From contig JAOAFZ010000002.1 in assembly GCA_026415975.1 (NCBI GenBank), forward strand, positions 49,390 to 113,389: a stretch of DNA of 64,000 nucleotides, written 5' to 3'. Source of the DNA: Patescibacteria group bacterium (GTDB lineage Bacteria; Patescibacteriota; Microgenomatia; UBA1406; GWC2-37-13). The notes beneath the pieces were generated by a model. The model made no database searches. It had not been told where the DNA came from and was given only the letters and a program-made list of their open reading frames with translations. The translations under genes were made by a program, and so were the position numbers. This document shows, piece after piece, positions 1 through 64,000 of this stretch (position 1 is the first letter of the stretch; each line of letters opens with the position of its first letter).

Positions 1-141
1 TTCTGGCTGTTGCATATCACCGGATTCGGCACGGGGCCGGGATACAGATTTCTCTGCTGCAACCGCTGAAACAACCACGAGTGCCAAGAGCAGCGGGAGA
101 ATAAACAGAAATACTTTGCGTAGTTTTGAACTAAGTACCAC
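1..141 (-). CDS. 5' end of a secreted or membrane protein gene (partial, runs off the window)
   Basis: My own translation from GTG at 141 gives VVLSSKLRKVFLFILPLLLALVVVSAVAAEKS..., a basic n-region followed by a hydrophobic core as in a signal peptide. A TATACT box (148-153) sits 6 nt upstream. It is absent from the ORF track because it is truncated. Confidence 0.35.
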   Translation of the reverse strand, partial: MVLSSKLRKVFLFILPLLLALVVVSAVAAEKSVSRPRAESGDMQQPE

Positions 142-206
142 TCGTTCAGTATATCAAGTTGAAAAGCCGTTCGAATAGCCCTGATTAACGTATATAATAA
201 GCTCAC

Positions 207-1460
207 ATGAGGCTAAAGTTGAAATCCCTTATCTGCTCCAGTATTCAGGCTGGTATCGGTTCCAAGAGATGGTACACTATTCGCAAAAAAGTAAAAACAT
301 GGCAGTTAGCACGTCAGATATCACTGGCGTACCGTTTTGTCGAACCAAGCGAAATCCGGGATCAGGTTTCGATAATAATTCCCACGTACCAGGGCGCGAA
401 GGAACTTCCGAGATGTATACGCTCTCTCAAGGTGCAGAAAGGAGTTCCCAAGCTTGAAATAATGGTCTACGATTCTGGATCAACCGATGGCACGGTGGAG
501 CTAGCCAGTAAAATGGGGGCGCGGGTGCTTCCTCCGGAAGGAAAACCATTCAATCACGGAAGGTCCCGTACTTATGCTGCTTCTTTTTCTCGGGGGAAGT
601 ATCTAGTATTTCTGGTACAGGATGCGTACTTGAAAACAGAAGAGACTCTCATGCAGCTCTTAACGCCGCTTGCAACCGGAGGCGAGTCTGTTGCCGCAGT
701 TACGGGGCGACAAGTTCCGGCTCCGGACGCAGACATATTTGCACAGTGGCAGGTAACTGGAACATACCGGTCTCTCTTTCTTGACGACGAAACGGTTTTC
801 CACCGGCTCCCGGATGGTACCGAATATGCTGCATGTTCGCTACTCGCACGACGGAGATTGAGCTTTCTGGATAACGTATTTTGCGCCATCCGCAAAGAGG
901 TTTTTTCGGAGTGTGGAGGCTTTCCAGAAATCACAATTTCTGAAGATACCTGGTTTGCAACTGTTCTTGCAAAAAAAGGTTACCAGATTGGATACTGCGG
1001 AACTGCTGAAGTAGTTCATTCACACACCCGTTCTGCCGCGTATTTCTTACGGCGCTACTATGTGGGATACAAAACACAGTTAGAGCTGTATGGGGAGAAA
1101 TCACACTCCGTGTTTCACTCGCTCAATGAATTACTATTCACTTATATTCAATTCATAAAAGCCAACTCAGACTTCTTTTCGAACACATCTAAAGCTACCG
1201 CACCATTGCAGGAACTTCTTAGGGAGCCGGAAGAGCAAGAGCAATGCTACGAAGGGTATGATTTTCTTCAAACGCAGTTTGAAATGACTCTGCAGGACAT
1301 AGAAAGTACGAATCTTCTCGAGGGTATAGAAAAAAAAGATCTTCAATCATTGTATACAAAAATTCTGTTCTCTCTTGCCGGAAAGCACATTGCGGAGTTA
1401 GGAAATGCAAATCCCGAAGCGGTTCGCGGGCTACCTAATCATTTTATTACCGGAATATGA
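207..1460 (+). CDS. family 2 glycosyltransferase
   Basis: N-terminal GT-A signature VSIIIPTYQGAKELPRCIRSL...VYDSGSTDGT. A TATAAT box lies at 193-198. Confidence 0.85.
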   Translation: MRLKLKSLICSSIQAGIGSKRWYTIRKKVKTWQLARQISLAYRFVEPSEIRDQVSIIIPTYQGAKELPRCIRSLKVQKGVPKLEIMVYDSGSTDGTVELASKMGARVLPPEGKPFNHGRSRTYAASFSRGKYLVFLVQDAYLKTEETLMQLLTPLATGGESVAAVTGRQVPAPDADIFAQWQVTGTYRSLFLDDETVFHRLPDGTEYAACSLLARRRLSFLDNVFCAIRKEVFSECGGFPEITISEDTWFATVLAKKGYQIGYCGTAEVVHSHTRSAAYFLRRYYVGYKTQLELYGEKSHSVFHSLNELLFTYIQFIKANSDFFSNTSKATAPLQELLREPEEQEQCYEGYDFLQTQFEMTLQDIESTNLLEGIEKKDLQSLYTKILFSLAGKHIAELGNANPEAVRGLPNHFITGI

Positions 1461-3046
1461 CACAAAAATGCGCAACCGAGAACCAGCTTCTTAAAAAACA
1501 GCTGAATACTGATATTATGTTACTGAGGAAGCAGCTTGATCCATTAATCCATTCAAGATTTTACCGTATCTGGAGGGTCTTCACAGGTATCCCAGTTCTG
1601 GGACCGCCACACATTCCGAAATTAAAGGCTCTACCTGCAAACTGCCAAGAACTTGCCGGGTATCGGGATGCTCTCCTCCGTGCGCTCGGCGCGGTGAAGC
1701 GTTCACCAGTATTTCGTCTTCGTATGTTCTTTCACAACATACGGCACCGTGCAGATCGAGTAACGAATTCCATGTTGTACGAACAGTACCGTAAGGCGTG
1801 GAATACTCTCACCCGCCAAAAAATAGAAGAAACTGTTCAAAAACAGATTCAGAAAAGAAGAGAACAATTCGGAGCACCGGTAAGACGTGTGTCGGGAAAA
1901 ACCCCGTTTTTTTCGATCTTGATTCTTCACCACTGCAACCCGAAGATGACACTACGGTGCATCGATTCGATTCAGAAAAACAGCGGGTCTGTTCCATACG
2001 AGATTCTTATATTGAATAACGGATCAACGCAACCAATTTTACACTCAGCACTCTGCAAAGGTCGCAAAAGAATTTCTAGTAACGTGCGTGTTTTGGAATC
2101 ACGAGTAAACCTGTCGTTTTCTGCAGGGAATAATTACTTATCTCGGCAGGCACACGGCTCACACCTTGTTTTTCTTAACAACGACATAGAGGTACTTCCC
2201 GGCTGGTTAGAGGCTTTTGCTACCGGAACTAATGACTACCCCAACTCGATTCTCGGCGCGAAACTCATATATCCGGAATACCCGCGTTCGAACGTATCCC
2301 AAGAAATCACGTTTCCGGCCCTCAGTGTACAACATGAGGGGATCACCTTCGTTCAGCGGAATACGGTGATCGGCACGAATGCATATCTTCCCGAAAACCG
2401 CAGAAAAGGAGATCACCCATTTTCACCTGTTGCAGATACCACTACTCCGATTGCAGCAGTATCGGCTGCCTGTATGTGCATATCAAAAACTGCATTTACC
2501 ACTTTAGGCAACTTCGATGAGGGTTATCTGTATGGCTATGAAGATGTGGACTTGTGCCTGACTGCATGGGAAAACGGTATGCGCGTTTTCTATATCCCAC
2601 ACTGTGTGGCATTTCATTATGAATTCGGAACGCAGGATACGATAGCGGATCCCGATCGAAAGGACTCCATGAGAAGGCAGAATGAAGTGTTGTTCCTGGA
2701 AAAATGGAACGAAAAGGTAGCGGTAACCGTTCTGCTTGATCGGATGCAAGGAAACGCAATTTGGAGCGACGAGCCATTGAGAATCGGTATTGCCGGTACC
2801 GGAGATAGCGATACTCTCGAAGCAATTCGTGAATATATTACTGCCGGCAAACCAGGTGTTTTTCAGCTACCTGTTGATAATGCTTGCGAAATTGTACTCA
2901 CGCACCCCAAAGACAACACTGATTACCGCACCGTGTCATCCTGTGTGCGGACATGGAAGCGCGACACTAAGTTGTTATCAGTTATACAAGCCATAAAGGA
3001 TGAAATCTCAACTACTCATAACCATCTGTTGCCCCGACCGCTCTGA
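1457..3046 (+). CDS. family 2 glycosyltransferase with an N-terminal extension of about 150 aa
   Basis: FSILILHHCNPKMTLRCIDSI...LNNGST followed by the YGYEDVDLCL motif typical of GT2. The start overlaps the upstream stop (ATGA). Confidence 0.8.
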   Translation: MTQKCATENQLLKKQLNTDIMLLRKQLDPLIHSRFYRIWRVFTGIPVLGPPHIPKLKALPANCQELAGYRDALLRALGAVKRSPVFRLRMFFHNIRHRADRVTNSMLYEQYRKAWNTLTRQKIEETVQKQIQKRREQFGAPVRRVSGKTPFFSILILHHCNPKMTLRCIDSIQKNSGSVPYEILILNNGSTQPILHSALCKGRKRISSNVRVLESRVNLSFSAGNNYLSRQAHGSHLVFLNNDIEVLPGWLEAFATGTNDYPNSILGAKLIYPEYPRSNVSQEITFPALSVQHEGITFVQRNTVIGTNAYLPENRRKGDHPFSPVADTTTPIAAVSAACMCISKTAFTTLGNFDEGYLYGYEDVDLCLTAWENGMRVFYIPHCVAFHYEFGTQDTIADPDRKDSMRRQNEVLFLEKWNEKVAVTVLLDRMQGNAIWSDEPLRIGIAGTGDSDTLEAIREYITAGKPGVFQLPVDNACEIVLTHPKDNTDYRTVSSCVRTWKRDTKLLSVIQAIKDEISTTHNHLLPRPL

Positions 3047-3887
3047 GGCAGAGCTCTGGGGCGATTATCACTTCGCCCGTGCGCTGGGAGAAGCCTTTGC
3101 AGAACATTCCTTTGAATACCACATTGCTTTTTTATACGAATGGGAGACGGAGCCTGATACTTATACCCTTCATATTCATATTCGCGGTCAGCAACGTTAC
3201 ACAGGTTCAAGAAAGGCAAAACAGAACCTACTCTGGCACATCAGCCATCCGGAAACAGTTTCGACAGATGAATACTTATCGTTTGATTTCGTAGGTGTTG
3301 CATCTTCACACTTCGCTGAGAAAATGAAGAGGCTGGTATCGACATACATATTCCCGCTTCTGCAGGCAACATCTTTTGCACCAGCACAGAAAACAACTTC
3401 ACATAAAGAATCTTCGTTATTGTTCGTTGGGAATACCCGGGGCGAGTACCGGGAAGTCGTACGGTACGCTATGGAGGCTGGGATTCCCCTGCGTGTCTAC
3501 GGTAGCGGTTGGTCTGAGTACATTGATAGCGCGAAAATTATTGCGAACCGAGTAGAAAACTCTAGGCTGCCGCTCCTTTATGCGACTGCACCAGTTGTAC
3601 TCAACGATCACCTCGCGGGAATGAAGCAGTATGGGTTTCTCTCAAACCGGATCTTTGATGTCCTGGCCGCAGGCGGGCTAGTGTACACCGATTACGTCCG
3701 TGGATTGCAGGAGGTATTTCAAGGTTTTATACCATTTTATACCGGAAGGTACGACTTTACGTACGAGTTACGAAAAATTCTCGATGACCCGGACAAATAC
3801 GAAGACCGCAGACGCCAAGCACATCAGCTAGTACAGGAAGCCCACACCTTCGCCAACCGGGTAAGGCAAATAATGAGTGTACTATAA
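3000..3887 (+). CDS. CgeB-like / GT1-type glycosyltransferase domain protein
   Basis: C-terminal LLFVGNTRG...GIPLRVYGSGW...NRIFDVLAAGGLVYTD resembles the CgeB/DUF3880-type GT-B half. It overlaps the upstream gene by 47 nt. Confidence 0.5.
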   Translation: MKSQLLITICCPDRSEAELWGDYHFARALGEAFAEHSFEYHIAFLYEWETEPDTYTLHIHIRGQQRYTGSRKAKQNLLWHISHPETVSTDEYLSFDFVGVASSHFAEKMKRLVSTYIFPLLQATSFAPAQKTTSHKESSLLFVGNTRGEYREVVRYAMEAGIPLRVYGSGWSEYIDSAKIIANRVENSRLPLLYATAPVVLNDHLAGMKQYGFLSNRIFDVLAAGGLVYTDYVRGLQEVFQGFIPFYTGRYDFTYELRKILDDPDKYEDRRRQAHQLVQEAHTFANRVRQIMSVL

Positions 3888-3888
3888 T
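3883..3888 (+). promoter_or_regulatory. -10 box (TATAAT) 7 nt upstream of ATG 3896
   Basis: Consensus hexamer read directly. The gap is too short for an SD sequence. Confidence 0.5.
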
Positions 3889-3895
3889 TATCCCA

Positions 3896-4774
3896 ATGAA
3901 AAGCGTAGCTATTATCATGCGAACAAAAGACAGGCCTGCCTTGTTGCGGCGAGCACTCTTGAGTGTGGCCGCTCAAACATTCACCGACTGGCATCTTGTG
4001 ATTGTGAACCATAATGCACCGCGGGAACCGGTCGAAAAACTGGTATCGGAGACTGCTCATATCGCAGGGAAAGTTACGCTGGTAGAACATTGTAAACCTA
4101 GTAGAGAAGCGGGCTATCAAATCGGAATCAACGCAAGCGAAAGCACTTATATCTGTATGCACGACGATGACGATACCTGGGAGCCGGATTTTCTTGAAAA
4201 AACAGTTGCGTACCTTCGCAATAGCTCCCCAGAGGTGTATGGTGTGGTGACAAAGGTGATGTGTGTTCATGAAACCATGAAAAAGGGCACCCCTATTGAA
4301 CTATCCCGTACGCCATTTTTTCCTGAATATGCTTCCATCTCGATTGAACAGCTGGCAGCATATAATGTTTTTCCGCCGATAGCATTTTTATTCCGCAGAG
4401 ATGCCTTGAGTAAAGTCGGGCCGTACCGAGCCGATATTCCAGTACTGGCGGACTGGGACTTCCACCTTCGTTTTGCACTCGAGTACGACATTGACGTGAT
4501 TCCTGAGTTTCTGGCAAATTACCACATCCGGCCTGAATCAAGCCACTTGGAATACGCCAACACCATAACCCGTGAAAAACACTTGCATACCTACTACAAG
4601 AACATGCTACTACAAGAGGCAATAAGGGAAGATTACCATTCGGGAAAAATTGGAAAAGGAATATTGATGTTACTAGCCGCTCAGACACACACCTTAGACG
4701 TAAGGAGTACTCAAATTCTTCAGCACCGAAATAGAATTGAACGCATATTGCACTCACTCTTCGGAAAACGGTAG
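3896..4774 (+). CDS. family 2 glycosyltransferase
   Basis: VAIIMRTKDRPALLRRALLSVAAQTF, and MHDDDD as a DXD-like motif. Confidence 0.8.
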   Translation: MKSVAIIMRTKDRPALLRRALLSVAAQTFTDWHLVIVNHNAPREPVEKLVSETAHIAGKVTLVEHCKPSREAGYQIGINASESTYICMHDDDDTWEPDFLEKTVAYLRNSSPEVYGVVTKVMCVHETMKKGTPIELSRTPFFPEYASISIEQLAAYNVFPPIAFLFRRDALSKVGPYRADIPVLADWDFHLRFALEYDIDVIPEFLANYHIRPESSHLEYANTITREKHLHTYYKNMLLQEAIREDYHSGKIGKGILMLLAAQTHTLDVRSTQILQHRNRIERILHSLFGKR

Positions 4775-4852
4775 AAGATAAACTTTTAAAGACAAGTTTC
4801 TGGTTCGCAGGGAAGTTTCATAATTCCTTGGTGCCTCGGTCTTTTGGGAAGT

Positions 4853-5695
4853 TCATCCCTTCATAGGAGTCGCCTTTCTTATTCCATTCAGGTTGCGGAG
4901 TCGTTCCGCGCTGAGTGCAATGCCGTTTTTAAGAATGGAGGTCCAGGAATAATGCTTGTAAATGATACGAATCCAGTTTAGAAAATCTCTTTTCTGTTTA
5001 TATATGCCCATTTTTGAACTGGTTGCCAAATGTTGATGCACAACAGTGGCGTCTGTACAAACACGATACTGCAGCCGAGCTTTTGCAATACGAATCGAGA
5101 GGTCTATATCTTCCAAATATGAGTGAAATGATTCGTCAAAACCGCCCAGTTTCCTAAAAATATCTCTTCGAATAGCAAGACAGGCTGCGGTAATACCATA
5201 AAAAATCTCCAAACCGCTATCCCAGTTTGCGAAGGAATAATATGCTTCACATTGCGTGGGATCGGTGACAGGCTTAGCTCTTGCAATACGCTTATCCATA
5301 AGAAAGCCGCAATTTTCTACGTTGCCGGAGGCCGTTAGGATAACCGGTTGTACCGCAACTACCGACTCCGAAAGTGCAGAGTAGAGTTTTTCGAGTACGG
5401 GATAGGATAGAGTGCAGTCGTTGTTCAAAAAAACAAGTACCTCTCCTTCCGAATAGCTCGCTCCCCAATTGCATGCTCCGGAAAAACCGCTATTTCGACC
5501 GAGAGCATGTATCTCGAGATTTGTATACCTTGTTTCCAAAGACTTTAGGTACAAAACACTTCCATCCTGCGACCCGTTATCAACCACATGAATAAAGATC
5601 CGAGATGATCTAGGAATAGAACGAAGAAGATTTGGCAGGTGTTGTTGTAACAGCTCTTTCCCGTTGAAGTTCGGGATAATAATATCACAATTCAT
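4853..5695 (-). CDS. family 2 glycosyltransferase
   Basis: CDIIIPNFNGKELLQQHLPNLLRSI...VDNGSQDGS. Confidence 0.8.
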   Translation of the reverse strand: MNCDIIIPNFNGKELLQQHLPNLLRSIPRSSRIFIHVVDNGSQDGSVLYLKSLETRYTNLEIHALGRNSGFSGACNWGASYSEGEVLVFLNNDCTLSYPVLEKLYSALSESVVAVQPVILTASGNVENCGFLMDKRIARAKPVTDPTQCEAYYSFANWDSGLEIFYGITAACLAIRRDIFRKLGGFDESFHSYLEDIDLSIRIAKARLQYRVCTDATVVHQHLATSSKMGIYKQKRDFLNWIRIIYKHYSWTSILKNGIALSAERLRNLNGIRKATPMKG

Positions 5696-6633
5696 CTGGA
5701 TGATTTTCTGATCACATTTTTCCGATGTTCAATCTCTTTCCGGCTCGGGTGATGATTCACAGTGCCATATTTTTCAACTGCGAAACTTGCAAGAGCATTC
5801 CCATATGCGAGACTGTCTATGACAGATTCTCCTTGCTGCAAACCGTACAGAAATCCGGCTCTCCAGGCATCACCGGCACCCGTGGGATCAATTACTTTTT
5901 TTAGTGTATACGCAGGCACAACATACTTATTCGATTTATCACGATACAACAATCCGTGTTCTCCAAGGGTAGTAATAACTGAAACCCCTGCGTTTACCAC
6001 TTCATCCTCGGTGAGCCCAGTGCGTGATAACATAGCAGATATCTCATAGTCGTTCCCAACAAGCCATTTTGCATGGAGAGTTCCCTCCCGCAAAAGCTCC
6101 GCGGTATTCCATGACAGAGTCATACCAGGGTCGTACAGATAGGTCAGCTTGTTTTCGATGGCCTGTTTCTGAAATGAAACAAATGCATCCGGATGATTTG
6201 CAGATAGTACCAGAACAGAAGTTCCAGTACCGTTTTGTGAAATTCGAATGTGTTTTGCATGTGAGCAAGCTCCATAGTAAAAACCCCATATCTGATTATT
6301 GTCTATGTCGGTTATCACATGACCGGTAGCCGAGTACATCGTAGTATCTATGAGGACTTCTGATGTATCGACCTGATGCGATTGAAGAAAGTCAAGAATG
6401 GGCTGACCATCTTTTCCGACACTGGCTAGCAGTTTTACACCGCTACAACCCACAAGACCGAGATTATATGCAATATTCGTTGCAGTACCTCCAAATTGTC
6501 TTTCGAGTTTATCGACTACAAAAGATACATTTAGTAAATGGAGTTTATCAGGTTGCAAATGTTCCTGAAACCGTGACGGAAAATCCATGATTACATCAAA
6601 ACTCATGGAACCGGTTACCAGTATTTGTTTCAT
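5692..6633 (-). CDS. PfkB-family carbohydrate/nucleoside kinase
   Basis: GGTATNIAYNLG near the N-terminus and the DPTGAGDAWRAGFLYGL signature near the C-terminus. It overlaps the downstream GT2 by 4 nt. Confidence 0.8.
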   Translation of the reverse strand: MKQILVTGSMSFDVIMDFPSRFQEHLQPDKLHLLNVSFVVDKLERQFGGTATNIAYNLGLVGCSGVKLLASVGKDGQPILDFLQSHQVDTSEVLIDTTMYSATGHVITDIDNNQIWGFYYGACSHAKHIRISQNGTGTSVLVLSANHPDAFVSFQKQAIENKLTYLYDPGMTLSWNTAELLREGTLHAKWLVGNDYEISAMLSRTGLTEDEVVNAGVSVITTLGEHGLLYRDKSNKYVVPAYTLKKVIDPTGAGDAWRAGFLYGLQQGESVIDSLAYGNALASFAVEKYGTVNHHPSRKEIEHRKNVIRKSSR

Positions 6634-6634
6634 A

Positions 6635-7411
6635 TCAAACTACATCTGCGACTATTCCTTCCATTTTTTTGAATAATCCGTAAGAAATAAAAAACATCAC
6701 TAGCGCAATTCCGCCCCCGAGCAAGATGGCAGGAATATTGAATACATCACCCCCCAGCAAGACCTGTCGATAGGCATTGATAAATACGGACATAGGGTTT
6801 ATTTGGAAGATCCAACGGTACTGCTCGGGGAAAAAATCGACAGAATAGACGATAGGAGTCAGGTAAAACCACAGCGAGAGTATCAGCTGAAACATATACT
6901 GCACATCACGGTACAAGAGATTAAGAGCTGAAAGGACCAGTGCTAGGCCAAATGTAAATACAGTCTGAACAAGAAGGATCGGCACGAAAAGCAACATGTA
7001 CCAGGTAAACGGTATTTGATAGTAGAGCATCATGGCAATAAAGATCATGCTTGCGATTGCAAAATCAACAAGTTTGGCGATAAGTGTTGCAATCAAAAGT
7101 ATTTCACGCGGAAAGTAAATTTTCCTAATTAAAGAAGCATTATCCACTAATATATTCACCCCGCTGGAGAGCGAATTGGAGAACAACGTCCACGGAAGCA
7201 GGCCAACAAATACGAAGATCGGGAACGGAACACTCAGTTGACCCGTCCGGATAACAAACGAAAATACAAAACTCATAATAAGCATCTGGAATAATGGGTT
7301 AAGTAGTATCCAAAAAAACCCGATAAATGACTGTTTGTAGCGACCTTTAATCTCACGAAGCACGAGGTGTTTTATTAGTTCACGATACCGGTAAAGTTCA
7401 AGGAGTTTCAT
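6635..7411 (-). CDS. ABC-2 type polysaccharide/teichoic-acid export permease (Wzm/TagG-like)
   Basis: A 258-aa protein with about 6 TM segments. The N-terminus (YRELIKHLVLREIKGRYKQSFIGFFWILLNP) is typical of the ABC-2 family, and it is translationally coupled to the ATPase. Confidence 0.8.
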   Translation of the reverse strand: MKLLELYRYRELIKHLVLREIKGRYKQSFIGFFWILLNPLFQMLIMSFVFSFVIRTGQLSVPFPIFVFVGLLPWTLFSNSLSSGVNILVDNASLIRKIYFPREILLIATLIAKLVDFAIASMIFIAMMLYYQIPFTWYMLLFVPILLVQTVFTFGLALVLSALNLLYRDVQYMFQLILSLWFYLTPIVYSVDFFPEQYRWIFQINPMSVFINAYRQVLLGGDVFNIPAILLGGGIALVMFFISYGLFKKMEGIVADVV

Positions 7412-8133
7412 AAAAAGCGCTCCCTAAAAAGAGAGACTCCCTCACGTGCGTTTCCGTCAAATACTTTTAAACCATGGTCAATTATTATCGTGCGTTCACA
7501 AAAGCTCTCGACAGTACCAAGATCATGGGAGACCAAAACGATCGTTGTGCCGTTTTTTCTAAAGGACTCCATCCGTTGCATACATTTTTTCTGAAAAGAA
7601 AGATCTCCAACGGACAGCACCTCATCTACCAGTAGTATCTCTGGCTGGGTAGCAACCGCTACCGAGAACGCCAGACGTACATACATTCCTGAAGAATAGT
7701 TCTTTACGGGCATATCAATAAAATCGCGGATTTCTGCAAACGCAACTATATCATCAAACCGCTCCGTGACTTCTTGCTCGGTAAGACCGAGGATAATCCC
7801 GTTCAGATAAATATTCTCGCGGCCGGATAGTTCGGGATGAAATCCTGCACCCAGTTCTATAAGAGGGGCGAGCCTACCGTTCAACTGAACCGTTCCGGAG
7901 GAAGGCTTGCTTACCCCTGCGATTAATTTGAGAAGGGTTGACTTTCCTGCTCCGTTCTTCCCAATTATTCCGACCACCTCACCCCGCTTAATGGAGAAGG
8001 AGAGATTCTTCACTGCATGAATGGAATCGATAGTTTTTTTCTGAAGAATAAACGCCTGCAGTACTTCTTTCAGCGTTTTCTGGTGTTGCAGGTAATAATA
8101 CTTATTTACGTCTTGAAGTACGATTGCACACAT
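7408..8133 (-). CDS. ABC transporter ATP-binding protein (Wzt/TagH-like, NBD only)
   Basis: Walker A GKNGAGKST, signature YSSGMYVRLAF, Walker B ILLVDEV. At 241 aa it has no C-terminal carbohydrate-binding extension. Confidence 0.9.
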   Translation of the reverse strand: MCAIVLQDVNKYYYLQHQKTLKEVLQAFILQKKTIDSIHAVKNLSFSIKRGEVVGIIGKNGAGKSTLLKLIAGVSKPSSGTVQLNGRLAPLIELGAGFHPELSGRENIYLNGIILGLTEQEVTERFDDIVAFAEIRDFIDMPVKNYSSGMYVRLAFSVAVATQPEILLVDEVLSVGDLSFQKKCMQRMESFRKNGTTIVLVSHDLGTVESFCERTIIIDHGLKVFDGNAREGVSLFRERFL

Positions 8134-8163
8134 ACTTTCTCTATTGTACCACTCGAGCCTAGG

Positions 8164-9333
8164 CTATGCTGATGTGCCAGTAGTCTGCGCCACAATGAAG
8201 CGATATATTTTATTCATCTGCTCTTCCCATGTTCCATAATTTTTAATGGTCTCAAGTCCTCCTTGAACAATCTGATTACGAAGCTCCGGCAACACTATAA
8301 GAGAGTTTATACTCTCAAAAAGACACGTCGCCGTCGGCGGAGAAACCAAACAGTTTTTCCGGTCTTTGAAAAACCACTCGGTGCTTTCATTTTTATTGGT
8401 AACGACCGCAACACCACAAGCCATTAGCTGAAACGGTAAATAAGACGGATGTGGTGTAAACATCATTGACAAACCGATATCGCATTTTCTATACAGGTCG
8501 CCTGTCTGATGGTATTTGAGAACACCGAGGTTTTCGATTATGCCATCCAGTCCGTAATCTTCGGGTTTCCAGCTTGAACCGGCAGCCACTATCCGAACGC
8601 GGATACCATATTGTTTCTTTACTTTTCGCAATGCGGAAATTCCGAGTCCAAAAGCATTTCTGGGATGTCCGGGACGTCCGTAAAAGAAAATAGACGTATC
8701 TTCAAAACGCTCCCGAGAGGGAACCCTACCGGCATGAAATATCGCGTGATCCACGGCTGGCTGTATGGCCTCTGCAACTGCCCCATACCGTGTTCGGTAG
8801 TACTCAGCTATTGCTTCGGTGTTACATATACCGAGAAAACCAAATCGATACGTTGCTTCAACAAGTCCGGAAATAAAGCCGGCAGGATAGAAGAAATTTT
8901 CCGCATCCTGGATCATGTAGAATTTCCGGCGAACACGGTTGAATTTTAGGGAGAGGTACGCGGTAGTCCATAGGGTACAAATCGAAATATCATGTTCCGG
9001 AATAGAATCCAGACGTCTATTCTCCGGCACAAAATATATTCGGGAATCAGAGAGTGAAGGAAATGCCTCAGTAATTTTAGCCAGGAGAAAATTGTCCTTT
9101 TTCGGGTTATCTATCAGGAAAGAGCTTCTAATACCCTCTTGATGTAGTTTATCGGCAAGACGCAATATGGTGTGAATACCCCCATAAAAAGGATTATCAA
9201 TTTCGGGAAGAAACCACAGCGCAGACTGAATTCGTTTTTTTTGCGGCGCTTTTTTTTGAACTGCTTCGTTTTTTGCAATATCTGCAGGACCGAAATCGTA
9301 TAGCCATACTTGTTCAAAATCAAGGTTATGCAT
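8164..9333 (-). CDS. GT-B glycosyltransferase (WsaF-like / GT4-like)
   Basis: WFLPEIDNPFYGGIHTILRLA resembles the N-terminus of WsaF-type rhamnosyltransferases. I chose the start at internal ATG 9333 (MHNLDFEQVW), 5 nt after the upstream stop, rather than the ORF-track start at 9453. Confidence 0.6.
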   Translation of the reverse strand: MHNLDFEQVWLYDFGPADIAKNEAVQKKAPQKKRIQSALWFLPEIDNPFYGGIHTILRLADKLHQEGIRSSFLIDNPKKDNFLLAKITEAFPSLSDSRIYFVPENRRLDSIPEHDISICTLWTTAYLSLKFNRVRRKFYMIQDAENFFYPAGFISGLVEATYRFGFLGICNTEAIAEYYRTRYGAVAEAIQPAVDHAIFHAGRVPSRERFEDTSIFFYGRPGHPRNAFGLGISALRKVKKQYGIRVRIVAAGSSWKPEDYGLDGIIENLGVLKYHQTGDLYRKCDIGLSMMFTPHPSYLPFQLMACGVAVVTNKNESTEWFFKDRKNCLVSPPTATCLFESINSLIVLPELRNQIVQGGLETIKNYGTWEEQMNKIYRFIVAQTTGTSA

Positions 9334-12181
9334 GGTAAGTAGGAGCAATAAGTATTTTTCCCGGGGTGCGTTTTTTTTCCGAGACGGTATATGCAATTTC
9401 CGGGTGAAGCATCTTTTCGCATAGTTCCGGAGCACTGCGGTAGATTCCTTCATCTATTTCAGCTGGTTCATTCGCAAAGGAACGGGCTGATTTTTCATCA
9501 ATACACCTCATACGTGCGAACGGGTTATATACTGCAGTTAGTTCTTTGAACCCCTTTTGTACAAAAACACGAAAATAATCTTCCCAGTTTTTTACTGACA
9601 CAAAGTGACCGTAAGCATGCTGAGGAATTGCCAGAAAGAGCGGAGCAGGTGCCGCCATCTCCCAGTACCATTCCGATGATCCGATAATCCCGATATACTC
9701 ATCCGGGTACTTGTCGAATTGATTGATTACTGCCCGCTCCCGAAGCTGGCGTATTGTTCCAAGGATCGTGCCCGAGTTTAGGATGATTTTTCCTGTTGCA
9801 GCGCGAAAATCAGGACGTATGCGCAAGAAGCCAATAACCTCGTCAATCCAGTAGGGAGAGTCTGGAACAAGGGTATCGTGCAGTAGTATTGCAAAAGGCG
9901 AACCTTCACTGCGTAAATACGAAAAATCCAGAGCCGAATGCCGTGCTGAGGCGGAGTATGATATTCTGGGATGAGTAATTCCGACAACCTCCTCAGAAAG
10001 TCCGTGAACCGCTATGGTGAAGTTTCGATAGTTTGAAATGTTGATAATCTTCTGTATTAGTTTTTGTGAATACTTGAGCCTGCTCGTGCGCAGATGAATA
10101 GCGACAGGTGCTTCATTTTTCTCCGGAATGAAGGCGATCTTGTTCTTATGACCTTCTAATGCTCCATGAGCAATGTAGCGTTTCGATTCGCAGTACTTTG
10201 TTAGTGCACACATCTGATTTTTCTGGGCATATGGTTTTGCATTAATACCGCTAGAAGTTGACGTGGCATGAATCCGCCAGTGATACAGGATTTTCGGTAT
10301 CCGGTAGAACTTTGCCCCTGTGGCAATAGCCCGTAGATAGTAATCCCAGTCCTGGGCACCATCGGTTTCAGTATCCAGCTCACCGATTGCATCGACTAGT
10401 TCTTTCTTGAGCACCGTAAAATGGGTCAGGTAGTTTGCAGAAAGCATCATTACTTCACTCATTTGTGGCTTAAAGAGGGGATTTAATGAAGAACTTGGCG
10501 AGTCTTCGAAAAGATCTTTATCTGAAAATGTAAAAGAAACTGAGCCGTCATTCAAAAATGCCGCGGCATTTTCGGCAAGAGCATTGCGATCCAGCATGTC
10601 GTCATGATCGAGAAAACAGATGTACGAACCGGTGGCGTGCCGGATACCTTCGTTGGTAGCGCCTGCAATGCCCCTGTTTTTTCTGAGGTGGACTACCCTG
10701 ATACGCTTGTCTTCTTTCGCAAGTTGGTTGAGTGTGCGGATCGTATCTTCGTTGGTGCTGGCATCATTAACAAGAATGTGCTCCCAATTTTTGTAGGTTT
10801 GCTTCCGGACTGAATTGATACACTGTTCAAGATGAGAGGGGTTGGTGTTATACACGGGAGTTACTATGCTAAATAGGGAGTGAAAACCTTTTAAGGGTAC
10901 AGCCTTTTGATTTTTTTTTCGGAATAGTCTCCAGTTTAAATACTCCTGCCGTTGTCGTTCGTATATTATGCTTGGAGCCTGAGGACCCGTTCCGCCAAAG
11001 AAGCTATTTTGAGTATGCATATCTTTACTTGTTAAGGTTATCCTATGGGAAAGCCGTGCCTTGATTGTACGGTACAGCTCATGCAGATAGTAAATGGGGA
11101 GCTTTTTTGAGTGCATGACTCGCCAAAGAAAGGTTGACTGAACACGAGCGAGTTGCTGGCGGTAGTTTGCCAGCTCGCTGCGTACTGTGTGCAACTCATA
11201 TGCTCGATGATTCAGCTGTGCCTCAAGTTCGCTCACTCTTATTTCGTAATCATAAAGCTTCATTTCCTGCGCGGCCAGCAATTGTTCGGTCTTCTCCTGA
11301 TACTCTGCGGAATACTCGTTTGATTCTATAGTTTTTACCGCGGAGACATAGTCTCGAACAATATCGCCGAAATAAGCTACGTACTTTGCTCGAAACTGCT
11401 GTAACTTCTGGGAGGACGTGGATTTTCTGATCTGCTCTACCAGTTCTGTCTTTTGATTTCGTTTTTTGTATATGATAAGCATCTTTCGATACGAAGGGCC
11501 CTCAAGATCGCCAACTTCCATAATATTTTCGTTGTAAAAGCGGTTCAGTTGTTCTAGGGCTTCGGTATGTGCAGGGTATTTTTCTTGAATAAAGTTCGCC
11601 AGAACAGTAAGAAGCCAATTATCCAGATTATTGGTTCCTAGTATTTCATAGGGATACCCTAATCCATCAAGATACGTAACGATTGTCCTGATGGATGGCT
11701 TTTTCATTGCGAAGTGTTCCTTAAGCCATCGGTGATCTCGACCTGTTATGCTTAGATAAAAGTCGTTTGCGAGGTGCTCTGCCTCGTCAACTCGTTTGGA
11801 ATCGTCGGGAAAGGCAATCACTACTACTTTTGAGGCAACGCGGATACATTCCTGAATAAATAGAATCTTTTTCTCTTCCGGCACGTGCTCAAGTACATCG
11901 GTTGAAATTACTGCATCAAATGAGTTTGTATCAAAGATCATCTGGGTACCATCTCCCCGGACGTATCGGTACGGTACATCCTTCGGGGTCGGAAGAGGAT
12001 CGATTACGGTTAGTTCATAGGGGAGCGAAGCCTCCCGAAACAGCGTATCTAAAAAGGTACCCCTGCCTCCAACGTCGAGAACCGTTTGTTTCTTATCAGC
12101 TAGTAATAGCTGAAGCACATGCATGATCCAAAAGTATCGAGAATACCCATCGGGCGAGATGGTGATAAACTTACTGGACAT
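9326..12181 (-). CDS. multidomain protein: SAM-methyltransferase, about 110 aa of coiled coil, GT2, and an extra C-terminal domain
   Basis: The N-terminus VLDVGGRGTFL...DAVISTDVLEHV is a class I methyltransferase motif. A heptad-rich stretch follows (QLLAAQEMKLYDYEIRVSELEAQLNHRAYELHTVRSELANYRQQLARVQ). The GT2 motif is FSIVTPVYNTNPSHLEQCINSVRKQTYKNWEHILVNDAST...FLDHDD. Confidence 0.75.
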   Translation of the reverse strand: MSSKFITISPDGYSRYFWIMHVLQLLLADKKQTVLDVGGRGTFLDTLFREASLPYELTVIDPLPTPKDVPYRYVRGDGTQMIFDTNSFDAVISTDVLEHVPEEKKILFIQECIRVASKVVVIAFPDDSKRVDEAEHLANDFYLSITGRDHRWLKEHFAMKKPSIRTIVTYLDGLGYPYEILGTNNLDNWLLTVLANFIQEKYPAHTEALEQLNRFYNENIMEVGDLEGPSYRKMLIIYKKRNQKTELVEQIRKSTSSQKLQQFRAKYVAYFGDIVRDYVSAVKTIESNEYSAEYQEKTEQLLAAQEMKLYDYEIRVSELEAQLNHRAYELHTVRSELANYRQQLARVQSTFLWRVMHSKKLPIYYLHELYRTIKARLSHRITLTSKDMHTQNSFFGGTGPQAPSIIYERQRQEYLNWRLFRKKNQKAVPLKGFHSLFSIVTPVYNTNPSHLEQCINSVRKQTYKNWEHILVNDASTNEDTIRTLNQLAKEDKRIRVVHLRKNRGIAGATNEGIRHATGSYICFLDHDDMLDRNALAENAAAFLNDGSVSFTFSDKDLFEDSPSSSLNPLFKPQMSEVMMLSANYLTHFTVLKKELVDAIGELDTETDGAQDWDYYLRAIATGAKFYRIPKILYHWRIHATSTSSGINAKPYAQKNQMCALTKYCESKRYIAHGALEGHKNKIAFIPEKNEAPVAIHLRTSRLKYSQKLIQKIINISNYRNFTIAVHGLSEEVVGITHPRISYSASARHSALDFSYLRSEGSPFAILLHDTLVPDSPYWIDEVIGFLRIRPDFRAATGKIILNSGTILGTIRQLRERAVINQFDKYPDEYIGIIGSSEWYWEMAAPAPLFLAIPQHAYGHFVSVKNWEDYFRVFVQKGFKELTAVYNPFARMRCIDEKSARSFANEPAEIDEGIYRSAPELCEKMLHPEIAYTVSEKKRTPGKILIAPTYHA

Positions 12182-12252
12182 ACTCTATGCGTATTATATA
12201 CCAACTTATCGCTATCTTGCGCTCATACCGACCGTTGAATTTGAATGTACGC

Positions 12253-13611
12253 CTAATCATTGCACTTCTCAATCGGTAGAAGAGTTTTCGGGATAATTCC
12301 CCTCCAACCTGACGACGCCTCCGGCTCAATGATTACCACCACAGAAGAAGTATCACCTGGTACTGACTGAGCCGCACAGAGGCGACTCGAAAACGGGGGA
12401 GCATGCAAGAACGGAGTGAAACGAGGGGGGTATATGATGTGAAGAATCCCGATAGCATAGACAAACACGACAAATACACTTCCAGCAATTCCCGGGTACC
12501 TGAATTTTTTCTGCGGACTAGATGCTAACTGAGAGAGGGCTATGATCAACACCAGCAGCGCAATTACGTTTACACCCATAAAGTAGCGGTCAGGGAATGT
12601 AGTGGTGTATGCATTCAAAAATGAGGTTAATCCCGGGCGCATTACGAGAGTTGCAGTGATCAGAACGAGTAGCGATAACGTTGAGAGTGTTAAGATGTAG
12701 CGGGTTCTTGGCCGTAAAGGGGTGAAAAATGACACGAGTACCACAACGCAGAATATGAGTACCCCTGCAATGGTTGTACCATCATTCATGAATCGATACC
12801 AGGGAAAGATGAGAGGGTATAAAATCATACGCGCACCGACCGTCTCAAGCACGGAGCTTGCCTTGAATGGTTCTGGAATCCCTCCTGTCCCACCCATACG
12901 CGGTAAAAGCACAATTAAGAGAATTGCAAGGGGTACAAGAAGGGATGCTTCGTTTTTAAGCAGAGCAGAGATATTTCGGGTGTGAGTGAGTTCAATACCA
13001 AGATATACCGCAACAAGAGCAAATACAACGGGGTTTGTACCTGCCGAGAGTACAATAAGCCCATCGATACCATAGCGAAGTTTTGTTCCGGCATGGAACT
13101 TACGCCAGTAAAGGAGCAATAGTACCATAAAAGGAATATGAAAACCGATCTGAACGAGTCTTCCGAAAACCTCTTCCTGAGACAGACCGAGTGGCATAAG
13201 GAGGATAAGAAAAAACAATAACAGACAGAAACTGTGAGGAAGAATCCTACACATGGTTTTATATGCTAATACCGCCAGTGACCCGTAAAAAATATAGGAG
13301 ACAATTGCAATGGTATAGCCTAAATTCCATACCAGGCTTCCGGAGGTTATACCACTTATGAGGGTTGCAAAAAACAAGAGTAGTATGTTAAGCCAAACAA
13401 AGTAATCGTCGCGGGCATGAAATAGGGTGTAAGGCCAACCTTCCCGCAAACCCATTGCGATCCATGCGCCGTCTTCGGCATAAACTATTGGATTGGTGAT
13501 CGGCTCAGGACACCGAATGAACAAAAACACGGCGGCAAAAAGCACCAAAGCTAAAAGGCGCATGGCAGGTAAAACTACCCGAAAAGGAATCGGGAAAAAC
13601 TTGTTACTCAT
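12253..13611 (-). CDS. polytopic membrane protein (possible polymerase or GT-C-like)
   Basis: A 452-aa protein that is almost entirely hydrophobic helices. It overlaps the upstream GT2 by 4 nt. No diagnostic motif was recognised. Confidence 0.5.
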   Translation of the reverse strand: MSNKFFPIPFRVVLPAMRLLALVLFAAVFLFIRCPEPITNPIVYAEDGAWIAMGLREGWPYTLFHARDDYFVWLNILLLFFATLISGITSGSLVWNLGYTIAIVSYIFYGSLAVLAYKTMCRILPHSFCLLLFFLILLMPLGLSQEEVFGRLVQIGFHIPFMVLLLLYWRKFHAGTKLRYGIDGLIVLSAGTNPVVFALVAVYLGIELTHTRNISALLKNEASLLVPLAILLIVLLPRMGGTGGIPEPFKASSVLETVGARMILYPLIFPWYRFMNDGTTIAGVLIFCVVVLVSFFTPLRPRTRYILTLSTLSLLVLITATLVMRPGLTSFLNAYTTTFPDRYFMGVNVIALLVLIIALSQLASSPQKKFRYPGIAGSVFVVFVYAIGILHIIYPPRFTPFLHAPPFSSRLCAAQSVPGDTSSVVVIIEPEASSGWRGIIPKTLLPIEKCND

Positions 13612-14417
13612 GCGTTAGACACTTTGGGGGTAAACCCCCCGGTAATGGTAATAAAAAGCGTGCGCAAAAGGTCTAGGTTTCCCCAAAATGCACTGATTTT
13701 TGTTGGCACTTTACCTTCCGGGTACGATCGGCTTACGGGAACTTCTGTTACTGCCAAGCCGATTTGCGAGGCTCGTACCGTAAGGTAGGCAAGCAACTCA
13801 TACCGCGAAAAAACCTCCCGAAACGGTTTAACGCGTGGGTCAAGAAGATACCTGCGGCTATACCCTCGAAATCCATTTGTTGTGTCGGTAAACCAGAAGT
13901 AACCAGCGGCAATACTCAGGAGAGGTGCATGGAGGTACCGATTAGCAAAGTGGCGCATTAGCGGCGTGTTACTTGCTTTTCCGCCCGGGCGGAAGCGAGA
14001 CCCCTGCACATAGTCCCATCCCTCGGAAAGTGCTTTTTTTATAATTGGGATTCCCTCAGGACCGTCTTTGCCGTTCCCGTCCATTGTGATAATCCCGACG
14101 TACCCCTGTATGAGTGCATAGGAATATGCCATCCTAAGTTGTGCACTCAGCTTACCCGGACCGGTCTTTGTTAGTAGTGTACGCACCCCGAATTTTTTTA
14201 ACTGCGAAGGATCGGTTGAGCCATCGGTTGAACCACCGTCGGCAATAATCAGATCAGCTTCATGAACATACGGTTGTAAAATCTCAAGCTGTCTTAAAAA
14301 CCGTTTCCCCTCGTTAAGTACCGGTATTACCAAGCAATACGAGTGCCTCGGCGGGGCAAGCTCCTTCGTCTCGTATGCCGGTACCTCCCAGTCCGTGGTA
14401 TCTGGTTGTGTTTTCAT
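13608..14417 (-). CDS. family 2 glycosyltransferase (Dpm1/polyprenyl-phosphate sugar synthase-like, soluble)
   Basis: CLVIPVLNEGKRFLRQLEIL...ADGGSTDGS. I prefer ATG at 14417 to the TTG at 14447 used in the ORF track. Confidence 0.7.
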   Translation of the reverse strand: MKTQPDTTDWEVPAYETKELAPPRHSYCLVIPVLNEGKRFLRQLEILQPYVHEADLIIADGGSTDGSTDPSQLKKFGVRTLLTKTGPGKLSAQLRMAYSYALIQGYVGIITMDGNGKDGPEGIPIIKKALSEGWDYVQGSRFRPGGKASNTPLMRHFANRYLHAPLLSIAAGYFWFTDTTNGFRGYSRRYLLDPRVKPFREVFSRYELLAYLTVRASQIGLAVTEVPVSRSYPEGKVPTKISAFWGNLDLLRTLFITITGGFTPKVSNA

Positions 14418-14421
14418 ATGG

Positions 14422-15237
14422 CTAATACAGTTTCGCAACCTGCGCAAGAGAACTGCGAATTCTTACAAGCTTACTATCGCTTGGATCGGGGCGCATCTCT
14501 ATTGAGATCCATTCGGTATAGTTGCCCTCTCGAAGACAAGCTGCTATCTCTTGATGCGGGAGAGCGTGTGTGCCAATCGGATCAAGATCTGGCTCACTCA
14601 CATGCACGTGTTTAACAAAAGGGAGCGACTGCCGGATTGTTTCTCGGATCGGTTCGTTAGTTAGGTACAGTTCTCCAGTGTCCAGGTGGAGCCGTAAGTA
14701 GGGGTGGTTTACACGCTGTACTAAAGCAAGTGCCTCTGCGGTTTTTGTAATATAATTTCCGCCGTACCTTTCCGGATTTGCCTCTATGCAAAGGTAGATG
14801 CCGTACGCCCCACTATAGTCCGCAAGTTGAGTAAAAACCTCATATGCCAGAGAATTTGCCTCTTCACGAGACATGCCAAGAGGGATCCTGCGGTTTTTAG
14901 GCGAGCCGAAGACGATTTTTTTTACCCCCAGTTCGTGGGCAATTGCAAACACCTTCCGGTGATACGCAATGGTAGCAATGCGAGCTTCCTCGCTCTCAAA
15001 CAGGGTGAGCTCCGGCTTTCCGTATAGAATGGACTGCATTGCAACAATGCGAAATCCGGCATCTTCCCAACTCTCTCGGCATCGGTCTGCATCAGCGGCA
15101 GTAACCTCAGAAAGGTCTGGCCATATTTTTGTCGGTGCAATTTCTATACCATGAAAATCGAATTGTTTTAGTAAATCCTGGATGCGTGTATCGTCCGCCA
15201 TTTCCCACGCAATATTTGAGATAGCTTTTTTATTCAT
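14422..15237 (-). CDS. sugar-phosphate isomerase/epimerase (xylose-isomerase-like TIM barrel)
   Basis: FHGIEIAPTK..., LCIEANPERYGGNY and LHLDTGELYL are typical metal-ligand strands of the AP_endonuc_2 fold. Confidence 0.65.
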   Translation of the reverse strand: MNKKAISNIAWEMADDTRIQDLLKQFDFHGIEIAPTKIWPDLSEVTAADADRCRESWEDAGFRIVAMQSILYGKPELTLFESEEARIATIAYHRKVFAIAHELGVKKIVFGSPKNRRIPLGMSREEANSLAYEVFTQLADYSGAYGIYLCIEANPERYGGNYITKTAEALALVQRVNHPYLRLHLDTGELYLTNEPIRETIRQSLPFVKHVHVSEPDLDPIGTHALPHQEIAACLREGNYTEWISIEMRPDPSDSKLVRIRSSLAQVAKLY

Positions 15238-15240
15238 AGC

Positions 15241-16014
15241 TTATTCAAGTTTCGTCTTCGGTTCGGTTTTTATAAACGTTTGAATCTCTTTCAGTATCTG
15301 ATCTTTTCCGTACAAATACCCATTCTTTCCACCAAAAAGTTGCGCATATTTGCTCTTGAGATTGTACTGTACCGGCTTGACACCGTTGCCTGGCTTAAGT
15401 TCCAGATGAGCTACAGTTTTTGCGATATCACCGGCCCGCAGGGGTTCGGTTGCCATGGTAATAAGTGGTATATTTTGGGAGAGCACAGTCTGAATATCCT
15501 GCCAGATACGGTTCATGTTATAAAACTGAAACATACTGTCGGGATGCGTGTAGTCAAGCATTCGATTATTCAGCAAATCGAAGATAAAGTTTTTTCTCAA
15601 TCCCGGCCCAAACAATGCCGGAAGTCGGATGATGTGATGGCGCTCGTATCGCTCACGAACATATTCCTCAAGAAGTAATCTGTGTTTGCCATAAGGTTGC
15701 AGTGTACTGCTTTCTATACCATGATCCTCATCCACCCCGCTGAGAGTATCATAGACATCTACTGTTGAGATAAGAACAAAACGGTGAATGGTAATTTTTT
15801 CTAGTGTGCGACATATTGAATCAATCGCAGCGCGGTCTTCCGCCGGATGCTGGTTCGCGAGCCATTTTTTACCGGGAGCGGCGGCACAAAAGAACAAGTC
15901 ATATGATTTGCCAGCGCTCTCTGCGCTGTTTTTCGAGTTATAAAGATCGGTAAAGCGGTGTTGCGAGGCGAGTATGCTCCCCACAAACCCGGTATATCCT
16001 ATTAGTGCATCCAT
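15241..16014 (-). CDS. NAD(P)-binding epimerase/reductase-like protein
   Basis: The N-terminal ALIGYTGFVGSIL is a Rossmann GxxGxxG motif. The protein is 257 aa. Confidence 0.55.
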   Translation of the reverse strand: MDALIGYTGFVGSILASQHRFTDLYNSKNSAESAGKSYDLFFCAAAPGKKWLANQHPAEDRAAIDSICRTLEKITIHRFVLISTVDVYDTLSGVDEDHGIESSTLQPYGKHRLLLEEYVRERYERHHIIRLPALFGPGLRKNFIFDLLNNRMLDYTHPDSMFQFYNMNRIWQDIQTVLSQNIPLITMATEPLRAGDIAKTVAHLELKPGNGVKPVQYNLKSKYAQLFGGKNGYLYGKDQILKEIQTFIKTEPKTKLE

Positions 16015-16020
16015 ACGAGT

Positions 16021-16995
16021 TTACACAACATTTAACGGTGAGGCTTTGTCTTCGATGTAAACCGAACTATCATACTCATCGGTGATAAAATATGTTGGAT
16101 CGTGTCGCGACTCGTTTAGTATCCGCAGAAGATATTCTGATATGATCGTGAGAATAAAAAACGTCACAAAGAACATACTTGAGGTGAGTAGTGAGGTTGT
16201 TATCCACCCCTCGGCAACGTCCTTCTTGAGTTGGGCAACGATAAAAACGTAAAGAATATACACCAAATTAATAAACCCCGCTGCCATACCAGCAAATGTT
16301 GCTATGCGCAAAGGTCGGGCAGAGTTGGAGATCGCACTGTCGATAACAGAGGAGAGAATTTTTGTTATAGCGAGGTGTTTTTTGTCAATATGGCTGAGAT
16401 CTGGAACATACGTTATGATCTTCTTGCGAAAACCGATAAATGAATACATGTAACTGAAAGAACGCTGTCTCCGGTTCATACGGGAAATCGCATTAACTAC
16501 TTTTCTTGAGACCCCACTGCAATAGTTTAAGGAGAAAACAAATCCGCTCCGAGAGAGCCTGCCGATAACATAAAGAATAAACGAGAGGAGCATGCTTTTT
16601 TTTCGGAGTTCTCCTTCTTTAAATCGTCCCAGCACAATATCGTACCCTTTCATCAGCTCCGCAACGAGCCGCTCTAGTATTTCCGGAGGATCGGTTTCCA
16701 GATTGATCGTTAGGACATAGTCCCCGATAGCGTGATCAAAACCCGCAGATAATGCGTGCTCCGTATCTATATGTCTTGAAAGAACAAGTATCCTGGTTTC
16801 CTGAGCCATCTTCTGAAACTTCTGAAGAAGGACTAACGAATTATCGGTGGAGGCATTGTCAACAATGAGCAACTCCTTTCCCGAGAACTGGTTTAATGTA
16901 TCGCGAATTTTATGGAGCGAGGGAATAACTCGTTCGGCGTTATTTGCAACAAGCGCAATTACGGTTACGAATACACTCCGGGTTTTTTTCTTCAT
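16021..16995 (-). CDS. membrane-anchored GT2 (GtrB/ArnC-like polyprenyl-phosphate glycosyltransferase)
   Basis: VFVTVIALVANNAERVIPSL...VDNASTDNS, plus two C-terminal TM helices. ATG 16995 is preceded by GAAGG. The ORF-track start at 17013 is a TTG. Confidence 0.7.
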   Translation of the reverse strand: MKKKTRSVFVTVIALVANNAERVIPSLHKIRDTLNQFSGKELLIVDNASTDNSLVLLQKFQKMAQETRILVLSRHIDTEHALSAGFDHAIGDYVLTINLETDPPEILERLVAELMKGYDIVLGRFKEGELRKKSMLLSFILYVIGRLSRSGFVFSLNYCSGVSRKVVNAISRMNRRQRSFSYMYSFIGFRKKIITYVPDLSHIDKKHLAITKILSSVIDSAISNSARPLRIATFAGMAAGFINLVYILYVFIVAQLKKDVAEGWITTSLLTSSMFFVTFFILTIISEYLLRILNESRHDPTYFITDEYDSSVYIEDKASPLNVV

Positions 16996-17066
16996 TGATC
17001 TTTTCGCCTTCAATGCGTATATTGTATATTACCATATCACAAAAAGTTTGGCGGTATTTGGCGTAT

Positions 17067-18167
17067 ATGCATTTTGACGTAATAGTAATCGGCGGAGGAT
17101 TCTACGGATGCGAACTTGCGCGGCAGTTTCGAGCAAAAGGATATTCGGTTCTCATAGTGGAACGCTCCAACAAACTTTTGACGCGCGCATCGTATGTAAA
17201 TCAAGCTCGCGTGCATAATGGATACCATTATCCCAGAGACTATATTACGGCAAAACGGTCGCATGTAAACTTCCAAACGTTTGTTCGTGATTACTCATAT
17301 GCCATAGACTCATCGTTTACCAAGCTATATGCTATTGCAAAACACAACTCCAAGGTGGCCTCTGCTCAGTTTCTTCAGTTTTGTAGGAAGGTGGGATCGC
17401 CAATTGCACCTGCCGCACAAAAATACCAAGATTTATTTGACATGAGCAGGATTGATGCAGTTTATGAGGTGCAGGAGTATGCGTTTAATGCGGTTGCTTT
17501 GCGCAACCGGCTCGCCTTATTACTTGAAAAAGAGCGCATCCCCGTGACGTATGGCGTTGAGGCAGATAGGATAAGCTGTGAGTCCGGAAAACTTACTGTC
17601 TTCTTGAACGATGAAACAACGCATAGTGCAAATCTTGTAATTAACGCAACGTATTCACGTATTAACGATTTTTTACATAAGTCCTCTTTGCCTTTATTGC
17701 CATTCAAGCACGAGGTTATTGAGATGGCGGTAATTGAACCACCGTCTGAGCTGCGGTCTTTAGGAGTAACTGTAATGGACGGACCATACTTTTCCACAAT
17801 GCCGTTTCCTGCTGAGGGGCTTCATTCATTAAGCCATGTCCATTACACACCTGTCGTTTCCTGGTCGGATGATCCAACCCAAAAACCTGTTGATCCTTAC
17901 CAAAAATTAAATTCTTATCCGAAGGTTTCAAAGGTGGAGTATATGATAAAGGATGGGTCGCGATACCTTCCCTGCCTTCAAAAAGCAACGTACAGGCATT
18001 CTCTCTACGAAGTTAAGACTGTCCTTCTTGATAACGAAGACAATGACGGCAGACCGATTCTCTTTAGAAAAGATTATGGACTGAAAGGTTTTTGTGTGGT
18101 TATGGGTGGCAAGATTGACAATATTTACGACATTATTCTTGCATTTAAACGAGAGGGACTACTGTAA
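17067..18167 (+). CDS. FAD-dependent oxidoreductase
   Basis: MHFDVIVIGGGFYGCELA...LIVER is a dinucleotide-binding motif. I chose the start at ATG 17067, because the ORF-track extension (from 16944) overlaps the divergent gene. Confidence 0.75.
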   Translation: MHFDVIVIGGGFYGCELARQFRAKGYSVLIVERSNKLLTRASYVNQARVHNGYHYPRDYITAKRSHVNFQTFVRDYSYAIDSSFTKLYAIAKHNSKVASAQFLQFCRKVGSPIAPAAQKYQDLFDMSRIDAVYEVQEYAFNAVALRNRLALLLEKERIPVTYGVEADRISCESGKLTVFLNDETTHSANLVINATYSRINDFLHKSSLPLLPFKHEVIEMAVIEPPSELRSLGVTVMDGPYFSTMPFPAEGLHSLSHVHYTPVVSWSDDPTQKPVDPYQKLNSYPKVSKVEYMIKDGSRYLPCLQKATYRHSLYEVKTVLLDNEDNDGRPILFRKDYGLKGFCVVMGGKIDNIYDIILAFKREGLL

Positions 18168-18223
18168 AGTGTTGCCCACGAGCCCCACTTGTCTTTTTAC
18201 AGGCAGTGATCATGAGTATGAAC

Positions 18224-19540
18224 TTAAAATATCTTAAAGTAAGTTAAGTATGGTATAAGCAAGTACTCCCATGCCGCAATAAACCAATAAAGAATAAAAA
18301 TTCCACTCAGAAGATATACACCCTTCTTGCGGAAAAATGTCAAAATAAAATAATACATGAGTATAAGCATAGGAGTAATGTTTAAAAAGAAGTACCGGTC
18401 GATAATGGAGGGTATGCGGGTAGAAATAGTAGAGTATGTAAGAAATACGCAACTTCCAAAAATTGCCGCCCAGAAAGCTCCAAGTATTAAAAATCGTTTT
18501 TTTAAGGCTACCACCCATAGTGTGCAGAATGCAAGAAATAGCAAGGAAGGAATAAATAAACCCAGGTTTCTTGCCAGATTATTGTGCACTGACTGAAGAA
18601 AAATTCCTTTTCTAAATGTTTCAAGTACGAATGTCATTGATCTCATTACATCATATGACTCGTTGTTTGGATTTACTATCGGTAAGACAAAATCAATGTG
18701 TTTTCTCGCACCAGTCAAGTCGTGATAATGCACAAAGTTGTAAATAAAAAAGGGTAACGCGAAAAGTGCTACAGTGATACTATAGACAAGAGCTTTTTTA
18801 AATCCATACCGCAACCACAACACCAGTGCAGAAATTGGGAAGAAGGAAATAGCAGTAAACCTTGTATAGAAAATAAGCACTGACAGAGTGGTAAAAATAA
18901 TAAAAATTTTACGGGAAAAAGGCTCTGAAGAGATTCTTGTTAGCAAATACAGCCCCAAACTAAAGAAAAAAACCGCCATGTGTTCGTTGCTTACCGGAAT
19001 CAGAATTTGAAGCATTCTTTCAGAAAAGAAGCTTATAGTAAGAAGTGAGAAAAAAAGCAGATCAAATCGTGGAATGATTTTTCTGCCCACCAGCAGATAG
19101 TATGTCTTAATTACCGTAATCACGGTTGCCGCCAACAACACTACTCCAAGAAGGCGCGCTCCGTGAAAGATAAGTGTAGGGTCCTTAAATATAAGATAGA
19201 TTGGGCTTAGTAGCAATGCCACCACAAGGTAGTAAAAGGGTGGTTGCACGGCCCCATAGTTTGCATGTGCTGGAATTAGCTTTGCGTGAAAGGACGAATT
19301 TTGCTCAAGCAACTGAAAAAGCCAGATATCGTTTTCATGGAGGGTGGGCAAGCGTTTTGCATAGAGAATCCTGAGAATATATTCAAAATGCGCTGCTTCA
19401 TCAATGACAGAGTAGACAGGGTAGGTGAATGAGATCGTTATTCCAAAAAATATGAGTGGAATAAGGAGCAGGTACAGATTTCTGTATCTTAAAAAAAGCA
19501 ATAACGTAGCGACAAGTATAAAAATGAAGATCGTGTTCAT
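18224..19540 (-). CDS. GT-C-fold membrane glycosyltransferase-like protein
   Basis: A 438-aa protein with at least 10 TM helices. The first loop carries VIDEAAHFEY, an acidic D-E...H motif as in lipid-carrier-dependent GT-C/DUF2142-type enzymes. Confidence 0.5.
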   Translation of the reverse strand: MNTIFIFILVATLLLFLRYRNLYLLLIPLIFFGITISFTYPVYSVIDEAAHFEYILRILYAKRLPTLHENDIWLFQLLEQNSSFHAKLIPAHANYGAVQPPFYYLVVALLLSPIYLIFKDPTLIFHGARLLGVVLLAATVITVIKTYYLLVGRKIIPRFDLLFFSLLTISFFSERMLQILIPVSNEHMAVFFFSLGLYLLTRISSEPFSRKIFIIFTTLSVLIFYTRFTAISFFPISALVLWLRYGFKKALVYSITVALFALPFFIYNFVHYHDLTGARKHIDFVLPIVNPNNESYDVMRSMTFVLETFRKGIFLQSVHNNLARNLGLFIPSLLFLAFCTLWVVALKKRFLILGAFWAAIFGSCVFLTYSTISTRIPSIIDRYFFLNITPMLILMYYFILTFFRKKGVYLLSGIFILYWFIAAWEYLLIPYLTYFKIF

Positions 19541-19552
19541 ACAAAGCTGAAC

Positions 19553-19981
19553 CTATAAAGGATAAGTTTTAAGGTTGCGAAGTTGTAGAGCGTTCGGGTA
19601 CCCGGCTATTTCCTTATTTGTTGCTCTGTCATACATGTATAAGGTTACTGCTGTTCCTAAAGGGGTTTCCTCTAACTGGGTAATGACCCCTTTTGGTCCA
19701 TTGGTAAACACAACTTCCGGACTACGGTGGAGGAGAGCAAGGTGCCACTTTTGGGTAGTTTCGATGAGTACTTTTGTCATTAACCGGTCTACTCCTTTTA
19801 CCCAATTATCATCGGTTAGGTTTTTAATCTGAAACGAGGTTGGTATTTCTTGTGTAAAAGGCAACGCGAGCCCGATGGAAAGAGCTAACGCCACAAAGAG
19901 TATTTTGATGGGTCTTGCGGTGAGGCTAAAATGCCTAAGTCTATTCATGCAACTTGCGATATTTTTTACCATGATGCTCAT
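19553..19981 (-). CDS. small membrane-anchored hypothetical protein
   Basis: An internal Met (MSIMVKNIASCMNRLRHFSLTARPIKILFVALALSIGLALPF) gives a signal-anchor. The ORF-track N-terminus overlaps the protease gene. TACAAT overlaps ATG 19981 and lies 7 nt before ATG 19972, so 19972 may be the true start. Confidence 0.4.
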   Translation of the reverse strand: MSIMVKNIASCMNRLRHFSLTARPIKILFVALALSIGLALPFTQEIPTSFQIKNLTDDNWVKGVDRLMTKVLIETTQKWHLALLHRSPEVVFTNGPKGVITQLEETPLGTAVTLYMYDRATNKEIAGYPNALQLRNLKTYPL

Positions 19982-20033
19982 TGTAGAGTCTGGGTTACAG
20001 GTTGTAAAGGATGAGGTCACAGTACGCGTCGTC

Positions 20034-22106
20034 TTACTGAATTGCTTTCCATGCTTCACCTTCGTAGCGCCAGTTATTTTGAGGGAAGTTCGCAATAAGC
20101 AAGTCTTTCTCTGCCACGTTGGTGGTAAAAAAATGCCGTCTTGTTGCAAGGTTATAAAATCGATATACCGTTATGGTGTCGGGCCCAGAATATTGAACAG
20201 GGTAGACGTAAAAACCAATTCCCTCGTAGGTCCAGCCGTCTTTTGCCAGTTGGGTTCGAACTATTTCTTTTTCCGCGGCGTTGATCGTATAAAAATGTGA
20301 GCGGGTGTTAGTATTGTAGAACCTGAATACGGGTGAGCTTGCATCCACCTGGTTTGCGTATGCAAAAAAGGCAATCCCCTCAAAACGGTAGATGGATGGC
20401 ACTAACGTATCCCGCACAACACTTGCCTCTGCGGGATTACCGGTAAAAAAATGAGCTCTCCGTGAATCACTGTAGAAACGCGATACATACAGCCGATTCG
20501 TTCCAAAAATACGACCTTCTGCATTCATGACACCCGCAAAGTCCCCGAGATTCAGCAATCGTGAGGAAATGTTAAAGTCTGTTGTAATCCGTTTTGCGGT
20601 GTTGCGCATAAAGTTACGCAGTACCGAAACAGGTGGAGTGTAGCCAGGTTTAGTGTAACCAAGTGCAAAACCGATTGCCCCCGAAACGTGTGGGGCAGCA
20701 AATGACGTACCTGAAACGTTTACCAGCACTCCATTTGTGTATACGGGAATATTGCTCCCCGGCGCGGCAATTGTGATCACTGGGGTGTCAGCATCATAGT
20801 TTGAAAATGATGATCTTTTTCCGGTAGAATCTGTTGCGGCAACTATGAATGTGTTAGGAGCGTTTTTTCCGTCAATGTAGTAGAAAGCCTGATTCCGCTT
20901 GTTCGAATTGCAATAGCTGTTTGTCCCGCAAGTTTGAGTGCACTCTTCCTGGGTACGAGCGCCATGGTTTCCCGCAGCTTGTACCCAACTTACTCCGGAA
21001 TTTGAAGTTGAGACGAGAAGGTCGTTTAGAATGTCTGCAGTTTCATCAAACGGACATGTTGAAGCGTAACTAAAGTTGATTACATCTGCGCCATTATTTG
21101 AGGCATAAACTATCGCGTTGATAATATCTATAAGCGAAGCTGAACCCGCATCGTCCACATCGAGCACCATTATCCGACAGTGGGGGCACACACCGGCAAT
21201 ACCCACCGCATTTTCAGTCTTTGCTGCGGCTATCTGCGCAACTTGAGTTCCGTGATTTGAACCGCTCGAGTAAAGGCTAACGTTTTGACAGGAGGCAGCA
21301 GATACCAAAGGATCGGTACTCCTCTGCTTTAGAAAGTTGCAGCCATGTACGTCGTCGATATACCCATTTACATCATCATCCACTCCATTTTCCGGAATTT
21401 CGCCTGGGTTTGTCCAGAGTTGGCCAGTGATTTCTGGATCTGTTACATTGACCCCGTTGTCCATAACGGCAATAACGGGATTGTAAGTTATAGATCCAAT
21501 GGTAACGCGCGCTTCCTGATATCTAATAGTGTCCAGATTATACTGAAGTGTAGAAAACGGGTCATTTGAAGAAAAATGCGGAGTATAGACTCTATTCTCG
21601 ACAACCTTAATTGCATTCGAGTTTTCAAATCGGTCCCGAAGCTCATCTATAGAAAGAGGGCTGGCGTAAGAGACGATGTATATATTCTCTGAGCTTTTCT
21701 GGATCACAAACTCCATTGAACCGCCACTTTCTATTGTCTCGGCAACCCCGTCGAGAAGTTCTTTTCTATCTGAATCGGTGAGCTGGGGAAGCGATACTCC
21801 AATAATCAGGTCCGGCCCCGTACTTTGCGAAGTCTTCTCTGGAAGATTAATCTCAGCTGAGAGGGAACCTTCGCGGGCGTCATCTTCCGGTAGTAGCGGT
21901 ACGGCACTGCCAGAGACAGTATCATCCGCTTCGTGCGGGCTGGGAAAAAGCCTAGCGCTGTGTTTGTCTGTGACCGGCACGACACCTCTCTCTTTAAGTT
22001 CTGCAACAAGCTCTTTGCCTGAGGATGCTTCTGCCGTAGAGAATGTAAAAAAATAACTACTAATCGCTACCAGAGAAGCGATGGCAAGAAACAGAATACG
22101 GTACAT
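20034..22106 (-). CDS. secreted subtilisin-like (S8) serine protease with three C-terminal repeats
   Basis: The catalytic triad contexts are AVMDNGVN (Asp), HGTQVAQIAAA (His) and SGTSFAAPHVSGA (Ser). The signal peptide is MYRILFLAIASLVAISSYFF. The start at 22106 is supported by TATAAT 6 nt upstream. Three RFY(N/S)xxxxxHF(F/Y)T repeats lie at the C-terminus. Confidence 0.85.
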   Translation of the reverse strand: MYRILFLAIASLVAISSYFFTFSTAEASSGKELVAELKERGVVPVTDKHSARLFPSPHEADDTVSGSAVPLLPEDDAREGSLSAEINLPEKTSQSTGPDLIIGVSLPQLTDSDRKELLDGVAETIESGGSMEFVIQKSSENIYIVSYASPLSIDELRDRFENSNAIKVVENRVYTPHFSSNDPFSTLQYNLDTIRYQEARVTIGSITYNPVIAVMDNGVNVTDPEITGQLWTNPGEIPENGVDDDVNGYIDDVHGCNFLKQRSTDPLVSAASCQNVSLYSSGSNHGTQVAQIAAAKTENAVGIAGVCPHCRIMVLDVDDAGSASLIDIINAIVYASNNGADVINFSYASTCPFDETADILNDLLVSTSNSGVSWVQAAGNHGARTQEECTQTCGTNSYCNSNKRNQAFYYIDGKNAPNTFIVAATDSTGKRSSFSNYDADTPVITIAAPGSNIPVYTNGVLVNVSGTSFAAPHVSGAIGFALGYTKPGYTPPVSVLRNFMRNTAKRITTDFNISSRLLNLGDFAGVMNAEGRIFGTNRLYVSRFYSDSRRAHFFTGNPAEASVVRDTLVPSIYRFEGIAFFAYANQVDASSPVFRFYNTNTRSHFYTINAAEKEIVRTQLAKDGWTYEGIGFYVYPVQYSGPDTITVYRFYNLATRRHFFTTNVAEKDLLIANFPQNNWRYEGEAWKAIQ

Positions 22107-22112
22107 AGCCAC

Positions 22113-22118
22113 ATTATA
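22113..22118 (-). promoter_or_regulatory. -10 box (TATAAT) 6 nt upstream of ATG 22106
   Basis: The plus-strand attata at 22113-22118 reads TATAAT on the minus strand. Confidence 0.5.
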
Positions 22119-22176
22119 CCGGCACCGCCGGCATTCGTTATTGGAACGCAAGAACGGTGGTATCAGGCTTTCCGCG

Positions 22177-23154
22177 CTAGTTTTTTTCCTCGTAGCGTTT
22201 AAGATCGGCATCAACCATCATCTTTACGAGTTCCTCGAACGATACCTTAGGCCTCCAGCCGAGCTTTTCTCTGGCCTTTGTGGCACGACCGCGCAGGTGT
22301 GGCACCTCGGCGGGGCGTACAAACCGGGGATCGATAGCGACATACTTTTTCCAGTCAGTAATTCCGGCATGTTTAAAGGCAAGAGTGACCAGTTCTTCCA
22401 CACTGTGGTGTTCACCGGTAGCCACGACATAATCATCGGGAGTATCGGCCTGGAGCATGAGGTACATTGCCTCCACATAGTCACCGGCGAAGCCCCAGTC
22501 GCGGGTAGCCTCGAGATTCCCCAGATGGAGCTTTTCCTGCAGGCCGTATTTGATACGGGCCACTCCGTCGGTAACCTTGCGGGTTACAAACTGCTTGCCA
22601 CGGATCGGAGACTCATGGTTGAAGAGGATACCATTGGCAGTGAACATGCCGTAGGACTCACGGTAATTTACCGTAATCCAGTAGGCATATACCTTTGCCA
22701 CGCCATACGGGCTACGGGGGTGAAATGCCGTTTTCTCGTCCTGAAAGCCGCCGTCGTTGCCAAGTCCGAACATCTCCGAGGTTGACGCCTGATAGAATCG
22801 GGCCGTCGGATTGAACTGCTTTATTGCATTAAGCAGATAGAGCACACCGAGTGAGTTGACCTCGGTTGTTAGTTTTGCCTGCTCAAAGGACGAATGCACA
22901 AAGGATTGCGCGCCGAGGTTGTAGACTTCATCCGGACGGATGTTCTTGATAATATTCATCAGCGAGCTTTCGTCGGTTAGATCACCTTCTATGTACTCGA
23001 TGTCGTCGGCAATGCCGAGATAATTGATGTTCTCGAAGTTCGGATTCGAGTAGCGGCGAATCAGTCCATAGACTTTATAATCTTTTTCGAGGAGTAACTT
23101 TGCAAGGTAGGGGCCGTCCTGTCCAAGGATGCCAGTAATGAGGGCTTTTTTCAT
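22177..23154 (-). CDS. gmd: GDP-mannose 4,6-dehydratase
   Basis: [34 protein letters not shown]...[10 protein letters not shown]...FNHESPIRG is a highly characteristic Gmd sequence. The start is at the internal ATG 23154. Confidence 0.95.
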
Positions 23155-23283
23155 ACGGTGGGAAAAATGCTTAATACATAATAACGGTACGTAGTATAGT
23201 ACCATACGCAGAGGAATTTGTGAAATCTGTCTTCATTCACTTCATCCTATGCACACAGAAGTTTGCGTGGGGAGGAATGCGGA

Positions 23284-24591
23284 TTATTCTGAGCTGATTA
23301 GTCGGAATCCCCGCGTTTTTACCGTTTGGATCTCTTCGTGGACTTTCTGGAGCTTGAGTTTGCCCCGAAGCCGCGAGACCAACCGGTCCAACGCCCAGTC
23401 CGAGACACCGATCTCGTTGCACTCGGGCCAGACAGCCTGAATAATATTCTCCCGCTCGCAGATTTCACCGATGTGTTCTTTGAGCGTGTTGTAGAGCATC
23501 TGTTCTTTTTTGGTGAGACCCAGATTCACCTTTTCCTTCTTGTGGTTCACTTCCATATTCTGCAGATACATACCGAAAAAAGGGCTGAAAACGTGCTGGG
23601 TGCCATTTGTCTGGATGTATCCGGTGTTATATAGGTACCGGGCATTTTGTAGTTCTGTTTCGTGCAGTGTTTCGCCATGAAAGATCTTGAGAAGTGCATG
23701 CTGTTCGGCCGCAGTAAGCGTCGCATAGAGTTCTTCGCACTGAAGCACAACCCGTTCTTCATCTGATATGATGCGGATGTAATCTGCAGGTAGCCTCTTT
23801 GATTTTTGCAATAGTTCGTTGACGATAATTAGCGAAAGCTGCAACAGCTGAACATGACCGCCACAGTTTTCGACAATTGCTGTGCCCGTTTCTTCATCGA
23901 TCTGCATGCGGTATTTATCCATGAGGGTCCTTCGGATAATCTGCATGTCGTCTGGCGATGCCGGCTTGAGGTAGATCTTGTGTGCAAAAGCCGCCAGGTC
24001 TTGCTTCTGAAAGACCGTTGGCGAGATTGTATGCAGTTCCCGCGACCCGGTAAATACATAACATGTTTTCCGGTTAGTGCTGTCTACAATACCCTGGAGG
24101 TTACTGAACAGTTCCGGGGTAACTACTTCCTGCAACCGGTCAAAGCGAATAAAGAAAATAGTCGGCATATAATTGCCGCGGACCATGTCTATCAGGATAT
24201 GACGCACGGTGTCCACGGTAAAGAACAGATCGGGGATCTGGATGCTTTTCAGAAACTCGTCATTGGCGCGTTTGCGAATAGGCTCCAGATCGTCGTTCAT
24301 ATTGATCACATCAACGATGCGCTTGAGGGTAAGCCGCCAAAAGGGAAACAGCTCGGTCTCGATGAGGTCGTTGAGATCAACCGGAATAAAGATATGCCTT
24401 TGTTCTGTGCTAATGTACGTAGCAGTGATATGCGGATGGTGCAAAAAGTAGCGCAGGAAATTACTGATTCCCACACGCTTCATTCCAATAAGCTCAACCG
24501 AGTCCCGGGATCGCAGGTGAGCGCCCAGCAGCTTTGTTTCTTCTTCCCGAAACGACACGGGATACGTCTCTTCGTCGCAACCGATGGTCAT
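23284..24591 (-). CDS. regulator: AAA/ORC-like NTPase domain with a degenerate Walker A, plus a C-terminal OmpR/PhoB-type winged helix
   Basis: The P-loop-like IGMKRVGISNF has Ile where Lys is expected. The C-terminus LTKKEQMLYNTL...ENIIQAVWPE...DWALDRLVSRLRGKLK...IQTVKTRGFRL matches a Trans_reg_C-type wHTH. I chose the start at ATG 24591. Confidence 0.6.
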   Translation of the reverse strand: MTIGCDEETYPVSFREEETKLLGAHLRSRDSVELIGMKRVGISNFLRYFLHHPHITATYISTEQRHIFIPVDLNDLIETELFPFWRLTLKRIVDVINMNDDLEPIRKRANDEFLKSIQIPDLFFTVDTVRHILIDMVRGNYMPTIFFIRFDRLQEVVTPELFSNLQGIVDSTNRKTCYVFTGSRELHTISPTVFQKQDLAAFAHKIYLKPASPDDMQIIRRTLMDKYRMQIDEETGTAIVENCGGHVQLLQLSLIIVNELLQKSKRLPADYIRIISDEERVVLQCEELYATLTAAEQHALLKIFHGETLHETELQNARYLYNTGYIQTNGTQHVFSPFFGMYLQNMEVNHKKEKVNLGLTKKEQMLYNTLKEHIGEICERENIIQAVWPECNEIGVSDWALDRLVSRLRGKLKLQKVHEEIQTVKTRGFRLISSE

Positions 24592-24600
24592 AGAGAAGCA

Positions 24601-24629
24601 ATTGTACCGCGCCTTGCGTGAATTGACAA
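24601..24629 (-). promoter_or_regulatory. sigma70-like promoter TTGTCA-17-TACAAT, 9 nt upstream of ATG 24591
   Basis: Read on the minus strand. The -35 element overlaps the -35 of the divergent promoter. Confidence 0.6.
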
Positions 24630-24651
24630 GACAATTCCCTGACACTATAAT
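24623..24651 (+). promoter_or_regulatory. consensus sigma70 promoter TTGACA-17-TATAAT, 6 nt upstream of ATG 24658
   Basis: TTGACA at 24623-24628, a 17-nt spacer, then TATAAT at 24646-24651. Confidence 0.7.
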
Positions 24652-24657
24652 CGCTCT

Positions 24658-26022
24658 ATGCCGATACAAACAATTAATCCCTACACCGGAGAAGTAGAAA
24701 AAACCTTGCAGACTGAGTCACTTGCAGACGTCCGTGAAAAGCTGCAGATTGCTGAAGATCGATTTCATACCTGGAAGAAAACTTCATTTTCCGAACGAAA
24801 AAAACTGTTTAAAGCACTTATTCGGCACATCGAGGAAAACAAGCAACACTACGCAGAGCTGAATACCCGTGAGATGGGCAAGCCGATAAGGCAGTCAGTA
24901 GGCGAGCTGGAAAAATGCGCGAAGGGCTGCGAATTTTATGCGGAGAACGCAGAAAAGATACTGGCTGTTCAGCACGTAAAGACCGAAGCGAAGCACAGTT
25001 ACATCCGGCATGATCCGCTTGGCGTAATCCTCGCAATTATGCCGTGGAATTTTCCATTCTGGCAAGCGATGCGGGCAGCCGCACCGGCAATCATGGCTGG
25101 AAATGTATTCGTCCTTAAGCACGCTTCCAATGTGCCACAGTGTTCCCAAGCGTTGCAGGATATGTTCGAGGCATCAGGCTTTCCGAAGGGGGTTTTTACG
25201 AGCATCTTTATCGGCAGTCAAGATATGGAGGAGATTATCGCCGACGACCGCATAGCTGCTGTTACCGTTACCGGGAGCGAAGATGCAGGCCGCCGGATTG
25301 CGTCGATTGCCGGTGCGCACCTAAAAAAATGTGTGCTTGAGCTGGGTGGATCTGATCCCTTCATTGTTTTGGAGGACGCGGATATGGATTTGGTAGTAGA
25401 GAATGCAGTTCTTTCCCGGGTACGCAACACCGGGCAAAGCTGTACGGCAGCCAAGCGGTTTATCGTGCATAAAGCGGTTGCCGATGAGTTTGTTTCACGA
25501 CTGACCGATGAGTTCCGTAAGCTAAAAATCGGTGATCCGATGGATCCGTCGGTGGAGGTGGGCCCGATTGCCCGCGAGGATCTGCTAAAACTCCTGGACC
25601 ACCAGGTGACCCGCTCCGTGGCAAAAGGTGCTACATTGGTAACCGGCGGCAGGATCATCGACCGAAAAGGCTACTTCTACGAACCGACGATCCTGACGAA
25701 CGTGCGCCGCGGAAATCCCGCTTTCGATGAAGAACTTTTTGGCCCGGTGGCCGCCATTACGACCGTAAGAAACGACGAAGAAGCCATTCGCGTTGCAAAC
25801 GACACCCACCTCGGGTTGGGTGCCAGCATCTGGACGGAGAACCGGGAACACGCACAGAAGCTGGCCGCACAGATCGAAGCGGGCACCGTATTCATAAACA
25901 AAATGGTCACTTCAGATCCGCGTCTTCCCACCGGTGGAATTAAGAAATCCGGCTACGGGCGGGAACTGGGAGAACATGGCATACGGGAATTCGTGAACAT
26001 CAAGTCGGTGATCGTGGATTGA
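24658..26022 (+). CDS. NAD(P)+-dependent aldehyde dehydrogenase (succinate-semialdehyde dehydrogenase-like)
   Basis: ALDH hallmarks are present: FPFWQ, VLELGGSDPFIV (catalytic Glu) and NTGQSCTAAKRF (catalytic Cys). Confidence 0.9.
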   Translation: MPIQTINPYTGEVEKTLQTESLADVREKLQIAEDRFHTWKKTSFSERKKLFKALIRHIEENKQHYAELNTREMGKPIRQSVGELEKCAKGCEFYAENAEKILAVQHVKTEAKHSYIRHDPLGVILAIMPWNFPFWQAMRAAAPAIMAGNVFVLKHASNVPQCSQALQDMFEASGFPKGVFTSIFIGSQDMEEIIADDRIAAVTVTGSEDAGRRIASIAGAHLKKCVLELGGSDPFIVLEDADMDLVVENAVLSRVRNTGQSCTAAKRFIVHKAVADEFVSRLTDEFRKLKIGDPMDPSVEVGPIAREDLLKLLDHQVTRSVAKGATLVTGGRIIDRKGYFYEPTILTNVRRGNPAFDEELFGPVAAITTVRNDEEAIRVANDTHLGLGASIWTENREHAQKLAAQIEAGTVFINKMVTSDPRLPTGGIKKSGYGRELGEHGIREFVNIKSVIVD

Positions 26023-26828
26023 TTCTTTACGGCGATAAGCCAAATGATCGCGAAGTGGTACGAATTCGTGATTTTCAGGTCTGGGCCGTAGAGAAAATCT
26101 TCAGTCTACGACTTCGACAATTTCGTGAGAAGCCCCCAAGTTTCGCATGTGCGATTGTGCTTCGCGATAAGTTTTTAGAATTCACCAAGATACCCGCAAG
26201 CTATACGTGGGCGCTGTCTTGCTCACGGGGCTTGCGTCGTGCTGGAAGGGAAGATACCGTAGTTATAAGCTCAGCATACGCTAATTTGCTTGACTTTAAT
26301 CCGAATGATCCTCTGGATAAATTGAGCGAACAACAGGTTGATATATTACGAGAGTCTATCCACGAACACCTCCCCACCCTGCGCGATCACTATTTACCAT
26401 ATCCGTCGGCAAAATTATTACCTATCTCAGAAGCAATGGACGAAATAATTCCGCGATATGTACTTGGACTCCAAGAGCACATGCCAGGGTCGACCCGTTT
26501 TCTGGTAGCCATACCGGATGAGCGTTTATTGACAGTTCGTGATTTGTGGATTGGCTTTTCTCGCATAGCTTCTGATCCTGTCAGTAGGAATGTGGCTTAT
26601 GGATCTGCTTTTTTGTTGGGACTTGGACTTATTAGGCAAATTGAAAAGCTCTTTCGCGTGTGTCCAGAATCTGCAGTGAGTATGTGGCTTGATACAATGT
26701 GCAAAGCTGAAACACCAGTCTCTTGCGTTGCCAACCTTGCCTCTTTAGCTGAGATAGAGGAGAGTGGGATATGGTATGAAAGGTCTTTACAACGGAGCGG
26801 TCAACAATTTTTGTCGCAAACGCACTAG
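26019..26828 (+). CDS. hypothetical protein
   Basis: A 269-aa ORF with a TTG start overlapping the upstream stop. No motif was recognised. Confidence 0.35.
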   Translation: MILYGDKPNDREVVRIRDFQVWAVEKIFSLRLRQFREKPPSFACAIVLRDKFLEFTKIPASYTWALSCSRGLRRAGREDTVVISSAYANLLDFNPNDPLDKLSEQQVDILRESIHEHLPTLRDHYLPYPSAKLLPISEAMDEIIPRYVLGLQEHMPGSTRFLVAIPDERLLTVRDLWIGFSRIASDPVSRNVAYGSAFLLGLGLIRQIEKLFRVCPESAVSMWLDTMCKAETPVSCVANLASLAEIEESGIWYERSLQRSGQQFLSQTH

Positions 26829-26889
26829 GTACTTTGCCGCCTCAAGCGCGTTGGGAATACTTAGTCTTCGGTCAAGCTTACTTACCGTT

Positions 26890-28020
26890 TCATCTTTTTC
26901 GATGGTGCCACCACCACAGAATCCCTGCACCTGCACCCACAACCAAAAGAACAAGAACTACAGGAAAATACTCCACCCGTCTTTCTACAATCAGTGTCAG
27001 CTCTGGAGCTTGGTCCTCTGCTGAAAGTGCGACTGTCTTGCTTCCAGTAAAACCGTTATCATTCACAGCAAACTCTTCGGTTGTTCCGGTTACTGGCAGG
27101 CGGACAATACCCTTATCGTTTGTTGTTCCTTCCGAGCGGCTGGTTGTGGCCCGTACCAAAACTCCCGCAACACCGCTACCCGTTTTGTCTCTAACCCAAA
27201 TCGTCACGGTGCGTTGTGCCTCTTTTTTTGAGCCTGCATCGTCTTTTGGATTTTTGGGAGCCTTCGTGATCGAGACGAGAGCGGGTTCCTCTGGGGTAGG
27301 TGTGGGCGTTGATGGTATCGGTGCCGAGAGCGCCAGGTTTCTGAAAGAAACCAGCGAGACTGTCTTAGCACTTATTTCGTTAGACCACGGACCGCTAGCG
27401 CACCCGTTTCCTGCTCGAATACGGAAGTAATACCTAGTGCTTGGCCACAGGTGCTCAACAAGATAGTTTCGGCTGCTTTGTCCTCCAATTGGCTCCGCGC
27501 CAAACTCTAGCCCTCCTTCTGTTGTTCCGTATGCGAGCACATAGTGGGTAAGCGGGGGATCTGCTTCTGCAAAGTAGAGCCGGATTGCAGTTGGCGATTC
27601 AGAAATAGCGGAGTAAATCCAGGGAGCTTTTGCACCGGGTGCTTGGCGTTGGCAAACGGGTGGCGCTGGCATTTCTGCCGTGCCTGCTCCAGTGCCTATT
27701 GACGGAGGCGACGCCCCAATTGTGGGAGTAGCAGATGGTGCAGGTGGAGGAGTTTCTGTGGGAGTTGGTGTGTTCGTTGGTGCTAATGCGGGCTCGTACA
27801 ATCCAAACGCCGAGAACTCTGTTGTTGCGCACGTTACCGAATTTTGCACTGCATTTACGACACAGTCTGCTAGCTCATTAAAAGCTGAACCGTTCCACCG
27901 GTACATGGATAGCTCAGATTCACTAACACCAGCGATATCAGTATCGGAGTACTTGAAGGTGATGCTCACTGGCTGATCGAAGGTGGTAATCTCACTGGTA
28001 ACACTGAGCTGGGCATTCAA
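26890..28020 (-). CDS. C-terminal part of the large surface protein (FN3, CarboxypepD_reg-like, C-terminal TM anchor), separated from the upstream ORF by a frameshift
   Basis: An FN3-like segment (STRYYFRIRAGNGCASGPWSNEISAKT), VTIWVRDKTGSGVAGVLV...GIVRLPV, and a terminal VVLVLLVVGAGAGILWWWHHRKR. This frame stays open upstream to 28092 (…TAVSSAIGKPAGLQDVGIAIYNLNAQLSV…), overlapping the end of the 1400-aa ORF. Confidence 0.6.
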   Translation of the reverse strand: MNAQLSVTSEITTFDQPVSITFKYSDTDIAGVSESELSMYRWNGSAFNELADCVVNAVQNSVTCATTEFSAFGLYEPALAPTNTPTPTETPPPAPSATPTIGASPPSIGTGAGTAEMPAPPVCQRQAPGAKAPWIYSAISESPTAIRLYFAEADPPLTHYVLAYGTTEGGLEFGAEPIGGQSSRNYLVEHLWPSTRYYFRIRAGNGCASGPWSNEISAKTVSLVSFRNLALSAPIPSTPTPTPEEPALVSITKAPKNPKDDAGSKKEAQRTVTIWVRDKTGSGVAGVLVRATTSRSEGTTNDKGIVRLPVTGTTEEFAVNDNGFTGSKTVALSAEDQAPELTLIVERRVEYFPVVLVLLVVGAGAGILWWWHHRKR

Positions 28021-31000
28021 GTTGTAGATGGCAATCCCAACATCCTGAAGTCCAGCCGGCTTACCGATGGCACTGCTGACGGCGGTGCGCGGTCAAGCCG
28101 TTGAATCTGAAACTGCGCGGTGCTACCAAAATAGCCAGCTGGAACTGCGAGAGAAATTCCGCGACCTGTTCCATCGAGGAGGGAAATGGTACCGCCTACT
28201 GAGGGAAGTATTGTATCGGTCTCTACCTCAAGAGCCGATGAGCTACCAGCACAACCTGTTGTGGTGATCTCGGCAACTGCACCCTGCCCAATGTTATGGG
28301 CCAGATCAGTGGTGCTTGGTCGCACCACGTAGGTGGTGCAAGGCAGAAGGCCTAGGATAGAAGCAGTGTGAGCGGTAACTCGCGGATAAAGATTTGTTTC
28401 GCTCGTAACGCTGGAGGGCAGGGTTACACCATAGTAAAGACGGCTTGAGCCTGACTCCGTACTGTTCCAGGTTGCGCTGATCGTGGTGTCAGATGGCGTA
28501 TACAGACTACCAAAGATTCCAGGCGGTGTGGTATCTTCTGTGATCGGCTCATTGAAATGCACTGACCAGTTGTAGAGAGCAGAGCTATAAAGTGATGTGG
28601 TGGAATCTGAGTCGCGCAAATTTCCACGAGCAGAATCAACAGAGTCGGCACCGGGGCGTGCGCCGGATACACCGGTATAGGCGTATCTGAGGAGCTGATT
28701 ACTTCCGCTCGGAGTGCTGTCGAGGGTAATTCGTACAGTATCTTGACCATCCATTGCCACGGAACTGATTGATGCTGTGTTTCCGTCGTCGGCGTATTCA
28801 AAGCCCATATGTGTTTGTGCTAAAACCTGTACGGTATCAAAAACCAACGGTGATTCCGGAACTTCGAACCGTACAGAGACAACATCCCCGTTCCGGACTA
28901 CCTCAGCCGGTATGAGTGCAGTTGTGGTCTGCCCGTTGAGTACCCGACTTATGGCCTTGCCATAGTACTCCCTAAGCCGTCGATAGCCTGAGTTTGTAAG
29001 GTAGATGTTATCTGAGGCATACGTAAATTGATAGCGTGGCCCGATCATGTAAATATCCGGGTTGTTTCGTGCGACATTCAGCTGTGCAATAACAAGTGGC
29101 GCGGTTGCTAGGTTATAAGCGGTAAAATTACTGCTTTGATCGATAAAAAATGGAACGTTTCCTGTTTGATCCGCTGCGTTGTTTCCGTCGGTTTCGTAAT
29201 CTTGCTGCCACTGGTTCAAGAAGGTTTCGTAGGCAAGGCCATCGGCAAAGTTAGCTGGGCCGTGAATCATGGCTACACCGGCAAAGCGGTACCCGAACCC
29301 GCCGCTTGCTGCGATCGTTCGCGCGTTTGTTATCTGAGTAATGCCGTTTGCAAACGATGTGGTTGTACCTCCTTTGCGTAGCTGATCATATGTGGCTCCG
29401 GGAATCCCGTTTCTGGTGACCACCATTCCTAGATTGCCTCCAGTAAGCGCCGTGACCGTGTTCCCGAGGGCTGATGCAGGAGTCTCAACTGCAGTTGCCG
29501 GAAGGTTATCGTCTACATCGTCGTTCTCGATCAAGCTCACAAATGCGGTGCCGGTTCCATTGAGCTTTACATTGTTGTATGGCTGTGAGGTAGTAAGAGC
29601 AGGCGCACCATCGTAACCGATTGAAAGGCTTTGGCCAGCAAGAAGTATGTGAAAATACCCAGGCTGAACAGGACCGTAACTTACGCTTTGCACGAGCAAC
29701 CCGTCGGTGGGAGGGGAAGTAGAACGAGGGGTAACCTCGAAGCGCAGGTATCGGCCTTCGTCTGAAGGCGAGACTGTGTACGATTGCGCCGTTGCTCCGG
29801 CAATTGCCGTAAATGGACCGCCGGCAGAAAACGATGACATCCAACGGAAAGTGATGCCACTTTCTGGGTCACCGTTTGGATCAAGATACTGATATGAGCC
29901 AGTTATCGTTTCCCCAGTTGCGACTGTACCGCTTATTACTACGTTTTGTGCAATGGGGGGAGCGGGGGTTGTAGATATGGGCGTTGCGGATTGAATTGCT
30001 GAGGCCGAGCCCATGCCCTGACTGTTTATTGCTGAAACCCAAAACTGATACAGTTGCCCATTTGTAAGTCCGGTTACGATTGCCGAGGTTGCTGTTGATA
30101 GGCCATCTGGGAATACGCTAAAGCTACCACTTGTTCCGGGACGGTATTCAATTTGATAGTCGGTAATTGGAAAGCCGTTGTCTCCAGGCTCTGTCCATGA
30201 CAAAGACACCTGCGCATCCTGAGGAGTTGCGGTAAGGCCGGTTGGAGCATCGGGCACTTGTGCCTGAGACTCCGGGCCGGCTGAGGTTGTTGGTGGGTTT
30301 TGGGCAAACTTTCGAACCAAAACCCAGTCGACTGCCAAATCGGAGATATCGGTTGCCCCCGAATTCGACCCACGAAAATACCCTAGCCAAAGGTAAAACG
30401 ACCCCGACCAGCCTGGGGTATGGGGCGACTCGGTACCTGGTAATTCAGTTCTGTTCCGGTAAAAGTAGACATTTGTACTAGTAATCGCCGTTCCGATTAT
30501 GTACTTTGTACCGGTTGTCATCGACGCAAGTAAGTTGGCGGGGGAAGCAATGTCGTACGATGCACTTGCTCCTGAGGCCGCAAGCCCATAATGATCTGAT
30601 GCGCCACTACCGCGCAAGAAATATGCTAGCGAGGCGGCACTGGGGTTGTTTGAGGAATCGGTGTCTGTCCTGTTGGCAATCATAAGACCGGACTGGCTCA
30701 GATCGTTATTTATCCAGGTTGCCTGAGCTTCTGCAATCATATTTGGTTGCGTTCCAACGGTTGCATTTGTATACACAGCACCGGATTGAATCGTAATGGT
30801 ATCCCCGGCAAGCGAATAACCACTTGCCCCATTGGTAGAGGTCCAAACCGAGCCATCAAGAGTAGTAAAGCTGTCGAAGAAATCAAAGGTTGCACTCCCG
30901 TTTGTTCCTGCTGAGGCAGAAGGGGAGCCATAGTACAAGTATATTGTTTTATCTGACGATGCCGGAATGGTAGGAACTCGTATCCAGATTCGCGTGGATG

Positions 31001-32219
31001 CTGTATTGCAACCATTAGTCCCCTCTGTCTCGATCCAATAGAACAAATTCGTAGTCTGATCCGAATCGCGCACCCGCATGTCGTCACAATCTGCTTGGAG
31101 CTTTCCAGCGCCAATGAGTCCCGCTGTGTCTATGGTAAGGAGCACCTGAAAATCGGATAGAACAAAGGACTCGTTGTTTGTGATTGTAATCGGAACACGG
31201 TATGTCGTACCATCAGGAAAGCTACCTGGAACTATTGTCGGTGTAGGTGTCGGCGTTGGTGTAGGTGTCGGTGTTGGCGTGTCTGTCGGCGTCGGCCCGC
31301 TAAACGGCGAGTCTGCCACCCAAGCAGGCCCGGAAGGTGATCCACCTATATTGAGCGTCCCGTTGCTTGGTCCGCCAGACGCCGAGGAGTAATCGCGCAG
31401 AATGCTCCCTTCGCCTTCATCGAAGTGGTACAAGGAGGCAGTATTCGCATCAGGAATAAATGGTGCAGACGGAAGCGTGAATGAGGATGTATACCGCAAG
31501 TTTGTTGAGATCCGTAACTCATCTAGCTTTCCGTTGTATGACGGGTACGCCGAACCTGCATCATGTTTTTCAGCACCGAGAACAATATAAGGGTCGCGAA
31601 TGCAGATTCCACCCCAGCTGCCGCCGGGACCCTGACAGTAAGGTGTGCTCTGAATGCTCGCAGGGACTCCATCAGGGTACGACACATCGCCATCCGGGCC
31701 ATCCTGTTGCTGTTCGAGCACGCCGTCGACAAATATTGACATCTGTCCATCGGAGTAACGGCGCGTTACAGCAATATGATGCCAGTTCGAATCGGTTACG
31801 TCGGTTGTACCGCAGATGGTTGTTGCCTCATTGAGATCATTTACCACGCCAAATGCAATTGCACCGTTTTCGGTAGGCGAGATACCGTACTTTCTTCCGT
31901 AGTTGAAGCGGTTTTTGTCGTAGATAATGTTTCCGTTAATCCAGTTATTTTGGTTCACATTGCATCCGACGTCTGTTGCACCGGCTCTACTTTGAGTGCC
32001 CGCTTTAATCCAAAATTCGATCGTAAAGTCGGTATCCCCGACATCTGCCGGGCGGTGCGGGGAATCGACAGCGATCACCACCCTGTCCTGATCGAGCGCG
32101 TTCACGCCATTCCCGTAAAATTGGAGTGAGTACTGAGCATCCGCATCCTGTTCTGCGGATATCGAAATAGCCGGCGGATTGGCTACATATTGACGTGTTA
32201 ACACCCAGTCTACAGTCAT
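28017..32219 (-). CDS. large surface protein, intact central ORF (LamG-like, PT linker, DUF2341-like module, FN3, esterase-like region)
   Basis: LamG-like DFTIEFWIKAG...WHHIAVTRRYSDGQMSIFVDGV, then the PTPTDTPTPTPTPTPTPTPT linker. The DUF2341-like module reads YRVPITITNN...CDDMRVRDSDQTTNLFYWIE...IYLYYG. The FN3 segment is PDAPTGLTATPQDAQVSLSWTEPGDNGFPITDYQIEY. HILLAGQSLSIG resembles GQSN-type sialate-O-acetylesterase motifs. There is no signal peptide at Met 32219. Confidence 0.7.
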   Translation of the reverse strand: MTVDWVLTRQYVANPPAISISAEQDADAQYSLQFYGNGVNALDQDRVVIAVDSPHRPADVGDTDFTIEFWIKAGTQSRAGATDVGCNVNQNNWINGNIIYDKNRFNYGRKYGISPTENGAIAFGVVNDLNEATTICGTTDVTDSNWHHIAVTRRYSDGQMSIFVDGVLEQQQDGPDGDVSYPDGVPASIQSTPYCQGPGGSWGGICIRDPYIVLGAEKHDAGSAYPSYNGKLDELRISTNLRYTSSFTLPSAPFIPDANTASLYHFDEGEGSILRDYSSASGGPSNGTLNIGGSPSGPAWVADSPFSGPTPTDTPTPTPTPTPTPTPTIVPGSFPDGTTYRVPITITNNESFVLSDFQVLLTIDTAGLIGAGKLQADCDDMRVRDSDQTTNLFYWIETEGTNGCNTASTRIWIRVPTIPASSDKTIYLYYGSPSASAGTNGSATFDFFDSFTTLDGSVWTSTNGASGYSLAGDTITIQSGAVYTNATVGTQPNMIAEAQATWINNDLSQSGLMIANRTDTDSSNNPSAASLAYFLRGSGASDHYGLAASGASASYDIASPANLLASMTTGTKYIIGTAITSTNVYFYRNRTELPGTESPHTPGWSGSFYLWLGYFRGSNSGATDISDLAVDWVLVRKFAQNPPTTSAGPESQAQVPDAPTGLTATPQDAQVSLSWTEPGDNGFPITDYQIEYRPGTSGSFSVFPDGLSTATSAIVTGLTNGQLYQFWVSAINSQGMGSASAIQSATPISTTPAPPIAQNVVISGTVATGETITGSYQYLDPNGDPESGITFRWMSSFSAGGPFTAIAGATAQSYTVSPSDEGRYLRFEVTPRSTSPPTDGLLVQSVSYGPVQPGYFHILLAGQSLSIGYDGAPALTTSQPYNNVKLNGTGTAFVSLIENDDVDDNLPATAVETPASALGNTVTALTGGNLGMVVTRNGIPGATYDQLRKGGTTTSFANGITQITNARTIAASGGFGYRFAGVAMIHGPANFADGLAYETFLNQWQQDYETDGNNAADQTGNVPFFIDQSSNFTAYNLATAPLVIAQLNVARNNPDIYMIGPRYQFTYASDNIYLTNSGYRRLREYYGKAISRVLNGQTTTALIPAEVVRNGDVVSVRFEVPESPLVFDTVQVLAQTHMGFEYADDGNTASISSVAMDGQDTVRITLDSTPSGSNQLLRYAYTGVSGARPGADSVDSARGNLRDSDSTTSLYSSALYNWSVHFNEPITEDTTPPGIFGSLYTPSDTTISATWNSTESGSSRLYYGVTLPSSVTSETNLYPRVTAHTASILGLLPCTTYVVRPSTTDLAHNIGQGAVAEITTTGCAGSSSALEVETDTILPSVGGTISLLDGTGRGISLAVPAGYFGSTAQFQIQRLDRAPPSAVPSVSRLDFRMLGLPSTT

Positions 32220-33220
32220 ATCGGTAATATCGGTGGTGCCAGCGTTTATACCATTAAAATGGCCCAGCCATCAATAAAACGGATCCGACCAGGTGCCATC
32301 ATAGGGGCTGGTCGGACCCGTAACGACCGTGCGATCCAGGTAGTAGTAAAGGTTGCTGTTAGTAACTGCCGTTCCGATAATGAACTTTTGGTCGAATGCA
32401 ATTGCTCCAAGATCGTCAACTGGCGCAATATCGTAGCCTGCCGCGCTACCTGAGGCACCGTTGCCAAACAGATTGTTCACACTGGCACTGCCACCGCGGA
32501 GAATAAAAGAAAGTGACGCGGCGGTGCCGTTTCCTGAGGTGATGTTGCGTGTGTCTGCGATGATAAGACTGGCAATACCAGCCTGAGTTGCGCTATTCCA
32601 GCTCACCTGAGCCTCAGCTATCGTGTTTGGCTGAGTGCCAACGGTTGTGTTGGTGTAAACCGCTCCAGAGTTTATCGTAAGGGAACTTCCGCTCTAAGAG
32701 TATCCCGATACGCCATTAGTCGAGGTCCAAACAGAATTATCAAACGAGGTAAAATCATCGAAGAATGGGAACGTATTTGCTCCGTTTGATGCCGCAGGCA
32801 ACGCGGAATCTCCGTAGTAGACGTAGATATATCGCGTAGAATTTGCCGGTATCGAGGGTACTTCCACCCAGATTCAGGTAGCAGTTGTGTTGCAGCCTGT
32901 GGAGTTATCAGTTTCGATCCAGTAATCAAGGAGAGTGGACTCATCTGCGTCCCGAAAACGCAGATCGTTGCAGTCGCTACGCAACTTGTTTGCTGAGATT
33001 AAAGCGGCAGTATCGAGAGTAACGAGAATCTGGTAGTTCGTAAGTGCTGAGTTGCCGGTATTATCGATTGAGATGACACGGCGGTACTGAGTGTTGCCTG
33101 GGCCTGAGGCAAAGACCTCTGGTGCTTGGTACGAAAACCTAAGTAGAAGCCGATTACTCCGACTCCCACTGCAAGAAAGAAAGCCCACGAAAATCGTATT
33201 AGAGTACTTATTAGCCTCAT
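32220..33220 (-). pseudogene. disrupted N-terminal portion of the same surface-protein gene (signal-anchor plus a first DUF2341-like module)
   Basis: ATG 33220 gives MRLISTLIRFSWAFFLAVGVGVIGFYLGF (TM anchor). A frameshift at the T-run near 33133-33138 leads into YQAPEVFASGPGNTQYRRVISIDNTGNS.... This is the same frame as ORF 28017-32219 but is interrupted by TGA 32874-32876, TAG 32694-32696 and TGA 32271-32273. Each stop aligns to R, L and L respectively in the downstream paralogous module. Confidence 0.75.
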
Positions 33221-33386
33221 TATACAAAGTTTTTATACAAAGTTTTTGGCAGTATGTCTTCTGCAAGCTCGTACTAAATCTGCAATAAGTGTTTTTAGTA
33301 ACATCTACATCAAAGAGTCATTTGGTTTGGCTTAAGCTTCGAATGAAGGCGTAACAAATAGAAACTGTAAGCGATTGCTTAAGAGG

Positions 33387-33617
33387 CTATTTTTTCCTTA
33401 AAGCTCCCACTGCCTCGCCCTCGATTGGAATAACTGGATCTATCAGTGTTTGGGAACTCATCAGCATGCTCCCCAGAAGCATGATAATGCCGACAATCTG
33501 GCTCGCGGTAAACGTATTCTGAAAAAACACTACCCCAATTACCAGTGCCGATGCCGGCCAGGCAAGCTCACAAATGGTGGCGACACGAGCTGGAGTGTGT
33601 TTTAATCCTCGGTAATA
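33387..33617 (-). pseudogene. orphan 3'-terminal fragment of an EamA/DMT transporter gene
   Basis: It encodes ...YYRGLKHTPARVATICELAWPASALVIGVVFFQNTFTASQIVGIIMLLGSML..., homologous to only the last ~75 residues of the EamA gene at 41736-42737. Homology ends at 33617. Confidence 0.8.
33550..33617. repeat. 68-bp perfect direct repeat, left copy (candidate att core)
   Basis: Identical base-for-base to 41899-41966 (gatgccggccaggcaagctcacaaatggtggcgacacgagctggagtgtgttttaatcctcggtaata), compared by eye. Confidence 0.9.
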
Positions 33618-33648
33618 GGGTAATTCGGCCGCCGGATGTAATTCTCTG

Positions 33649-34116
33649 CTACCGGATATAGTCTTCAAGGAGGTGATAGTATTTATCCTGAATGTCTTTC
33701 CGGACCCAGCGTTCGGTGAGGCGTTTTATTGAGCCATTTTCTGCACGGATAGCTGTACAGTTTTCATAATAGAAGCCGGAGCCGGTGGCCAAAAACAGAT
33801 ACGAGGGATCCCAGCGCCGAAGTATTGTATGAATCCTGTCCGCGATCGTCTCACGATCAATACGGCGCATATAGTCTACTTCCACGACCATGACATCGGT
33901 TTTATCCTGCGAAATCAATACATAATCCGGTGCGGCGGTAAGATTCTCGAGAATTTTGCGGACATAGGGGTGCCGTTTATGCTCACTAAGCGTCTCGATG
34001 GAGTCGGCGTGACCGATCGGGATTACCGTATATCTGCCAGCCTCGCGGAACATTTGTTCAAAAACAGTAGCAGTGATCTTCCGACGAATGAGTCTGTGGA
34101 GAGCTCGGGTTTCCAT
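33649..34116 (-). CDS. small PD-(D/E)XK-like (Hjc/restriction-endonuclease-fold) protein
   Basis: The pattern VFEQMF...PDYVLISQDKTDVMVVEVDY fits the E...D...E-x-(K/D) layout of the fold. This assignment is tentative. TATACT sits 6 nt upstream of the ATG. Confidence 0.45.
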   Translation of the reverse strand: METRALHRLIRRKITATVFEQMFREAGRYTVIPIGHADSIETLSEHKRHPYVRKILENLTAAPDYVLISQDKTDVMVVEVDYMRRIDRETIADRIHTILRRWDPSYLFLATGSGFYYENCTAIRAENGSIKRLTERWVRKDIQDKYYHLLEDYIR

Positions 34117-34122
34117 AGCCTC

Positions 34123-34128
34123 AGTATA
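34123..34128 (-). promoter_or_regulatory. -10 box (TATACT) 6 nt upstream of ATG 34116
   Basis: The plus-strand agtata reads TATACT on the minus strand. Confidence 0.45.
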
Positions 34129-34490
34129 GTACTTCCGAATGAAAAAAGTCAGTGTCCCCGCACACGATTTCTTCGATGATCAAGTCTTCATACACTCCTT
34201 CCCAATCTCTGTGTGTACGGGTCGGAAAGTTCTTCTTCGGACATGCGATGCCTTAAGAGGGCAAACCGGAAGTGGCCGTACTATATCTTGGGGTTTACTT
34301 CAACAACTCGGGAACGCAGATGCCGAGGAGAAACCAGCGAAGCTTGCAACCGTGGAAACTTTCTTTTATACACAACAGAAAAGAAAGAGTATAGGGAGTG
34401 CCATCTTTCGAGCGTTGCAGGTTGATTCTTTCGATGCTGTAGCTAAAATTAGTGTCGAATCGCCTCGATTTCTGATTTGGTACTGTTTTC

Positions 34491-35398
34491 TCACCCAATC
34501 AACATCCCGTCCGACACCCACCCCCGCAGCCGCTCCGGCAGTACTTCGTCTATCCTCCGCATATCCTCATCCACAATCTCAATCAGCGTCAGGCCATACT
34601 TTTGGTAGATCGCGACCTTCTCCTCCCGCCGTTCCGTGTACACCGGGTTATCCATTCCCCAGGCCTCGATATATACGTTGCCCTTGCCGCAATCGGGGAT
34701 CCAGAAGTCGCAGAAAAGGCATTCGGCTACCGGAACCCGCCGTTCGTACCCATGGCAGATCCGGTTGCGGAAGAGCCAGTCGTCGATAATCTGCTCCATG
34801 CGGCTGCGGACAATGTGCCCGTCGGTACAATAGATGTCCGGGCGGGGAAGTCTGCTAGTGGGGAGGTGCAGATCGCACTCTGTGTTTGTGGTTTCCGGAA
34901 GCGGGCGTTGCAGGTGCTGCTGCCGGAACACGGCAAAGAGTTTGGTGCAGGCCTCACCGGAGATCTGAGTATGGGGGTATTCGCCGGTGTCGGTGCGGGT
35001 AAAGGGAACGATGTTTTGCAGGTGGTCGCGGTGAATGCGCCGGTACGAGCTGGTAGGCTGTATGCGTACCTGCACGGGAAGCCGGCCGCCCCAGGCATCC
35101 GGCTCAAATTCCCACTGTACCCCTGAGGCGGCTACGAAGGGCCCCAGGAACTCGTGGGTGGAGTAGTTGTACAGAAAAAGCGAGTTCCCGGGCTGAACGC
35201 CATCAACAAAGTGATAGCTGCAGCCATGCCAAAGAGGTTGCGATCCAGGCATTCCGCCTCGGACTGAGCGTTGCAGCAGAAGATATAGGCATGGTCGGGA
35301 AGAGTTTGATCGAGTAGGGGGGCTGTGTCGGCAGCAGCGGGTATCCCGGGAGTGCTCCCTGGGAACTTATCCTGAGAAGTTTGTGCTGGTATTTGCAT
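34491..35398 (-). pseudogene. DCD (PUA-like) domain fused to a PD-(D/E)XK-type nuclease domain; one frameshift near 35200-35230
   Basis: ORF 35132-35398 gives HAYIFCCNAQSEAECLDRNLFG. ORF 34491-35252 continues in another frame with SYHFVDGVQPGNSLFLYNYSTHEFLGPFVAASGVQWEFEPDAWGGRLPVQVRIQP. Together they closely match the plant-type DCD consensus (IFxCNxxTxxECxxxxLFGLP...PGxxLFLxNYxxxxLxGxFxAxSxG...P.QV). The C-terminus VRSRMEQIIDDWLFRNRICHGYERRV...CDFWIPDCGKGNVYIEAWG...YQKYGLTLIEI resembles the nuclease module found at the N-termini of HelD/Rep-like helicases. Confidence 0.65.
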
Positions 35399-35403
35399 GA
35401 TTT

Positions 35404-35409
35404 ATTCTA
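35404..35409 (-). promoter_or_regulatory. -10 box (TAGAAT) 5 nt upstream of ATG 35398
   Basis: The plus-strand attcta reads TAGAAT on the minus strand. Confidence 0.45.
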
Positions 35410-35629
35410 ACGGAAAGGTATGCAGGAGTGTCAAATTCAGTTTGTGCTAGAATACTATAGTCTCTATAGAAACCATGACGTAACTCGCGAAACCGTTCCT
35501 CGCCTTTGCTTCAAAAACGCTTTCTGATCCGTCCGTAAGCAAGGGGGTATGAACCTGCTGAATGCATATGAATGGTGAAGCTGGAGCACATACTTTACAC
35601 TGGGGATTTTTGTCAGAATTTATGTCTAG

Positions 35630-37195
35630 ATGGTATCTGCTTTACAGAGTAGAATTCATGACATTATTTTAGCGTTCACTATGTGCGAGCATCAGAGCAT
35701 ATCAGAGTTGTCGCTAGCACACCAGCGAGCAATAGATTGTATCCAGATTATTCCGAAAGAAAAATTGGAGCAGATTGAAGCAGATTCAGACAGCTCGCCC
35801 CCAACTATTCAGGGAACCGGTGATACACTTCTTACTGCCAGCACAGCGGAAACTGGCGCTCCTGAATTTGAACTATATTACGCAGTAGCAACAAACAGAA
35901 TTGCAATACAGGCCAGAGAACTGCTATTAAAGGGAGTTTCCCGAAAACAGCTCCTCGAGATGCGATCCGAGCTTGCTCGTTTCCAGAGGCACAGTTTAGC
36001 CCTCTATCTTGGGGAAACCGAATTGAGATTACCCCGATCAACTCAAGATGTCATGGAGATGGAAGTAAACAATTACGCCACCCTGGTAAATATGGTCAAT
36101 AGAGCAATCATGCTTCAGATTAGAGACCTGGCAACAACAGATTCTGAGCCAGACATTACCGTGCGGGCTTTAGATCTTGCCCATATGTATCTTGAAATGG
36201 AGGAAAAAAACTTGGCGGTAGAAAGACGTATACTGCAAGAAGAAGTTCGCATTAGCGTACATCGTGATGTGATGTGGCAAGCAAGAACATATGCATGCAA
36301 TGGGTTCATGAACAGTCCGGGCTGGCATAACCTCAGCGATAATGATAGAGAAAGTTTCTTGAAACTGAGCGAACACGACCGGGCTTTTCTACTTGGTCTT
36401 GAATTAAAAGCACAACAAGCCGGCATGGCACGAGATCGTATCAAGCTTGTAAGTGTGCACGATATAGATGCAAACATAAAGGATGCAGAAATCGGTCCGT
36501 CGAAACCGGGAAATGCCATAGGCACACGGATTGACAAACTCGACAGGATAACCGATATACATCCGAGACAGCGTCTACAACTAACCGACAGTTCTCAAGT
36601 TGATCCTGATCCTCAAATTGCCGAAGTTTGCAATGCAATGTACGTCCGATCCGGATTGAGAGATTCAGTAATTTTTAAGGATGCAAGAAATTTTGCAGAG
36701 CGCTGCTGTCGTGCACAACTTCCCTTTTATTTACTGACAGCAAATATGTACCTTTTTGGTAAAGGAACTGCTATGGGTCTTGGATTTGATCATGCGGATG
36801 TTCAAGGAATGCACCACAATAGCTATGCTTCTCAGGGGAAACCTCACCGGCTGATGGAAATTGCTCTCGAACACTTGGATTATTCAATATTCCTCTTTGT
36901 AGATGATCAGGATAGAAGAAGTTGCGAAGCGATAGCCCGTGGCAGTATCTTCGAAGCCGTGCACCTTCCACTGCAAGAGGTCTACTTTTTTTGTGCTCGT
37001 GTACAGGGCGAAGGGGAGCAAGGCGGACACCGATTCGCAGAAAGACTTGCGGAAAAAAATATCGCATTTGGGCAAAACAGACGTGAATCACGGGAAGATG
37101 GTTTGTATGGATATCAGGGAGCAAACCGGCTCCTGGATCTTTATACTGCATGGCAAGAAGGGAAATTTAAGTATTTGACCCTGTTGTGTTCGTGA
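35630..37195 (+). CDS. hypothetical protein (521 aa, no recognisable domain)
   Basis: A long ORF in coding-like sequence, first gene of a same-strand four-gene run. No motif was recognised by eye. Confidence 0.5.
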   Translation: MVSALQSRIHDIILAFTMCEHQSISELSLAHQRAIDCIQIIPKEKLEQIEADSDSSPPTIQGTGDTLLTASTAETGAPEFELYYAVATNRIAIQARELLLKGVSRKQLLEMRSELARFQRHSLALYLGETELRLPRSTQDVMEMEVNNYATLVNMVNRAIMLQIRDLATTDSEPDITVRALDLAHMYLEMEEKNLAVERRILQEEVRISVHRDVMWQARTYACNGFMNSPGWHNLSDNDRESFLKLSEHDRAFLLGLELKAQQAGMARDRIKLVSVHDIDANIKDAEIGPSKPGNAIGTRIDKLDRITDIHPRQRLQLTDSSQVDPDPQIAEVCNAMYVRSGLRDSVIFKDARNFAERCCRAQLPFYLLTANMYLFGKGTAMGLGFDHADVQGMHHNSYASQGKPHRLMEIALEHLDYSIFLFVDDQDRRSCEAIARGSIFEAVHLPLQEVYFFCARVQGEGEQGGHRFAERLAEKNIAFGQNRRESREDGLYGYQGANRLLDLYTAWQEGKFKYLTLLCS

Positions 37196-37291
37196 CAATA
37201 CCCTGACATTCTGCTGATGCTATTCGTTTGTCAAGATTTTGCAACCCGTGCGAGAAATAATTTCTAATCTACCCGTTATACTTAACGCAAC

Positions 37292-39451
37292 ATGCCACTT
37301 GAACTAGGGAGCGCAAACCCCGACCCGGAAATCGAGGCGTGCAACGTCGTTTGCTCAGCTCACGCACGTATTAAAGAAATGCTAGAGCAAGTTGAGGAAC
37401 GCCAACAACAGCTTTTGCTATTACAGGTACAAGCTGCCGGATTTACCCTAAATCGCCTTGCGGAAATCACTAGTCAAGAAGAGTATGAAAAATATATTGC
37501 AGAGCGTCTTACCTTGGCACAACAGGTTTCAGTCGCAAGGGAACTGACCGATCTTGAGAGTATGAAAGGAGTGCTTTTAGGGGGTGGCAACCTTGATGTC
37601 GAATTAGTAGCGATGACGAATAACATGATACAACGAATCGCAGTAAGCGGCCAACTCGCTGGTACTCCAGAATATATTCGCGCAGTTCTGGAGGGTTTAC
37701 GTAATACTGCCGCACTCCGGTTACGGCAAAATGCAGAACAGCAAGGAGGTGCCGGGTCGCTGCTCCCGGGGCAAGCGCGAATATTGGAGCGTGGTTTCGA
37801 GAGGGTAGCTCAGCTAAATGCGGGAGAGCTGTCCCCAATGCAACTCGAGTGCGTGCTGCAACGACCAGATGTCACCACACTCCTCGAAGCCGCACCCTAC
37901 CTGTTGCTGCAATACCGAACCCCAGGGGAAGGGGAGCATCGGGAGTTAAGTCTGGTTATCAGTCGAGAACAGGGGGGAGAAAACAAAGCGTATCGTAACG
38001 ATAGCAAAATTATCCTCGCCGGCCGCGCTATTGAAATTCCTTTCGAAACTGCCCCGACACATGAGCGTCAGCTCGAAGAATTTTCACGGCGCCTCAGGGG
38101 CTTTGTTAATGTTGCGCAAGTATATTTCCGTAATGGTTTTGAACCCGCAGGAGGGCTCGAAAAGGTATTACGTGAGCAGGCAAAAATATTGGCTGATTTC
38201 GGATACAGTGTTACGTTGATTGGGGGAAATCCACCTAACGAAATGTACGGTCGGGAATTGTTGGAATTATTTCAGCATATTGTAATTGATGGAGCTCATG
38301 AACGCCACCCAACTGCACTGGAAATTGCACGAAAAATGGAAAGTGGTAGCGTGCCGGACAAGTATCAGGAGCATTATGACTACCTATTAAATCAACTCAA
38401 AGATGCGTTAAAACATATGCATATCTGGATCGCGCACAATCCTCATGTTCCGCGCAACCCGCCTTTTACCGCCGCATTACTCGAACTCTGGCGGAATCGA
38501 GAGGCACATAAGCTAAAAAACGCAAGAAAGCTCGCCCTTTGGGTGCATGATGTCGGGCCCGTTATGGAACCCCATAAGTTTCCACCACTAGACGAGTACG
38601 GTCGCTATCCCGAACCCTGGGACTCAACTTTCAACCAGAAACTTAAGGGTCCCGATGTAACCTACTTCTGCGTCTCGAAAAAAGTAGCTGATCAGGTGGG
38701 GAATATTCCACTTCCTCCCGGAAAAGATGAAGCTACATTCCGTGCCCCAGATATCGTTACGATACATCACGGACACGATGTTGAGGCAATGATTAGTCCA
38801 TACCATGAACTCGTAAGGAGAATCATACCGTATATCCGTCGTGACCGTTTTAAGAATGTTATCTTGCAAACAGGCCGTATCGGAGATAGGAAGTGCCAGC
38901 ACCGAAGCATTACAGCATTACGATTTCTGGAAGATACTCAGTTAATTATTACTGGAGCACCAAAGATGACTAATGGCGTCATAGACGACCAATATTGGGA
39001 TTACATCAAGAAGTTAGCAAAATATTTTGACGTGGAAGACCGGATCGTATTTGTTTACGATATCGTTGGACCAATCCCTGACGGCGGAGTCTATGAAAAA
39101 GTGACAGGGCAGCTAGCCCATTTATCCGAAGTCGTAGTAGTACCGTCCAGCTCTGAGGGATTTGGTATCGATGCGGCGAATTTAGCAGGAGTACGTATAC
39201 CAATTGTCGCAACCGACGATCCTGCCTTGAAAGAGGAAAATCTGGGAGATTATGCAACATACGTTCCTACGACAGCCGATGGCATCGAATTGGCGACAGT
39301 GATCGCAACAGTATTGAAAAAACCGGAAGTGAGTCGGCGACGGGAGATTCTTGCGCGGGACTGGAGGGGTCAGATGGAACGTGCGCTCCAGTATCTGGGA
39401 GATTCGAATGGACAGGTGTTTGAGCCTAATAGCGAAAGCGGATATAGTTAA
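37292..39451 (+). CDS. two-part protein: an unknown N-terminal region of about 270 aa plus a GT4-type (GT-B) glycosyltransferase
   Basis: The GT-B N-half starts near VNVAQVYFRNGFEPAGGLEKVLREQAKILADFGYSVTLI. The C-half is VVVVPSSSEGFGIDAANLAGVRIPIVATD (E-x7-E-type motif). TATACT sits 9 nt upstream. Confidence 0.7.
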   Translation: MPLELGSANPDPEIEACNVVCSAHARIKEMLEQVEERQQQLLLLQVQAAGFTLNRLAEITSQEEYEKYIAERLTLAQQVSVARELTDLESMKGVLLGGGNLDVELVAMTNNMIQRIAVSGQLAGTPEYIRAVLEGLRNTAALRLRQNAEQQGGAGSLLPGQARILERGFERVAQLNAGELSPMQLECVLQRPDVTTLLEAAPYLLLQYRTPGEGEHRELSLVISREQGGENKAYRNDSKIILAGRAIEIPFETAPTHERQLEEFSRRLRGFVNVAQVYFRNGFEPAGGLEKVLREQAKILADFGYSVTLIGGNPPNEMYGRELLELFQHIVIDGAHERHPTALEIARKMESGSVPDKYQEHYDYLLNQLKDALKHMHIWIAHNPHVPRNPPFTAALLELWRNREAHKLKNARKLALWVHDVGPVMEPHKFPPLDEYGRYPEPWDSTFNQKLKGPDVTYFCVSKKVADQVGNIPLPPGKDEATFRAPDIVTIHHGHDVEAMISPYHELVRRIIPYIRRDRFKNVILQTGRIGDRKCQHRSITALRFLEDTQLIITGAPKMTNGVIDDQYWDYIKKLAKYFDVEDRIVFVYDIVGPIPDGGVYEKVTGQLAHLSEVVVVPSSSEGFGIDAANLAGVRIPIVATDDPALKEENLGDYATYVPTTADGIELATVIATVLKKPEVSRRREILARDWRGQMERALQYLGDSNGQVFEPNSESGYS

Positions 39452-39496
39452 AGAATCTATCGTGGCATTCGAGCTGAAAGCCTTGGCAACAGTATG

Positions 39497-39536
39497 TTGT
39501 ATCACAAGATACAACAGAACACCGCGGGAACCCGCG
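39497..39536 (+). terminator. two adjacent hairpins after the stop at 39451 (possible attenuator or terminator)
   Basis: TTGTATC-acaa-GATACAA (39497-39514) and CGCGGG-aa-CCCGCG (39523-39536). No U-tract follows, so function is uncertain. Confidence 0.25.
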
Positions 39537-39580
39537 ACACCACGCGATTATTAGATTACAATTTAAATAATAAATAAATA

Positions 39581-40954
39581 ATGGCTACTATCGCTTTTTT
39601 ACATAACGCACTAGGTAAAACAGATGGTGTTTCTCTTGAAGTGGATAAATGGCGCTACGTGCTTGAAACAAAGATGAAGCACAACGTGCTCTATTGTGCC
39701 GGTAACGATGATGTAAGCCATGTTCATTGTGTACCGGAGTTGTCGTTCATGCATCCCCGATCAGAGAAAATTTTACGCAATGCTACCGTCCAGTTAAAAG
39801 ACTTTACCGAAACCGAACTGAAAGAGGAGATTTTTAAACTGAAAGATATTATTAAAACAAAGTTGCTCGCATTCATTAGAAAGCATAAGATCGATCTACT
39901 CATTCCGAATAACCTCCTTTCGGTCGGCTACCACATTCCTGCCTTAATCGCGCTGCACGAGATTATCACCGAAACCAAGATACCGACGATAGCACATAAC
40001 CATGATTTTTATTTCGAAGCCAGTGGCGAGGTGAATCCCACCTGTAAGACCGTCTGGAATCTACTTGATTTATACACTCCGGTACGAGGAAAAAATGTGC
40101 AGAATATCACTATTAACCGTATCGCCCAAGCGGAGCTTTTTGCACGAACCGGCGTAAAAGCACAAGTCGTTCCAAACGTATTTGATTTCAAGCAACCAGC
40201 CTGGAAAGAAGACGCGTACAATGCGGATTTCAGAAAATCTTTTGACATTGGTGAAAACGACATCGTGTTGTTACAAGCAACCCGTATCATGTTGCGCAAA
40301 GGCATAGAAAACGCGATTGACATCGTTGCGGAAATGAATACCCCCGAGAATCGGAGGAGACTGCTGGAACGGAAGTTGTACAACGGCAAACAATTCACGA
40401 AAGACAGTAGAATAATCCTCCTATGTGCCGGTCGCCGTGAGATTTTCGGCACGACTGATACCTATTACAACGGGTTACTGGATCGTGCAAAAAGACAGAA
40501 CGTAGCTATCCGGTTTGCGGGTGAATACGTTAAACATAGTCGTGGTAAGAAAAACGGGAAGAAAGTATATTCATTATGGGACAGCTATGTGCACTCAGAT
40601 TTCGTTTCTTATCCAAGCTGGTGGGAAGGATGGGGTAATCAACTAATTGAAGCAGTCTTTGCACGACTTCCTGTTGTTTTGTATGAATACCCGGTTTATA
40701 AATCGGACATTGCCCGTTCACATCTGGAAGTCGTCTCACTCGGTGACAAGATCTCCTCAATTGACAAAAACGGCCTAGTTAGTATAGACCGCGCAATAGT
40801 ACAGCGTGCTGCCGCGGAGATAGTATCAATCCTTACCGATCCCGCACGATACTCACACATAACAGAGAAAAATTTCCGCATCTGCGCGAAACGGTATTCC
40901 TATGAGGTCCTTGAAGCATTGATTCGTAAGATTATGAAGAAAATCGGAATGTAA
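39581..40954 (+). CDS. GT4-type glycosyltransferase
   Basis: The N-terminus IAFLHNALGKTDGVSLEV, and the C-half DFVSYPSWWEGWGNQLIEAVFARLPVVLYEYPVY, which is the GT-B EX7E region. Confidence 0.7.
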   Translation: MATIAFLHNALGKTDGVSLEVDKWRYVLETKMKHNVLYCAGNDDVSHVHCVPELSFMHPRSEKILRNATVQLKDFTETELKEEIFKLKDIIKTKLLAFIRKHKIDLLIPNNLLSVGYHIPALIALHEIITETKIPTIAHNHDFYFEASGEVNPTCKTVWNLLDLYTPVRGKNVQNITINRIAQAELFARTGVKAQVVPNVFDFKQPAWKEDAYNADFRKSFDIGENDIVLLQATRIMLRKGIENAIDIVAEMNTPENRRRLLERKLYNGKQFTKDSRIILLCAGRREIFGTTDTYYNGLLDRAKRQNVAIRFAGEYVKHSRGKKNGKKVYSLWDSYVHSDFVSYPSWWEGWGNQLIEAVFARLPVVLYEYPVYKSDIARSHLEVVSLGDKISSIDKNGLVSIDRAIVQRAAAEIVSILTDPARYSHITEKNFRICAKRYSYEVLEALIRKIMKKIGM

Positions 40955-40955
40955 C

Positions 40956-41633
40956 ATGCACTTACGCATCCCCTACCTGGACAAAGCGCCAATGGAGCTT
41001 CAGCAGAGGGGTTTTCTCGATAAAATTCCATGGGATTTGTTGCCACCTCACCGGTGTTTGCCATACCATGGAAACAGCCTTACGTATCCAACTTTTTTCA
41101 GAATCGGTTATTCGAAATTCGGATTGTTTGTCAAGATAGAATGTATTGACTCGCGAATCTCAACAAATTACATGACTGATTTCAGCGATATATTCCGAGG
41201 AGATGTTTTTGAGCTCTTTCTGTGGCCAGACACATCTATTCCTGTGTATTTCGAATATGAGATATCGCCACTTGGTGTAGAGCTACCCCTCCTGGTTGCA
41301 AATAACGGCGGTACTTTCATGGGTTGGCTCCCATGGCACTACGAGGAGGACCGCCGGATACACAAGCGAGTTCGTGTTACCGGTGGGTGCGCTGTTGCAG
41401 GGGCGAGTATTACCGGGTGGATAGTAGAGTTGCTATTGCCTTTTGCACTCTTGAAAGGGCTGAAAAACGTTCCACCAATGCCGGGAACACAGTGGAAAGG
41501 CAACTTTTTCCGAATGGATTACGATGATAGTCAAATTGTGAATAAGTGGGAGTGGGATCCGCGCACGAAAGGGGAGTTTCACCAGTTCCGTAAATTTGGA
41601 ACTCTGCACTTTGAAGGCAATCTGGCAGTGTAG
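40956..41633 (+). CDS. CBM9-like / DOMON-like carbohydrate-binding domain protein
   Basis: FFRIGYSKFGLFVKIECIDS..., GDVFELFLWPD, YFEYEISPLG and WKGNFFRMDY resemble the carbohydrate-binding family 9-like fold. Confidence 0.5.
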   Translation: MHLRIPYLDKAPMELQQRGFLDKIPWDLLPPHRCLPYHGNSLTYPTFFRIGYSKFGLFVKIECIDSRISTNYMTDFSDIFRGDVFELFLWPDTSIPVYFEYEISPLGVELPLLVANNGGTFMGWLPWHYEEDRRIHKRVRVTGGCAVAGASITGWIVELLLPFALLKGLKNVPPMPGTQWKGNFFRMDYDDSQIVNKWEWDPRTKGEFHQFRKFGTLHFEGNLAV

Positions 41634-41735
41634 AGTAATTGGGGACCAGATTAGGACGTACCGGTCATAGACGGTACGAAAATATTCCTGGCACGATACC
41701 CTTCGGGGTAAAGCGCCTGGTAATCGGCGTCTCTC

Positions 41736-42737
41736 TTATTTTTTCCCGATCGCCCCTACTACCTCTCCCTCGACCGGCACTGCTGAGTCTTTCTGTGTCC
41801 GTGAGATCACCAGCATACTGCCGAGCAGGATAACGATGCCAATAATCTGACTCACTGTAAACGAATTCTTGAAGAACACGATTCCGATTATTAGCGATGA
41901 TGCCGGCCAGGCAAGCTCACAAATGGTGGCGACACGAGCTGGAGTGTGTTTTAATCCTCGGTAATACAGAAGCATTGCCGCGGCTCCGGTAATCAGCACA
42001 ATCATAGCCAGCGCACCCATCTGCTCCGGAGTAAGGGACACAAACTGCGAAAGCTCGTGCGATCTGCCGAATACATCACTGGCACCGGTTAGGGTCTGGA
42101 ACGCGGAGAAAGTCGCAAACAGGAGGAGCGAGAATACCGCAGCGATTGAAAACCGCAGAAACGCCAGTGTACCAAATGAGACCTTGTGCAAAATCAGCTT
42201 CCCGAACGAAGTGGCGGAGCCCCAGCTTGCTGCAGCAAGAAGAGCAAGGAAGCCCGCGAGGGCAGTTCCGGTGCCGGTATCTAGATTAGGGCGCATATCC
42301 GGAAAAACGATCAGGTATACACCAGCCATTGCCACTGCGGCGAGCAAAAGAAAATGCCGCGTAATCTTCTCTTTCAGTACCAGACCCGCAATAAGCACCG
42401 CCCAGATCGGCTGTGTCTGCTGCAAGAGCACCACAATCGAGAAGTTGATGAAGTTGATCTGGGTAAGCGCATACGTATACAGAATTACGGCTACCGAACT
42501 GGCAATTACCCCGATAAAAAAAACCGGCCCCCAATCAGCGTAGGTGAGTTTCTTGAGCTCATGCCGGGTTCTCCAGAAGAAGGGGAGTATAAGACCCAAA
42601 CCCAGCAGATGCTCCCAGAAAGAAACCAAGATCGGGGGGAGTGTATACAGACTCGTCCGTAAAAAGCCGTCCAGACTCCACAGGATCGCGGTAAGAACAA
42701 TTAACAACGGACCGAACGGGGAAAGTGATTTTCCCAT
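41736..42737 (-). CDS. EamA/DMT-family transporter (intact)
   Basis: A 333-aa protein with 10 TM helices and two EamA-like halves. It contains the right copy of the 68-bp repeat. Confidence 0.85.
   Translation of the reverse strand: MGKSLSPFGPLLIVLTAILWSLDGFLRTSLYTLPPILVSFWEHLLGLGLILPFFWRTRHELKKLTYADWGPVFFIGVIASSVAVILYTYALTQINFINFSIVVLLQQTQPIWAVLIAGLVLKEKITRHFLLLAAVAMAGVYLIVFPDMRPNLDTGTGTALAGFLALLAAASWGSATSFGKLILHKVSFGTLAFLRFSIAAVFSLLLFATFSAFQTLTGASDVFGRSHELSQFVSLTPEQMGALAMIVLITGAAAMLLYYRGLKHTPARVATICELAWPASSLIIGIVFFKNSFTVSQIIGIVILLGSMLVISRTQKDSAVPVEGEVVGAIGKK
41899..41966. repeat. 68-bp perfect direct repeat, right copy
   Basis: Identical to 33550-33617. Confidence 0.9.
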
Positions 42738-43039
42738 AGCAAAAAAAAAGACCTACTTATAATAGGCCTTTCAGGGGTGCGGGTCTTGACAACATTTGAA
42801 TGATATTACCAGACCACAGCACGTACTGCGCATTACACAGAACGCATATACCTTCTTTCATCCGGACTTTACCGTCGGCTCCGGAGTTACCGAAACGTTG
42901 CCGTTTCGACGCACCGGATCATGCGTTTGGCATGCAGTGTTCGTCTATTTCGCAATCACGCGACGAGACTTTGCTTCTGCAGACCATCAGCTCGTGGGCT
43001 ATACCACCGATTCTGAATATCCCTTTAAGGGAATCACAG

Positions 43040-43505
43040 GACCCTGAAGGCTATTGTTATTGTACCGGATCATATTGTCCTGTCAAGATTACGTTATGAA
43101 TGCCCGGACAGGAAGACATTCGCGCCGCAGCACGCTGATAGGTATCCGGTATTTTGAATAAAAATTCTAAGGTTATCAGTATGCTACCGGATTACCGGAT
43201 ATGGGACATTTAATTCACCTACATCAAAAACGGGGAAAAGTATGTGTATCCTGCAACTTTCATGGATCTATACACCAGATAGATTGTAGACTGGCATCTG
43301 TCTCACCGGCATTCTAGGATGCGGTAGAAAAGAAAAGAACGCCTGCATAAAGATCGTTCGTTCAGATCAGGGCCTAGAATATACAAACGAAACCTACACA
43401 AACCTTCTTTCTTAAGCTTGATATACAGATCTCTATGAGGAAAAAAGGCAAGCCCCTGGGAGAATAGAACCCATACAACGCTAAAAAGCCTCCGTACCAA
43501 CACAG
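43040..43505 (+). mobile_element. decayed IS3-family (rve/DDE) transposase remnant
   Basis: Across three frames with stops it reads RIWDI*FTYIKNGEKYVYPATFMDLYTR*IVDWHLS (compare W.TDITYI....YLA.V.DL.SR.IVGW.MS), IVRSDQGLEYTNETYTNLLS (compare HSDRGSQYTS) and ISMRKKGKPLGE*NPYNAKK (compare SMSRKGNCWDNA). It may extend upstream towards about 42890. Confidence 0.6.
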
Positions 43506-43669
43506 ATTACTATATCAAAATCAATTCATGGAAAAAATACTCAAAAAAAACTGAATACTTGATAAGACTGGCTCCCGGTATTGAATGGGGTGATTTTTTA
43601 ATTAGTATGAGTTTTAGGCAAATATACCTGTCAGGATTCTAATCTTATCGGGGCCTATACTGCCAGCAT

Positions 43670-44340
43670 ATGAAACTCATTGTATGTTACGGAGAAGTCC
43701 TTATAGATATGATTTCGACCATATCCAGCAGCTTGGTCGACGCGGACGGGTTCCTTTAAGAGGTTCGGGGGTGCGCCCGCAAATACGGCAACAGGAATTG
43801 CAAAACAGGGAATTCCGGTTTCGTTCCTGGGTAAAGTCTGGAAAGATCCATTCGCCGCTTACTTGAAAGCGACACTCGAAAGCTATGGCGTAGACATCTC
43901 ACCTCTGGTAGAAAGCGAAACCGACAAGACGACACTCGCGTTCGTGTTCCTGACCGAGAACGGGGAGCAAGATTTCACATTCTATCGGGATGCCCACGAG
44001 TCGATTACCGCGCCCGAGCTATCGTTTCCGAGGGATGCCGCTATTCTGCACTACGTGTGAAAATCAACGAACAAGAAATGCGGCTCCTCGCCGGCACGGA
44101 TTCGCCAGAAGAAGCGGCGGGAAAGCTCTTCGCAGACCGGACCGTTTCACTCTGCATAACGATGGAAGCGAACGGGTGCTACCACAAGACCAGGAACTCA
44201 GCCGGCATGGTACCCGCGATTTCTGTGGACGTGTGCGCGGAAGCTGGAATTCCTTTAACGCTGGTTTTCTGGCCGCGTTAGCCAGCTGTGACGCTAGAGG
44301 AGATTGCGGCAAACGTCTGACGCTTCGTTATCGGAGATGA
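43670..44340 (+). pseudogene. PfkB-family fructokinase pseudogene (at least 3 frameshifts)
   Basis: MKLIVCYGEVLIDMIS...* is followed, in other frames, by FKRFGGAPANTATGIAKQGIPVSFLGKVWKDPFAAYLKATLESYGVDIS...TLAFVFLTENGEQDFTFYRD...AAILHYV*, then KINEQEMRLLAG..., then ...GSWNSFNAGFLAAL (the GAGD region). Confidence 0.7.
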
Positions 44341-44416
44341 TCCAGCCAAGGAATCGAGTCGCCAATTTTGTTTTGTATAGTTACAGTAAACAGCTCGTTC
44401 TGTTAATGTTATAGGT

Positions 44417-45478
44417 TCACATCTCGCGAATCGAACCACCGGTCTTTAATCGCTGGATTGCTTCCGCGATAAGTGGAGCCACCGAAACTACCTGGATTTT
44501 ATTGTTCATACCCAGATTTTCCCATAACCGCACCGGCTGGGGAATCGTGTCAGTTACCAGGATGCGGTCTATCGCCGGATTCCCATAGAGCAGTTCCAGC
44601 CCGCAACCAGCGAATTCGCCATGGGTTGCCACCAGCGAAACGGTCTGCGCGCCGCGACGTTTCAGCATTTTTGCGACACCGGCCATTGTTCCTCCGGTCG
44701 AAATAATATCATCCACGATAACAACATCCAGACCGGTGAAATCACGCGGCGTTTCCTGCATGTGTACAACACCCTCAGCCCGCTGGTCGCGTATTTTGTC
44801 CAGATTGTCATATGACCAGTTATTAATCATGCCGAACTTTTTCGCCCGTTTCATCGCACCGGCATCAGGTGCCACGACAAACGGGTTTTGGAGGCCCCAG
44901 GTAATGACGGTTTCGGCGAGCAGCTTGGTTGCATAGAGTTTATCCCACGGACGGCGTATCGAACCGGTTACCGCGTCGGTATGGAGATCGATTGTGATGA
45001 GGCGATCCACGCCGACTTCTGCAAGCAACTGCGCAACAACAGCCGCACTGATCGGCTCGCGCTCACCATCGCTCTGTCGCTCCTGCCGTCCGTAAGCATA
45101 GTTCGTGAGGATAGCAGTGACCCCATTAAATCTGGCCGATGAACGCTTTGCCGCATCGGCGAGAAGTATCATTTCCATAATATGCCGGTTTACATCTCTG
45201 CCAGACGGTGAAACCACCATCATGACATCCCGTTCCCGCATATTCACCGGTACCCGGAACTGCGCCTCGCCATTCGTGTGAGCTGCTTTATGCGATCCGG
45301 CATACTCCATCTGCAACAGTCCGGCAATCGACCGGGTTAATGCGCCGCTCACCCCGCCGTTGAGAGTCCCCTGGTAATAGTCGATCTGCGGGTTACGATC
45401 CAATTCAGAATTGAGATAATCTTTAAACATCTGTGCGTCTTTTGGATCAAAGAAATCGGCTTCGGTCAATGCGGGCAT
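44417..45478 (-). CDS. prs: ribose-phosphate pyrophosphokinase-like (divergent, with an N-terminal extension)
   Basis: YAYGRQERQ (compare Y.RQDR), ITIDLHTDAV, VVAPDAGAMKRAKKF, and the PRPP loop VVIVDDIISTGGTMAG. Confidence 0.7.
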   Translation of the reverse strand: MPALTEADFFDPKDAQMFKDYLNSELDRNPQIDYYQGTLNGGVSGALTRSIAGLLQMEYAGSHKAAHTNGEAQFRVPVNMRERDVMMVVSPSGRDVNRHIMEMILLADAAKRSSARFNGVTAILTNYAYGRQERQSDGEREPISAAVVAQLLAEVGVDRLITIDLHTDAVTGSIRRPWDKLYATKLLAETVITWGLQNPFVVAPDAGAMKRAKKFGMINNWSYDNLDKIRDQRAEGVVHMQETPRDFTGLDVVIVDDIISTGGTMAGVAKMLKRRGAQTVSLVATHGEFAGCGLELLYGNPAIDRILVTDTIPQPVRLWENLGMNNKIQVVSVAPLIAEAIQRLKTGGSIREM

Positions 45479-45552
45479 GTGGGAATCTTAACTAACAACG
45501 GAGGAATTGTACCAGCACATATACGGGAACGAACTGAAAAGATTATGATAGA

Positions 45553-46326
45553 TCACCGAACCCCTGCCGCGGGGACATCGGTGATCAACATTACACGGGG
45601 ATGCCAGACCAGGTAGGATGCAGGCATCTCCGGTTCCGGTTCGATACACGATCGCAACATCTCGATCACCCGCCGCTTCGCCGCGCCACTGGCTAAAAGG
45701 AGAATCTCCCGCGCTTCCAGGACCGTCGCGATGCCCATCGATATCGCCTGCGCCGGCACGCGTGACGTATCACCGCCAAAATATTTCGCGTTATCCTGAC
45801 GAGTGGATTCGGCAAGCGTGACCACCCGTGTCCGGGAAGTACCGTCCGATCCGGGCTCGTTAAATCCGATATGGCCGTTGGTGCCGATGCCGAGAATTTG
45901 AAGATCAATTCCACCTATTGCGGCAATTCGTTCCTCATACGACCTAGCCTCCCCCTCCGGATCGCTGGCGGCACCGTTTGGGATCAGGAACTGGGTTTCC
46001 GGACGTACCTCGGGGTGGCTCTCAGTAAGCGGTTTCCAGAAGTGTTCAGTCATGTAGTGGTGGTAACTTTCCGAATCTTTTGCGGTCAAACCTACATACT
46101 CATCTAGATTCACGGTGTGGAACCGCGACAGATTTCCCCCGAACCCGCGGAGCGAATCGACGAGCCGTGCGTACATCCCTTCCGGTGTGGCACCGGTCGC
46201 CATACCCAGTACGAACGACTTACCGGTATAGGCTGCCCGGGCTATCTGCTCGAAGACGAGAGCTGCGGCTAATCGGGACAGGATATCGTAATCCGGACAC
46301 ACCGTAATAGGCATGGACTGCGGCAT
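45553..46326 (-). CDS. nagB: glucosamine-6-phosphate deaminase
   Basis: VLGMATGATPEGMY and LQILGIGTNGHIGFNEPGS are characteristic NagB motifs. Confidence 0.8.
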   Translation of the reverse strand: MPQSMPITVCPDYDILSRLAAALVFEQIARAAYTGKSFVLGMATGATPEGMYARLVDSLRGFGGNLSRFHTVNLDEYVGLTAKDSESYHHYMTEHFWKPLTESHPEVRPETQFLIPNGAASDPEGEARSYEERIAAIGGIDLQILGIGTNGHIGFNEPGSDGTSRTRVVTLAESTRQDNAKYFGGDTSRVPAQAISMGIATVLEAREILLLASGAAKRRVIEMLRSCIEPEPEMPASYLVWHPRVMLITDVPAAGVR

Positions 46327-46332
46327 GGATTT

Positions 46333-46341
46333 ATGATACCA
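46333..46341 (-). promoter_or_regulatory. extended -10 (TGgTATCAT) 6 nt upstream of ATG 46326
   Basis: Read on the minus strand. It pairs with TAAACT (46421-46426), which sits 6 nt before the divergent ATG 46433. Confidence 0.5.
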
Positions 46342-46432
46342 TAACGTTCACTCTCTATTCTGACACGGGAATCGTAATGGAGTGTCAGAATACTGTCAAG
46401 AATACTATGGGACTCACTTCTAAACTCTCCTA

Positions 46433-47137
46433 ATGTCAATCTCCGAAATTCGCGGTAAAACGATTGTAGCGATCTTCGCTCATCCGGATGACGAAGCTTT
46501 TTGTACGGGCGGTACGCTGGCACTCCTCGCAAAAACCAACATCGTGTATCTAATTACCGCGACTAACGGGGAAGCGGCAACCGATAACTTTAGTCCAGTA
46601 AAGGATAAGTCGCTTGCAGAGATCCGTCGCGACGAGGTGCAGACATCTGCCCGGGTGCTTGGTATCCAGGAAGTCTTCTTCCTAAATCTCCCCGATGGCC
46701 AGTTGAATAACATGCTCTATGGAACTGCGGTTGCCAAAGCATCAGAAGTCATCAAGCACCTCGACCCGCATATACTAATTACCTTCGAGCACCACGGACT
46801 CACCGGACATATAGATCATGTGTTCATAACCCGGGTTGCCAATTCGCTCTACGAATCTACGGAAACAATCGAGCAGATCTGGTACTTCTGCTTCGAGAAA
46901 CACGTTCGCGAGCATCTGATGCAGTACTATCGCCACAAAAACTTCGACGTTTACTTTCCGAAAGGGTATGCCGAAGACGAAGTTGAGCTTGTTGTAGACG
47001 TGTCAAGTACCTGGGAACAGAAGATGCAGTCTATCTACGCCCATGCATCGCAAAAAGCTGATTTGGGAGCGTACCTCAAGTCGTACGAGTATTCAAAGCA
47101 GAAGGAATTTTACTTTGTCCGGCGGAAGGGAAGTTGA
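46433..47137 (+). CDS. PIG-L/LmbE-family N-acetylglucosaminyl deacetylase
   Basis: VAIFAHPDDEAFCTGGTLA and GHIDH are metal-ligand motifs. Confidence 0.85.
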   Translation: MSISEIRGKTIVAIFAHPDDEAFCTGGTLALLAKTNIVYLITATNGEAATDNFSPVKDKSLAEIRRDEVQTSARVLGIQEVFFLNLPDGQLNNMLYGTAVAKASEVIKHLDPHILITFEHHGLTGHIDHVFITRVANSLYESTETIEQIWYFCFEKHVREHLMQYYRHKNFDVYFPKGYAEDEVELVVDVSSTWEQKMQSIYAHASQKADLGAYLKSYEYSKQKEFYFVRRKGS

Positions 47138-47180
47138 GAGGCTTAGATATTTTGACAATCCGCTACAATACAACAAATCT

Positions 47181-48704
47181 ATGGCACAACACGAACGTAC
47201 GGTTGGATTACATACCGGTATTAGGCAGGAAAGCGCAGCCGCATTCCGCGTTCCTCCTGATAAACTGGCCGCGTCCGGCGGCGGCAGTGCCACCGGAGGT
47301 GCCGCGCCCGCAACCGTTTCCATGGCGGAAGCATTTGCTCTCCACGCAGAGGAGGTGCTTGCAAATGAAGGATATCACTACGGCGTTGATGTTCTTCTGG
47401 ATACACCATACCCCTACCGTGGCTACGATCCGGCGGAAGCAGGGTTTCCAGAGAACATGCGGACCTTTATGTACGGACTCCCGCGCCATCGCAACGGAAG
47501 CCCCGCTTCCTACGATGATATGATTCGCATGTATAAGCGAAGAGCCGCGCAGATGGCTGCTATGAAAGCGGAATTCCGTGCAATGGTAAGCCGTGGGCCT
47601 ACCTTCAGCCTGGGGCATTTCTATGTCGATCTCGCCGTCCGGCGTCACGTCCTGGCTGAGCTGGCGCAATACGGACCAGTAATACCGCAGTATGGTGCGT
47701 TCCACTCTGCACTTGCCGACCAAATCAAGCTAGAAAGTCCGGGACTCTATGCGGCTCTGGTAGAATCCGGAAATTTAACCAGAAGACGGATTCAGGCAGA
47801 GCGAGTCCTAATCGCTTCCAATATTACGATGTTTTCCACTGAAGCGGAGCGCCAGATGACCATCCAGGCACTCACCGGGAAGAAGGTAAACGGAAGGATA
47901 TTAACAACAGAGTATTTGGAAGCACGAACGCTAGTAGTACCGCTTACCATAGATTCGGATCAGTTTTCACCGGAGGACCCAATGCAGCCAAACCGGAAAC
48001 GGAACGAACAGCGCAAAGCGTTTCTGGGAGAGTATGGAATTGCCTTAGAAGATTTCGTTATCGGCGGGGTAATGCGACTGGACGCTGAAAAAGGATACGA
48101 TGAATTTGCCAGGGGATTTATCGAGTTTCTTGAAGAATTTGAAAACCTTTACAGAGATCCAACTTCGCGACCTCGTGTTCCAAAGCTGTTTATCGCCGGA
48201 GGAGTTCCGAATAAACCAGGTATGCAGGAAAAGTATGAGGCATTGCTAAAGCGAATCAGAGAGTTCGAAGAATCTCACCCTAAATACCAGGGTCACATTA
48301 TAATTCCTAATACTGCATTCCATCATGGAAAGATAGCAAATGCCTTTGATTGGTTGGTGGGTCCTTCACTTTCGGAAACGTTTCACCTAGCACCGAAAGA
48401 GGCAAATGCCGCAGGAGTTCCTGTTGCTCTTACTAATATCGCTGCCCATCATGAAACCCATGGTCATAGCGCAATATACTTCGATCTTGTGAAGGAGGAT
48501 CGAAATGGCGTATTCACACCCGATACCCAGTCAATCATTGAGGTTATTCAGCGTATGCTTGATCCGCAGATCAGGGATTACTATGCAAAAGCCGGGATCA
48601 TCAACTCCCAACGGTTCTCGAAGCACGCTGTAGCGGAACTGCTCGTCAAAGACATGCTTTCCCGGTATCCGCACCAGTTTGAGCATAGTCAGACCTGGCA
48701 GTAA
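47181..48704 (+). CDS. GT-B (GT4-like) glycosyltransferase with a long N-terminal region
   Basis: The C-half GPSLSETFHLAPKEANAAGVPVALTNIAAHHE. I chose the start at ATG 47181 (MAQHERT), because the ORF-track start overlaps the upstream gene. Confidence 0.55.
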   Translation: MAQHERTVGLHTGIRQESAAAFRVPPDKLAASGGGSATGGAAPATVSMAEAFALHAEEVLANEGYHYGVDVLLDTPYPYRGYDPAEAGFPENMRTFMYGLPRHRNGSPASYDDMIRMYKRRAAQMAAMKAEFRAMVSRGPTFSLGHFYVDLAVRRHVLAELAQYGPVIPQYGAFHSALADQIKLESPGLYAALVESGNLTRRRIQAERVLIASNITMFSTEAERQMTIQALTGKKVNGRILTTEYLEARTLVVPLTIDSDQFSPEDPMQPNRKRNEQRKAFLGEYGIALEDFVIGGVMRLDAEKGYDEFARGFIEFLEEFENLYRDPTSRPRVPKLFIAGGVPNKPGMQEKYEALLKRIREFEESHPKYQGHIIIPNTAFHHGKIANAFDWLVGPSLSETFHLAPKEANAAGVPVALTNIAAHHETHGHSAIYFDLVKEDRNGVFTPDTQSIIEVIQRMLDPQIRDYYAKAGIINSQRFSKHAVAELLVKDMLSRYPHQFEHSQTWQ

Positions 48705-48769
48705 CCCTGTCTCTCGCTCTGTCCGAACGTTGTCTGGAAATCTGCCGTTTCTTCCGGTAAAGTAGATGA

Positions 48770-51079
48770 ATGTCTCAGCTTATCGATCAGGCATTTCAAC
48801 TCGCCCTCGAAAATTTACAGAAGAACCGGACCAAATTCGGCCTGGTAGCATCCCGCTCCGTCAACACCGATGATAAGCCGCCATACGATTATCTCTTTCC
48901 CCGCGATACCGGGGTAAGCGTATTCGGGCTCATGTTCTCCGATGATCCGGAGATGCTGGAACTGGCCCGCGTATCCATCGAGTCGCTGGCGATTGCGCAA
49001 TCGGACAAAGGACAGTTTCCACAGAGCTACCGGTTGGACAGCAACCGACCAGAGTGGTGGCATCCGGGTACGGTGGACAGCACGCTCTGGTGGTCTATCG
49101 CGCTGCTGAAATACTTCGAGAAAACGGGGGACCGCGCGTTTTTTAATTCGCATCGCGAACGGCTAGAGCGCGCGTTTACCTGGCTCACTTACCAAGACAC
49201 CAACAACGACAGCCTACTAGAACAAGGCGAAGCCGCTGGCTGGGACGATGAGTTTCCGCGTCATGGGACGGTGCTGTATACCAACGCCTTATGGTACTGG
49301 TTGGTTCGACTGCGCGTTGAGGTCGAGGGCAGAGAGGAACTTAAGGTACTTCAGGATAAAATCCGGGAGGGTGTAAATACCTTCTTGTGGGTTCACAAAG
49401 GAGACGACCACACCCGTAACTACTTCCCCGAAAACGATTACACCCGCAACACGTTTTTTTCGTTCCGCCTGATGGAATGGGTGAACGCGCAGGCCGTCGT
49501 GCTGCCGTATTACCTGGGCTATGTGTCTCACCTCTCGTTCGAGATGCGCTGCGATGTGTACGGGAATATCCTGGCATGCCTTTCTGGGCTTGCTGACGAC
49601 AAACGCAAACGCCTTATCGTAGACTTTATCTTCCGCGCCGGGATCAACGTGCCGTTCCCAGTGAAGGTGCTGTATCCGCCGATCTACCCAGGTGAAAACG
49701 ACTGGCGGCCGTATATGAGCAAAGGGCGGCAGAACTACCCGTGGCAGTACCATAACGGCGGTATCTGGCCGTACGTGGGCGGTTTCTGGGTGGTACTGCT
49801 GGCGCAGATGGGCCACCCGAAAGCGCATGAAGAGCTGGAAAAGCTGGCAAAAGCAGCTAGTCTGAATGACTGGGAGTTCAACGAGTACCTGCACGGCCAG
49901 AACGGTACTCCGATGGGGATGACGTTCCAGACTTGGAATATGGCAATGTACGTGGCGGCGTACAAGGCCGTTTCGCATACCAAAGCCGAGCAGCAGACGG
50001 TTCCGGTGGTGTCAATGGACGAGCTTACCGAAATCCGCGACCGCCTGACCGATGCCCTGCGGGCCGGTGCGGAGGGCCGGGAAACCGCACTACCCTTTAT
50101 CCGCCAGCAGATGCCGGACGGACCGGTGGTGCAGAAGGACGAGACGTTTCAGGTGATCGTGATCGGGGGGAGCGTGTACAAAAACGTGCTGATGCGCAAG
50201 CTCGAGGGCTATTCGATGATCGATCATCTGGAGGAGGGGAATCTGCCGACGCTCGATACGAAGGAGGGGTTCCTGGAGTTTGTGGGTAGCCTGGCTGACC
50301 GGAACGTAAACGCGATAGCAATCAATTTCGCGCACGCAATCGGGAGTACTCTGCGCAACGGACTGGTAGACGGCAAACTGCTTTTCGGAGCAAAGGAACA
50401 TACTCTTACCGGATTGGAAGGGAAATTCGTCGGAGAAACCATCGAACAGTACCTGGCGGAAACCCAACACCGCACCGTACGCGTTTCGGTGGCAAATGAT
50501 ACCGTGTGTCTGCTCCTGTCCAGCCTGCGGCGCTACGAGTGGAATCGGTCTGCCTGCGGCATAGTTGGTACCGGATTGAACTTCGCCATGTTTGCCGACG
50601 CACAAACAGCGATAAATCTGGAATCGGGGGAGTTCGGCGACTTTCCGCTGTCGGAAGCGGCGAAACTCGTGGATGAACGCTCCGCGAACCCCGGCAGCGG
50701 CTTACTTGAGAAAGAAATCGCCGGAGCCTACCTGTATCAGGCATACAACATCTACGCCGAACGGCTGGGTGTTGCCGGAGCACCGCTTACGGCAACCCGC
50801 GAGCTGGATAAAATCGCAACTGACCCGAATCATCCCGGACACCAGATTGCGCTGGCACTGCTGGAACGTTCGGCAGCTCTGGTAGCGGCTCAGGTGGCGG
50901 CAATCATGGCATACCATGATTGCGATATTGTATTTAACATGCTGGGCAGCCTGTTCTGGAAGGCCTCCGGCTACGAGGCGCACGTGGAAAAGTACACTGC
51001 CGCGCTCTCGTCGCACCGCGCCTCTTTCGTGAGCATTATGAACTCGGAGGTATATGGCGCAGCGCAGCTTGTCGCGTAA
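48770..51079 (+). CDS. fusion protein: an (alpha/alpha)6 glycoside hydrolase (GH100 invertase / GDE_C-like) plus a hexokinase-family kinase
   Basis: The N-half has YDYLFPRDTGVSVFGL, GTVDSTLWWSIALLKYFEKTGD, GGIWPYVGGFWV and EFNEYLHG..GTPMG...QTWNMAMY. The C-half has FQVIVIGGSVYK (phosphate-1), INFAHAI, VANDTVCLL, CGIVGTGLNFAMF, NLESGEF, LEKEIAGAYL and MLGSLFW...VYGAAQLVA, in the same order as canonical hexokinase motifs. Confidence 0.75.
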   Translation: MSQLIDQAFQLALENLQKNRTKFGLVASRSVNTDDKPPYDYLFPRDTGVSVFGLMFSDDPEMLELARVSIESLAIAQSDKGQFPQSYRLDSNRPEWWHPGTVDSTLWWSIALLKYFEKTGDRAFFNSHRERLERAFTWLTYQDTNNDSLLEQGEAAGWDDEFPRHGTVLYTNALWYWLVRLRVEVEGREELKVLQDKIREGVNTFLWVHKGDDHTRNYFPENDYTRNTFFSFRLMEWVNAQAVVLPYYLGYVSHLSFEMRCDVYGNILACLSGLADDKRKRLIVDFIFRAGINVPFPVKVLYPPIYPGENDWRPYMSKGRQNYPWQYHNGGIWPYVGGFWVVLLAQMGHPKAHEELEKLAKAASLNDWEFNEYLHGQNGTPMGMTFQTWNMAMYVAAYKAVSHTKAEQQTVPVVSMDELTEIRDRLTDALRAGAEGRETALPFIRQQMPDGPVVQKDETFQVIVIGGSVYKNVLMRKLEGYSMIDHLEEGNLPTLDTKEGFLEFVGSLADRNVNAIAINFAHAIGSTLRNGLVDGKLLFGAKEHTLTGLEGKFVGETIEQYLAETQHRTVRVSVANDTVCLLLSSLRRYEWNRSACGIVGTGLNFAMFADAQTAINLESGEFGDFPLSEAAKLVDERSANPGSGLLEKEIAGAYLYQAYNIYAERLGVAGAPLTATRELDKIATDPNHPGHQIALALLERSAALVAAQVAAIMAYHDCDIVFNMLGSLFWKASGYEAHVEKYTAALSSHRASFVSIMNSEVYGAAQLVA

Positions 51080-51194
51080 GGAGACCCACCCTGCAAACAG
51101 GGGTACAGGATACAAGAAGTTCGGCATCCTGATTGCATAGGGCGATCCACCTTCCAAACTAAGGGAGCGGAAGAGATGTAAACCAGTACCGGTC

Positions 51195-51203
51195 TGGTAT
51201 ACT
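51195..51203 (+). promoter_or_regulatory. extended -10 (TGgTATACT) 6 nt upstream of the glmS ATG 51210
   Basis: Read directly from the sequence. Confidence 0.5.
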
Positions 51204-51209
51204 GGTGCC

Positions 51210-52970
51210 ATGTGCGGAATTTTTGCCTACACGGGCCCGGATGCAACCGCCGGTGCAATAGTTCTGGAGGGACTTAAGTCGCTTGAGTACCGGGGCTACG
51301 ACTCGTGGGGTGTCGCGATCCGCACAGCTGACGGAACGATTTCGGTAATCAAACACACCGGCAAGATAGGGTCCGCCAAGCTCCCGCATATCGTCTCCCA
51401 TACGGCACTCGGGCATACCCGCTGGGCTACCCACGGCGGCGTCACGCAGGCCAATGCACACCCCCATCTCTCCTCTGACGGAAAAATCGTTCTGGTGCAT
51501 AACGGCATTGTAGAGAATTACCAGACGCTGAAACGAGAATTGCAGGAGCTCGGCTACGCGTTTCGCTCCGAAACCGACTCCGAAGTAATCGCACATCTGA
51601 TCGCTGAAACCCGGAAGTCTGTGTCCGACCCGGTCGCTTGTGTGCGCACCGCTTTCGAGCGGTTAATCGGAATGAACGGGGTGGTCTGCTATTTTGCCGA
51701 CGACGACACCTTTGTAGCGGTAAAGAACGGCTCGCCGCTGGTGTTTGCCCGGGCGGGAAAGGCCCGCCTCCTGGCCTCGGATCCGGCCGCACTGGCACCA
51801 CATTCCCGCGAAGTACTATTTCTGGAAGACGGTGATTGCATCGCAATCAGCCCTGACGGGGACACCTACTACGGAGCAGATGGTATGAAAAAACAGATGG
51901 TATTCCAGCTTCTAGACTTCGATCCGGAGGATGCACAACTGAATGGCTTTCCGCACTTCATGCTCAAAGAAATCCACGAACAGCCTGAATTGATCCGGAG
52001 GATTACAGAGGCTCAGGAAGAAGCCGTCAAGAAAGCCGCCGTCATGATCCGGGAATCCTATGGAACTTATCTGGTGGGCTGCGGCACGGCCTCCTATGCA
52101 GCACTGGCCGGCACCTACCTGTTCTCAAAAATCGCGGGCCGGCATGTGAACTTCTCGATCGCGTCGGAGTTCGCGTATCTCACGCAGTTTATCAGGGAGC
52201 GGTCGCTCGTGGTACCGCTCTCGCAGTCGGGGGAGACCATAGACGTTATCGATGGCGTTCGCGACGCGAAGATGCGAAAAGCACGGATAATGACCATCAC
52301 GAATGTGCAAGGGTCTTCACTTTTCCGCATGGCAGACTATGCGCTGCTTCTCGGGGCCGGACCGGAAAAAGCGGTCTGTTCCACAAAAGCCTTTACCGCA
52401 AAAGTAGCACTGCTCTTGCTGATCGCCCACGAACTTGCCGGCAATCGGGAGAGAGGGCAGGAAACACTAAAGCAGGCTGCGGCCGCTGTTGCCGACGTAC
52501 TGGACCGCAAAGATGAGCTTCGAGCACTGGCAGAGCGTATGCACCACCGGGACCACCTGTTTGTGCTGGGACGGGGTGTTTCGTATCCGGTGGCACTGGA
52601 GTCGGCCCTCAAGATCAAGGAAGTATCGTATATCCACGCCGAGGGATTTGCGGCGGGAGAACTCAAACACGGGGTTATTGCCCTGATCGAACAGGGGACA
52701 CCGGTACTTATTTACAACCCCGACGACGAAACCTACCATGACACGCTCTCGGCAGCACACGAAGTAAAGGCACGGGGTGCTTATGTGATCGGCGTTTCGA
52801 GCAGGAACTCGGATGTCTACGATGCATATTTTCACATAGATGACTGCGCAGATGCAACGATCATTCCCAACGTGGTGGTTGCCCAGTTCTTGGGGTATTA
52901 TCTGGCCGTCCTGAAAGGCTTTGATCCCGATAAACCACGAAACCTTGCCAAAAGTGTTACGGTAAAATAA
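51210..52970 (+). CDS. glmS: glutamine--fructose-6-phosphate aminotransferase
   Basis: MCGIFAY (N-terminal nucleophile Cys), GHTRWATHG, two SIS domains, and a C-terminal ...AKSVTVK. Confidence 0.95.
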   Translation: MCGIFAYTGPDATAGAIVLEGLKSLEYRGYDSWGVAIRTADGTISVIKHTGKIGSAKLPHIVSHTALGHTRWATHGGVTQANAHPHLSSDGKIVLVHNGIVENYQTLKRELQELGYAFRSETDSEVIAHLIAETRKSVSDPVACVRTAFERLIGMNGVVCYFADDDTFVAVKNGSPLVFARAGKARLLASDPAALAPHSREVLFLEDGDCIAISPDGDTYYGADGMKKQMVFQLLDFDPEDAQLNGFPHFMLKEIHEQPELIRRITEAQEEAVKKAAVMIRESYGTYLVGCGTASYAALAGTYLFSKIAGRHVNFSIASEFAYLTQFIRERSLVVPLSQSGETIDVIDGVRDAKMRKARIMTITNVQGSSLFRMADYALLLGAGPEKAVCSTKAFTAKVALLLLIAHELAGNRERGQETLKQAAAAVADVLDRKDELRALAERMHHRDHLFVLGRGVSYPVALESALKIKEVSYIHAEGFAAGELKHGVIALIEQGTPVLIYNPDDETYHDTLSAAHEVKARGAYVIGVSSRNSDVYDAYFHIDDCADATIIPNVVVAQFLGYYLAVLKGFDPDKPRNLAKSVTVK

Positions 52971-52973
52971 GAA

Positions 52974-54053
52974 ATGCCACCTCTTGCTATCCCCGACATT
53001 ATCCAGATGCGCGATGCGTTCGTTGAAGAAATGAAGCTCGCCGCCAAAGGCCAGAAAACCAGCATTCCGTTCATAAAACAGCGTATCGCCGAACACCCGG
53101 CGGTTGCGGAAGGCGAAACGTTCCAGGTGCTCATTATCGGCGGTTCCGTGTACAAATGGTCACTGGCACAACGCAGTGGCAGCACAGTGAGCTTTGATGA
53201 CCAAACCCAGGGAGCGCTTCCGGCGTTTAACGATCGGACCACCTTTCTTAACTTCATACTGGGGTTGATTTCCCCGGAAGTTTCCTCGGTGGCTATGAAT
53301 ATAGCCTACGCTCTTACGCCGACATTTCGGAACGGGCTCATGGACGGTGTACTGCTCTGGGGGTCCAAAGAGCACTCGTTTACCGGACTTATCGGTGTAG
53401 ATATCGGGAAAGCAATCGAGGACCATGCCGCGGCCGCAGGTAGAACGATCCGGGTAGCGGTGGCCAACGATACGATCTGCCTCCTACTCTCCGGCCGAGA
53501 CGAGTATCCGTGGAACGCATTTGCCTGTGGAATCGCCGGCACCGGACTCAACTTTGCGCTTTTTTCCGATCCTGTTACCGCGGTGAATCTACAATCGGGA
53601 GAGTTCGATAAACTCGAACTTACCCCGGAGGCTACAGAACTAGATTCCCAAAGCCAGGTGCCCGGGAGCGCCCTCCTGGAAAAGGAAACTGCTGGGGCGT
53701 ACCTGTTCCGCAAGTATCAGATCGGTCTGAAACAGCGGGGAATCGAGGCGCCGGCGATAAACTCTACAGCTGAACTTGATGGTATCGCAGCTGACGAATC
53801 ACACCCCGGCAGTGCACTCGCCAGGGAGATCCTGGAATACTCCGCAGCCCTTGTTGCCATGCAGGCGAGTGCCCTTGCCGAGTTCCAGGGGGGCAATCTG
53901 ACAGTACGAGTGGCCGGAGGCCTGTTCTGGAACGGCTATGGATACCGGGAAACTGCCGAACGTGTGGTACGCCAGCTTTCGCCGCAACGGCAGATCCGGT
54001 TCGTCGGAAGTGAATTGGCCGAACGGGTGGGGACGGCAAAACTGGTGTCATAA
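52974..54053 (+). CDS. hexokinase-family sugar kinase (stand-alone paralogue 2)
   Basis: FQVLIIGGSVYK, MNIAYAL, VANDTICLL, CGIAGTGLNFALF, NLQSGEF, LEKETAGAYL and GGLFW...VGTAKLVS are collinear with the C-half of 48770-51079. Confidence 0.75.
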   Translation: MPPLAIPDIIQMRDAFVEEMKLAAKGQKTSIPFIKQRIAEHPAVAEGETFQVLIIGGSVYKWSLAQRSGSTVSFDDQTQGALPAFNDRTTFLNFILGLISPEVSSVAMNIAYALTPTFRNGLMDGVLLWGSKEHSFTGLIGVDIGKAIEDHAAAAGRTIRVAVANDTICLLLSGRDEYPWNAFACGIAGTGLNFALFSDPVTAVNLQSGEFDKLELTPEATELDSQSQVPGSALLEKETAGAYLFRKYQIGLKQRGIEAPAINSTAELDGIAADESHPGSALAREILEYSAALVAMQASALAEFQGGNLTVRVAGGLFWNGYGYRETAERVVRQLSPQRQIRFVGSELAERVGTAKLVS

Positions 54054-54055
54054 GG

Positions 54056-54061
54056 TATAAT
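54056..54061 (+). promoter_or_regulatory. -10 box (TATAAT) 6 nt upstream of ATG 54068
   Basis: Read directly from the sequence. Confidence 0.5.
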
Positions 54062-54067
54062 TACCTC

Positions 54068-55153
54068 ATGGAGATAAGTGAACTTCGGAAAATAACCGAT
54101 GCGTTTGTTGAAGAACTGGACATGGCACAACGAGGCAATAAAACCAGTTTACCCTTCATTGTAAATCAGTTTCCGGATCATCCGCTCGTTCCCGAACACG
54201 ATGATTTTCTTGTTCTGGTGATTGGTGGCACCATCTTCCAGGTTGCTCGGTGCCGGAAAGAACATGGCCAGATACTTATTCTCCGGAAACGTGCCGGAGA
54301 GCTTGTGGCTTTTTCCAACAAAGATACATTTCTGAGATTTGTGGAGGAACTGATTCCCGATGATGTCAAATATGTCGCAGTAAATTTTGCCTACCCTCTC
54401 AGTCCGCTGTTTAAGAAAAACAAGCTCGATGGAATCCTTATCTCCGGCACCAAGGAGCATACGTTTGATGGGCTGGTTGGTTTGGTGGTAGGTGACACAA
54501 TTGAAGCCTATCTAAAAGAAAAACGTGGCCAGGTAGTCACTGTAAGTACCGCAAATGACACTATTTGTGAGTTACTTTCAGGAGTATCCAAAGCAAGTCG
54601 TCCGGAATTTCTTGCATGTGGCATAGTCGGAACCGGCGTAAACTTTGCTTTCTTTATGGATTCACATCATGCGGTGAATCTGGAAGCAGCAAACTTTAAC
54701 AAGTTTCCTCAAAGTAAATACGGGAAAAAAATTGACGAACACTCCCAGCATCCCAATCAAGCTCTATTTGAAAAAGAAACATCCGGTGGATACTTATTTC
54801 AGCATATGAATCTGTTTTCCGAGGAACACGGACTTGATCTGAAACTTAAGTCATCGAAAGAACTGGATGACTATGCCAAGAAATGCGAAGTTGCGACCGA
54901 GGGAGATGCTTGTGCCTTTGCCTGGGAATTACTCGACCGCTCAGCCGGACTAGTTGCGTGTCAGATTGCTGGGATAACCAGGTATAAAGCGGCAGACATG
55001 ATATTTATCATGGCCGGAAGCCTATTTTGGAAAGCCTTTAATTATAAGGAAAGCGTATCTAAGTACGTAAAAATACTTGTGCCTGAGTATAACGTTACGT
55101 TTATCACTATAGAGAACTGTGAGATCTATGGTGCTGCCCGACTGGTCGCCTGA
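54068..55153 (+). CDS. hexokinase-family sugar kinase (stand-alone paralogue 3, visibly more AT-rich)
   Basis: FLVLVIGGTIFQ, VNFAYPL, TANDTICELL, CGIVGTGVNFAFF, NLEAANF, FEKETSGGYL and AGSLFW...IYGAARLVA. Confidence 0.75.
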   Translation: MEISELRKITDAFVEELDMAQRGNKTSLPFIVNQFPDHPLVPEHDDFLVLVIGGTIFQVARCRKEHGQILILRKRAGELVAFSNKDTFLRFVEELIPDDVKYVAVNFAYPLSPLFKKNKLDGILISGTKEHTFDGLVGLVVGDTIEAYLKEKRGQVVTVSTANDTICELLSGVSKASRPEFLACGIVGTGVNFAFFMDSHHAVNLEAANFNKFPQSKYGKKIDEHSQHPNQALFEKETSGGYLFQHMNLFSEEHGLDLKLKSSKELDDYAKKCEVATEGDACAFAWELLDRSAGLVACQIAGITRYKAADMIFIMAGSLFWKAFNYKESVSKYVKILVPEYNVTFITIENCEIYGAARLVA

Positions 55154-55189
55154 GTATCAGGCTCAAAGGATATTTTGTTGTGGTCTTTG

Positions 55190-55198
55190 TGGTAGTAT
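55190..55198 (+). promoter_or_regulatory. extended -10 (TGgTAGTAT) 6 nt upstream of ATG 55205
   Basis: Read directly from the sequence. Confidence 0.5.
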
Positions 55199-55204
55199 TA
55201 CCCT

Positions 55205-56491
55205 ATGCGCAAAGTCCGGGATCTCCTTAAAAGCCCCACCAGTCAGTCTATTGCTGTAAATACACTTGGTAATTATCTTAATGTCGGCTTTACAGCGCTT
55301 TTTACCCTGGTCCTTTTTCGTATTCTCTCACCGGCGGAATATGGGGTGTATAGCGTTCTCATAACCGTTTCATATGTTATGGCAACGATACTGGACTTCG
55401 GCAGTACCGCAACGATCTACTCATACCTCCCGCCGCTACTGGAAGATAAGGGACGGCCGTTATTCCGGTTCGTCAAGAGTGCCTTCTACTACCAGTCGAT
55501 CCTTTCGTGTATCGTCGTTCTTGCGTTGCTGATACTTTTCCCTGTAATAGACACACAATTTTTAAAGACCGGCGCGTCGTATCTGGAAATGGCACTTACC
55601 GCAATTGCTACCCTCTTTTTTATCTGGCAGAACTTTATTCTTAACCTCTACTTTGCCTCGAAACAGTTTTTCAAGGCAAACCTTTACCTGAATATTGCAA
55701 ATATTGTCAAGACAATCGCCATTGGCGTTGCCTTTATTACCGGAACGCTGTCTATAGCCTCCCTGATCTTTATTCTGGGTATCTTCGGGTGTGCGGTGTT
55801 CTACGGACTGGTGCTCTTCGACCGCCGGAACGATATTCACCGCATTCTTTCCGCTGATGTTAAACGAAAAGAGTTCCGGTTCCGGTATGCGCTCACGTAC
55901 TTTATTGCGTCGCAGTTTCTTAATATCGGGCTACGAATGGATCTGTTTACCATCTCGTTTTTTAATACCGTCATCTCCCGTCCCGAGGTTGGATATTATG
56001 CAGCCGCACAGAAGATTATCCTGACGGTTCTTACCACCGTAATCAGTATTACCCAGGTGTTATCACCGGGCTTTTCAAATATTTCCACCCGTCGTGAAGC
56101 ACGCAAGCAGCTCCGTCACGGCCTGATATATATGCTTATTCCGAGCGCACTCTTTCTGGGAGTTACACTAACACCCGGGTTTATTTACGAATGGTTCTTT
56201 ACCAGTACGTTTTCGCCGTCCGCTGATATCGCCCGGGTGCTGAGCGTGCCGTTTGTCATTTATGCTTTGGGTAGCGTACCGATGCTGTTTCTGCTGTATA
56301 CGGTAAAAAAACCGAACTATATTTTGTTCGCCTATGTAACCTTCTTTGCAATTGTTACGGCGGGATGTCTGCTGCTCATCCCCTCGCTGCGGCTTATGGC
56401 ACCGGTGGTGTTATTTACCGTGGGCTTCCTGATCTCCAAGGGGATAATCGGGTACGCCTGTTACCGTGAATACCGTCGGTTGCCGCGCTGA
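55205..56491 (+). CDS. MOP/Wzx-type polysaccharide flippase
   Basis: A 428-aa protein with about 12 TM helices and the N-terminus typical of 'polysaccharide biosynthesis protein' flippases. Confidence 0.65.
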   Translation: MRKVRDLLKSPTSQSIAVNTLGNYLNVGFTALFTLVLFRILSPAEYGVYSVLITVSYVMATILDFGSTATIYSYLPPLLEDKGRPLFRFVKSAFYYQSILSCIVVLALLILFPVIDTQFLKTGASYLEMALTAIATLFFIWQNFILNLYFASKQFFKANLYLNIANIVKTIAIGVAFITGTLSIASLIFILGIFGCAVFYGLVLFDRRNDIHRILSADVKRKEFRFRYALTYFIASQFLNIGLRMDLFTISFFNTVISRPEVGYYAAAQKIILTVLTTVISITQVLSPGFSNISTRREARKQLRHGLIYMLIPSALFLGVTLTPGFIYEWFFTSTFSPSADIARVLSVPFVIYALGSVPMLFLLYTVKKPNYILFAYVTFFAIVTAGCLLLIPSLRLMAPVVLFTVGFLISKGIIGYACYREYRRLPR

Positions 56492-56511
56492 CTCAGAAGT
56501 TCTTCCGTTTT

Positions 56512-57882
56512 ATGAAAGAAACTCGCGTTCGTAAACTCAACAGCCACGCCAGCGGGGGAACTGGTCCGGTGGTGTACCTGATGTCCCGGGATCAGCGGGT
56601 GCAGGACAACGCGGCCCTAACGGCTGCACAGGAGTATGCGCTGGAACGGAAGCGCCCACTGCTCGTATTCTTCAGCCTTTTCACGCAGCCGGTAGGCCGC
56701 CTGATGCAGCAATACGAGTTTATGCTGACCGGTCTGAAGGAGGTTGAAGAGCAACTGCATGCAAACGGAATCGGGTTTCTGCTGCGTACCGGTACGCCGG
56801 AGCAAACCGTACCGGCAGTACTACACGAGTACGACGCATGCGCTCTGTTTCTAGATTTCTCGCCGCTACGGAATGCCACGACAACCCGTGTTACGCTTGC
56901 ACAAACACTGCAGATCCCGGTTTTCGAGGTCGATGCGACACACGTAGTCCCGCTCTGGGTAGCATCGGACAGAGAAGAATTTGCTGCCCGCACCCTCCGC
57001 CCGAAAATTCACCGGGTACTGGAGCGGTATCTTGTTGCACCGGAACCGGTTGTGCGCCATCCGTTCCCGCTAGAAACCCAGCCCGTGGACTGGTCCGCGG
57101 CACATGACGCTCTCCGAGCACCCCGGCCTGCGTTCTACGCGCCCCCGTTTGAACCTGGTGAAGCGGCAGCCAGCCGGCTGTTACGGGAGTTTATCAAGGA
57201 CAGACTGGAGCGCTATGGCGAAGATCGCAACAAGCCCCACCTGAACGGCACTTCTGGACTGAGCCCGTATCTGCATTTCGGACAACTGTCCGCACTGCGT
57301 GCGGTTCTAACGGTGCGAGAAGCTGTACGATCCGCACCAAAGGCCGTGCGGGACTCGGCGGAGGCATTTATCGAAGAGCTGGTGGTGCGGCGGGAACTGG
57401 CGGCAAACTACTGCTACTACCAAAAGAACTATACCTCCCTCGACGGCGCGAAACCCTGGGCCCGGCAGACGCTATATAAGCACACCAGCGATCCCCGTGA
57501 ATTCATATATTCCCTCGACGAGTTTGAACAGGCCGCCACGCACGAACCAGCTTGGAATGCCGCTCAGCGGGAACTCCTGACGACCGGTAAGATGCATGGC
57601 TATATGCGCATGTACTGGGCAAAGAAGATCCTCGAGTGGACTGCGACTCCGCAGGAAGCAATAGAGATTGCCGTTTACCTGAACGACCGGTACCACCTGG
57701 ACGGCTTCGAGGCAAACGGCTACGCGGGCATCATGTGGGCCATTGCCGGGGTGCACGACCGACCCTGGTTCGAGCGGCCGGTATATGGGAGCATTCGCTA
57801 CATGAACGCGAACGGCCTCAGACGCAAGTTTGACCTCGACGCCTACATTCGAGCGTGGTCAGGGGGGCAACTTCGTATATAA
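56512..57882 (+). CDS. class II CPD photolyase
   Basis: VVYLMSRDQRVQDN...; the C-terminal GKMHGYMRMYWAKKILEW...NGYAGIMWAIAGVHDRPW is typical of class II enzymes. Confidence 0.85.
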   Translation: MKETRVRKLNSHASGGTGPVVYLMSRDQRVQDNAALTAAQEYALERKRPLLVFFSLFTQPVGRLMQQYEFMLTGLKEVEEQLHANGIGFLLRTGTPEQTVPAVLHEYDACALFLDFSPLRNATTTRVTLAQTLQIPVFEVDATHVVPLWVASDREEFAARTLRPKIHRVLERYLVAPEPVVRHPFPLETQPVDWSAAHDALRAPRPAFYAPPFEPGEAAASRLLREFIKDRLERYGEDRNKPHLNGTSGLSPYLHFGQLSALRAVLTVREAVRSAPKAVRDSAEAFIEELVVRRELAANYCYYQKNYTSLDGAKPWARQTLYKHTSDPREFIYSLDEFEQAATHEPAWNAAQRELLTTGKMHGYMRMYWAKKILEWTATPQEAIEIAVYLNDRYHLDGFEANGYAGIMWAIAGVHDRPWFERPVYGSIRYMNANGLRRKFDLDAYIRAWSGGQLRI

Positions 57883-57883
57883 T
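57878..57883 (+). promoter_or_regulatory. -10 box (TATAAT) 6 nt upstream of ATG 57890, overlapping the photolyase stop
   Basis: Read directly from the sequence. Confidence 0.5.
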
Positions 57884-57889
57884 CAGCAT

Positions 57890-58810
57890 ATGGGACTGAG
57901 TTATACCCCGCTGACGCATACGCCCCTCTCGATCCGTGATCTGGCACGTACCTACAGGGCGCGGGAAACTCGTGGAAACCGGATTAAACTGGCTGCCGGC
58001 GTGCTCGTTGCCGTGCTGATTATCTCCGGCGGTCTGGGGTATATCTTCCGCGACTCATGGCTTTCGGCGCGGGGAGAAAGGGTGCTAGGGCAGCAGGACC
58101 GGCGCCCGACTGCGGGAAGCAGCTCGATTGCCAGACCGGAGTCTGTGGCTCCCTTAGACGACCGAAAACCGACTCGCTATGCCGATGAGTTTATCGAATT
58201 TGATCTTCCCGATGGCTGGGCTGCCCGGCGATTCTCCAGCGAACTCGTCCCCAACTTGCTCAGGGTGGTAGAGGTTTATCCCGCAAGCGAATTACCGGTA
58301 TTTGATTCCAGAGGAAAACTATATAAAAGCCTGATTACGGTGAGTATCACCAAGGAACGTACTGACACCGGTCCGGTACCGTCTAGTGCCCGGATCTCTA
58401 TGCAGTCAATTGACGGTGTGATGGCAAAGATAATAGAGCAACGACTCGACGAAAACTTTAGCGATACTCTGAATAAACCACTCGAGGGACTTACTTTTAT
58501 AGTTAATTTCCCACTTGGTAACAATACCGTTGTCATTGTATACCGGACAACCGCTCCCGCAGACGCAATAAATCAACGAAGAGAGATGTTCCTGAAGTTT
58601 CTTAAAACAATTGCACTGCCCGGGAAACCGGACGAAACAGAGCAACAGACAGCCGCCTCTGAGGCAGATCCGGAAAGTATACCCGAACCTACGAACATCC
58701 CTGAACCCAGTGTGACTCCGCGTGCCGCAAACCCCACAGCACAAACCTCACCGGCAACGCCAGATCGGAGTGAGGGAGAACTGAAGGAATTCCGCATGAA
58801 GACACCATAA
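57890..58810 (+). CDS. membrane-anchored hypothetical protein with a Pro/Glu/Thr-rich tail
   Basis: Start at the internal ATG. It has a single TM (IKLAAGVLVAVLIISGGLGYIF) and no recognised domain. Confidence 0.45.
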   Translation: MGLSYTPLTHTPLSIRDLARTYRARETRGNRIKLAAGVLVAVLIISGGLGYIFRDSWLSARGERVLGQQDRRPTAGSSSIARPESVAPLDDRKPTRYADEFIEFDLPDGWAARRFSSELVPNLLRVVEVYPASELPVFDSRGKLYKSLITVSITKERTDTGPVPSSARISMQSIDGVMAKIIEQRLDENFSDTLNKPLEGLTFIVNFPLGNNTVVIVYRTTAPADAINQRREMFLKFLKTIALPGKPDETEQQTAASEADPESIPEPTNIPEPSVTPRAANPTAQTSPATPDRSEGELKEFRMKTP

Positions 58811-58904
58811 TGCGGTAGTAGCGTTTCTGAAGAACTGGGGCCAACGCAAGAAGCTCAGAACAAAAACACCGTGAAGCAATGGAATTCTCCTGCAGTTCCT
58901 TATG

Positions 58905-58976
58905 AGCGGGGTACGGGATTTGAACCCGTGACCTTCTCTTTGGAAAAGAGACATTCTACCACTGAACTAACCCCGC
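58905..58976 (-). tRNA. tRNA-Gly (anticodon UCC)
   Basis: The minus strand GCGGGGT-TA-GTTC-AGTGGTA-GAAT-G-TCTCT-TTTCCAA-AGAGA-AGGTC-ACGGG-TTCAAAT-CCCGT-ACCCCGC-T folds as a cloverleaf. The anticodon loop is TT-TCC-AA. CCA is not encoded. Confidence 0.85.
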
Positions 58977-59049
58977 AACTTTGGGTAGTATACCAGTTTC
59001 CCGGGTGCCAGGCAAGTGAGCAACGAAGTCTGGCCGATTTCCGCACGGC

Positions 59050-60204
59050 TCACCTCCGTACCTGCTTTTCCTTTCCCGAACTCAAGAGAGGATCGGGTAT
59101 TCCAATAATGAGTGCCGTCATTCCCGCATACAGAAACGGCAACAATAACAGGAAATAGCGCACAAAGGGGGCCTGAACGGAAAGCGACAATAGATACAGC
59201 ACGGGAAAGATCAATGCCGCAGCGGGCGGTTCTTTAAGCAGGCGGACACCAGAGCGGAGGAGCCGCAGAATAACGGCTGTAAGGACTCCCGCCAGCGATA
59301 TCGGCCAGAGGAGGGACCAGTGCGGGGAAAACCCGATGGCTTTTTCTCCCCACCACTGCGCCGAGAATCCGGTAAGAAACAGGAACACATTTGCCCCCGG
59401 AAGCGCACTTATCGAGTGATGCAGCCAGTATTTGAAGATCTTCGCCTGCAGCAGGATTGGTGTTATGCCACCACTCTCCAGTATCGTACGGAAGTACGAA
59501 GCATACAGTACCGCACCGGCAGCTGCGGCGGTGACAATATAGTTACGCCAGTCGAATCGGGAAGTGCGATAGGCATCATAGGCAACTGCTAACACTGCTG
59601 TCACAGCTACCGGCGTCCAAAACTTTGAAGCCGCTGCACAGCCAAGCAGGATCCCGTGCACCAATCCAAACCGGGTTCCGTGGAGAACAAGTAGCACGAA
59701 TGCCAGGAGAAAGGTTGCCTGAGGCAGATCGAGTAGGATTTCACCCAAAAGGTGCGAGAATACCGGATCGGTAAGCACCAGGAGTCCGGCAACCGTTCCT
59801 GTAGTACGGGAGTGAAATATGGTGACCCCCAGGAAGTAGGTGAGTGCTATGAAGGTAAGGCCGAAGGTAAACTGCACGGGATACGGGGAACCCGAAATCC
59901 GGGAAGAAATACCATAGAGGTACTTTGCCAGGGGTGTATGCTGGAAATTAAACACAGCAGGATCCGCTCCGCCAGCATAGAGTAGCCCAGCGGCGATATG
60001 GATCTCCGAATCCGAAAGAAAGGTACGACCGGAGACATCATGCGTGATATCCTGCGACCGGAGGTATCGTTCGGTAAGCGATGGCGCATCGATGCGGTAG
60101 AAAACCGCAGCGGGAAGACTCAACAAGAGCACTGCAAGATATGCTGCACTCAAAAGAATAAGGAAAGGAATATGTGCCCGTATTTGTTGCATCCATAATT
60201 GCAT
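59050..60204 (-). CDS. GT-C membrane glycosyltransferase (PMT_2 / ArnT-like)
   Basis: A 384-aa polytopic protein. The loop motif NFQHTPLAKYLYGIS resembles HPPLGKYL of GT39/GT83-type enzymes. Confidence 0.6.
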   Translation of the reverse strand: MQLWMQQIRAHIPFLILLSAAYLAVLLLSLPAAVFYRIDAPSLTERYLRSQDITHDVSGRTFLSDSEIHIAAGLLYAGGADPAVFNFQHTPLAKYLYGISSRISGSPYPVQFTFGLTFIALTYFLGVTIFHSRTTGTVAGLLVLTDPVFSHLLGEILLDLPQATFLLAFVLLVLHGTRFGLVHGILLGCAAASKFWTPVAVTAVLAVAYDAYRTSRFDWRNYIVTAAAAGAVLYASYFRTILESGGITPILLQAKIFKYWLHHSISALPGANVFLFLTGFSAQWWGEKAIGFSPHWSLLWPISLAGVLTAVILRLLRSGVRLLKEPPAAALIFPVLYLLSLSVQAPFVRYFLLLLPFLYAGMTALIIGIPDPLLSSGKEKQVRR

Positions 60205-60207
60205 TGA

Positions 60208-61221
60208 TCAGTACTCCCAGCCATTTGGACGGGCTGTATACCAGGTAACCAGTGACTTCACACTGTCTTCGATCGAATGGACCGGCTTCCAGCCCAGTTT
60301 TTTGGTAATCTTTTCGTTAGAGGCAATTGCTTTAGACACATCGCCCTTGCGCCGTTCACCTTCTTTGAGTTCGAGTTTCGTGCCGGTTATCGTTTCCACA
60401 GTCCGAATAATTTCTAGAACCGAGTTACCAGTACCCGTGCCCAGATTAAATAGGTCGGCACGCTCGATGGTATCTAGATAATCTACCGCCAGAAGGTGCG
60501 CGCGATTGAGATCGACGACATTTACGTAATCCCTGATCGGGGAGCCATCTGCGGTATTTACAGGCGTGTAGTTGAGATAAAAGGGGGCAATTCCCAGTGC
60601 ACCGCGTACTGCATTCTGCATAAGATGGAACGACGGTTTCTTTGAATCTCCAATTATGCCGTCATCGGTAGCACCGCACACGTTAAAGTACCGGAGTGCG
60701 ACATACTTAATTCCATGGACCCGCGAGTACCAGTCGATAACGCGCTCAGCCATGTATTTTGATTCGCTGTACGGATGACTTTTTGGATCAACCGGATGGG
60801 ATTCGTCGAGCGTCTCGTGTTGTGGTTCGCCATACAACGAGCATGTAGAAGAAAATACCAGTTTTCGTACACCGTGTTTGCGCATTGCTTCGAGAAGAGA
60901 AAGCGTGCCCGCGATGTTATTATCAAAGTACATTTCCGGGTGTTTTTCGGATTCACCGACATTACAGAATGCTGCGTAGTGAAGTACGGTATCTACGGGC
61001 TCCACGTTTTCGAATATCGCGTCACTTCCGGTTTTTACGTCCGTCTCAACAATCCGCACCCTGTCTGCACCATACCGCTCCCGAAGTATATCAAGAGGCT
61101 GTCGAAACCCTCGAACAAGGCTGTCAACCGCAGTGACCGTATGGCCCGCCTCCAGAAATAATGAAGTCGCGACCGAACCGATGTATCCGCCGGCACCGGT
61201 AATTACCACATGTTTCTTCAT
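60208..61221 (-). CDS. galE: UDP-glucose 4-epimerase
   Basis: VVITGAGGYIGS, the catalytic YSESKYMAE, and FNVCGA. Confidence 0.9.
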   Translation of the reverse strand: MKKHVVITGAGGYIGSVATSLFLEAGHTVTAVDSLVRGFRQPLDILRERYGADRVRIVETDVKTGSDAIFENVEPVDTVLHYAAFCNVGESEKHPEMYFDNNIAGTLSLLEAMRKHGVRKLVFSSTCSLYGEPQHETLDESHPVDPKSHPYSESKYMAERVIDWYSRVHGIKYVALRYFNVCGATDDGIIGDSKKPSFHLMQNAVRGALGIAPFYLNYTPVNTADGSPIRDYVNVVDLNRAHLLAVDYLDTIERADLFNLGTGTGNSVLEIIRTVETITGTKLELKEGERRKGDVSKAIASNEKITKKLGWKPVHSIEDSVKSLVTWYTARPNGWEY

Positions 61222-61272
61222 GGATAGATTTTATATCGTGATGAAACACAATATGTCATAGGTTGTTCGTAA

Positions 61273-63828
61273 CTAATTAGAGGGAAACACGTTAGTGCCC
61301 GACGGAAGCTGAGGCAATATGGAGCAAGCCTGCACAAAGCGGTTTGCTTCCTGTAAACAAGCCCCGGTAGCCGTCGTATTCGTGCCCAGGTTATACACTT
61401 TGTGAATACAGGTTCCCGCAGGACGGTCTGCCCTAGCATAGGGTGCCGACAGAATAATCTGCCAACCATCTACTATTACCTGCGTATACACCACCCCCGG
61501 CTGTTCGCAACCAATCGCCGGGTTGCTGAACTGGACCGGGGTAAAGCCACTGGCGTATACCTGCGCTATCGCATCACTCGCGAGATTCTCTCGTTCTTCG
61601 GTTACAAATCGCTGGCGGAGTGCATCGAAGATGCTACTGCTTATACCCGGAGTAATTGCCGCACTCGGCGCAGTGACCGACGGGGTGGGTATACTGCTGG
61701 GTGTTGGCATGGATGTTGGCGTTGATGTGGATATCAGCGTGGGCGAAGCACCCGGAGCTGTTGTCGCAGTTACAGCTGGTGAAGGTACTCCGGTAGGAGT
61801 CAGATGCACTCCCCGTTCTCGATTGCGGATAAGAATCTCGAGGTCAAAAGTACATACAAACTTTTCTGCACCTTTATCATCTTTACAGTTTGCTTCCCCG
61901 TCGAAATCGGCCCGTTCACGAGGACTGATTTCGAGGAACTCATTTCGCCAGATAGCTTCGTCCTCGGAGTCGAGCTTCCAGTCACAGTTCGCATCACCTT
62001 TTGGTCTTAGACCGCAGTCAGGAGTCGGCGTAGCATTGGGAGTGCTCGTGGACACGGGTGTGTTTGTAGGAGCAGGAGTGGCAGTTGGAACCGAGGTATT
62101 GGTCGGAATCGGGCTCGGTGCAACACAGCCGTTGTTCACGCAGATATTCCCATCGGTACAATTGGCATTACTTGTACAGTATCCTGCGGGAGTCGGCGTG
62201 AGTGTGGGGGTGGGGGTATACGTCGGCGTAGGCGTCGGGGTATGTGTTGGCGTGGGAGACGGTGGAGGACAGCTAAAGGTAGTGCGAATTTCTTGGCTCC
62301 AGTTCGGACGGGGTACATCGTGCCGCTGTGAATGAATCCACGCGGTATATGTCTGCCCGGGGATCATTCCGGTATAGGTAAAGGATGTCCCGCTGATCTC
62401 CGTACGGCCTAATGCTTCATTATCAATATAAAAACCGCCTTGAATAGTCTCACTTCTTAGGCGCCAGTAATACTGCGAGATTCCTGGTGCACCGGTCCAA
62501 GTAAAGGTAGCCGTCGTTCCGCTACAGGTAGCCTGCAGGTTGGAAGGGGGTGGAATTACGCAAGATACCCCGGTTGAACCTCCGGGTCCATACACTCCCC
62601 CATATATTCCATGAGCCCACACCGAGTAAGACCGTCCCGGTAACCCCTTATAGGTAGCAGAAGTCGCTGATCCTGGATAGGGTGGACAATGGTTCGTATT
62701 TGCACAGTTATCCCATGATACCGAGGTATCATGGAAGCGAAGGGCATATGAGGTTGCACCTGGGAGCGCATTCCAGCGAACAGAAATGTTTCCTTGGTAA
62801 TCACATGAGGCAGATAGAACCGGTGCTTGCGGAGCTGCACACATCGAAGCGGGCAACTGAAACTGAAAAGAATAACTACCCGAAGCAAGTACTCCAATTG
62901 AGGCATTGGCATTCGGCACCTGAGTAGTCCAGTAACGTCCGTACGTCCAGGGGAACGGTGCGTTCCCGGAAAGATCAAACCATGTTGCTCCATCATTCAT
63001 TCCGAAATATAACCGTGATTGTGGAGAGCGGCTAGTAAAGCTGAATGAGTTGGCCGACCTGCCGTATCCGGTATAAGACCAGACCAGGTCTGCTGAATTC
63101 GCGCCCGGCCACTGCGCATACTGTAATCTGACGTCTTTCGTGAGGTACGTACCTGCCGGGCACGCAGGAACACCCGTGATGGTATAGGTACGGGAAAAAT
63201 TCGGATCTGTTCTTACCACACAGGGATTCGGGCAGGACTGTCCAGAATTCACATTGCCCGTCCAGACCCTTCCAGTAACACTATCCGAATTTACGTTCCT
63301 GCACCACTGATTTTGCTCCCACGGGGTATTCGGTTGTACGTAATTCACCCCGAAAACAACACCCTGACTGAAGTCGATGTACTTTCCTGCACAAAATCGT
63401 TGTCCATATGAGTCGTTTCGTACCAGTCTGCCGTTCGTCCAGTCAGGAAAAGTGGCTGTACCAGCTGTACCAAATCCATAAAACTGGCAGCCATCATCCG
63501 GATTGCTGTTGACCGGAATGGCCCAGTACCCGCCAAGGGTTCCGGTCCCCCTTGAATAAAACGTTATTTTCTCACCCGGCTTCGGATTTCTGCCTATGAT
63601 ATTTGATACGGCATATGATGTTTTTATGTTATTTTGATCCGAGGTACTGGCACTTTTTCCCAATTCTCCAGGATTGCTGTCGAGGCTCACCTGAAAAGAG
63701 CTGCATGTTGTATATGCTTGCGCGTCTACGGTTCCGGGCAGGAGACACAAAGCAACGAAAGCGATAAAAACCAATACCGATAAATAATGAAATCGCAATT
63801 TGAAAATAACAAGTTTTTTAACGGGCAC
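61273..63828 (-). CDS. large secreted protein with FN3-like modules, PT linkers and a dockerin/EF-hand-like Ca-binding segment
   Basis: GTG start, with the signal peptide VKKLVIFKLRFHYLSVLVFIAFVALCLLPG. ...ISVRWNALPGATSYALRF and ATFTWTGAPGISQYYWRL are FN3-like. The linker is PSPTPTHTPTPTPTYTPTPTLTPTP. GDANCDWKLDSEDEAIW...DFDGEANCKDD is dockerin-like. Confidence 0.6.
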   Translation of the reverse strand: MPVKKLVIFKLRFHYLSVLVFIAFVALCLLPGTVDAQAYTTCSSFQVSLDSNPGELGKSASTSDQNNIKTSYAVSNIIGRNPKPGEKITFYSRGTGTLGGYWAIPVNSNPDDGCQFYGFGTAGTATFPDWTNGRLVRNDSYGQRFCAGKYIDFSQGVVFGVNYVQPNTPWEQNQWCRNVNSDSVTGRVWTGNVNSGQSCPNPCVVRTDPNFSRTYTITGVPACPAGTYLTKDVRLQYAQWPGANSADLVWSYTGYGRSANSFSFTSRSPQSRLYFGMNDGATWFDLSGNAPFPWTYGRYWTTQVPNANASIGVLASGSYSFQFQLPASMCAAPQAPVLSASCDYQGNISVRWNALPGATSYALRFHDTSVSWDNCANTNHCPPYPGSATSATYKGLPGRSYSVWAHGIYGGVYGPGGSTGVSCVIPPPSNLQATCSGTTATFTWTGAPGISQYYWRLRSETIQGGFYIDNEALGRTEISGTSFTYTGMIPGQTYTAWIHSQRHDVPRPNWSQEIRTTFSCPPPSPTPTHTPTPTPTYTPTPTLTPTPAGYCTSNANCTDGNICVNNGCVAPSPIPTNTSVPTATPAPTNTPVSTSTPNATPTPDCGLRPKGDANCDWKLDSEDEAIWRNEFLEISPRERADFDGEANCKDDKGAEKFVCTFDLEILIRNRERGVHLTPTGVPSPAVTATTAPGASPTLISTSTPTSMPTPSSIPTPSVTAPSAAITPGISSSIFDALRQRFVTEERENLASDAIAQVYASGFTPVQFSNPAIGCEQPGVVYTQVIVDGWQIILSAPYARADRPAGTCIHKVYNLGTNTTATGACLQEANRFVQACSILPQLPSGTNVFPSN

Positions 63829-64000
63829 GCTTATTTTTTGAATATACCATCAATTCAGCTAGAAGACCAGTAGCCGCAATTTGGACTCCGATAATTACGA
63901 GCAGCATCCCGAGAAACAGGATAGGCCGCCGGTAGATTTCATGCTGAAAGATGATGCGTTCCACTCCGAGATAGCCGAGAATTGCAGTCCCCGCAAGACC
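63818..64000 (-). CDS. 3' end of a membrane-anchored GT2 (partial, enters from beyond the window)
   Basis: My own translation gives ...GLAGTAILGYLGVERIIFQHEIYRRPILFLGMLLVIIGVQIAATGLLAELMVYSKNKRAR*, a typical C-terminal two-helix anchor of GtrB/ArnC-type enzymes. Confidence 0.45.
   Translation of the reverse strand, partial: GLAGTAILGYLGVERIIFQHEIYRRPILFLGMLLVIIGVQIAATGLLAELMVYSKNKRAR

Follow-up and report, generated by a model that had tools for sequence, protein, structure and literature searches.

Giant DUF2341/FN3 proteins have been described for Patescibacterium danicum, along with 82 other large CPR proteins (PMC11809585). The gene analyzed here lies in a 64,000-nucleotide stretch of DNA (the window) from an uncultured, ultra-small Patescibacteria (CPR) bacterium that is closest to Roizmanbacteria/Microgenomatia. 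Like those giants, it specifies a very large, multi-domain, exported CPR protein with repeated DUF2341 modules and FN3 domains, of a kind for which a role in adhesion or host interaction and rapid evolution with domain shuffling have been proposed; unlike them, it spans ca. 2,100 rather than over 4,000 amino acids, has no FhaB domains, carries a LamG and an esterase-fold domain, and is apparently inactivated. Pseudogenes are reported to make up 5-10% of the genes in Parcubacteria (CPR) MAGs (PMC11188291). As in such ordinary bacterial pseudogenes, stops and frameshifts are seen relative to intact homologues, and the surroundings include decayed genes and an insertion-sequence remnant, but the gene is unusually large and four of its five lesions are bunched in its first 15%.

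The gene occupies positions 26890-33220 of the minus strand and contains three in-frame stops and two one-base frameshifts (Table 1). The frame with codons from 33266-3k is open from 33266 to 28020, broken solely by the three stops, each of which is a single base change away from some codon used by relatives. Translation of this frame gives exactly the flanking peptides quoted in the original prediction, which had placed all three stops in one shared frame of a single, ca. 2,100-codon gene broken in five places. The prediction that a frameshift at a T-run detaches the only signal-anchor also held: MRLISTLIRFSWAFFLAVGVGVIGFYLGF is the sole N-terminal hydrophobic anchor, lies in a different frame from the stop-broken ORF, and is separated from the remaining gene by a frameshift that we positioned, from the frame switch of homology to intact relatives, at GGTTTTCG. 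The second frameshift had been placed between 28020 and 28092 and said to detach the FN3, CarboxypepD_reg, and transmembrane tail. Homology stays in the long frame through LDR (to 28089) and continues in the tail frame with TAV (from 28086), so this site, which cuts off the C-terminal 398 residues, could be narrowed to a few bases; the tail frame opens at 28092, following a TGA at 28093-28095. Neither frameshift site, a T4 run and CGCGC, contains a tandem repeat, and a phase-variable contingency gene was rejected given that the sites are without long homopolymers or simple-sequence repeats. The AAACTTTGTATAA duplication abutting the start codon contains -10-like TATAAA/TATAAT boxes and may be a promoter or an additional lesion. 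Placing an X at each lesion yields a conceptual protein of 2,111 residues.

Table 1. Features of the interrupted gene (positions in the window)
Feature	Position	Strand	Details
Tandem duplication	33220..33247	-	perfect 13-nt unit AAACTTTGTATAA, 2.2 copies, abuts start codon
Start and signal-anchor/transmembrane segment	33125..33220	-	ATG 33220, MRLISTLIRFSWAFFLAVGVGVIGFYLGF, frame A
Frameshift 1	33134..33137	-	T4 run GGTTTTCG; equivalent to one missing base
Module 1	32187..33098	-	DUF2341 domain and jelly-roll-like part; holds all three in-frame stops
Stop 1	TGA 32874-32876	-	conserved Arg; CGA in paralogous module, CGG in orthologues
Stop 2	TAG 32694-32696	-	Leu/Ile/Gln position; relatives CTT, CTA, ATC, CAA, CAG
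Stop 3	TGA 32271-32273	-	conserved Leu/Val; relatives CTT, CTC, GTC
LamG (Laminin_G_3) concanavalin-like lectin domain	31296..32186	-	Pfam
Pro-Thr linker	31224..31295	-	6 to 18-nt tandem repeats
Module 2	30306..31214	-	second DUF2341 and jelly-roll module
FN3 domain and A9-type Ig domain	29661..30257	-	Pfam
Central domain, ca. 375 aa	28542..29660	-	predicted SGNH/SASA-like carbohydrate acetylesterase fold, then beta-sandwich
FN3-like domain and next segment	28089..28541	-	ends at frameshift 2
Frameshift 2	28086..28092	-	CGCGCACC; equivalent to one missing base
Tail	26890..28086	-	third frame; beta domain and Pro/Thr linker first
Tail FN3	27361-27642	-	Pfam, E=2e-7
Tail CarboxypepD_reg-like domain	26977-27216	-	weak Pfam match, E=3e-3
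C-terminal transmembrane anchor	26908-26970	-	basic tail after; TGA stop 26890-26892

Two intact homologues, P0002 (2,146 aa) and P0003 (2,122 aa), are collinear with the whole conceptual protein, signal anchor and C-terminal anchor included, at an identity of ca. 55% overall and 24-76% by segment. MRLISTLIRFSWAFFLAVGVGVIGFYLGF aligns with their N-terminal hydrophobic segment, and all three proteins share the domain order of signal anchor, DUF2341 module, LamG, Pro-Thr linker, second DUF2341 module, FN3 and Ig domains, SGNH/SASA-like domain, FN3s, CarboxypepD_reg-like domain, and C-terminal membrane anchor. The comparison with orthologues that the original prediction had called for reveals one collinear gene rather than independent segments. 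Where the stops fall, P0002 and P0003 have conserved R, L/I, and L residues, and both read through at the stops and frameshifts of the window copy. Relatives range from 1,068 to 2,146 aa, and all intact homologues are exported, anchored proteins. No neighbors common to the gene and the P0002/P0003 loci were found by tblastx of the 10-kb flanks, which gives no positional orthology, and no close relative occurs in the collections searched, the nearest being ca. 55-68% identical at the protein level. A related gene in another organism (lineage L083) is disrupted by a 7-nt tandem duplication, a type of mutation that is unlike typical sequencing error.

Pfam searches of the 1,400-aa ORF detected Laminin_G_3, DUF2341, fn3, and the A9 Ig domain; LamG is the best conserved part, with 76% identity to orthologues. 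Module 2 scores 82.5 bits for DUF2341 (PF10102; gathering score, 23.4 bits), and stop 1 splits the corresponding domain of module 1 into matches of 22.5 bits (profile 1-27) and 61.9 bits (profile 31-83). The two modules share 57% nucleotide identity, with 37% at third codon positions; module 2 is an ancient duplicate of module 1.

Despite its three stops, module 1 is well preserved as a protein, which lends no support to the suggestion that the N-terminal module is selectively degenerating. Its identity to orthologues (54-55%) matches that of module 2 (51-54%), and its profile score of 351 bits, compared with 385 bits for module 2, is within the range of intact modules (279-416 bits). Relative-rate counts gave 23:26 for module 1 versus module 2 and ca. 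1:1 for module 1 versus intact modules, except for two more divergent relatives, which changed more than module 1. Six apparent violations in its second half fall in a segment with 66% identity to an intact homologue from L084; at least one of the six is present in that homologue too, and at least one other is not. No GC3 or CpG anomaly was found in module 1. The N-terminal module is therefore broken without an excess of amino-acid change; for 300 codons with three nonsense mutations, a missense excess too small to measure is rather less than random mutation would give.

The original prediction held that the distribution of stops is not what uniform decay predicts. The clustering itself is real, but its weight was overstated. 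The nonsense-mutation target per codon is even along the gene, and the probability that all three stops fall within the first 317 of 2,109 codons is 0.003 when the 5' end is specified beforehand. The post hoc probabilities are 0.026 for three stops within any 201 codons and 0.037 for four of five lesions within 284 codons, so the 5' clustering is only nominally significant (P ca. 0.03). The crowding of stops toward the 5' end is thus only weakly out of the ordinary, and probably reflects chance or a minor local effect. Under neutral decay of the whole gene, four of five lesions in the first 15% would be a moderately unlikely accident.

A moderate-confidence AF2 model of the central domain (pLDDT 70, pTM 0.72; pLDDT <50 around the D-x-x-H stretch) predicts the alpha/beta/alpha hydrolase fold of solved SGNH/SASA-like members. 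In Foldseek searches it matched the esterase-type tailspike of cyanopodophage Pan3 (9vyh, E 8e-18), XAC1771 (7kmm, E 5e-10), sialic acid esterase SIAE (8f9q), NanS (3pt5), and 2apj, with E values of 8e-18 to 4e-6 over the named esterase structures. Like SGNH/SASA-type O-acetylesterases, the gene's family keeps an N-terminal G-Q-S and a later D-x-x-H; unlike them, the domain in the window copy has no match to any Pfam family, SASA and Lipase_GDSL included, at E<=1, and none to PDB sequences better than E 0.9, and its His is replaced by Tyr. The G-Q-S Ser and D-x-x-H His are putative catalytic residues, assigned by motif order and not by the model. The window copy keeps GQS, but D-N-I-H, invariant in eight homologues, reads D-N-I-Y (codons 28998-29015), and GYRWLGE reads GYRRLRE (28968-28988). 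Thus, the candidate catalytic Ser of block I and His of the D-x-x-H block are not both present, the His having been lost. These H->Y (CAC->TAC type), W->R, and G->R changes all lie within 12 codons and belong to 11 of 131 otherwise invariant columns that are changed, the most among nine homologues. Lineage-specific changes number 19-23 versus 9-12, a ratio of ca. 2:1, in comparisons with four ingroup homologues (p 0.06-0.2 each). The downstream ORF thus seems to have begun to show relaxed constraint at invariant sites, with a relative-rate excess that is not individually significant. The 1,400-codon ORF is also without an export signal, its membrane anchor is detached, and no internal start with a signal peptide was found after any internal ATG of the gene. 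Together, these results give no support to the proposal that the downstream part is still under selection.

We consider it probable that the locus is a true pseudogene, inactivated fairly recently, that once specified a ca. 2,100-codon giant surface protein with an anchoring hydrophobic segment at each end, and that the whole gene is dead. The entire gene would have been inactivated, not the first module alone: two one-base frameshifts would have removed the export signal and the anchor, three single-base changes would have created stop codons, and the long open stretch would now be starting to gather changes at invariant sites, the putative catalytic His among them. We infer that the lesions are real in the cells' DNA and that inactivation was recent, very roughly 1-3% neutral divergence ago. 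Consensus error or strain mixing is an unlikely source of the lesions.

Were the gene intact in cells, the lesions would have to be errors introduced when a variable surface-protein gene was assembled or polished from metagenomic data. The coding sequence is otherwise well preserved, with no missense excess in module 1, and both frameshifts are single-base events in short runs or simple sequence (T4 and CGCGC); related genes are often on short or gapped contigs, which suggests that such genes assemble poorly. We nonetheless regard an artefact as unlikely. None of the 44 further long ORFs tabulated for the window, most with full-length Pfam matches, is interrupted, which makes a uniformly error-prone assembly unlikely. 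Substitutions of differing type account for three lesions, typical homopolymer errors would need longer runs than these, and the DUF2341 modules are just 57% identical in DNA, so repeat collapse or an inter-module chimera is not expected. Radical changes at invariant sites also occur in this ORF, and the neighbors are truncated or heavily decayed in ways that errors cannot produce: an EamA 3' remnant (33388-33617) is 78% identical to an intact gene at 41737-41966, and an rve transposase remnant and a multiply frameshifted PfkB kinase gene lie at ca. 43.1-44.4 kb.

Rather improbable, in our judgment, is a population in which strains carry different knock-out alleles, merged by the consensus or by recombination, with loss favored, e.g., as an escape from phage or host defence. 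Knock-outs would be expected near the 5' end because early stops most surely abolish function, and four lesions are indeed clustered there; the nonsense changes in module 1 also come without extra missense. The independent knock-out in L083 and the location of the gene in a variable envelope-glycan and defence island point the same way. However, a consensus takes majority alleles, so that five independent minority alleles would not all enter, and K-mer assemblers keep adjacent variants linked; in addition, the protein and one housekeeping gene of the organism are each found in a single assembly in the collections.

The bunching could also arise within an otherwise dead gene if, once the first lesion existed, mutation was raised across the 5' kilobase, for instance if premature termination left the first part alone transcribed and its non-template strand exposed to C->T damage. 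Stop 1 is of the CGA->TGA type and stop 2 could be CAG->TAG (relatives CAA/CAG), both C->T on the coding strand; the cluster statistics also favor such a process. We find this scenario, including the proposed route, very doubtful: module 1 has neither a missense excess nor a drop in GC3 or CpG, stop 3 requires a transversion if the ancestral codon was Leu, and polarizing the ancestral states needs a close relative. Least credible is a shortened functional product from an internal start, ATG 32219 or the gene caller's choice, ATG 31079, for although the 1,400-codon ORF survives and a weak -10-like GATATT precedes ATG 32219 by 7 nt in an organism whose genes mostly look leaderless, no internal ATG is followed by a signal peptide, frameshift 2 detaches the C-terminal anchor, ATG 32219 falls in module 1, inside its final strand, and ATG 31079 in a DUF2341 domain, the esterase-like domain has lost invariant His, Trp, and Gly residues, and the intact homologues are all exported and anchored.

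Stop-codon reassignment was rejected. Codes 25 or 4 occur in some CPR lineages, but TGA and TAG terminate other genes in the window (the 44 intact genes end in TGA 17, TAA 17, and TAG 10 times), and the stops inside this gene stand opposite Arg and Leu rather than Gly or Trp. A diversity-generating retroelement target was likewise rejected, as no RT domain was present in the ORFs scanned; apart from the EamA copy and a 36-nt pair attributable to chance, the 64 kb contain no repeats.

What the organism has probably lost with this pseudogene can be gauged from its intact relatives. Their domain content and the modeled fold of the central domain suggest that the protein would bind, and might de-acetylate, surface glycans, and a role in contact with host cells is plausible.

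The minus-strand fragments at 26890-33220 belong to one gene. Between 33266 and 28020, the frame with codons from 33266-3k is interrupted by nothing but three stops. These lie at the predicted positions with flanking peptides identical to those originally quoted, and each stop codon is a single base away from a codon found at the same position in the paralogous module or in orthologues. The only N-terminal hydrophobic anchor begins at ATG 33220 (MRLISTLIRFSWAFFLAVGVGVIGFYLGF) in a frame different from the stop-bearing one, and the homology switches frames at a short T run, as expected if a frameshift there detaches the signal anchor. The last 398 residues lie in a third frame, opening at 28092, and the second frameshift, originally placed between 28020 and 28092, could be narrowed to the upper end of that interval. 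The domain content, assigned with Pfam, also supports a single gene: stop 1 splits a DUF2341 domain, with profile positions 1-27 before the stop and 31-83 after it; the 1,400-codon open reading frame (ORF, 28017-32219) contains Laminin_G_3, a second DUF2341, fn3 and an A9-type Ig domain; and the tail (26890-28086) carries fn3, a weak match to CarboxypepD_reg and a C-terminal transmembrane segment. Next to the start codon, at 33220-33247, 13 nt are perfectly duplicated in tandem (2.2 copies), which doubles a TATAA(A/T) box; this may be part of the promoter or else a sixth lesion.

Lesions of the broken gene and decayed or inserted genes near it
Feature	Position	Strand	Details
In-frame stop 1	TGA 32874-32876	minus	relatives and paralogous module CGA/CGG, conserved Arg
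In-frame stop 2	TAG 32694-32696	minus	relatives CTT/CTA/ATC/CAA/CAG, Leu/Ile position
In-frame stop 3	TGA 32271-32273	minus	relatives CTT/CTC/GTC, Leu position
Frameshift 1	T4 run 33134-33137, in GGTTTTCG	minus	homology changes frame; equivalent to one missing base
Frameshift 2	28086-28092, in CGCGCACC	minus	homology changes frame; equivalent to one missing base
EamA transporter 3'-end remnant, 230 nt	33388-33617	minus	78% identity to 41737-41966 (minus), the end of the intact EamA gene 41736-42737
Two-gene insert beside EamA remnant	33649-34116 and 34491-35252	minus	between remnant and next genes
IS3-type transposase remnant (rve integrase core)	~43100-43560	plus	stops and frameshifts; Pfam rve E 2e-7, one fragment
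PfkB-family sugar kinase pseudogene	~43640-44400	plus	three frames, several frameshifts

A search with the 1,400-aa ORF returned two full-length proteins, P0002 (2,146 aa) and P0003 (2,122 aa), which match 98% of its length with 55-56% identity. With an X inserted at every stop and frame change, the conceptual product comes to 2,111 residues and aligns to both without rearrangement, from the signal anchor through the C-terminal anchor. Thus, comparison with orthologues bears out the proposal of one gene of about 2,100 codons, with intact, collinear counterparts. The flanks of the P0002 and P0003 genes share no genes, and no synteny, with the window; the two proteins and the product of the broken gene are members of one family with the same architecture, not positional orthologues. 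Searches for close relatives gave only the self-match and otherwise at most 60% identity among proteins, nothing in a first genome scan, a best match of 48% in a metagenome scan and one of 68%, in the central domain, in a second genome scan; exact-match look-ups with the window's own proteins gave no match. Within the collections searched, the organism is present in a single assembly only. Uninterrupted homologous genes occur at six other loci (L086, L087 and L089-L092), the homologue at L088 is truncated by a contig end and contains a run of Ns, and an apparent split of the homologue P0007 is merely a 10-N scaffold gap. At locus L083 (JGI 3300044940, Ga0484951_007365, ~3030-3060), the homologue P0004 is interrupted within its LamG domain by 7 nt duplicated in tandem (TCTACAT x2) and remains as ORFs of 501 and 1,619 aa; this is an independent knock-out within the same family in another organism. 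The MAG with intact P0002 (L089, the same as L001; GCA_964412815.1, CAYPQF010000021.1) is labelled 'uncultured Gammaproteobacteria bacterium', and two further relatives are labelled Limisphaerales and Flavobacterium, which hints at contigs that were mis-binned or wrongly labelled, or at a family that has spread horizontally.

The two DUF2341-bearing modules, module 1 (32187-33098, containing all three stops) and module 2 (30306-31214), are 52% identical in protein, 57% in DNA and 37% at third codon positions, and appear from these values to derive from an ancient internal duplication; the low DNA and third-position identities exclude repeat collapse or recent gene conversion between them. The central domain (28542-29660, ~375 residues) had no match in Pfam or among PDB sequences. 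An AlphaFold model of this domain from seven homologues (pLDDT 70, pTM 0.72) has a predicted shape like that of phage-tailspike and sialate O-acetylesterases, with fold matches to the cyanopodophage Pan3 tailspike (E 8e-18), the carbohydrate acetylesterase XAC1771 (E 5e-10), the sialic acid esterase SIAE, NanS, and plant and clostridial SASA-type esterases. The family conserves G-Q-S near the domain start and D-N/G-I/V-H further on; we infer that these are the Ser and Asp/His blocks of an SGNH hydrolase, which are expected in that order, the model being of low quality at the second motif. In Patescibacteria, giant proteins bearing DUF2341 have been noted before, with proposed roles in adhesion or host interaction (PMC11809585).

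We consider a real, recent inactivation of the whole gene to be the probable explanation of the five lesions. The main competitor, to which we give a substantially smaller though appreciable probability, is that they are consensus errors or reflect a mixture of strains. Against it, none of the 44 further long ORFs that were tabulated for the window is interrupted, the lesions are of mixed type and lie outside long homopolymers, the L083 homologue is separately broken, and the surroundings carry decayed genes beyond what errors could create, namely the EamA, transposase and PfkB remnants. Pseudogenes have been reported to make up 5-10% of genes in CPR MAGs (PMC11188291).

The stops are confined to the 5' part of the gene; the nonsense target per codon is uniform along the whole gene. 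With the 5' end named beforehand, all three would fall within the first 317 codons, out of 2,109, with a probability of 0.003; the probability is 0.026 for three stops inside any 201 codons and 0.037 for four of the five lesions inside 284 codons. Under inactivation of the whole gene, this bunching would be a moderately unlikely accident, and a local mutational or population effect may lie behind it. It is quite improbable, in our estimate, that the 5'-biased lesions record repeated selection, in natural CPR populations, for the loss of a glycan-binding surface protein with an esterase fold. On that reading the protein would be, for example, a phage receptor or a host-defence target whose loss was favored, and several independent null alleles would have arisen, in addition to the separate knock-out of the L083 homologue.

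The original prediction offered selective degeneration of the N-terminal module as one explanation, and identity, profile score and relative-rate counts all fail to show an excess of change there. Module 1 is 54-55% identical to orthologues and module 2 is 51-54%; against a profile built from the orthologues' modules only, they score 351 and 385 bits, respectively, compared with 279-416 for intact relatives' modules. Counted at columns that do not vary in an outgroup, relative rates were 23:26 for module 1 versus module 2 and about 1:1 for module 1 versus five modules from four other loci, and the two most divergent relatives had more change than module 1. Six of 66 otherwise invariant columns are altered in module 1, all in its second half. 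These changes were not counted as decay because the part concerned has 66% identity to the intact L084 homologue, in which at least one of them also occurs; at least one more, Y->H, does not occur there. Codon composition (GC3) and CpG content of module 1 were not out of the ordinary, giving no signal of biased hypermutation.

Nor does the 1,400-codon stretch appear to be shielded by selection, as had also been suggested: none of the internal ATGs leads into a signal peptide, frameshift 2 cuts off the anchor, and the central domain carries the most changes at invariant columns, so that the stretch is probably unprotected. Of 131 columns that never vary among the other eight homologues, the window's copy is changed at 11, the highest count of the nine, compared with 10 in the most divergent member, 8 in the other disrupted gene and 1-4 in the remaining six. 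Three of the replacements, His->Tyr in D-N-I-H and Trp->Arg and Gly->Arg in GYRWLGE, fall within 12 codons (28968-29015, minus strand), each a single transition from the family consensus codon type; they form a second small cluster of changes in the gene. Relative-rate counts for the central domain were 19-23 for the window versus 9-12 for four ingroup homologues, with individual p values of only 0.06-0.2, and were balanced for pairs among the other homologues. A five-sequence leave-one-out count was discarded because phylogeny confounds it. A shortened functional product from the broken gene is very unlikely.

Inactivation of the whole gene, followed by very roughly 1-3% neutral divergence, would cover the five lesions, the few radical downstream missense changes and the lack of a measurable excess in module 1. 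An alternative genetic code was rejected on the terminators of the 44 intact window genes (TGA 17, TAA 17, TAG 10), which indicate the standard code; selenocysteine or pyrrolysine readthrough, on the alignment of the stops with Arg and Leu positions; and DGR hypermutation, on the lack of a reverse transcriptase domain in the ORFs scanned and of a template repeat.

The window is a cell-envelope glycan island, with many GT2, GT1 and GT4 glycosyltransferases, a Wzm/Wzt-type ABC-2 exporter, a WsaF-like transferase, a GDP-mannose dehydratase, GlmS and a flippase. The closest named proteins to this GlmS are from Candidatus Roizmanbacteria (57-59% identity), and among the big gene's nearest relatives are some from MAGs named "Patescibacteria group bacterium"; together these identify a CPR/Patescibacteria organism of the Microgenomatia type, from a lineage that has no near relative in the collections. 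The EamA remnant, which lies immediately upstream of the broken gene, lacks its first two-thirds; these seem to have been replaced by the two-gene insert. Of the insert's two products, one (155 aa) has no known family. The other (253 aa) carries a DCD/EVE-like domain at its N-terminus (Pfam Dev_Cell_Death, E 5e-11) and a PD-(D/E)xK nuclease part at its C-terminus, which matches PDC-S69, a candidate defence family in PADLOC (E 5e-35). The PfkB pseudogene matches Pfam profile positions 33-123 (E 6e-20) and, weakly, 188-251; an intact PfkB gene also occurs in the window (5692-6633). An unusual sugar-metabolism cluster on the plus strand (48770-55153) comprises, in order, a 769-aa fusion of a GH100/GDE-like glycosidase to a hexokinase C-domain, GlmS and two tandem hexokinase-like genes. 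A TAnnnT box ends 6-13 nt upstream of the start codon at 19 of 44 gene starts, versus a background of 11%, and a Shine-Dalgarno-like motif precedes only 3 of the 44; leaderless or near-leaderless mRNAs thus seem usual in this organism.

The fragments were correctly joined and correctly described as a pseudogene, and 26890-33266 should be annotated as a single one, not as four or five "hypothetical proteins" and not as the 1,020-aa gene of the automatic gene caller. The pseudogene itself raises no new question; it is one more case of a gene lost from a variable cell-envelope island, here in an ultra-small bacterium that probably depends on a host. The pseudogene also points to a giant CPR surface-protein family whose intact members combine DUF2341 and LamG sugar-binding modules with an esterase- or tailspike-shaped domain and which is a reasonable candidate for host-surface recognition.

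Follow-up and report, generated by a model that had tools for sequence, protein, structure and literature searches.

A 68-bp direct repeat and a displaced EamA 3′ end look like a recombination scar in a hypervariable surface-glycan locus of a Patescibacteria bacterium

The window analyzed here, a 64-kb stretch of DNA from a Patescibacteria group bacterium, is in its entirety a glycan and sugar-metabolism cluster. It contains an intact gene for an EamA/DMT transporter (Table 1) that is full length against homologs of 327–341 aa, one of which, in a Patescibacteria MAG, is annotated as a DMT family transporter; the nearest EamA among 5.8e9 proteins is 74% identical. On the same strand lies a 76-codon stub carrying an alternative 3′ end of such a gene. 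The two share a direct repeat, for which direct sequence comparison gave 68/68 identical bases at an offset of 8,349 bp. An earlier inspection of this DNA (the sequence-only reading) had described a perfect 68-bp direct repeat bracketing 8.35 kb, with its right copy inside an intact 333-aa EamA gene and its left copy in an orphan EamA C-terminal fragment, and we found the same; the peptide strings quoted there are also correct. The sole other duplication inside the window is a DUF2341 module.

Table 1 Features of the locus (positions counted from the first base of the window).
Feature	Position	Strand	Remarks
Aldehyde dehydrogenase gene	24658–26022	+	Framework gene, left bound of variable region; 76–82% aa identity to relatives, equivalent position
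Slot-2 block downstream of stub	26020–33386	-	DUF2341/LamG/fn3 surface proteins and two unannotated plus-strand ORFs (Pfam)
fn3/Big_1 protein	26890–28020	-	Slot 2
1400-aa DUF2341/LamG/fn3 surface protein	28017–32219	-	Slot 2
Broken DUF2341/LamG N-terminal part	32271–33266	-	Slot 2
E3′, alternative EamA 3′ end	33387–33549	-	53 codons and stop, in frame with R′; Pfam EamA E = 2.9e-8
R′, left repeat copy	33550–33617	-	5′ end of EamA stub; novel junction 33617/33618
Spacer, 31 bp	33618–33648	-	p155 stop codon to R′; GAATTAC ×2, ATTACC adjoining joint
p155, 155 aa	33649–34116	-	Conserved framework gene; candidate PD-(D/E)xK fold; ortholog of gene between EamA and aldehyde dehydrogenase
DCD (EVE/YTH-like) + PD-DExK nuclease gene	34491–35398	-	Defense-system candidate; frameshifted near 35225–35240
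Glycosyltransferase cassette, four ORFs	35630–41633	+	u521, GT719, GT457, CBM9-like 225-aa protein
Intact EamA/DMT transporter gene, 333 aa	41736–42737	-	Two EamA domains, E = 4.4e-36 (Pfam)
E3, 3′ end of intact EamA	41736–41898	-	
R, right repeat copy	41899–41966	-	Within intact EamA gene
E5, 5′ part of intact EamA	41967–42737	-	
Decayed IS3-type transposase (rve) remnant	~43190–43551	+	Outside bracket; stitched translation rve E = 2e-13
PfkB pseudogene	43684–44340		After transposase remnant; stitched translation E = 7.6e-9

The edges of the repeat differ on its two sides. In the 3′ direction, homology between the two copies runs ungapped up to both stop codons, which stand at matching positions, with 69% nucleotide identity (110/159) and 60% protein identity over 53 residues; many nucleotide differences with retained protein homology had already been noticed here. 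In the 5′ direction from the left copy no homology was detectable, with a local alignment score not above those of shuffles (p = 0.2), placing the edge at 33617/33618, where homology had been said to break off. Within the intact gene, a sharp divergence boundary falls at 41898/41899. The chance of a 68-base identical run given 69% background identity is ~1e-11. Between this EamA gene and eight relatives the same 69 nt are merely 68–77% identical, and the identity of R and R′ is therefore recent. While R shows 0/68 changes, the E3 and E3′ sequences alongside are synonymous-saturated (dS ~1.95, dN 0.21), and this saturation together with a dN/dS of 0.11 implies that the stub, which is now non-functional, was once part of a working EamA gene. 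The comparison of the two ends indicates that E3 and E3′ have separate evolutionary histories. From the unchanged R and its limited conservation among relatives, we conclude that both copies of R came from one species’ gene and that E3 and E3′ are old alleles. E5 is closest to the relative L005 (76% identity), and E3 and E3′ are 56% and 52% identical to L005, respectively (n = 50 for the stub), while L005 and the relative L001 share 70% in that region. Both EamA 3′ ends thus appear discordant with the gene tree, over ~50 residues and by roughly 1.5–2.7 standard errors.

At its left border the bracketed segment (33618–41898) ends in the 31-bp spacer and p155. GAATTAC is doubled in the spacer, a feature unexplained by the two-version model given below and counted against it. 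The p155 family comprises only 11 clusters. Its members in relatives are 58–65% identical to p155 in amino acids over 155/155 residues and, in seven relatives, are located between the EamA and aldehyde dehydrogenase genes; ranking the relatives by p155 places L005 first, then L001, then L008, matching the core-gene ranking. Judged by its sequence and position, p155 is native to this chromosome. Since p155 is a conserved, full-length neighbor gene, the bracketed segment is not purely foreign. Sequence searches of p155 against Pfam and PDB returned no match. Its AlphaFold2 model (pLDDT 90.8) gave weak best PDB matches (E >= 2.7e-4, TM <= 0.53) to Hjc ST1444 (E = 2.7e-4), RecU, PA-N and the SPARDA nuclease. 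E25, D64, D71, K72 and E79 are invariant, and the ExK lysine is not conserved.

The remaining cargo was described by the sequence-only reading as two nuclease-like genes and a four-gene glycosyltransferase operon, which is largely right, counting p155 as nuclease-like by its modeled fold, the DCD gene by its PD-DExK domain, and two GT4 glycosyltransferases among the plus-strand ORFs of the cassette (Pfam). The DCD gene matches PADLOC PDC-S69 (5e-35), and its Pfam DCD score improves from 4.9e-11 to 1.6e-17 after stitching two frames; it occupies a patch with a local GC of 57–60%, versus 44–47%. GT457 is similar to mannosylglucosylglycerate synthase (NF041101, 374 bits, under the cut-off of 640). 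In L035, one ORF of 1192 aa aligns with u521 and GT719 together and is followed by a GT457 homolog; beyond this match, GT719 has no further homolog in the 5.8e9-protein database.

Comparison with relatives places these genes in a larger frame. In seven relatives the gene order is EamA, 0–3 variable genes, p155, 0–1 gene, aldehyde dehydrogenase, Trans_reg_C and epimerase. The window retains this frame and is colinear with relatives outside the scar. Its two slots hold unrelated content of 7.6 kb each, with glycosyltransferases and a nuclease in slot 1 (between EamA and p155), and the EamA stub plus a giant-surface-protein block in slot 2 (between p155 and aldehyde dehydrogenase). The broken DUF2341 fragments in slot 2 are colinear with residues 330–609 of the giant ORF. 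Slot-1 cargo genes are absent at the relatives’ loci, slot-2 genes have no homolog in those loci, and none of the relatives has an EamA stub after p155. The locus is a hypervariable cell-surface/glycan region within a conserved chromosomal frame of EamA, slot 1, p155, slot 2 and aldehyde dehydrogenase.

We give an about even chance to the explanation that the repeat and the stub are a recombination scar, left when a single illegitimate join, facilitated by homology, lined up two diverged forms of the same variable surface locus one after the other. The repeat, the distinct histories of the two 3′ ends, the conserved frame and the lack of recognizable mobility genes are observed; that one species had two such versions, and how and in which direction they were joined, is what we infer. 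Version A would consist of E5-R-E3, the glycosyltransferase and nuclease genes and then p155, and version B of E5-R-E3′, the giant-surface-protein block and then the aldehyde dehydrogenase gene; both would belong to the same species, be identical through E5-R and diverge from EamA codon ~280 onward. A single event that was not site-specific could have put A and B in tandem by fusing a point 31 bp downstream of p155 to the middle of EamA in the second version; for the other end, the simplest anchor would be homologous sequence within the aldehyde dehydrogenase gene or past it. Such an event could follow DNA uptake, as homology-facilitated illegitimate recombination, or two chromosomes could have undergone unequal exchange. 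The topology of the tandem join would arise equally well if a circle bearing R had inserted by a Campbell-type event. It counts against the two-version model that p155 would have to be missing from version B, yet 7/7 relatives have it. The databases searched yielded neither a genome nor a contig of the same species, exact-protein look-ups gave no match, and a 55-mer from R was absent from JGI metagenome contigs.

In natural transformation of Acinetobacter and Streptococcus, homology-facilitated illegitimate recombination anchors one end of the incoming DNA by homology and joins the other non-homologously, where microhomology amounts to a few bases at most, and the acquired DNA can begin inside a truncated gene. 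For the present locus this process is proposed from the sequence and the anchor crossover cannot be located; among Patescibacteria, natural competence has been shown only for Saccharibacteria (PMC10187176). Because of this competence and because competence genes are widespread in Patescibacteria (PMC12455944), DNA uptake by this lineage is plausible. The variable content of the locus resembles the replacement-type flexible genomic islands of Alteromonas and Vibrio, in which homologous recombination in the core genes on either side swaps glycosylation, O-chain and giant-protein islands (PMC3698932). As in those islands, the position is fixed between conserved genes while content differs among relatives (0–3 genes in slot 1 and 0–1 in slot 2 across seven relatives), genes for exposed cell structures such as glycosyltransferases and a giant surface protein occur without mobility genes (PMC3698932), here with a CBM9-like protein as well, and the flanking core gene shows strong divergence together with low dN/dS at its edge (PMC3698932), here with a dS of 1.95 and a dN/dS of 0.11. 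In replacement islands, however, one version replaces another, whereas here two would lie one behind the other, separated by a gene stub, and the within-species alternatives are deduced from this one arrangement.

The sequence-only reading had instead proposed an integrated island, that is, a site-specific element (33618–41898) inserted in the 3′ part of EamA that brought E3 and displaced the native E3′, with R as attL/attR. On this view the integrase would have been lost since or act in trans. Its topology and its displaced alternative 3′ end 8.35 kb away, along with two separate histories and a recombination that would restore a hybrid gene, all stand, but the mobile island itself does not fit well and we consider it unlikely. 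The arrangement is exactly that of e14 in the Escherichia coli icd gene with its icdC stub (PMC13626634), and a perfect direct repeat, a one-sided abrupt end of homology and a right copy within the target gene are in line with such an insertion. The same is true of a defense-like nuclease and glycosyltransferase cargo missing from the relatives’ loci, of the patchy cargo GC (57–60% vs 44–47%) and of the genomic islands reported for Patescibacteria (PMC12455944). Against this, no integrase or recombinase family matched any ORF in 33618–41898 or any ORF of at least 130 aa in the 64-kb window (Pfam, NCBIfam, PADLOC), nor did an excisionase or further mobility genes turn up there, in keeping with the earlier remark that the cargo has no recognizable integrase. 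The decayed IS3-type transposase noted just outside the bracket is real, is the sole trace of a recombinase and is placed as in Table 1. The segment also ends in the framework gene p155, whose order and orientation with respect to EamA are the usual ones. The empty site envisaged for relatives was not what synteny returned, as seven of them have p155 here and lack only the slot-1 cargo. The segment is not atypical in composition (tetranucleotide distance |z| <= 1.4, and a GC inside the span of values seen elsewhere in the window), the GC patch of the DCD gene being its sole standout, and the cargo DNA has no match among phages and plasmids. A displaced native end should show excess similarity to L005, and E3′ is no nearer to it (52%, n = 50) than E3. 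Lastly, an integrase core does not require a 68-bp perfect block beside saturated divergence, which implies the same species’ gene as source, and stubs after p155 are lacking in relatives. The scar looks like the product of ordinary recombination and not like the ends of a self-mobile island.

Comparison with e14, and likewise phage 21, in E. coli icd makes the distinction clearer. There, as here, the 3′ end of the intact gene lies at one border and a homologous stub (icdC) at the other, and deletion between direct repeats gives an intact chimeric gene (PMC13626634). However, e14 has its own integrase and undergoes SOS-induced excision, whereas no recombinase was found here in ORFs of at least 130 aa in the window. 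The 3′ ends at icd are near-identical and those here synonymous-saturated; the present segment has a conserved chromosomal gene at its end, and the block of identity measures 68 bp.

A quite unlikely alternative is that R′-E3′ and the surface-protein block are an older slot-2 import from a divergent relative that carried a truncated EamA, and that gene conversion by the resident gene later replaced the stub’s initial 68 bp. This would agree with a stub that heads slot 2, itself variable among relatives, with E3′ being about as far from E3 as other genera are, and with the neighboring DUF2341 gene being already decayed, which suggests age. Conversion would, however, have to start between ~70–77% identical sequences without an identity run to initiate it (R is 68–77% identical among relatives), and its tract would have to stop exactly at the stub end on one side and at a knife-edge boundary on the other. 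We consider it highly unlikely that the assembly merged the haplotypes of two strains living together into a chimeric contig, so that no real chromosome has the 68 bp twice. The sequence does come from a MAG, assemblers use k-mers in the range of a 68-bp exact repeat, and the two-version model itself posits two haplotypes, but a graph chimera switches at a shared repeat, and R′ adjoins 31 bp and p155 with no shared k-mer (just the 6-nt ATTACC); reads must therefore support this joint, and the remaining window is colinear with relatives. Least likely by far is that the EamA 3′ end was duplicated within the genome, in tandem or segmentally, and then diverged in place: this would give direct repeats on one strand within 8.35 kb, but E3 and E3′ are synonymous-saturated while R is unchanged, and a dN/dS of 0.11 means that the stub’s differences built up while selection acted on a functional gene rather than in a dead copy, which effectively refutes it. 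Insertion of a transposon or IS with a target-site duplication (2–15 bp) does not match the locus, as the repeat is 68 bp, the segment borders have no terminal inverted repeats and no transposase lies inside.

Recombination between the two 68-bp copies is predicted to yield an intact 333-aa hybrid EamA ORF. This is comparable to the manB/cpsG deletions in the E. coli long-term evolution experiment, where direct homologous repeats also bracket kilobases and RecA-type deletion produces a functional hybrid (PMC13626634), although the hybrid-forming deletion here is only a predicted future behavior and the repeat is just 68 bp. At 68 bp, the direct repeats suffice in length for RecA-type recombination, by which 33618–41966 would be lost and an intact hybrid EamA gene left.

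The sequence-only reading had claimed a perfect 68-bp direct repeat, and this was borne out: the left copy (R', heading an EamA stub) and the right copy (R, within the intact EamA gene) are identical at 68 of 68 bases, in direct orientation and at a spacing of 8,349 bp. Its placement of the right copy in an intact 333-aa EamA gene and of the left copy in an orphan 3' fragment likewise held, the former being a two-domain gene and the latter a 76-codon stub, as did its description of diverged homology 3' of the repeat and an abrupt end of homology at 33617. On the 3' side the two copies align ungapped to both stop codons with 69% nucleotide identity (110/159), and the switch from 100% to 69% is a knife-edge at 33549/33550. 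In the 5' direction similarity of the left copy ends wholly at 33617/33618, a non-homologous joint; the 31 bp beyond it aligned locally to the intact EamA gene no better than shuffled sequences did (p = 0.2). A suggestive tblastn extension ('ISG...AA') of homology upstream of R was rejected, as it was not above shuffles and overlapped the conserved C-terminus of the neighboring 155-aa gene (p155). The novel joint has a 31-bp spacer (33618-33648) in which GAATTAC occurs twice, 18 nt apart; this heptamer has only 13 occurrences in the 64-kb window on both strands. ATTACC is present on either side of the 33617/33618 joint. These short matches may stem from microhomology or slippage when the join formed, or may represent a motif.

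The identity of the repeat does not reflect conservation, since across the same 69 nt this gene and those of eight relatives share just 68-77% identity. At a background identity of 69%, the chance of a 68-base identical run is ~1e-11, and apart from this repeat the window has just one duplication, a DUF2341 module. A transposon target-site duplication was ruled out by the repeat length and the absence of inverted repeats. Beyond the repeat, the 3' end of the intact gene (E3, 41736-41898) and that of the stub (E3', 33387-33549) differ with a saturated dS of ~1.95, a dN of 0.21 and a dN/dS of 0.11. These values indicate that the stub diverged inside a working transporter gene; judged from them, it is a piece of a once-working transporter gene and not a decayed local copy. 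Zero changes in R against a saturated flank also imply that both copies of R came from one species' gene, recently. In protein comparisons, roughly the same distance (52-60% identity) separates E3, E3' and the 3' ends from two relatives' loci (L001 and L005). The EamA 5' part (E5, 41967-42737) is clearly nearest to L005 (76%), with E3 and E3' at 56% and 52% to L005 and the L001 3' end at 70%; over ~50 residues, this comparison tentatively suggests that neither 3' end was vertically co-inherited with the 5' part. Likeness to relatives offered no choice of the native 3' end, E3 and E3' being equally distant.

Seven relatives from five lineages share a gene order at this locus: EamA, 0-3 variable genes (Lum_binding, APH and small unknowns), the 155-aa gene, 0-1 small gene, a convergent aldehyde dehydrogenase, Trans_reg_C and an epimerase. 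The same frame, from epimerase to EamA, is retained in the window (see table). It divides the bracketed segment into three parts, namely E3, a variable slot 1 (34117-41735) and p155, while a second variable region, slot 2 (26020-33648), carries the EamA stub at its head. None of the slot-1 and slot-2 genes of the window occur in the relatives' loci, and an EamA stub after p155 is absent from every one of them. Intergenic DNA after p155, aligned with relatives to place the native side of the joint, was too short and too diverged. The epimerase shows 89% amino acid identity to L001 versus 65-77% for its neighbor genes, an excess that may come from a recent import by recombination or from unusually tight constraint.

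Features of the EamA locus and its surroundings
Feature	Position	Strand	Remark
Epimerase	22168-23154	-	frame gene
Trans_reg_C	23290-24591		frame gene
Aldehyde dehydrogenase	24658-26019		frame gene
1400-aa DUF2341/LamG/fn3 surface protein	28017-32219	-	slot 2
fn3/Big_1 protein			slot 2
Left repeat copy (R')	33550-33617	-	start of 76-codon EamA stub
p155	33649-34116	-	frame gene
DCD (EVE/YTH-like) + PD-DExK nuclease gene	34491-35398	-	slot 1; PADLOC candidate PDC-S69 (5e-35); frameshifted
Slot-1 cassette		+	u521, GT719, GT457, CBM9-like protein
EamA	41736-42737		frame gene
Right repeat copy (R)	41899-41966	-	inside intact 333-aa two-domain EamA gene
PfkB kinase pseudogene	43684-44340	+	after rve remnant

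The p155 protein matches its orthologues over its full length at 58-65% identity, orders the relatives as core genes do, and always lies between EamA and aldehyde dehydrogenase with variable genes on either side; full-length orthologues in a conserved position mark it as a native gene inside the bracket. Its family comprises only 11 clusters in 5.8e9 proteins and is confined to this clade. The predicted structure (pLDDT 90.8) suggests a PD-(D/E)xK-type, resolvase-like fold, for which the best PDB fold matches, all weak, come from Hjc and RecU, both Holliday-junction resolvases (E >= 2.7e-4, TM <= 0.53); a sequence search of p155 against PDB gave no significant match.

The cargo had been described as two nuclease-like genes and a four-gene glycosyltransferase set, in agreement with the PD-DExK gene, the predicted fold of p155 and four plus-strand ORFs. 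The DCD/PD-DExK gene is frameshifted near 35225-35240, with the DCD start (YIFCCNAQSEAECLDRNLFG) in ORF 35132-35398 and the remainder in ORF 34491-35252; with both frames joined, the Pfam DCD match strengthens from E = 4.9e-11 to 1.6e-17, and the split reflects pseudogene decay or else a mistake in the assembly. Downstream, u521 and GT719 (35630-39451, +) align jointly to one 1192-aa ORF (5168-8746) on L035, a metagenome contig of 40% GC; a 60% identical homologue of GT457 comes next there. By this alignment, a large GT4 enzyme has had its gene either split or fused. GT719 had no homologue besides itself in the search, and u521 and the GT719 N-terminus were rejected as paralogues, having no similarity. 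GT457 (39581-40954, +) matches the NCBIfam mannosylglucosylglycerate synthase model at 374 bits, below its equivalog cut-off of 640; GH63/GH100-type hydrolases and several hexokinase-like genes lie nearby. Rather than making surface glycan, GT457 and its neighbors may serve the metabolism of compatible solutes or storage glycosides. In slot 2, three ORF fragments (32271-33266, -) lie upstream of the 1400-aa gene and are colinear with residues 330-609 of its product, with one DUF2341 domain divided between two frames; judging by the frames, three or more frameshifts seem to have cost this giant gene its N-terminal ~330 codons, beside the stub. Taken as a whole, the window forms a cluster for glycan and sugar metabolism, with many GT2/GT4 genes, epimerases and hexokinases as well as an ABC-2 exporter, WsaF and a flippase. 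Two tandem hexokinase-like genes (52974-55153, +) and a GH100/GDE_C-hexokinase fusion (48770-51079, +) adjoin glmS, a density of sugar kinases unusual for a reduced genome.

Any model must cover three features: the switch at 33549/33550, the joint at 33617/33618, and a native gene within the bracket. The sequence-only reading had proposed an integrated island, and its topology and replacement 3' end stood; a mobile island with attL/attR did not, given no integrase, native composition and p155 inside. As had been claimed, there is no recognizable integrase: no segment ORF, and no window ORF of at least 130 aa, matched integrase, excisionase or other recombinase families. The decayed IS3-type transposase noted just outside was recovered as an rve remnant (~43190-43551, +), the sole recombinase trace; it and the PfkB pseudogene lie between EamA and a PRPP synthetase gene. 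Pseudogenes cluster around the EamA locus, ORFs elsewhere in the window being intact. The composition expected of a foreign segment gave no signal, with tetranucleotide and GC values of both slots within the rest-of-window spread (|z| <= 1.4); GC is raised locally at the DCD gene alone. The cargo DNA had no match in phage and plasmid collections. For an empty site or conspecific allele, exact-protein look-ups gave no match to EamA or p155, a 55-mer from R was absent from JGI metagenome contigs, and a scan of GTDB genomes returned one distant relative only; in 5.8 billion proteins, the closest EamA apart from this one reaches 74% identity. Integrase-mediated insertion of an element into the EamA 3' part fails the integrase, empty-site and composition tests; we consider it unlikely, and it would need a recombinase that acts in trans or has been lost. 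Any Campbell-type insertion, integrase-mediated or homologous, would require incoming DNA equal to the host over R yet saturated alongside, and an att core neither needs 68 bp of identity nor accounts for it.

An old stub in which R was later overwritten by gene conversion is distinctly improbable, as conversion is unlikely to start between sequences ~70-77% identical. An assembly chimera is more doubtful still: the R'/p155 joint contains no k-mer common to any other part of the window. We see very little prospect that the repeats and the resolvase-like p155 form a functional recombination hotspot capturing cassettes downstream of EamA, possibly with reversible excision of the 8.35-kb segment; such pop-out would switch surface-glycan genes and the transporter C-terminus within a population, and, if true, Patescibacteria would have a cassette system that works with nuclease help and no integrase. 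In-place duplication of the EamA 3' end deserves almost no credence, being refuted by the dS and dN/dS of E3 versus E3'.

Most economically, we infer that the species held two old versions of the variable region, and each step from there on is likewise inferred. The versions would be identical through E5-R and different from EamA codon ~280 onward, version A continuing into E3, the glycosyltransferase/nuclease genes and p155, and version B into E3', the giant-surface-protein block and aldehyde dehydrogenase. Such a pattern has been reported for 'replacement' flexible genomic islands, which encode glycosylation functions and giant proteins and are bordered by flanks of high divergence but low dN/dS (PMC3698932); this locus resembles them in flank pattern and gene content. 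In a single illegitimate join, version B, from the first base of R in its EamA, would have been set 31 bp downstream of version A p155, the other end presumably being anchored by homology on the aldehyde dehydrogenase side. This process would be homology-facilitated illegitimate recombination, an established mechanism. Natural competence has been demonstrated in Saccharibacteria and competence genes are common in the phylum (PMC10187176, PMC12455944), making such recombination plausible here. Recombination between the repeat copies would remove 8,349 bp; the EamA that remained would be a hybrid, which across the repeat is an intact 333-aa ORF. The predicted hybrid would be like the icd-icdC chimeras that follow e14 loss, and the deletion like those at cpsG/manB, where direct repeats fuse to a hybrid gene (PMC13626634).

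The locus adds a further example to known kinds of event, an outcome unsurprising to specialists. A gene stub with a perfect direct repeat is insufficient for calling an integrated island, and the 68-bp repeat flags a segment that could be lost by homologous deletion. If the two-version reading is true, the locus would be a preserved intermediate of variable surface-locus reshuffling, produced by plain between-strain recombination without mobile-element machinery in an uncultivated, reduced-genome (CPR) bacterium.

Follow-up and report, generated by a model that had tools for sequence, protein, structure and literature searches.

A disrupted gene joining a DCD domain to a PD-(D/E)XK nuclease, of predicted type IV restriction design, in a Patescibacteria group bacterium

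The locus described here, from a 64,000-nucleotide stretch of DNA of a Patescibacteria group bacterium (referred to throughout, at its full length, as the window), raises the question of whether two ORFs in different frames, together with a small neighbouring gene, make up a modification-dependent restriction module, as an original prediction from the sequence had proposed. Nuclease fusions of the PUA superfamily have been shown experimentally to act in modification-dependent restriction, and methyltransferases are rarely adjacent to them. [quoted passage not shown] The features of the locus are collected in Table 1.

Table 1. Features of the DCD-nuclease locus and its surroundings, with positions numbered along the window
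Feature	Position	Strand	Description
EamA 3' fragment	33387..33668	(-)	Left repeat copy; Pfam EamA E=2.9e-8
155-aa gene	33649..34116	(-)	Predicted PD-(D/E)XK-like fold: E25, P63-D64, E79-V80-x
ORF2, 253 aa	34491..35252	(-)	Remaining DCD domain, linker and nuclease domain; internal ATG at 35252, out of frame with ORF1
PD-(D/E)XK nuclease domain	34524..34835	(-)	Residues 189-292 of repaired protein
DCD (Dev_Cell_Death, PUA-like) domain	34995..35290	(-)	Residues 37-135 of repaired protein; split by frame break
ORF1, 88 aa	35132..35398	(-)	35-aa disordered N-terminal extension, then first DCD strand and helix (HAYIFCCNAQSEAECLDRNLFG)
Frame-break interval	35207..35228	(-)	One base deleted (or two inserted) by comparison with intact homologues, within GGCATGGCTGCAGCTATCAC
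Promoter-like element	35404..35434	(-)	TTGACA (35434-35429), 19-nt spacer, TAGAAT (35409-35404); sequence read directly

The two ORFs, whose translations read HAYIFCCNAQSEAECLDRNLFG... and ...SYHFVDGVQPGNSLFLYNY..., lie in frames one base apart and, when joined, give a repaired protein of 302 aa; past the frame break the rest of ORF1 is an out-of-frame continuation. Scored with a family HMM that was trained on 50 homologues and not on the window sequence, ORF1 gives 23.7 bits by itself and ORF2 228.8 bits, and the repaired protein attains 265.1 bits. Two intact homologues, P0002 (261 aa) and P0003 (240 aa), can be aligned without interruption across the junction. To judge from these alignments, the ORFs are pieces of one ancestral gene, and the prediction that they represent a single frameshifted gene is borne out both by the gain in score on repair and by the intact homologues that span the junction. 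The same prediction had suggested HMM searches with the frame-corrected protein and structure predictions for it and for the 155-aa protein; the searches returned PF10539 and PADLOC PD-DEXK matches, and the models a PUA-like domain and PD-(D/E)XK-like folds.

The repaired protein matches PF10539 (Dev_Cell_Death) with 68.8 bits and E=5.1e-19 (cut-off 27.8) in one contiguous stretch across the junction, corresponding to profile positions 2-104, and the same profile is matched by 51 of the 51 aligned family members. AlphaFold2 models residues 1-30 of the repaired protein with a pLDDT under 50; from residue 31 onwards the values exceed 87, and over the DCD domain they exceed 90. Foldseek, run with the whole model, ranks single-domain structures of YTH and MJECL36/EVE highest (E=7e-5 to 1e-3; target-normalised TM 0.55-0.70), and the family profile matches the MJECL36 sequence with E=6e-5. 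The domain is thus modelled with the pseudo-barrel fold of the PUA-like superfamily, as in EVE and YTH, and the proposal of a bacterial DCD domain of PUA-like class is upheld by the Pfam match and by the YTH/EVE structural matches. The domain family is shared with the plant DCD proteins (NRP, B2 and similar; PF10539), with which the motifs FG, LFLYN, AW and P.QV align; the plant proteins, however, have no nuclease fusion and act in stress and programmed cell death. The DCD domain is probably a reader of modified bases; the literature that we searched reports no modified-base ligand for any DCD domain, nor a biochemical ligand for plant DCD. A further Pfam match, to Uma2 (E=0.0029, residues 143-198), lies below the cut-off, covers the end of the DCD helix and the low-confidence linker, and was rejected.

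The prediction of a PD-(D/E)XK fold for the C-terminal half of the protein was likewise confirmed, by PADLOC and Bax1 matches, by the order of elements in the model and by conserved acidic residues. Residues 189-292 match two PADLOC phage-defence candidates, PDC-S69 (E=9e-35) and HEAT_CxxC_PD-DEXK (E=8.6e-10), with which the protein has a C-terminal nuclease module of about 100 residues in common. It is not itself a PDC-S69 protein, because the match is limited to profile positions 181-282 of 289 and leaves the N-terminal 180 or so positions unmatched, so that the sensor half differs. The best match to a solved nuclease is to the Bax1 endonuclease and reaches only E=9e-4 by sequence profile; it is aligned along the DF...YIE.xG motif, within a core motif, ...DF...(V/I)YIE.xG...Y..rK..K, shared with Bax1 (DUF790) of the archaeal XPB-Bax1 repair complex (PDB 6p66). 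The Pfam family DUF790 is also matched weakly by two family members. This similarity to Bax1 is marginal, and the DCD-nuclease differs from Bax1 in having neither an XPB partner nor the Bax1 N-terminal domains. The model of the domain has the order alpha-beta-beta-beta-alpha-beta, with pLDDT above 90 throughout, and no nuclease domain stands among the top Foldseek matches of the full-length model. In the 51-sequence alignment from which invariant columns were taken, D193, H195, E202, D206, H216, D231, E245, G248 and Y254 are invariant and K261 nearly so, and the window copy keeps them all. We conclude that the C-terminal 100 or so residues are a Bax1-like PD-(D/E)XK nuclease module, one that has no Pfam model of its own in this family and that elsewhere follows N-terminal domains of other kinds (HEAT, wHTH-like, zinc ribbon). 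The conserved E202, D231, E245 and K261 are proposed as the catalytic residues, an assignment that stays putative because the lysine lies off the canonical E-x-K position, where the sequence is E-A-W.

Taken together, the domain matches and the scan of neighbouring genes describe a reader-nuclease fusion without a cognate methyltransferase, as is characteristic of type IV systems: the Pfam and NCBIfam DNA methyltransferase models found no match among the neighbouring ORFs scanned at window positions 33387-42737 and at two homologous loci (L008 and L009). In intact members, the N-terminal DCD barrel, of the EVE/YTH-related PUA-like fold, would recognise a modified base in invading DNA, and the PD-(D/E)XK domain, joined to it by a flexible linker of about 25 residues, would cut the DNA near the recognised base; a nuclease in one polypeptide and without a methyltransferase would follow the design of modification-dependent restriction. 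Modified-base binding, DNA cleavage and a role in defence are, then, putative functions of the DCD-nuclease. The same arrangement of a single polypeptide with an N-terminal PUA-like reader, a C-terminal nuclease and no adjacent methyltransferase, and with it the mode of action to be expected here, is seen in the EVE-HNH enzymes VcaM4I and TspA15I and in the PUA-PD-(D/E)XK enzymes of the YenY4I group (Lutz et al. 2019, PMC6765204; Pastor et al. 2021, PMC7897488), from which the DCD-nuclease differs in that its reader is DCD (PF10539) rather than EVE, SRA or ASCH and its nuclease is the Bax1-like module. The paper on the 2019 screen (PMC6765204) nowhere uses the term DCD.

Alternatively, the target of the family might be RNA, or its members might serve as toxins or effectors of abortive infection, and the DCD domain would then read a modified base in RNA, in the way that YTH recognises m6A. 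Although the structures matched best are YTH domains, which bind RNA, 6mA in DNA is the ligand of an archaeal YTH-McrB fusion; and while eukaryotic DCD probably binds modified RNA, according to Bell et al. 2020 (PMC7641849), and RNA targeting is predicted for a subclass of type IV systems (PMC11090510), the PUA-nuclease fusions tested to date cut modified DNA and Bax1, to which the nuclease domain is closest among solved structures, is a DNA endonuclease. We regard action on RNA or as such an effector as improbable, and prefer that of a DNA-directed type IV enzyme.

The family is larger than had been supposed. Among the best 149 representatives, at least 81 clusters at 50% identity carry the DCD domain together with the nuclease, and homologues intact in one frame occur at loci in MAGs of Saccharibacteria, Bacteroidota, Omnitrophota and Planctomycetota. 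With these clusters in bacterial MAGs, the DCD-PD-(D/E)XK family is far commoner in mesophilic bacteria, and taxonomically broader, than the 2020 survey indicated. The fusions of Bell et al. 2020 (PMC7641849) have the two-domain architecture and the EVE-like pairing of sensor and nuclease in common with the window gene, and their association with type I restriction genes is matched here at one of the five DCD-nuclease neighbourhoods inspected (L001), where an EcoEI_R_C gene and a GmrSD_N gene flank the homologue P0002. The neighbours at three others (L002, L009 and L008, the last being the Saccharibacteria copy) are mostly housekeeping or unknown genes. The window copy differs from the published fusions in being frameshifted and outside a defence island, its neighbourhood consisting of core genes and an operon of glycosyltransferase and mannosylglucosylglycerate-synthase-like genes.

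As the DCD-PD-(D/E)XK architecture had already been predicted (PMC7641849), it is not new, and the window copy is an additional, disrupted member which, being broken and having neither a partner gene nor a defence island, is by itself of little weight. The interest lies in its intact relatives. We found no biochemical characterisation of any member of the DCD-nuclease family in the literature searched, and suggest tentatively, as a possibility not far from evenly balanced, that P0002, P0003 and the Saccharibacteria copy are working type IV enzymes whose cleavage specificity reveals the base recognised by DCD. If so, that specificity would be the first direct read-out of the modified base that DCD recognises, and would give a biochemical function to a domain that for two decades has been familiar only from proteins of stress and cell death in plants. 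Since sensor and nuclease are fused in a protein of about 250 aa, the intact homologues are convenient reagents for studying DCD binding, a question that bears on the plant DCD proteins too.

The DCD-nuclease gene stands out from its surroundings in composition, with a GC content of 58.5% and a GC3 of 72.8%, against 48.6% GC for the window and 44-60% GC3 for its neighbours, and it is missing from the syntenic slot in three relatives (L003, L004 and L007). On this comparison of sequences it is a gene of foreign origin, horizontally acquired, and it would have entered a variable slot flanked by the core gene EamA on one side and the 155-aa core gene on the other. There it would be transcribed from its own leaderless-type promoter: the TAGAAT box of the promoter-like element ends 5 nt upstream of the start codon at 35398. 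The TTGACA/TAGAAT site was not listed by our promoter scan because the scan was limited to spacers of 16-18 nt; around the locus the promoter and terminator scan did not rise above shuffle expectation. TAnnnT boxes had been noted 5-6 nt from the ATGs of both the DCD gene and its neighbour, and both are present, but they are not specific to the pair, since 20 of the 45 ORFs of the window carry this leaderless-type signal.

Both genes had further been placed at the left edge of a repeat-bracketed segment. The direct repeat exists (33388-33617 and 41737-41966; 230 nt, 78% identical), but an element-like meaning does not follow from it: the right copy is the 3' end of an intact EamA transporter gene at 41736-42737, and the left copy is a duplicate of that end, its translation being 72% identical to residues 253-333 encoded by the complete gene. 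Of the ORFs scanned in the bracketed segment, none matched an integrase or transposase family of Pfam or NCBIfam. The segment was considered as a mobile element and this weak reading was set aside, given the diverged EamA 3' duplication and the core gene and glycosyltransferase operon that lie inside. The glycosyltransferases were also considered, and rejected, as DNA-modifying partners: the 719-aa protein has only a faint GT4-conflict match (E=0.021), and the 457-aa protein is similar to mannosylglucosylglycerate synthase (E=1e-111). An Rfam scan gave a single tRNA, distant from the locus.

The frameshift itself had been placed near 35200-35230, and a scan of repair positions with the family HMM agrees closely: a 1-nt insertion at 35216-35221 is best (265.1 bits), on a plateau of at least 263 bits that extends over 35207-35228. 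As it stands, the gene can be read only in two frames. Direct reading of GGCATGGCTGCAGCTATCAC shows no homopolymer, repeat tract or X_XXY_YYZ slippery heptamer, which rules out programmed -1 frameshifting and a phase-variable tract. A one-base deletion in this interval, inside the DCD domain, would then have interrupted the gene, and most likely makes the window copy a recently inactivated pseudogene; this reading is the likelier because of the foreign composition and the variable slot, in which other genes have decayed (a DUF2341 region with three nonsense codons, a PfkB remnant and the EamA fragment). A biological origin of the frameshift is presumed. An exact-sequence look-up and two scans of metagenome DNA gave no independent copy of the allele, and a protein search gave no match of at least 90% identity besides the window's own.

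The break might also be an error of sequencing or assembly, in which case the organism would carry an intact and active 302-aa DCD-nuclease. The gene bears this one lesion and no second mark of decay, its invariant and catalytic positions are all kept, its promoter-like element is undamaged and a single base suffices for repair; the absence of additional decay fits an error equally well. However, there is no homopolymer at the break, none of the other long ORFs in the list for the window is interrupted, and the decay nearby is genuine, being due to nonsense substitutions and not to indel-type errors. We consider an error unlikely, though with an appreciable chance of being correct. Very unlikely, by comparison, is the expression of ORF2 alone from its internal ATG as a 253-aa nuclease with a truncated sensor. 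That start has GAGG 4 nt upstream and the nuclease domain is complete, but starts led by an SD sequence are almost absent from the window (2 of 45 ORFs), 35252 has no TAnnnT box before it, the product would lack the strand and helix with which the DCD barrel begins, and selection against an unregulated nuclease is expected. A recently inactivated pseudogene remains the reading that we prefer.

There is finally the 155-aa neighbour, proposed originally as a second nuclease of the module. Its predicted PD-(D/E)XK-like fold is supported: the model has a pLDDT of 90.8, and Foldseek matches it to Hjc, RecU, influenza PA-N and SPARDA nucleases (E=5e-4 to 1e-2, TM 0.3-0.5). Its homologues are all 155 or 159 aa long, and the motif-III lysine is present in one of 11 members. 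A partnership with the DCD-nuclease in a two-gene restriction module, to which adjacency on the same strand and the nuclease-like fold might point, is nevertheless hardly credible, as a spacer of 374 nt lies between the genes, a separate promoter-like site (CTGACT-18-TATACT) stands 6 nt from the ATG of the 155-aa gene, and the GC content of that gene is 48.9%, against 58.5% for the DCD-nuclease gene. The 155-aa gene lies in the same EamA...Aldedh-regulator-GMD synteny in L003, L004 and L007, all without the DCD gene, and no homologue of it was found in the DCD-nuclease loci fetched from elsewhere. Since it is conserved in synteny, as a core gene, in related genomes without the DCD gene, it is no partner of that gene. 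Thus, of the modification-dependent module first predicted, the two-gene form fails on synteny and co-occurrence, and the single-gene type IV reading stands, in keeping with the published prediction (PMC7641849) and the neighbours of P0002. The 155-aa gene is a lineage-conserved, resident core gene with a nuclease-like fold, unrelated to the DCD gene, and its product defines a small conserved family of predicted PD-(D/E)XK-like fold in an uncultivated lineage.

We conclude that the minus-strand ORF1 and ORF2, which overlap in two different frames, are pieces of one gene, because a single-base repair raises the score against a family HMM and intact homologues align across the junction. When the ORFs are joined at ...RNLFGMAA and SYHFVDGV..., the Pfam model PF10539 (Dev_Cell_Death) makes a single contiguous match to the resulting 302-aa repaired protein, spanning the junction (residues 37-135, profile positions 2-104) with a score of 68.8 bits (cut-off 27.8, E=5.1e-19). 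In an independent check, a family HMM built from 50 homologues, with the window sequence excluded, gave 23.7 bits for ORF1 alone, 228.8 bits for ORF2 alone and 265.1 bits after repair. The best repair position in a scan with this HMM is 35216-35221, and scores stay at 263 bits or more across 35207-35228, so that both the single frameshifted gene of the original prediction and its placement of the lesion at 35200-35230 are borne out. Two intact homologues found by word-indexed search, P0002 (261 aa, 36% identity) and P0003 (240 aa, 34%), align without a break past the junction.

Features of the window around the disrupted DCD-nuclease gene
Feature	Position (strand)	Description
DUF2341/LamG/fn3 ORF	28017-32219 (-)	1400 aa
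Upstream extension of the same frame	32220-33266 (-)	In-frame stops TGA 32876, TAG 32696, TGA 32273
EamA fragment	33387-33668	Decayed gene near the DCD-nuclease gene
Direct repeat	33388-33617 / 41737-41966	230 nt, 78% identical
155-aa gene	33649-34116 (-)	
ORF2	34491-35252 (-)	253 aa
ORF1	35132-35398 (-)	88 aa
Plus-strand cluster	35630-41633 (+)	Four genes
Cluster gene 1		521-aa protein, no family match
Cluster gene 2		719-aa GT4 protein, ~280-residue unknown N-terminal region
Cluster gene 3		457 aa, mannosylglucosylglycerate synthase-like (NF041101, E=1e-111, under the equivalog cut-off)
Cluster gene 4		225-aa protein, no family match
PfkB-family sugar-kinase pseudogene	43600-44420 (+)	

The frameshift is probably genuine, marking a recent pseudogene. 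A sequencing error would fit a copy with one lesion alone and every conserved residue kept, yet it seems rather unlikely, given that the break interval (GGCATGGCTGCAGCTATCAC) is free of homopolymers, that long unbroken ORFs of up to 1400 aa occur elsewhere in the window and that clear gene decay lies close by, in a DUF2341 region, a PfkB remnant and an EamA fragment. The collections searched contained no second copy of the frameshifted allele. The frame of the DUF2341/LamG/fn3 ORF extends upstream for ~350 codons, through a stretch that is 52% identical to residues 330-627 of the ORF itself and contains a DUF2341 domain (E=5.5e-25). Since its three in-frame stops align to R, L and L, respectively, of the internal paralogous copy, they resemble nonsense point mutations within the N-terminal portion of what, judging from the sequence, was once a gene of ~1750 codons. 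The PfkB remnant, of which one fragment matches PF00294 (E=5.9e-20), is spread over different frames (N-terminal, middle and C-terminal parts), contains stops and has apparently lost an internal segment; it lies between the EamA and PRPP-synthetase genes, within 1.7 kb that contain no ORF of at least 120 aa. Programmed -1 frameshifting of the DCD-nuclease gene is unlikely because the break has no slippery site.

An AlphaFold2 model of the repaired protein, made from a 51-sequence alignment, has a mean pLDDT of 85, exceeding 90 for residues 36-162 and 189-292 and being low for residues 1-30 and a linker at ~163-188. The top Foldseek matches in the PDB are solely YTH domains and the EVE-type MJECL36 (E=7e-5 to 1e-3, target-normalised TM 0.55-0.70), and the family profile also matches the sequences of MJECL36 (E=6e-5) and PH1033. 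The predicted structure, together with these profile matches, confirms the proposed membership of the N-terminal domain in the PUA-like class. The PD-(D/E)XK-type assignment of the C-terminal half also stands: residues 189-292 match the PADLOC defence-candidate models PDC-S69 (E=9e-35, limited to profile positions 181-282 of 289) and HEAT_CxxC_PD-DEXK (E=8.6e-10) and, at the profile level, the Bax1 nuclease domain (6p66, E=9e-4, over ...DF...YIE.xG...Y..rK), and the predicted secondary structure, alpha-beta-beta-beta-alpha-beta, follows the order of the PD-(D/E)XK core. The nuclease module has no Pfam model, DUF790 being matched weakly in just two of 51 family members. Residues D193, H195, E202, D206, H216, D231, E245, G248 and Y254 are invariant in the 51-sequence alignment, with K261 close to invariant, and all of these are retained in the window copy. 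We infer that E202, D231, E245 and K261 are the putative catalytic residues, with the lysine off the canonical E-x-K position.

An exhaustive HMM search of 1.84 billion representatives gave 6141 matches with E<=1e-3, of which 199 reached E<=1e-30. Of the 149 best representatives, the window's own left out, 65 have a single DCD domain with the nuclease and 16 have two, 52 have the nuclease module after another N-terminus (HEAT repeats, wHTH-like, zinc ribbon), and the remaining 16 are DCD only. In P0090-P0163, the Bax1-like nuclease module of the window gene (~100 residues) lies behind diverse N-termini (HEAT repeats, wHTH-like, double zinc ribbon, unknown); the module also occurs in PDC-S69, PDC-S68 and HEAT_CxxC_PD-DEXK, and has the look of an effector domain that is widely shuffled among candidate defence proteins. 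A genome-collection scan found full or partial copies of the family in MAGs of Saccharibacteria, Bacteroidota, Omnitrophota, Planctomycetota and others, and a scan of viral contigs very few. The DCD match in one Planctomycetota MAG (VRUL01000045.1, L022 8001-8271) falls into two tblastn segments (8001-8141, 8149-8271) that differ in frame, and may represent a second family member with a frame break. The P0002 gene directly follows an EcoEI_R_C gene and is close to a GmrSD_N gene; three other homologue loci (L002, L008, L009) have mainly housekeeping or unknown genes around them, with no Pfam DNA methyltransferase recorded in their neighbourhoods. The overall picture is of a solitary, shuffled gene that combines sensor and nuclease in the design of a type IV modification-dependent restriction enzyme.

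This architecture is already known from computational prediction. Bell, Wolf and Koonin (2020; PMC7641849) described fusions of prokaryotic DCD domains with PD(D/E)XK nucleases and with McrB-like domains, reported their association with type I restriction systems and inferred a role in the restriction of modified DNA. The window gene shares the DCD and PD(D/E)XK architecture but is disrupted, and is an additional example; the single modest advance is a larger family, spread more widely over MAGs of mesophilic bacteria, than the 2020 description implies (PMC7641849). Experiments have established the EVE-HNH enzyme VcaM4I and the YenY4I PD-(D/E)XK group as modification-dependent, and PUA-superfamily nuclease fusions usually lack neighbouring methyltransferases (PMC6765204, PMC7897488). 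The term 'DCD' is absent from the text of the 2019 screen of such nucleases (PMC6765204), and the literature searched yielded neither a biochemical study of the DCD ligand nor a paper naming PDC-S69. The DCD barrel of intact members would recognise a modified base, probably by flipping it into a pocket as EVE and SRA readers do, and this would tether or license the PD-(D/E)XK domain to cut the DNA nearby, a host without that modification being spared self-damage. Inactivation, as seen in the window copy, would be favoured if the host DNA carries the mark, or by simple loss of selection. With 5mC, 5hmC, 6mA or another base as candidate marks, the YTH-like matches of the model slightly favour 6mA, and an argument from EVE favours modified cytosine (PMC7641849); that the family acts on an RNA target is a minority alternative.

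The fusion stands and its reading as modification-dependent restriction is plausible, but the two-gene module once proposed with the 155-aa gene does not hold. This gene always lies between EamA and aldehyde-dehydrogenase genes in this lineage (window, L003-L007), including relatives without a DCD gene, no homologue of it occurs in any DCD-nuclease locus fetched, and it has a 374-nt spacer from the DCD-nuclease gene, its own promoter-like site and native composition; these features all show that it is a resident core gene and no partner. Its product has no match in Pfam, NCBIfam or PADLOC. Nine of its ten homologues are exactly 155 aa long (54-65% identical) and the tenth is 159 aa (41% identity in the search, 37% in the alignment). 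As predicted, it is nuclease-like at the fold level: the confident model (pLDDT 90.8) has as top Foldseek matches Hjc, RecU, influenza PA-N and the SPARDA nuclease, which we take to be PD-(D/E)XK-fold nucleases, at modest values (E=5e-4 to 1e-2, TM 0.3-0.5). The family, in which E25, P63-D64 and E79-V80 are invariant and the motif-III lysine is kept solely in the most distant member (D, E, A or L in the other 10 of 11), is a small one with a PD-(D/E)XK-like predicted fold.

Syntenic contigs of relatives (L003, L004, L007; amino-acid identity to the window 54% to 89%, gene by gene) share the order EamA ... 155-aa gene ... aldehyde dehydrogenase, Trans_reg_C regulator, GDP-mannose dehydratase, and carry no DCD gene. 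In the window, the variable slot between two core genes, EamA and the 155-aa gene, is expanded to 7.6 kb, and both the plus-strand operon and the DCD-nuclease gene, on the minus strand, lie in it; the operon may be an insertion that encodes a compatible-solute or glycoside pathway. The DCD-nuclease gene has a foreign composition, indicative of horizontal acquisition: its GC content is 58.5% and its GC3 72.8% (ORF2), against 44-53% and 44-60% in neighbouring genes and a GC of 48.6% in the whole window. As predicted, a direct repeat brackets the segment. One copy forms the 3' end of the intact EamA gene, and the other is a displaced 3' fragment of EamA, found downstream of the 155-aa gene; the arrangement is suggestive of an old scar, left by duplication or recombination, at a variable hotspot. 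The bracketed-segment ORFs scanned against Pfam and NCBIfam gave no integrase or transposase match. The EamA fragment is 72% identical in amino acids to the window's own EamA and 60-61% to that of relatives.

A near-consensus promoter-like element (TTGACA, 19-nt spacer, TAGAAT), read from the sequence, ends 5 nt ahead of the ATG at 35398. The TAnnnT boxes noted before are present at both genes but are not specific to the pair: 20 of 45 long window ORFs have such a hexamer 3-9 nt 5' of the start codon, and just two of the 45 a Shine-Dalgarno-like motif. Leaderless mRNAs appear to predominate in this organism. Very commonly the TAnnnT box lies exactly 6 nt from the start, as in TATAAT-6-ATG and TATACT-6-ATG.
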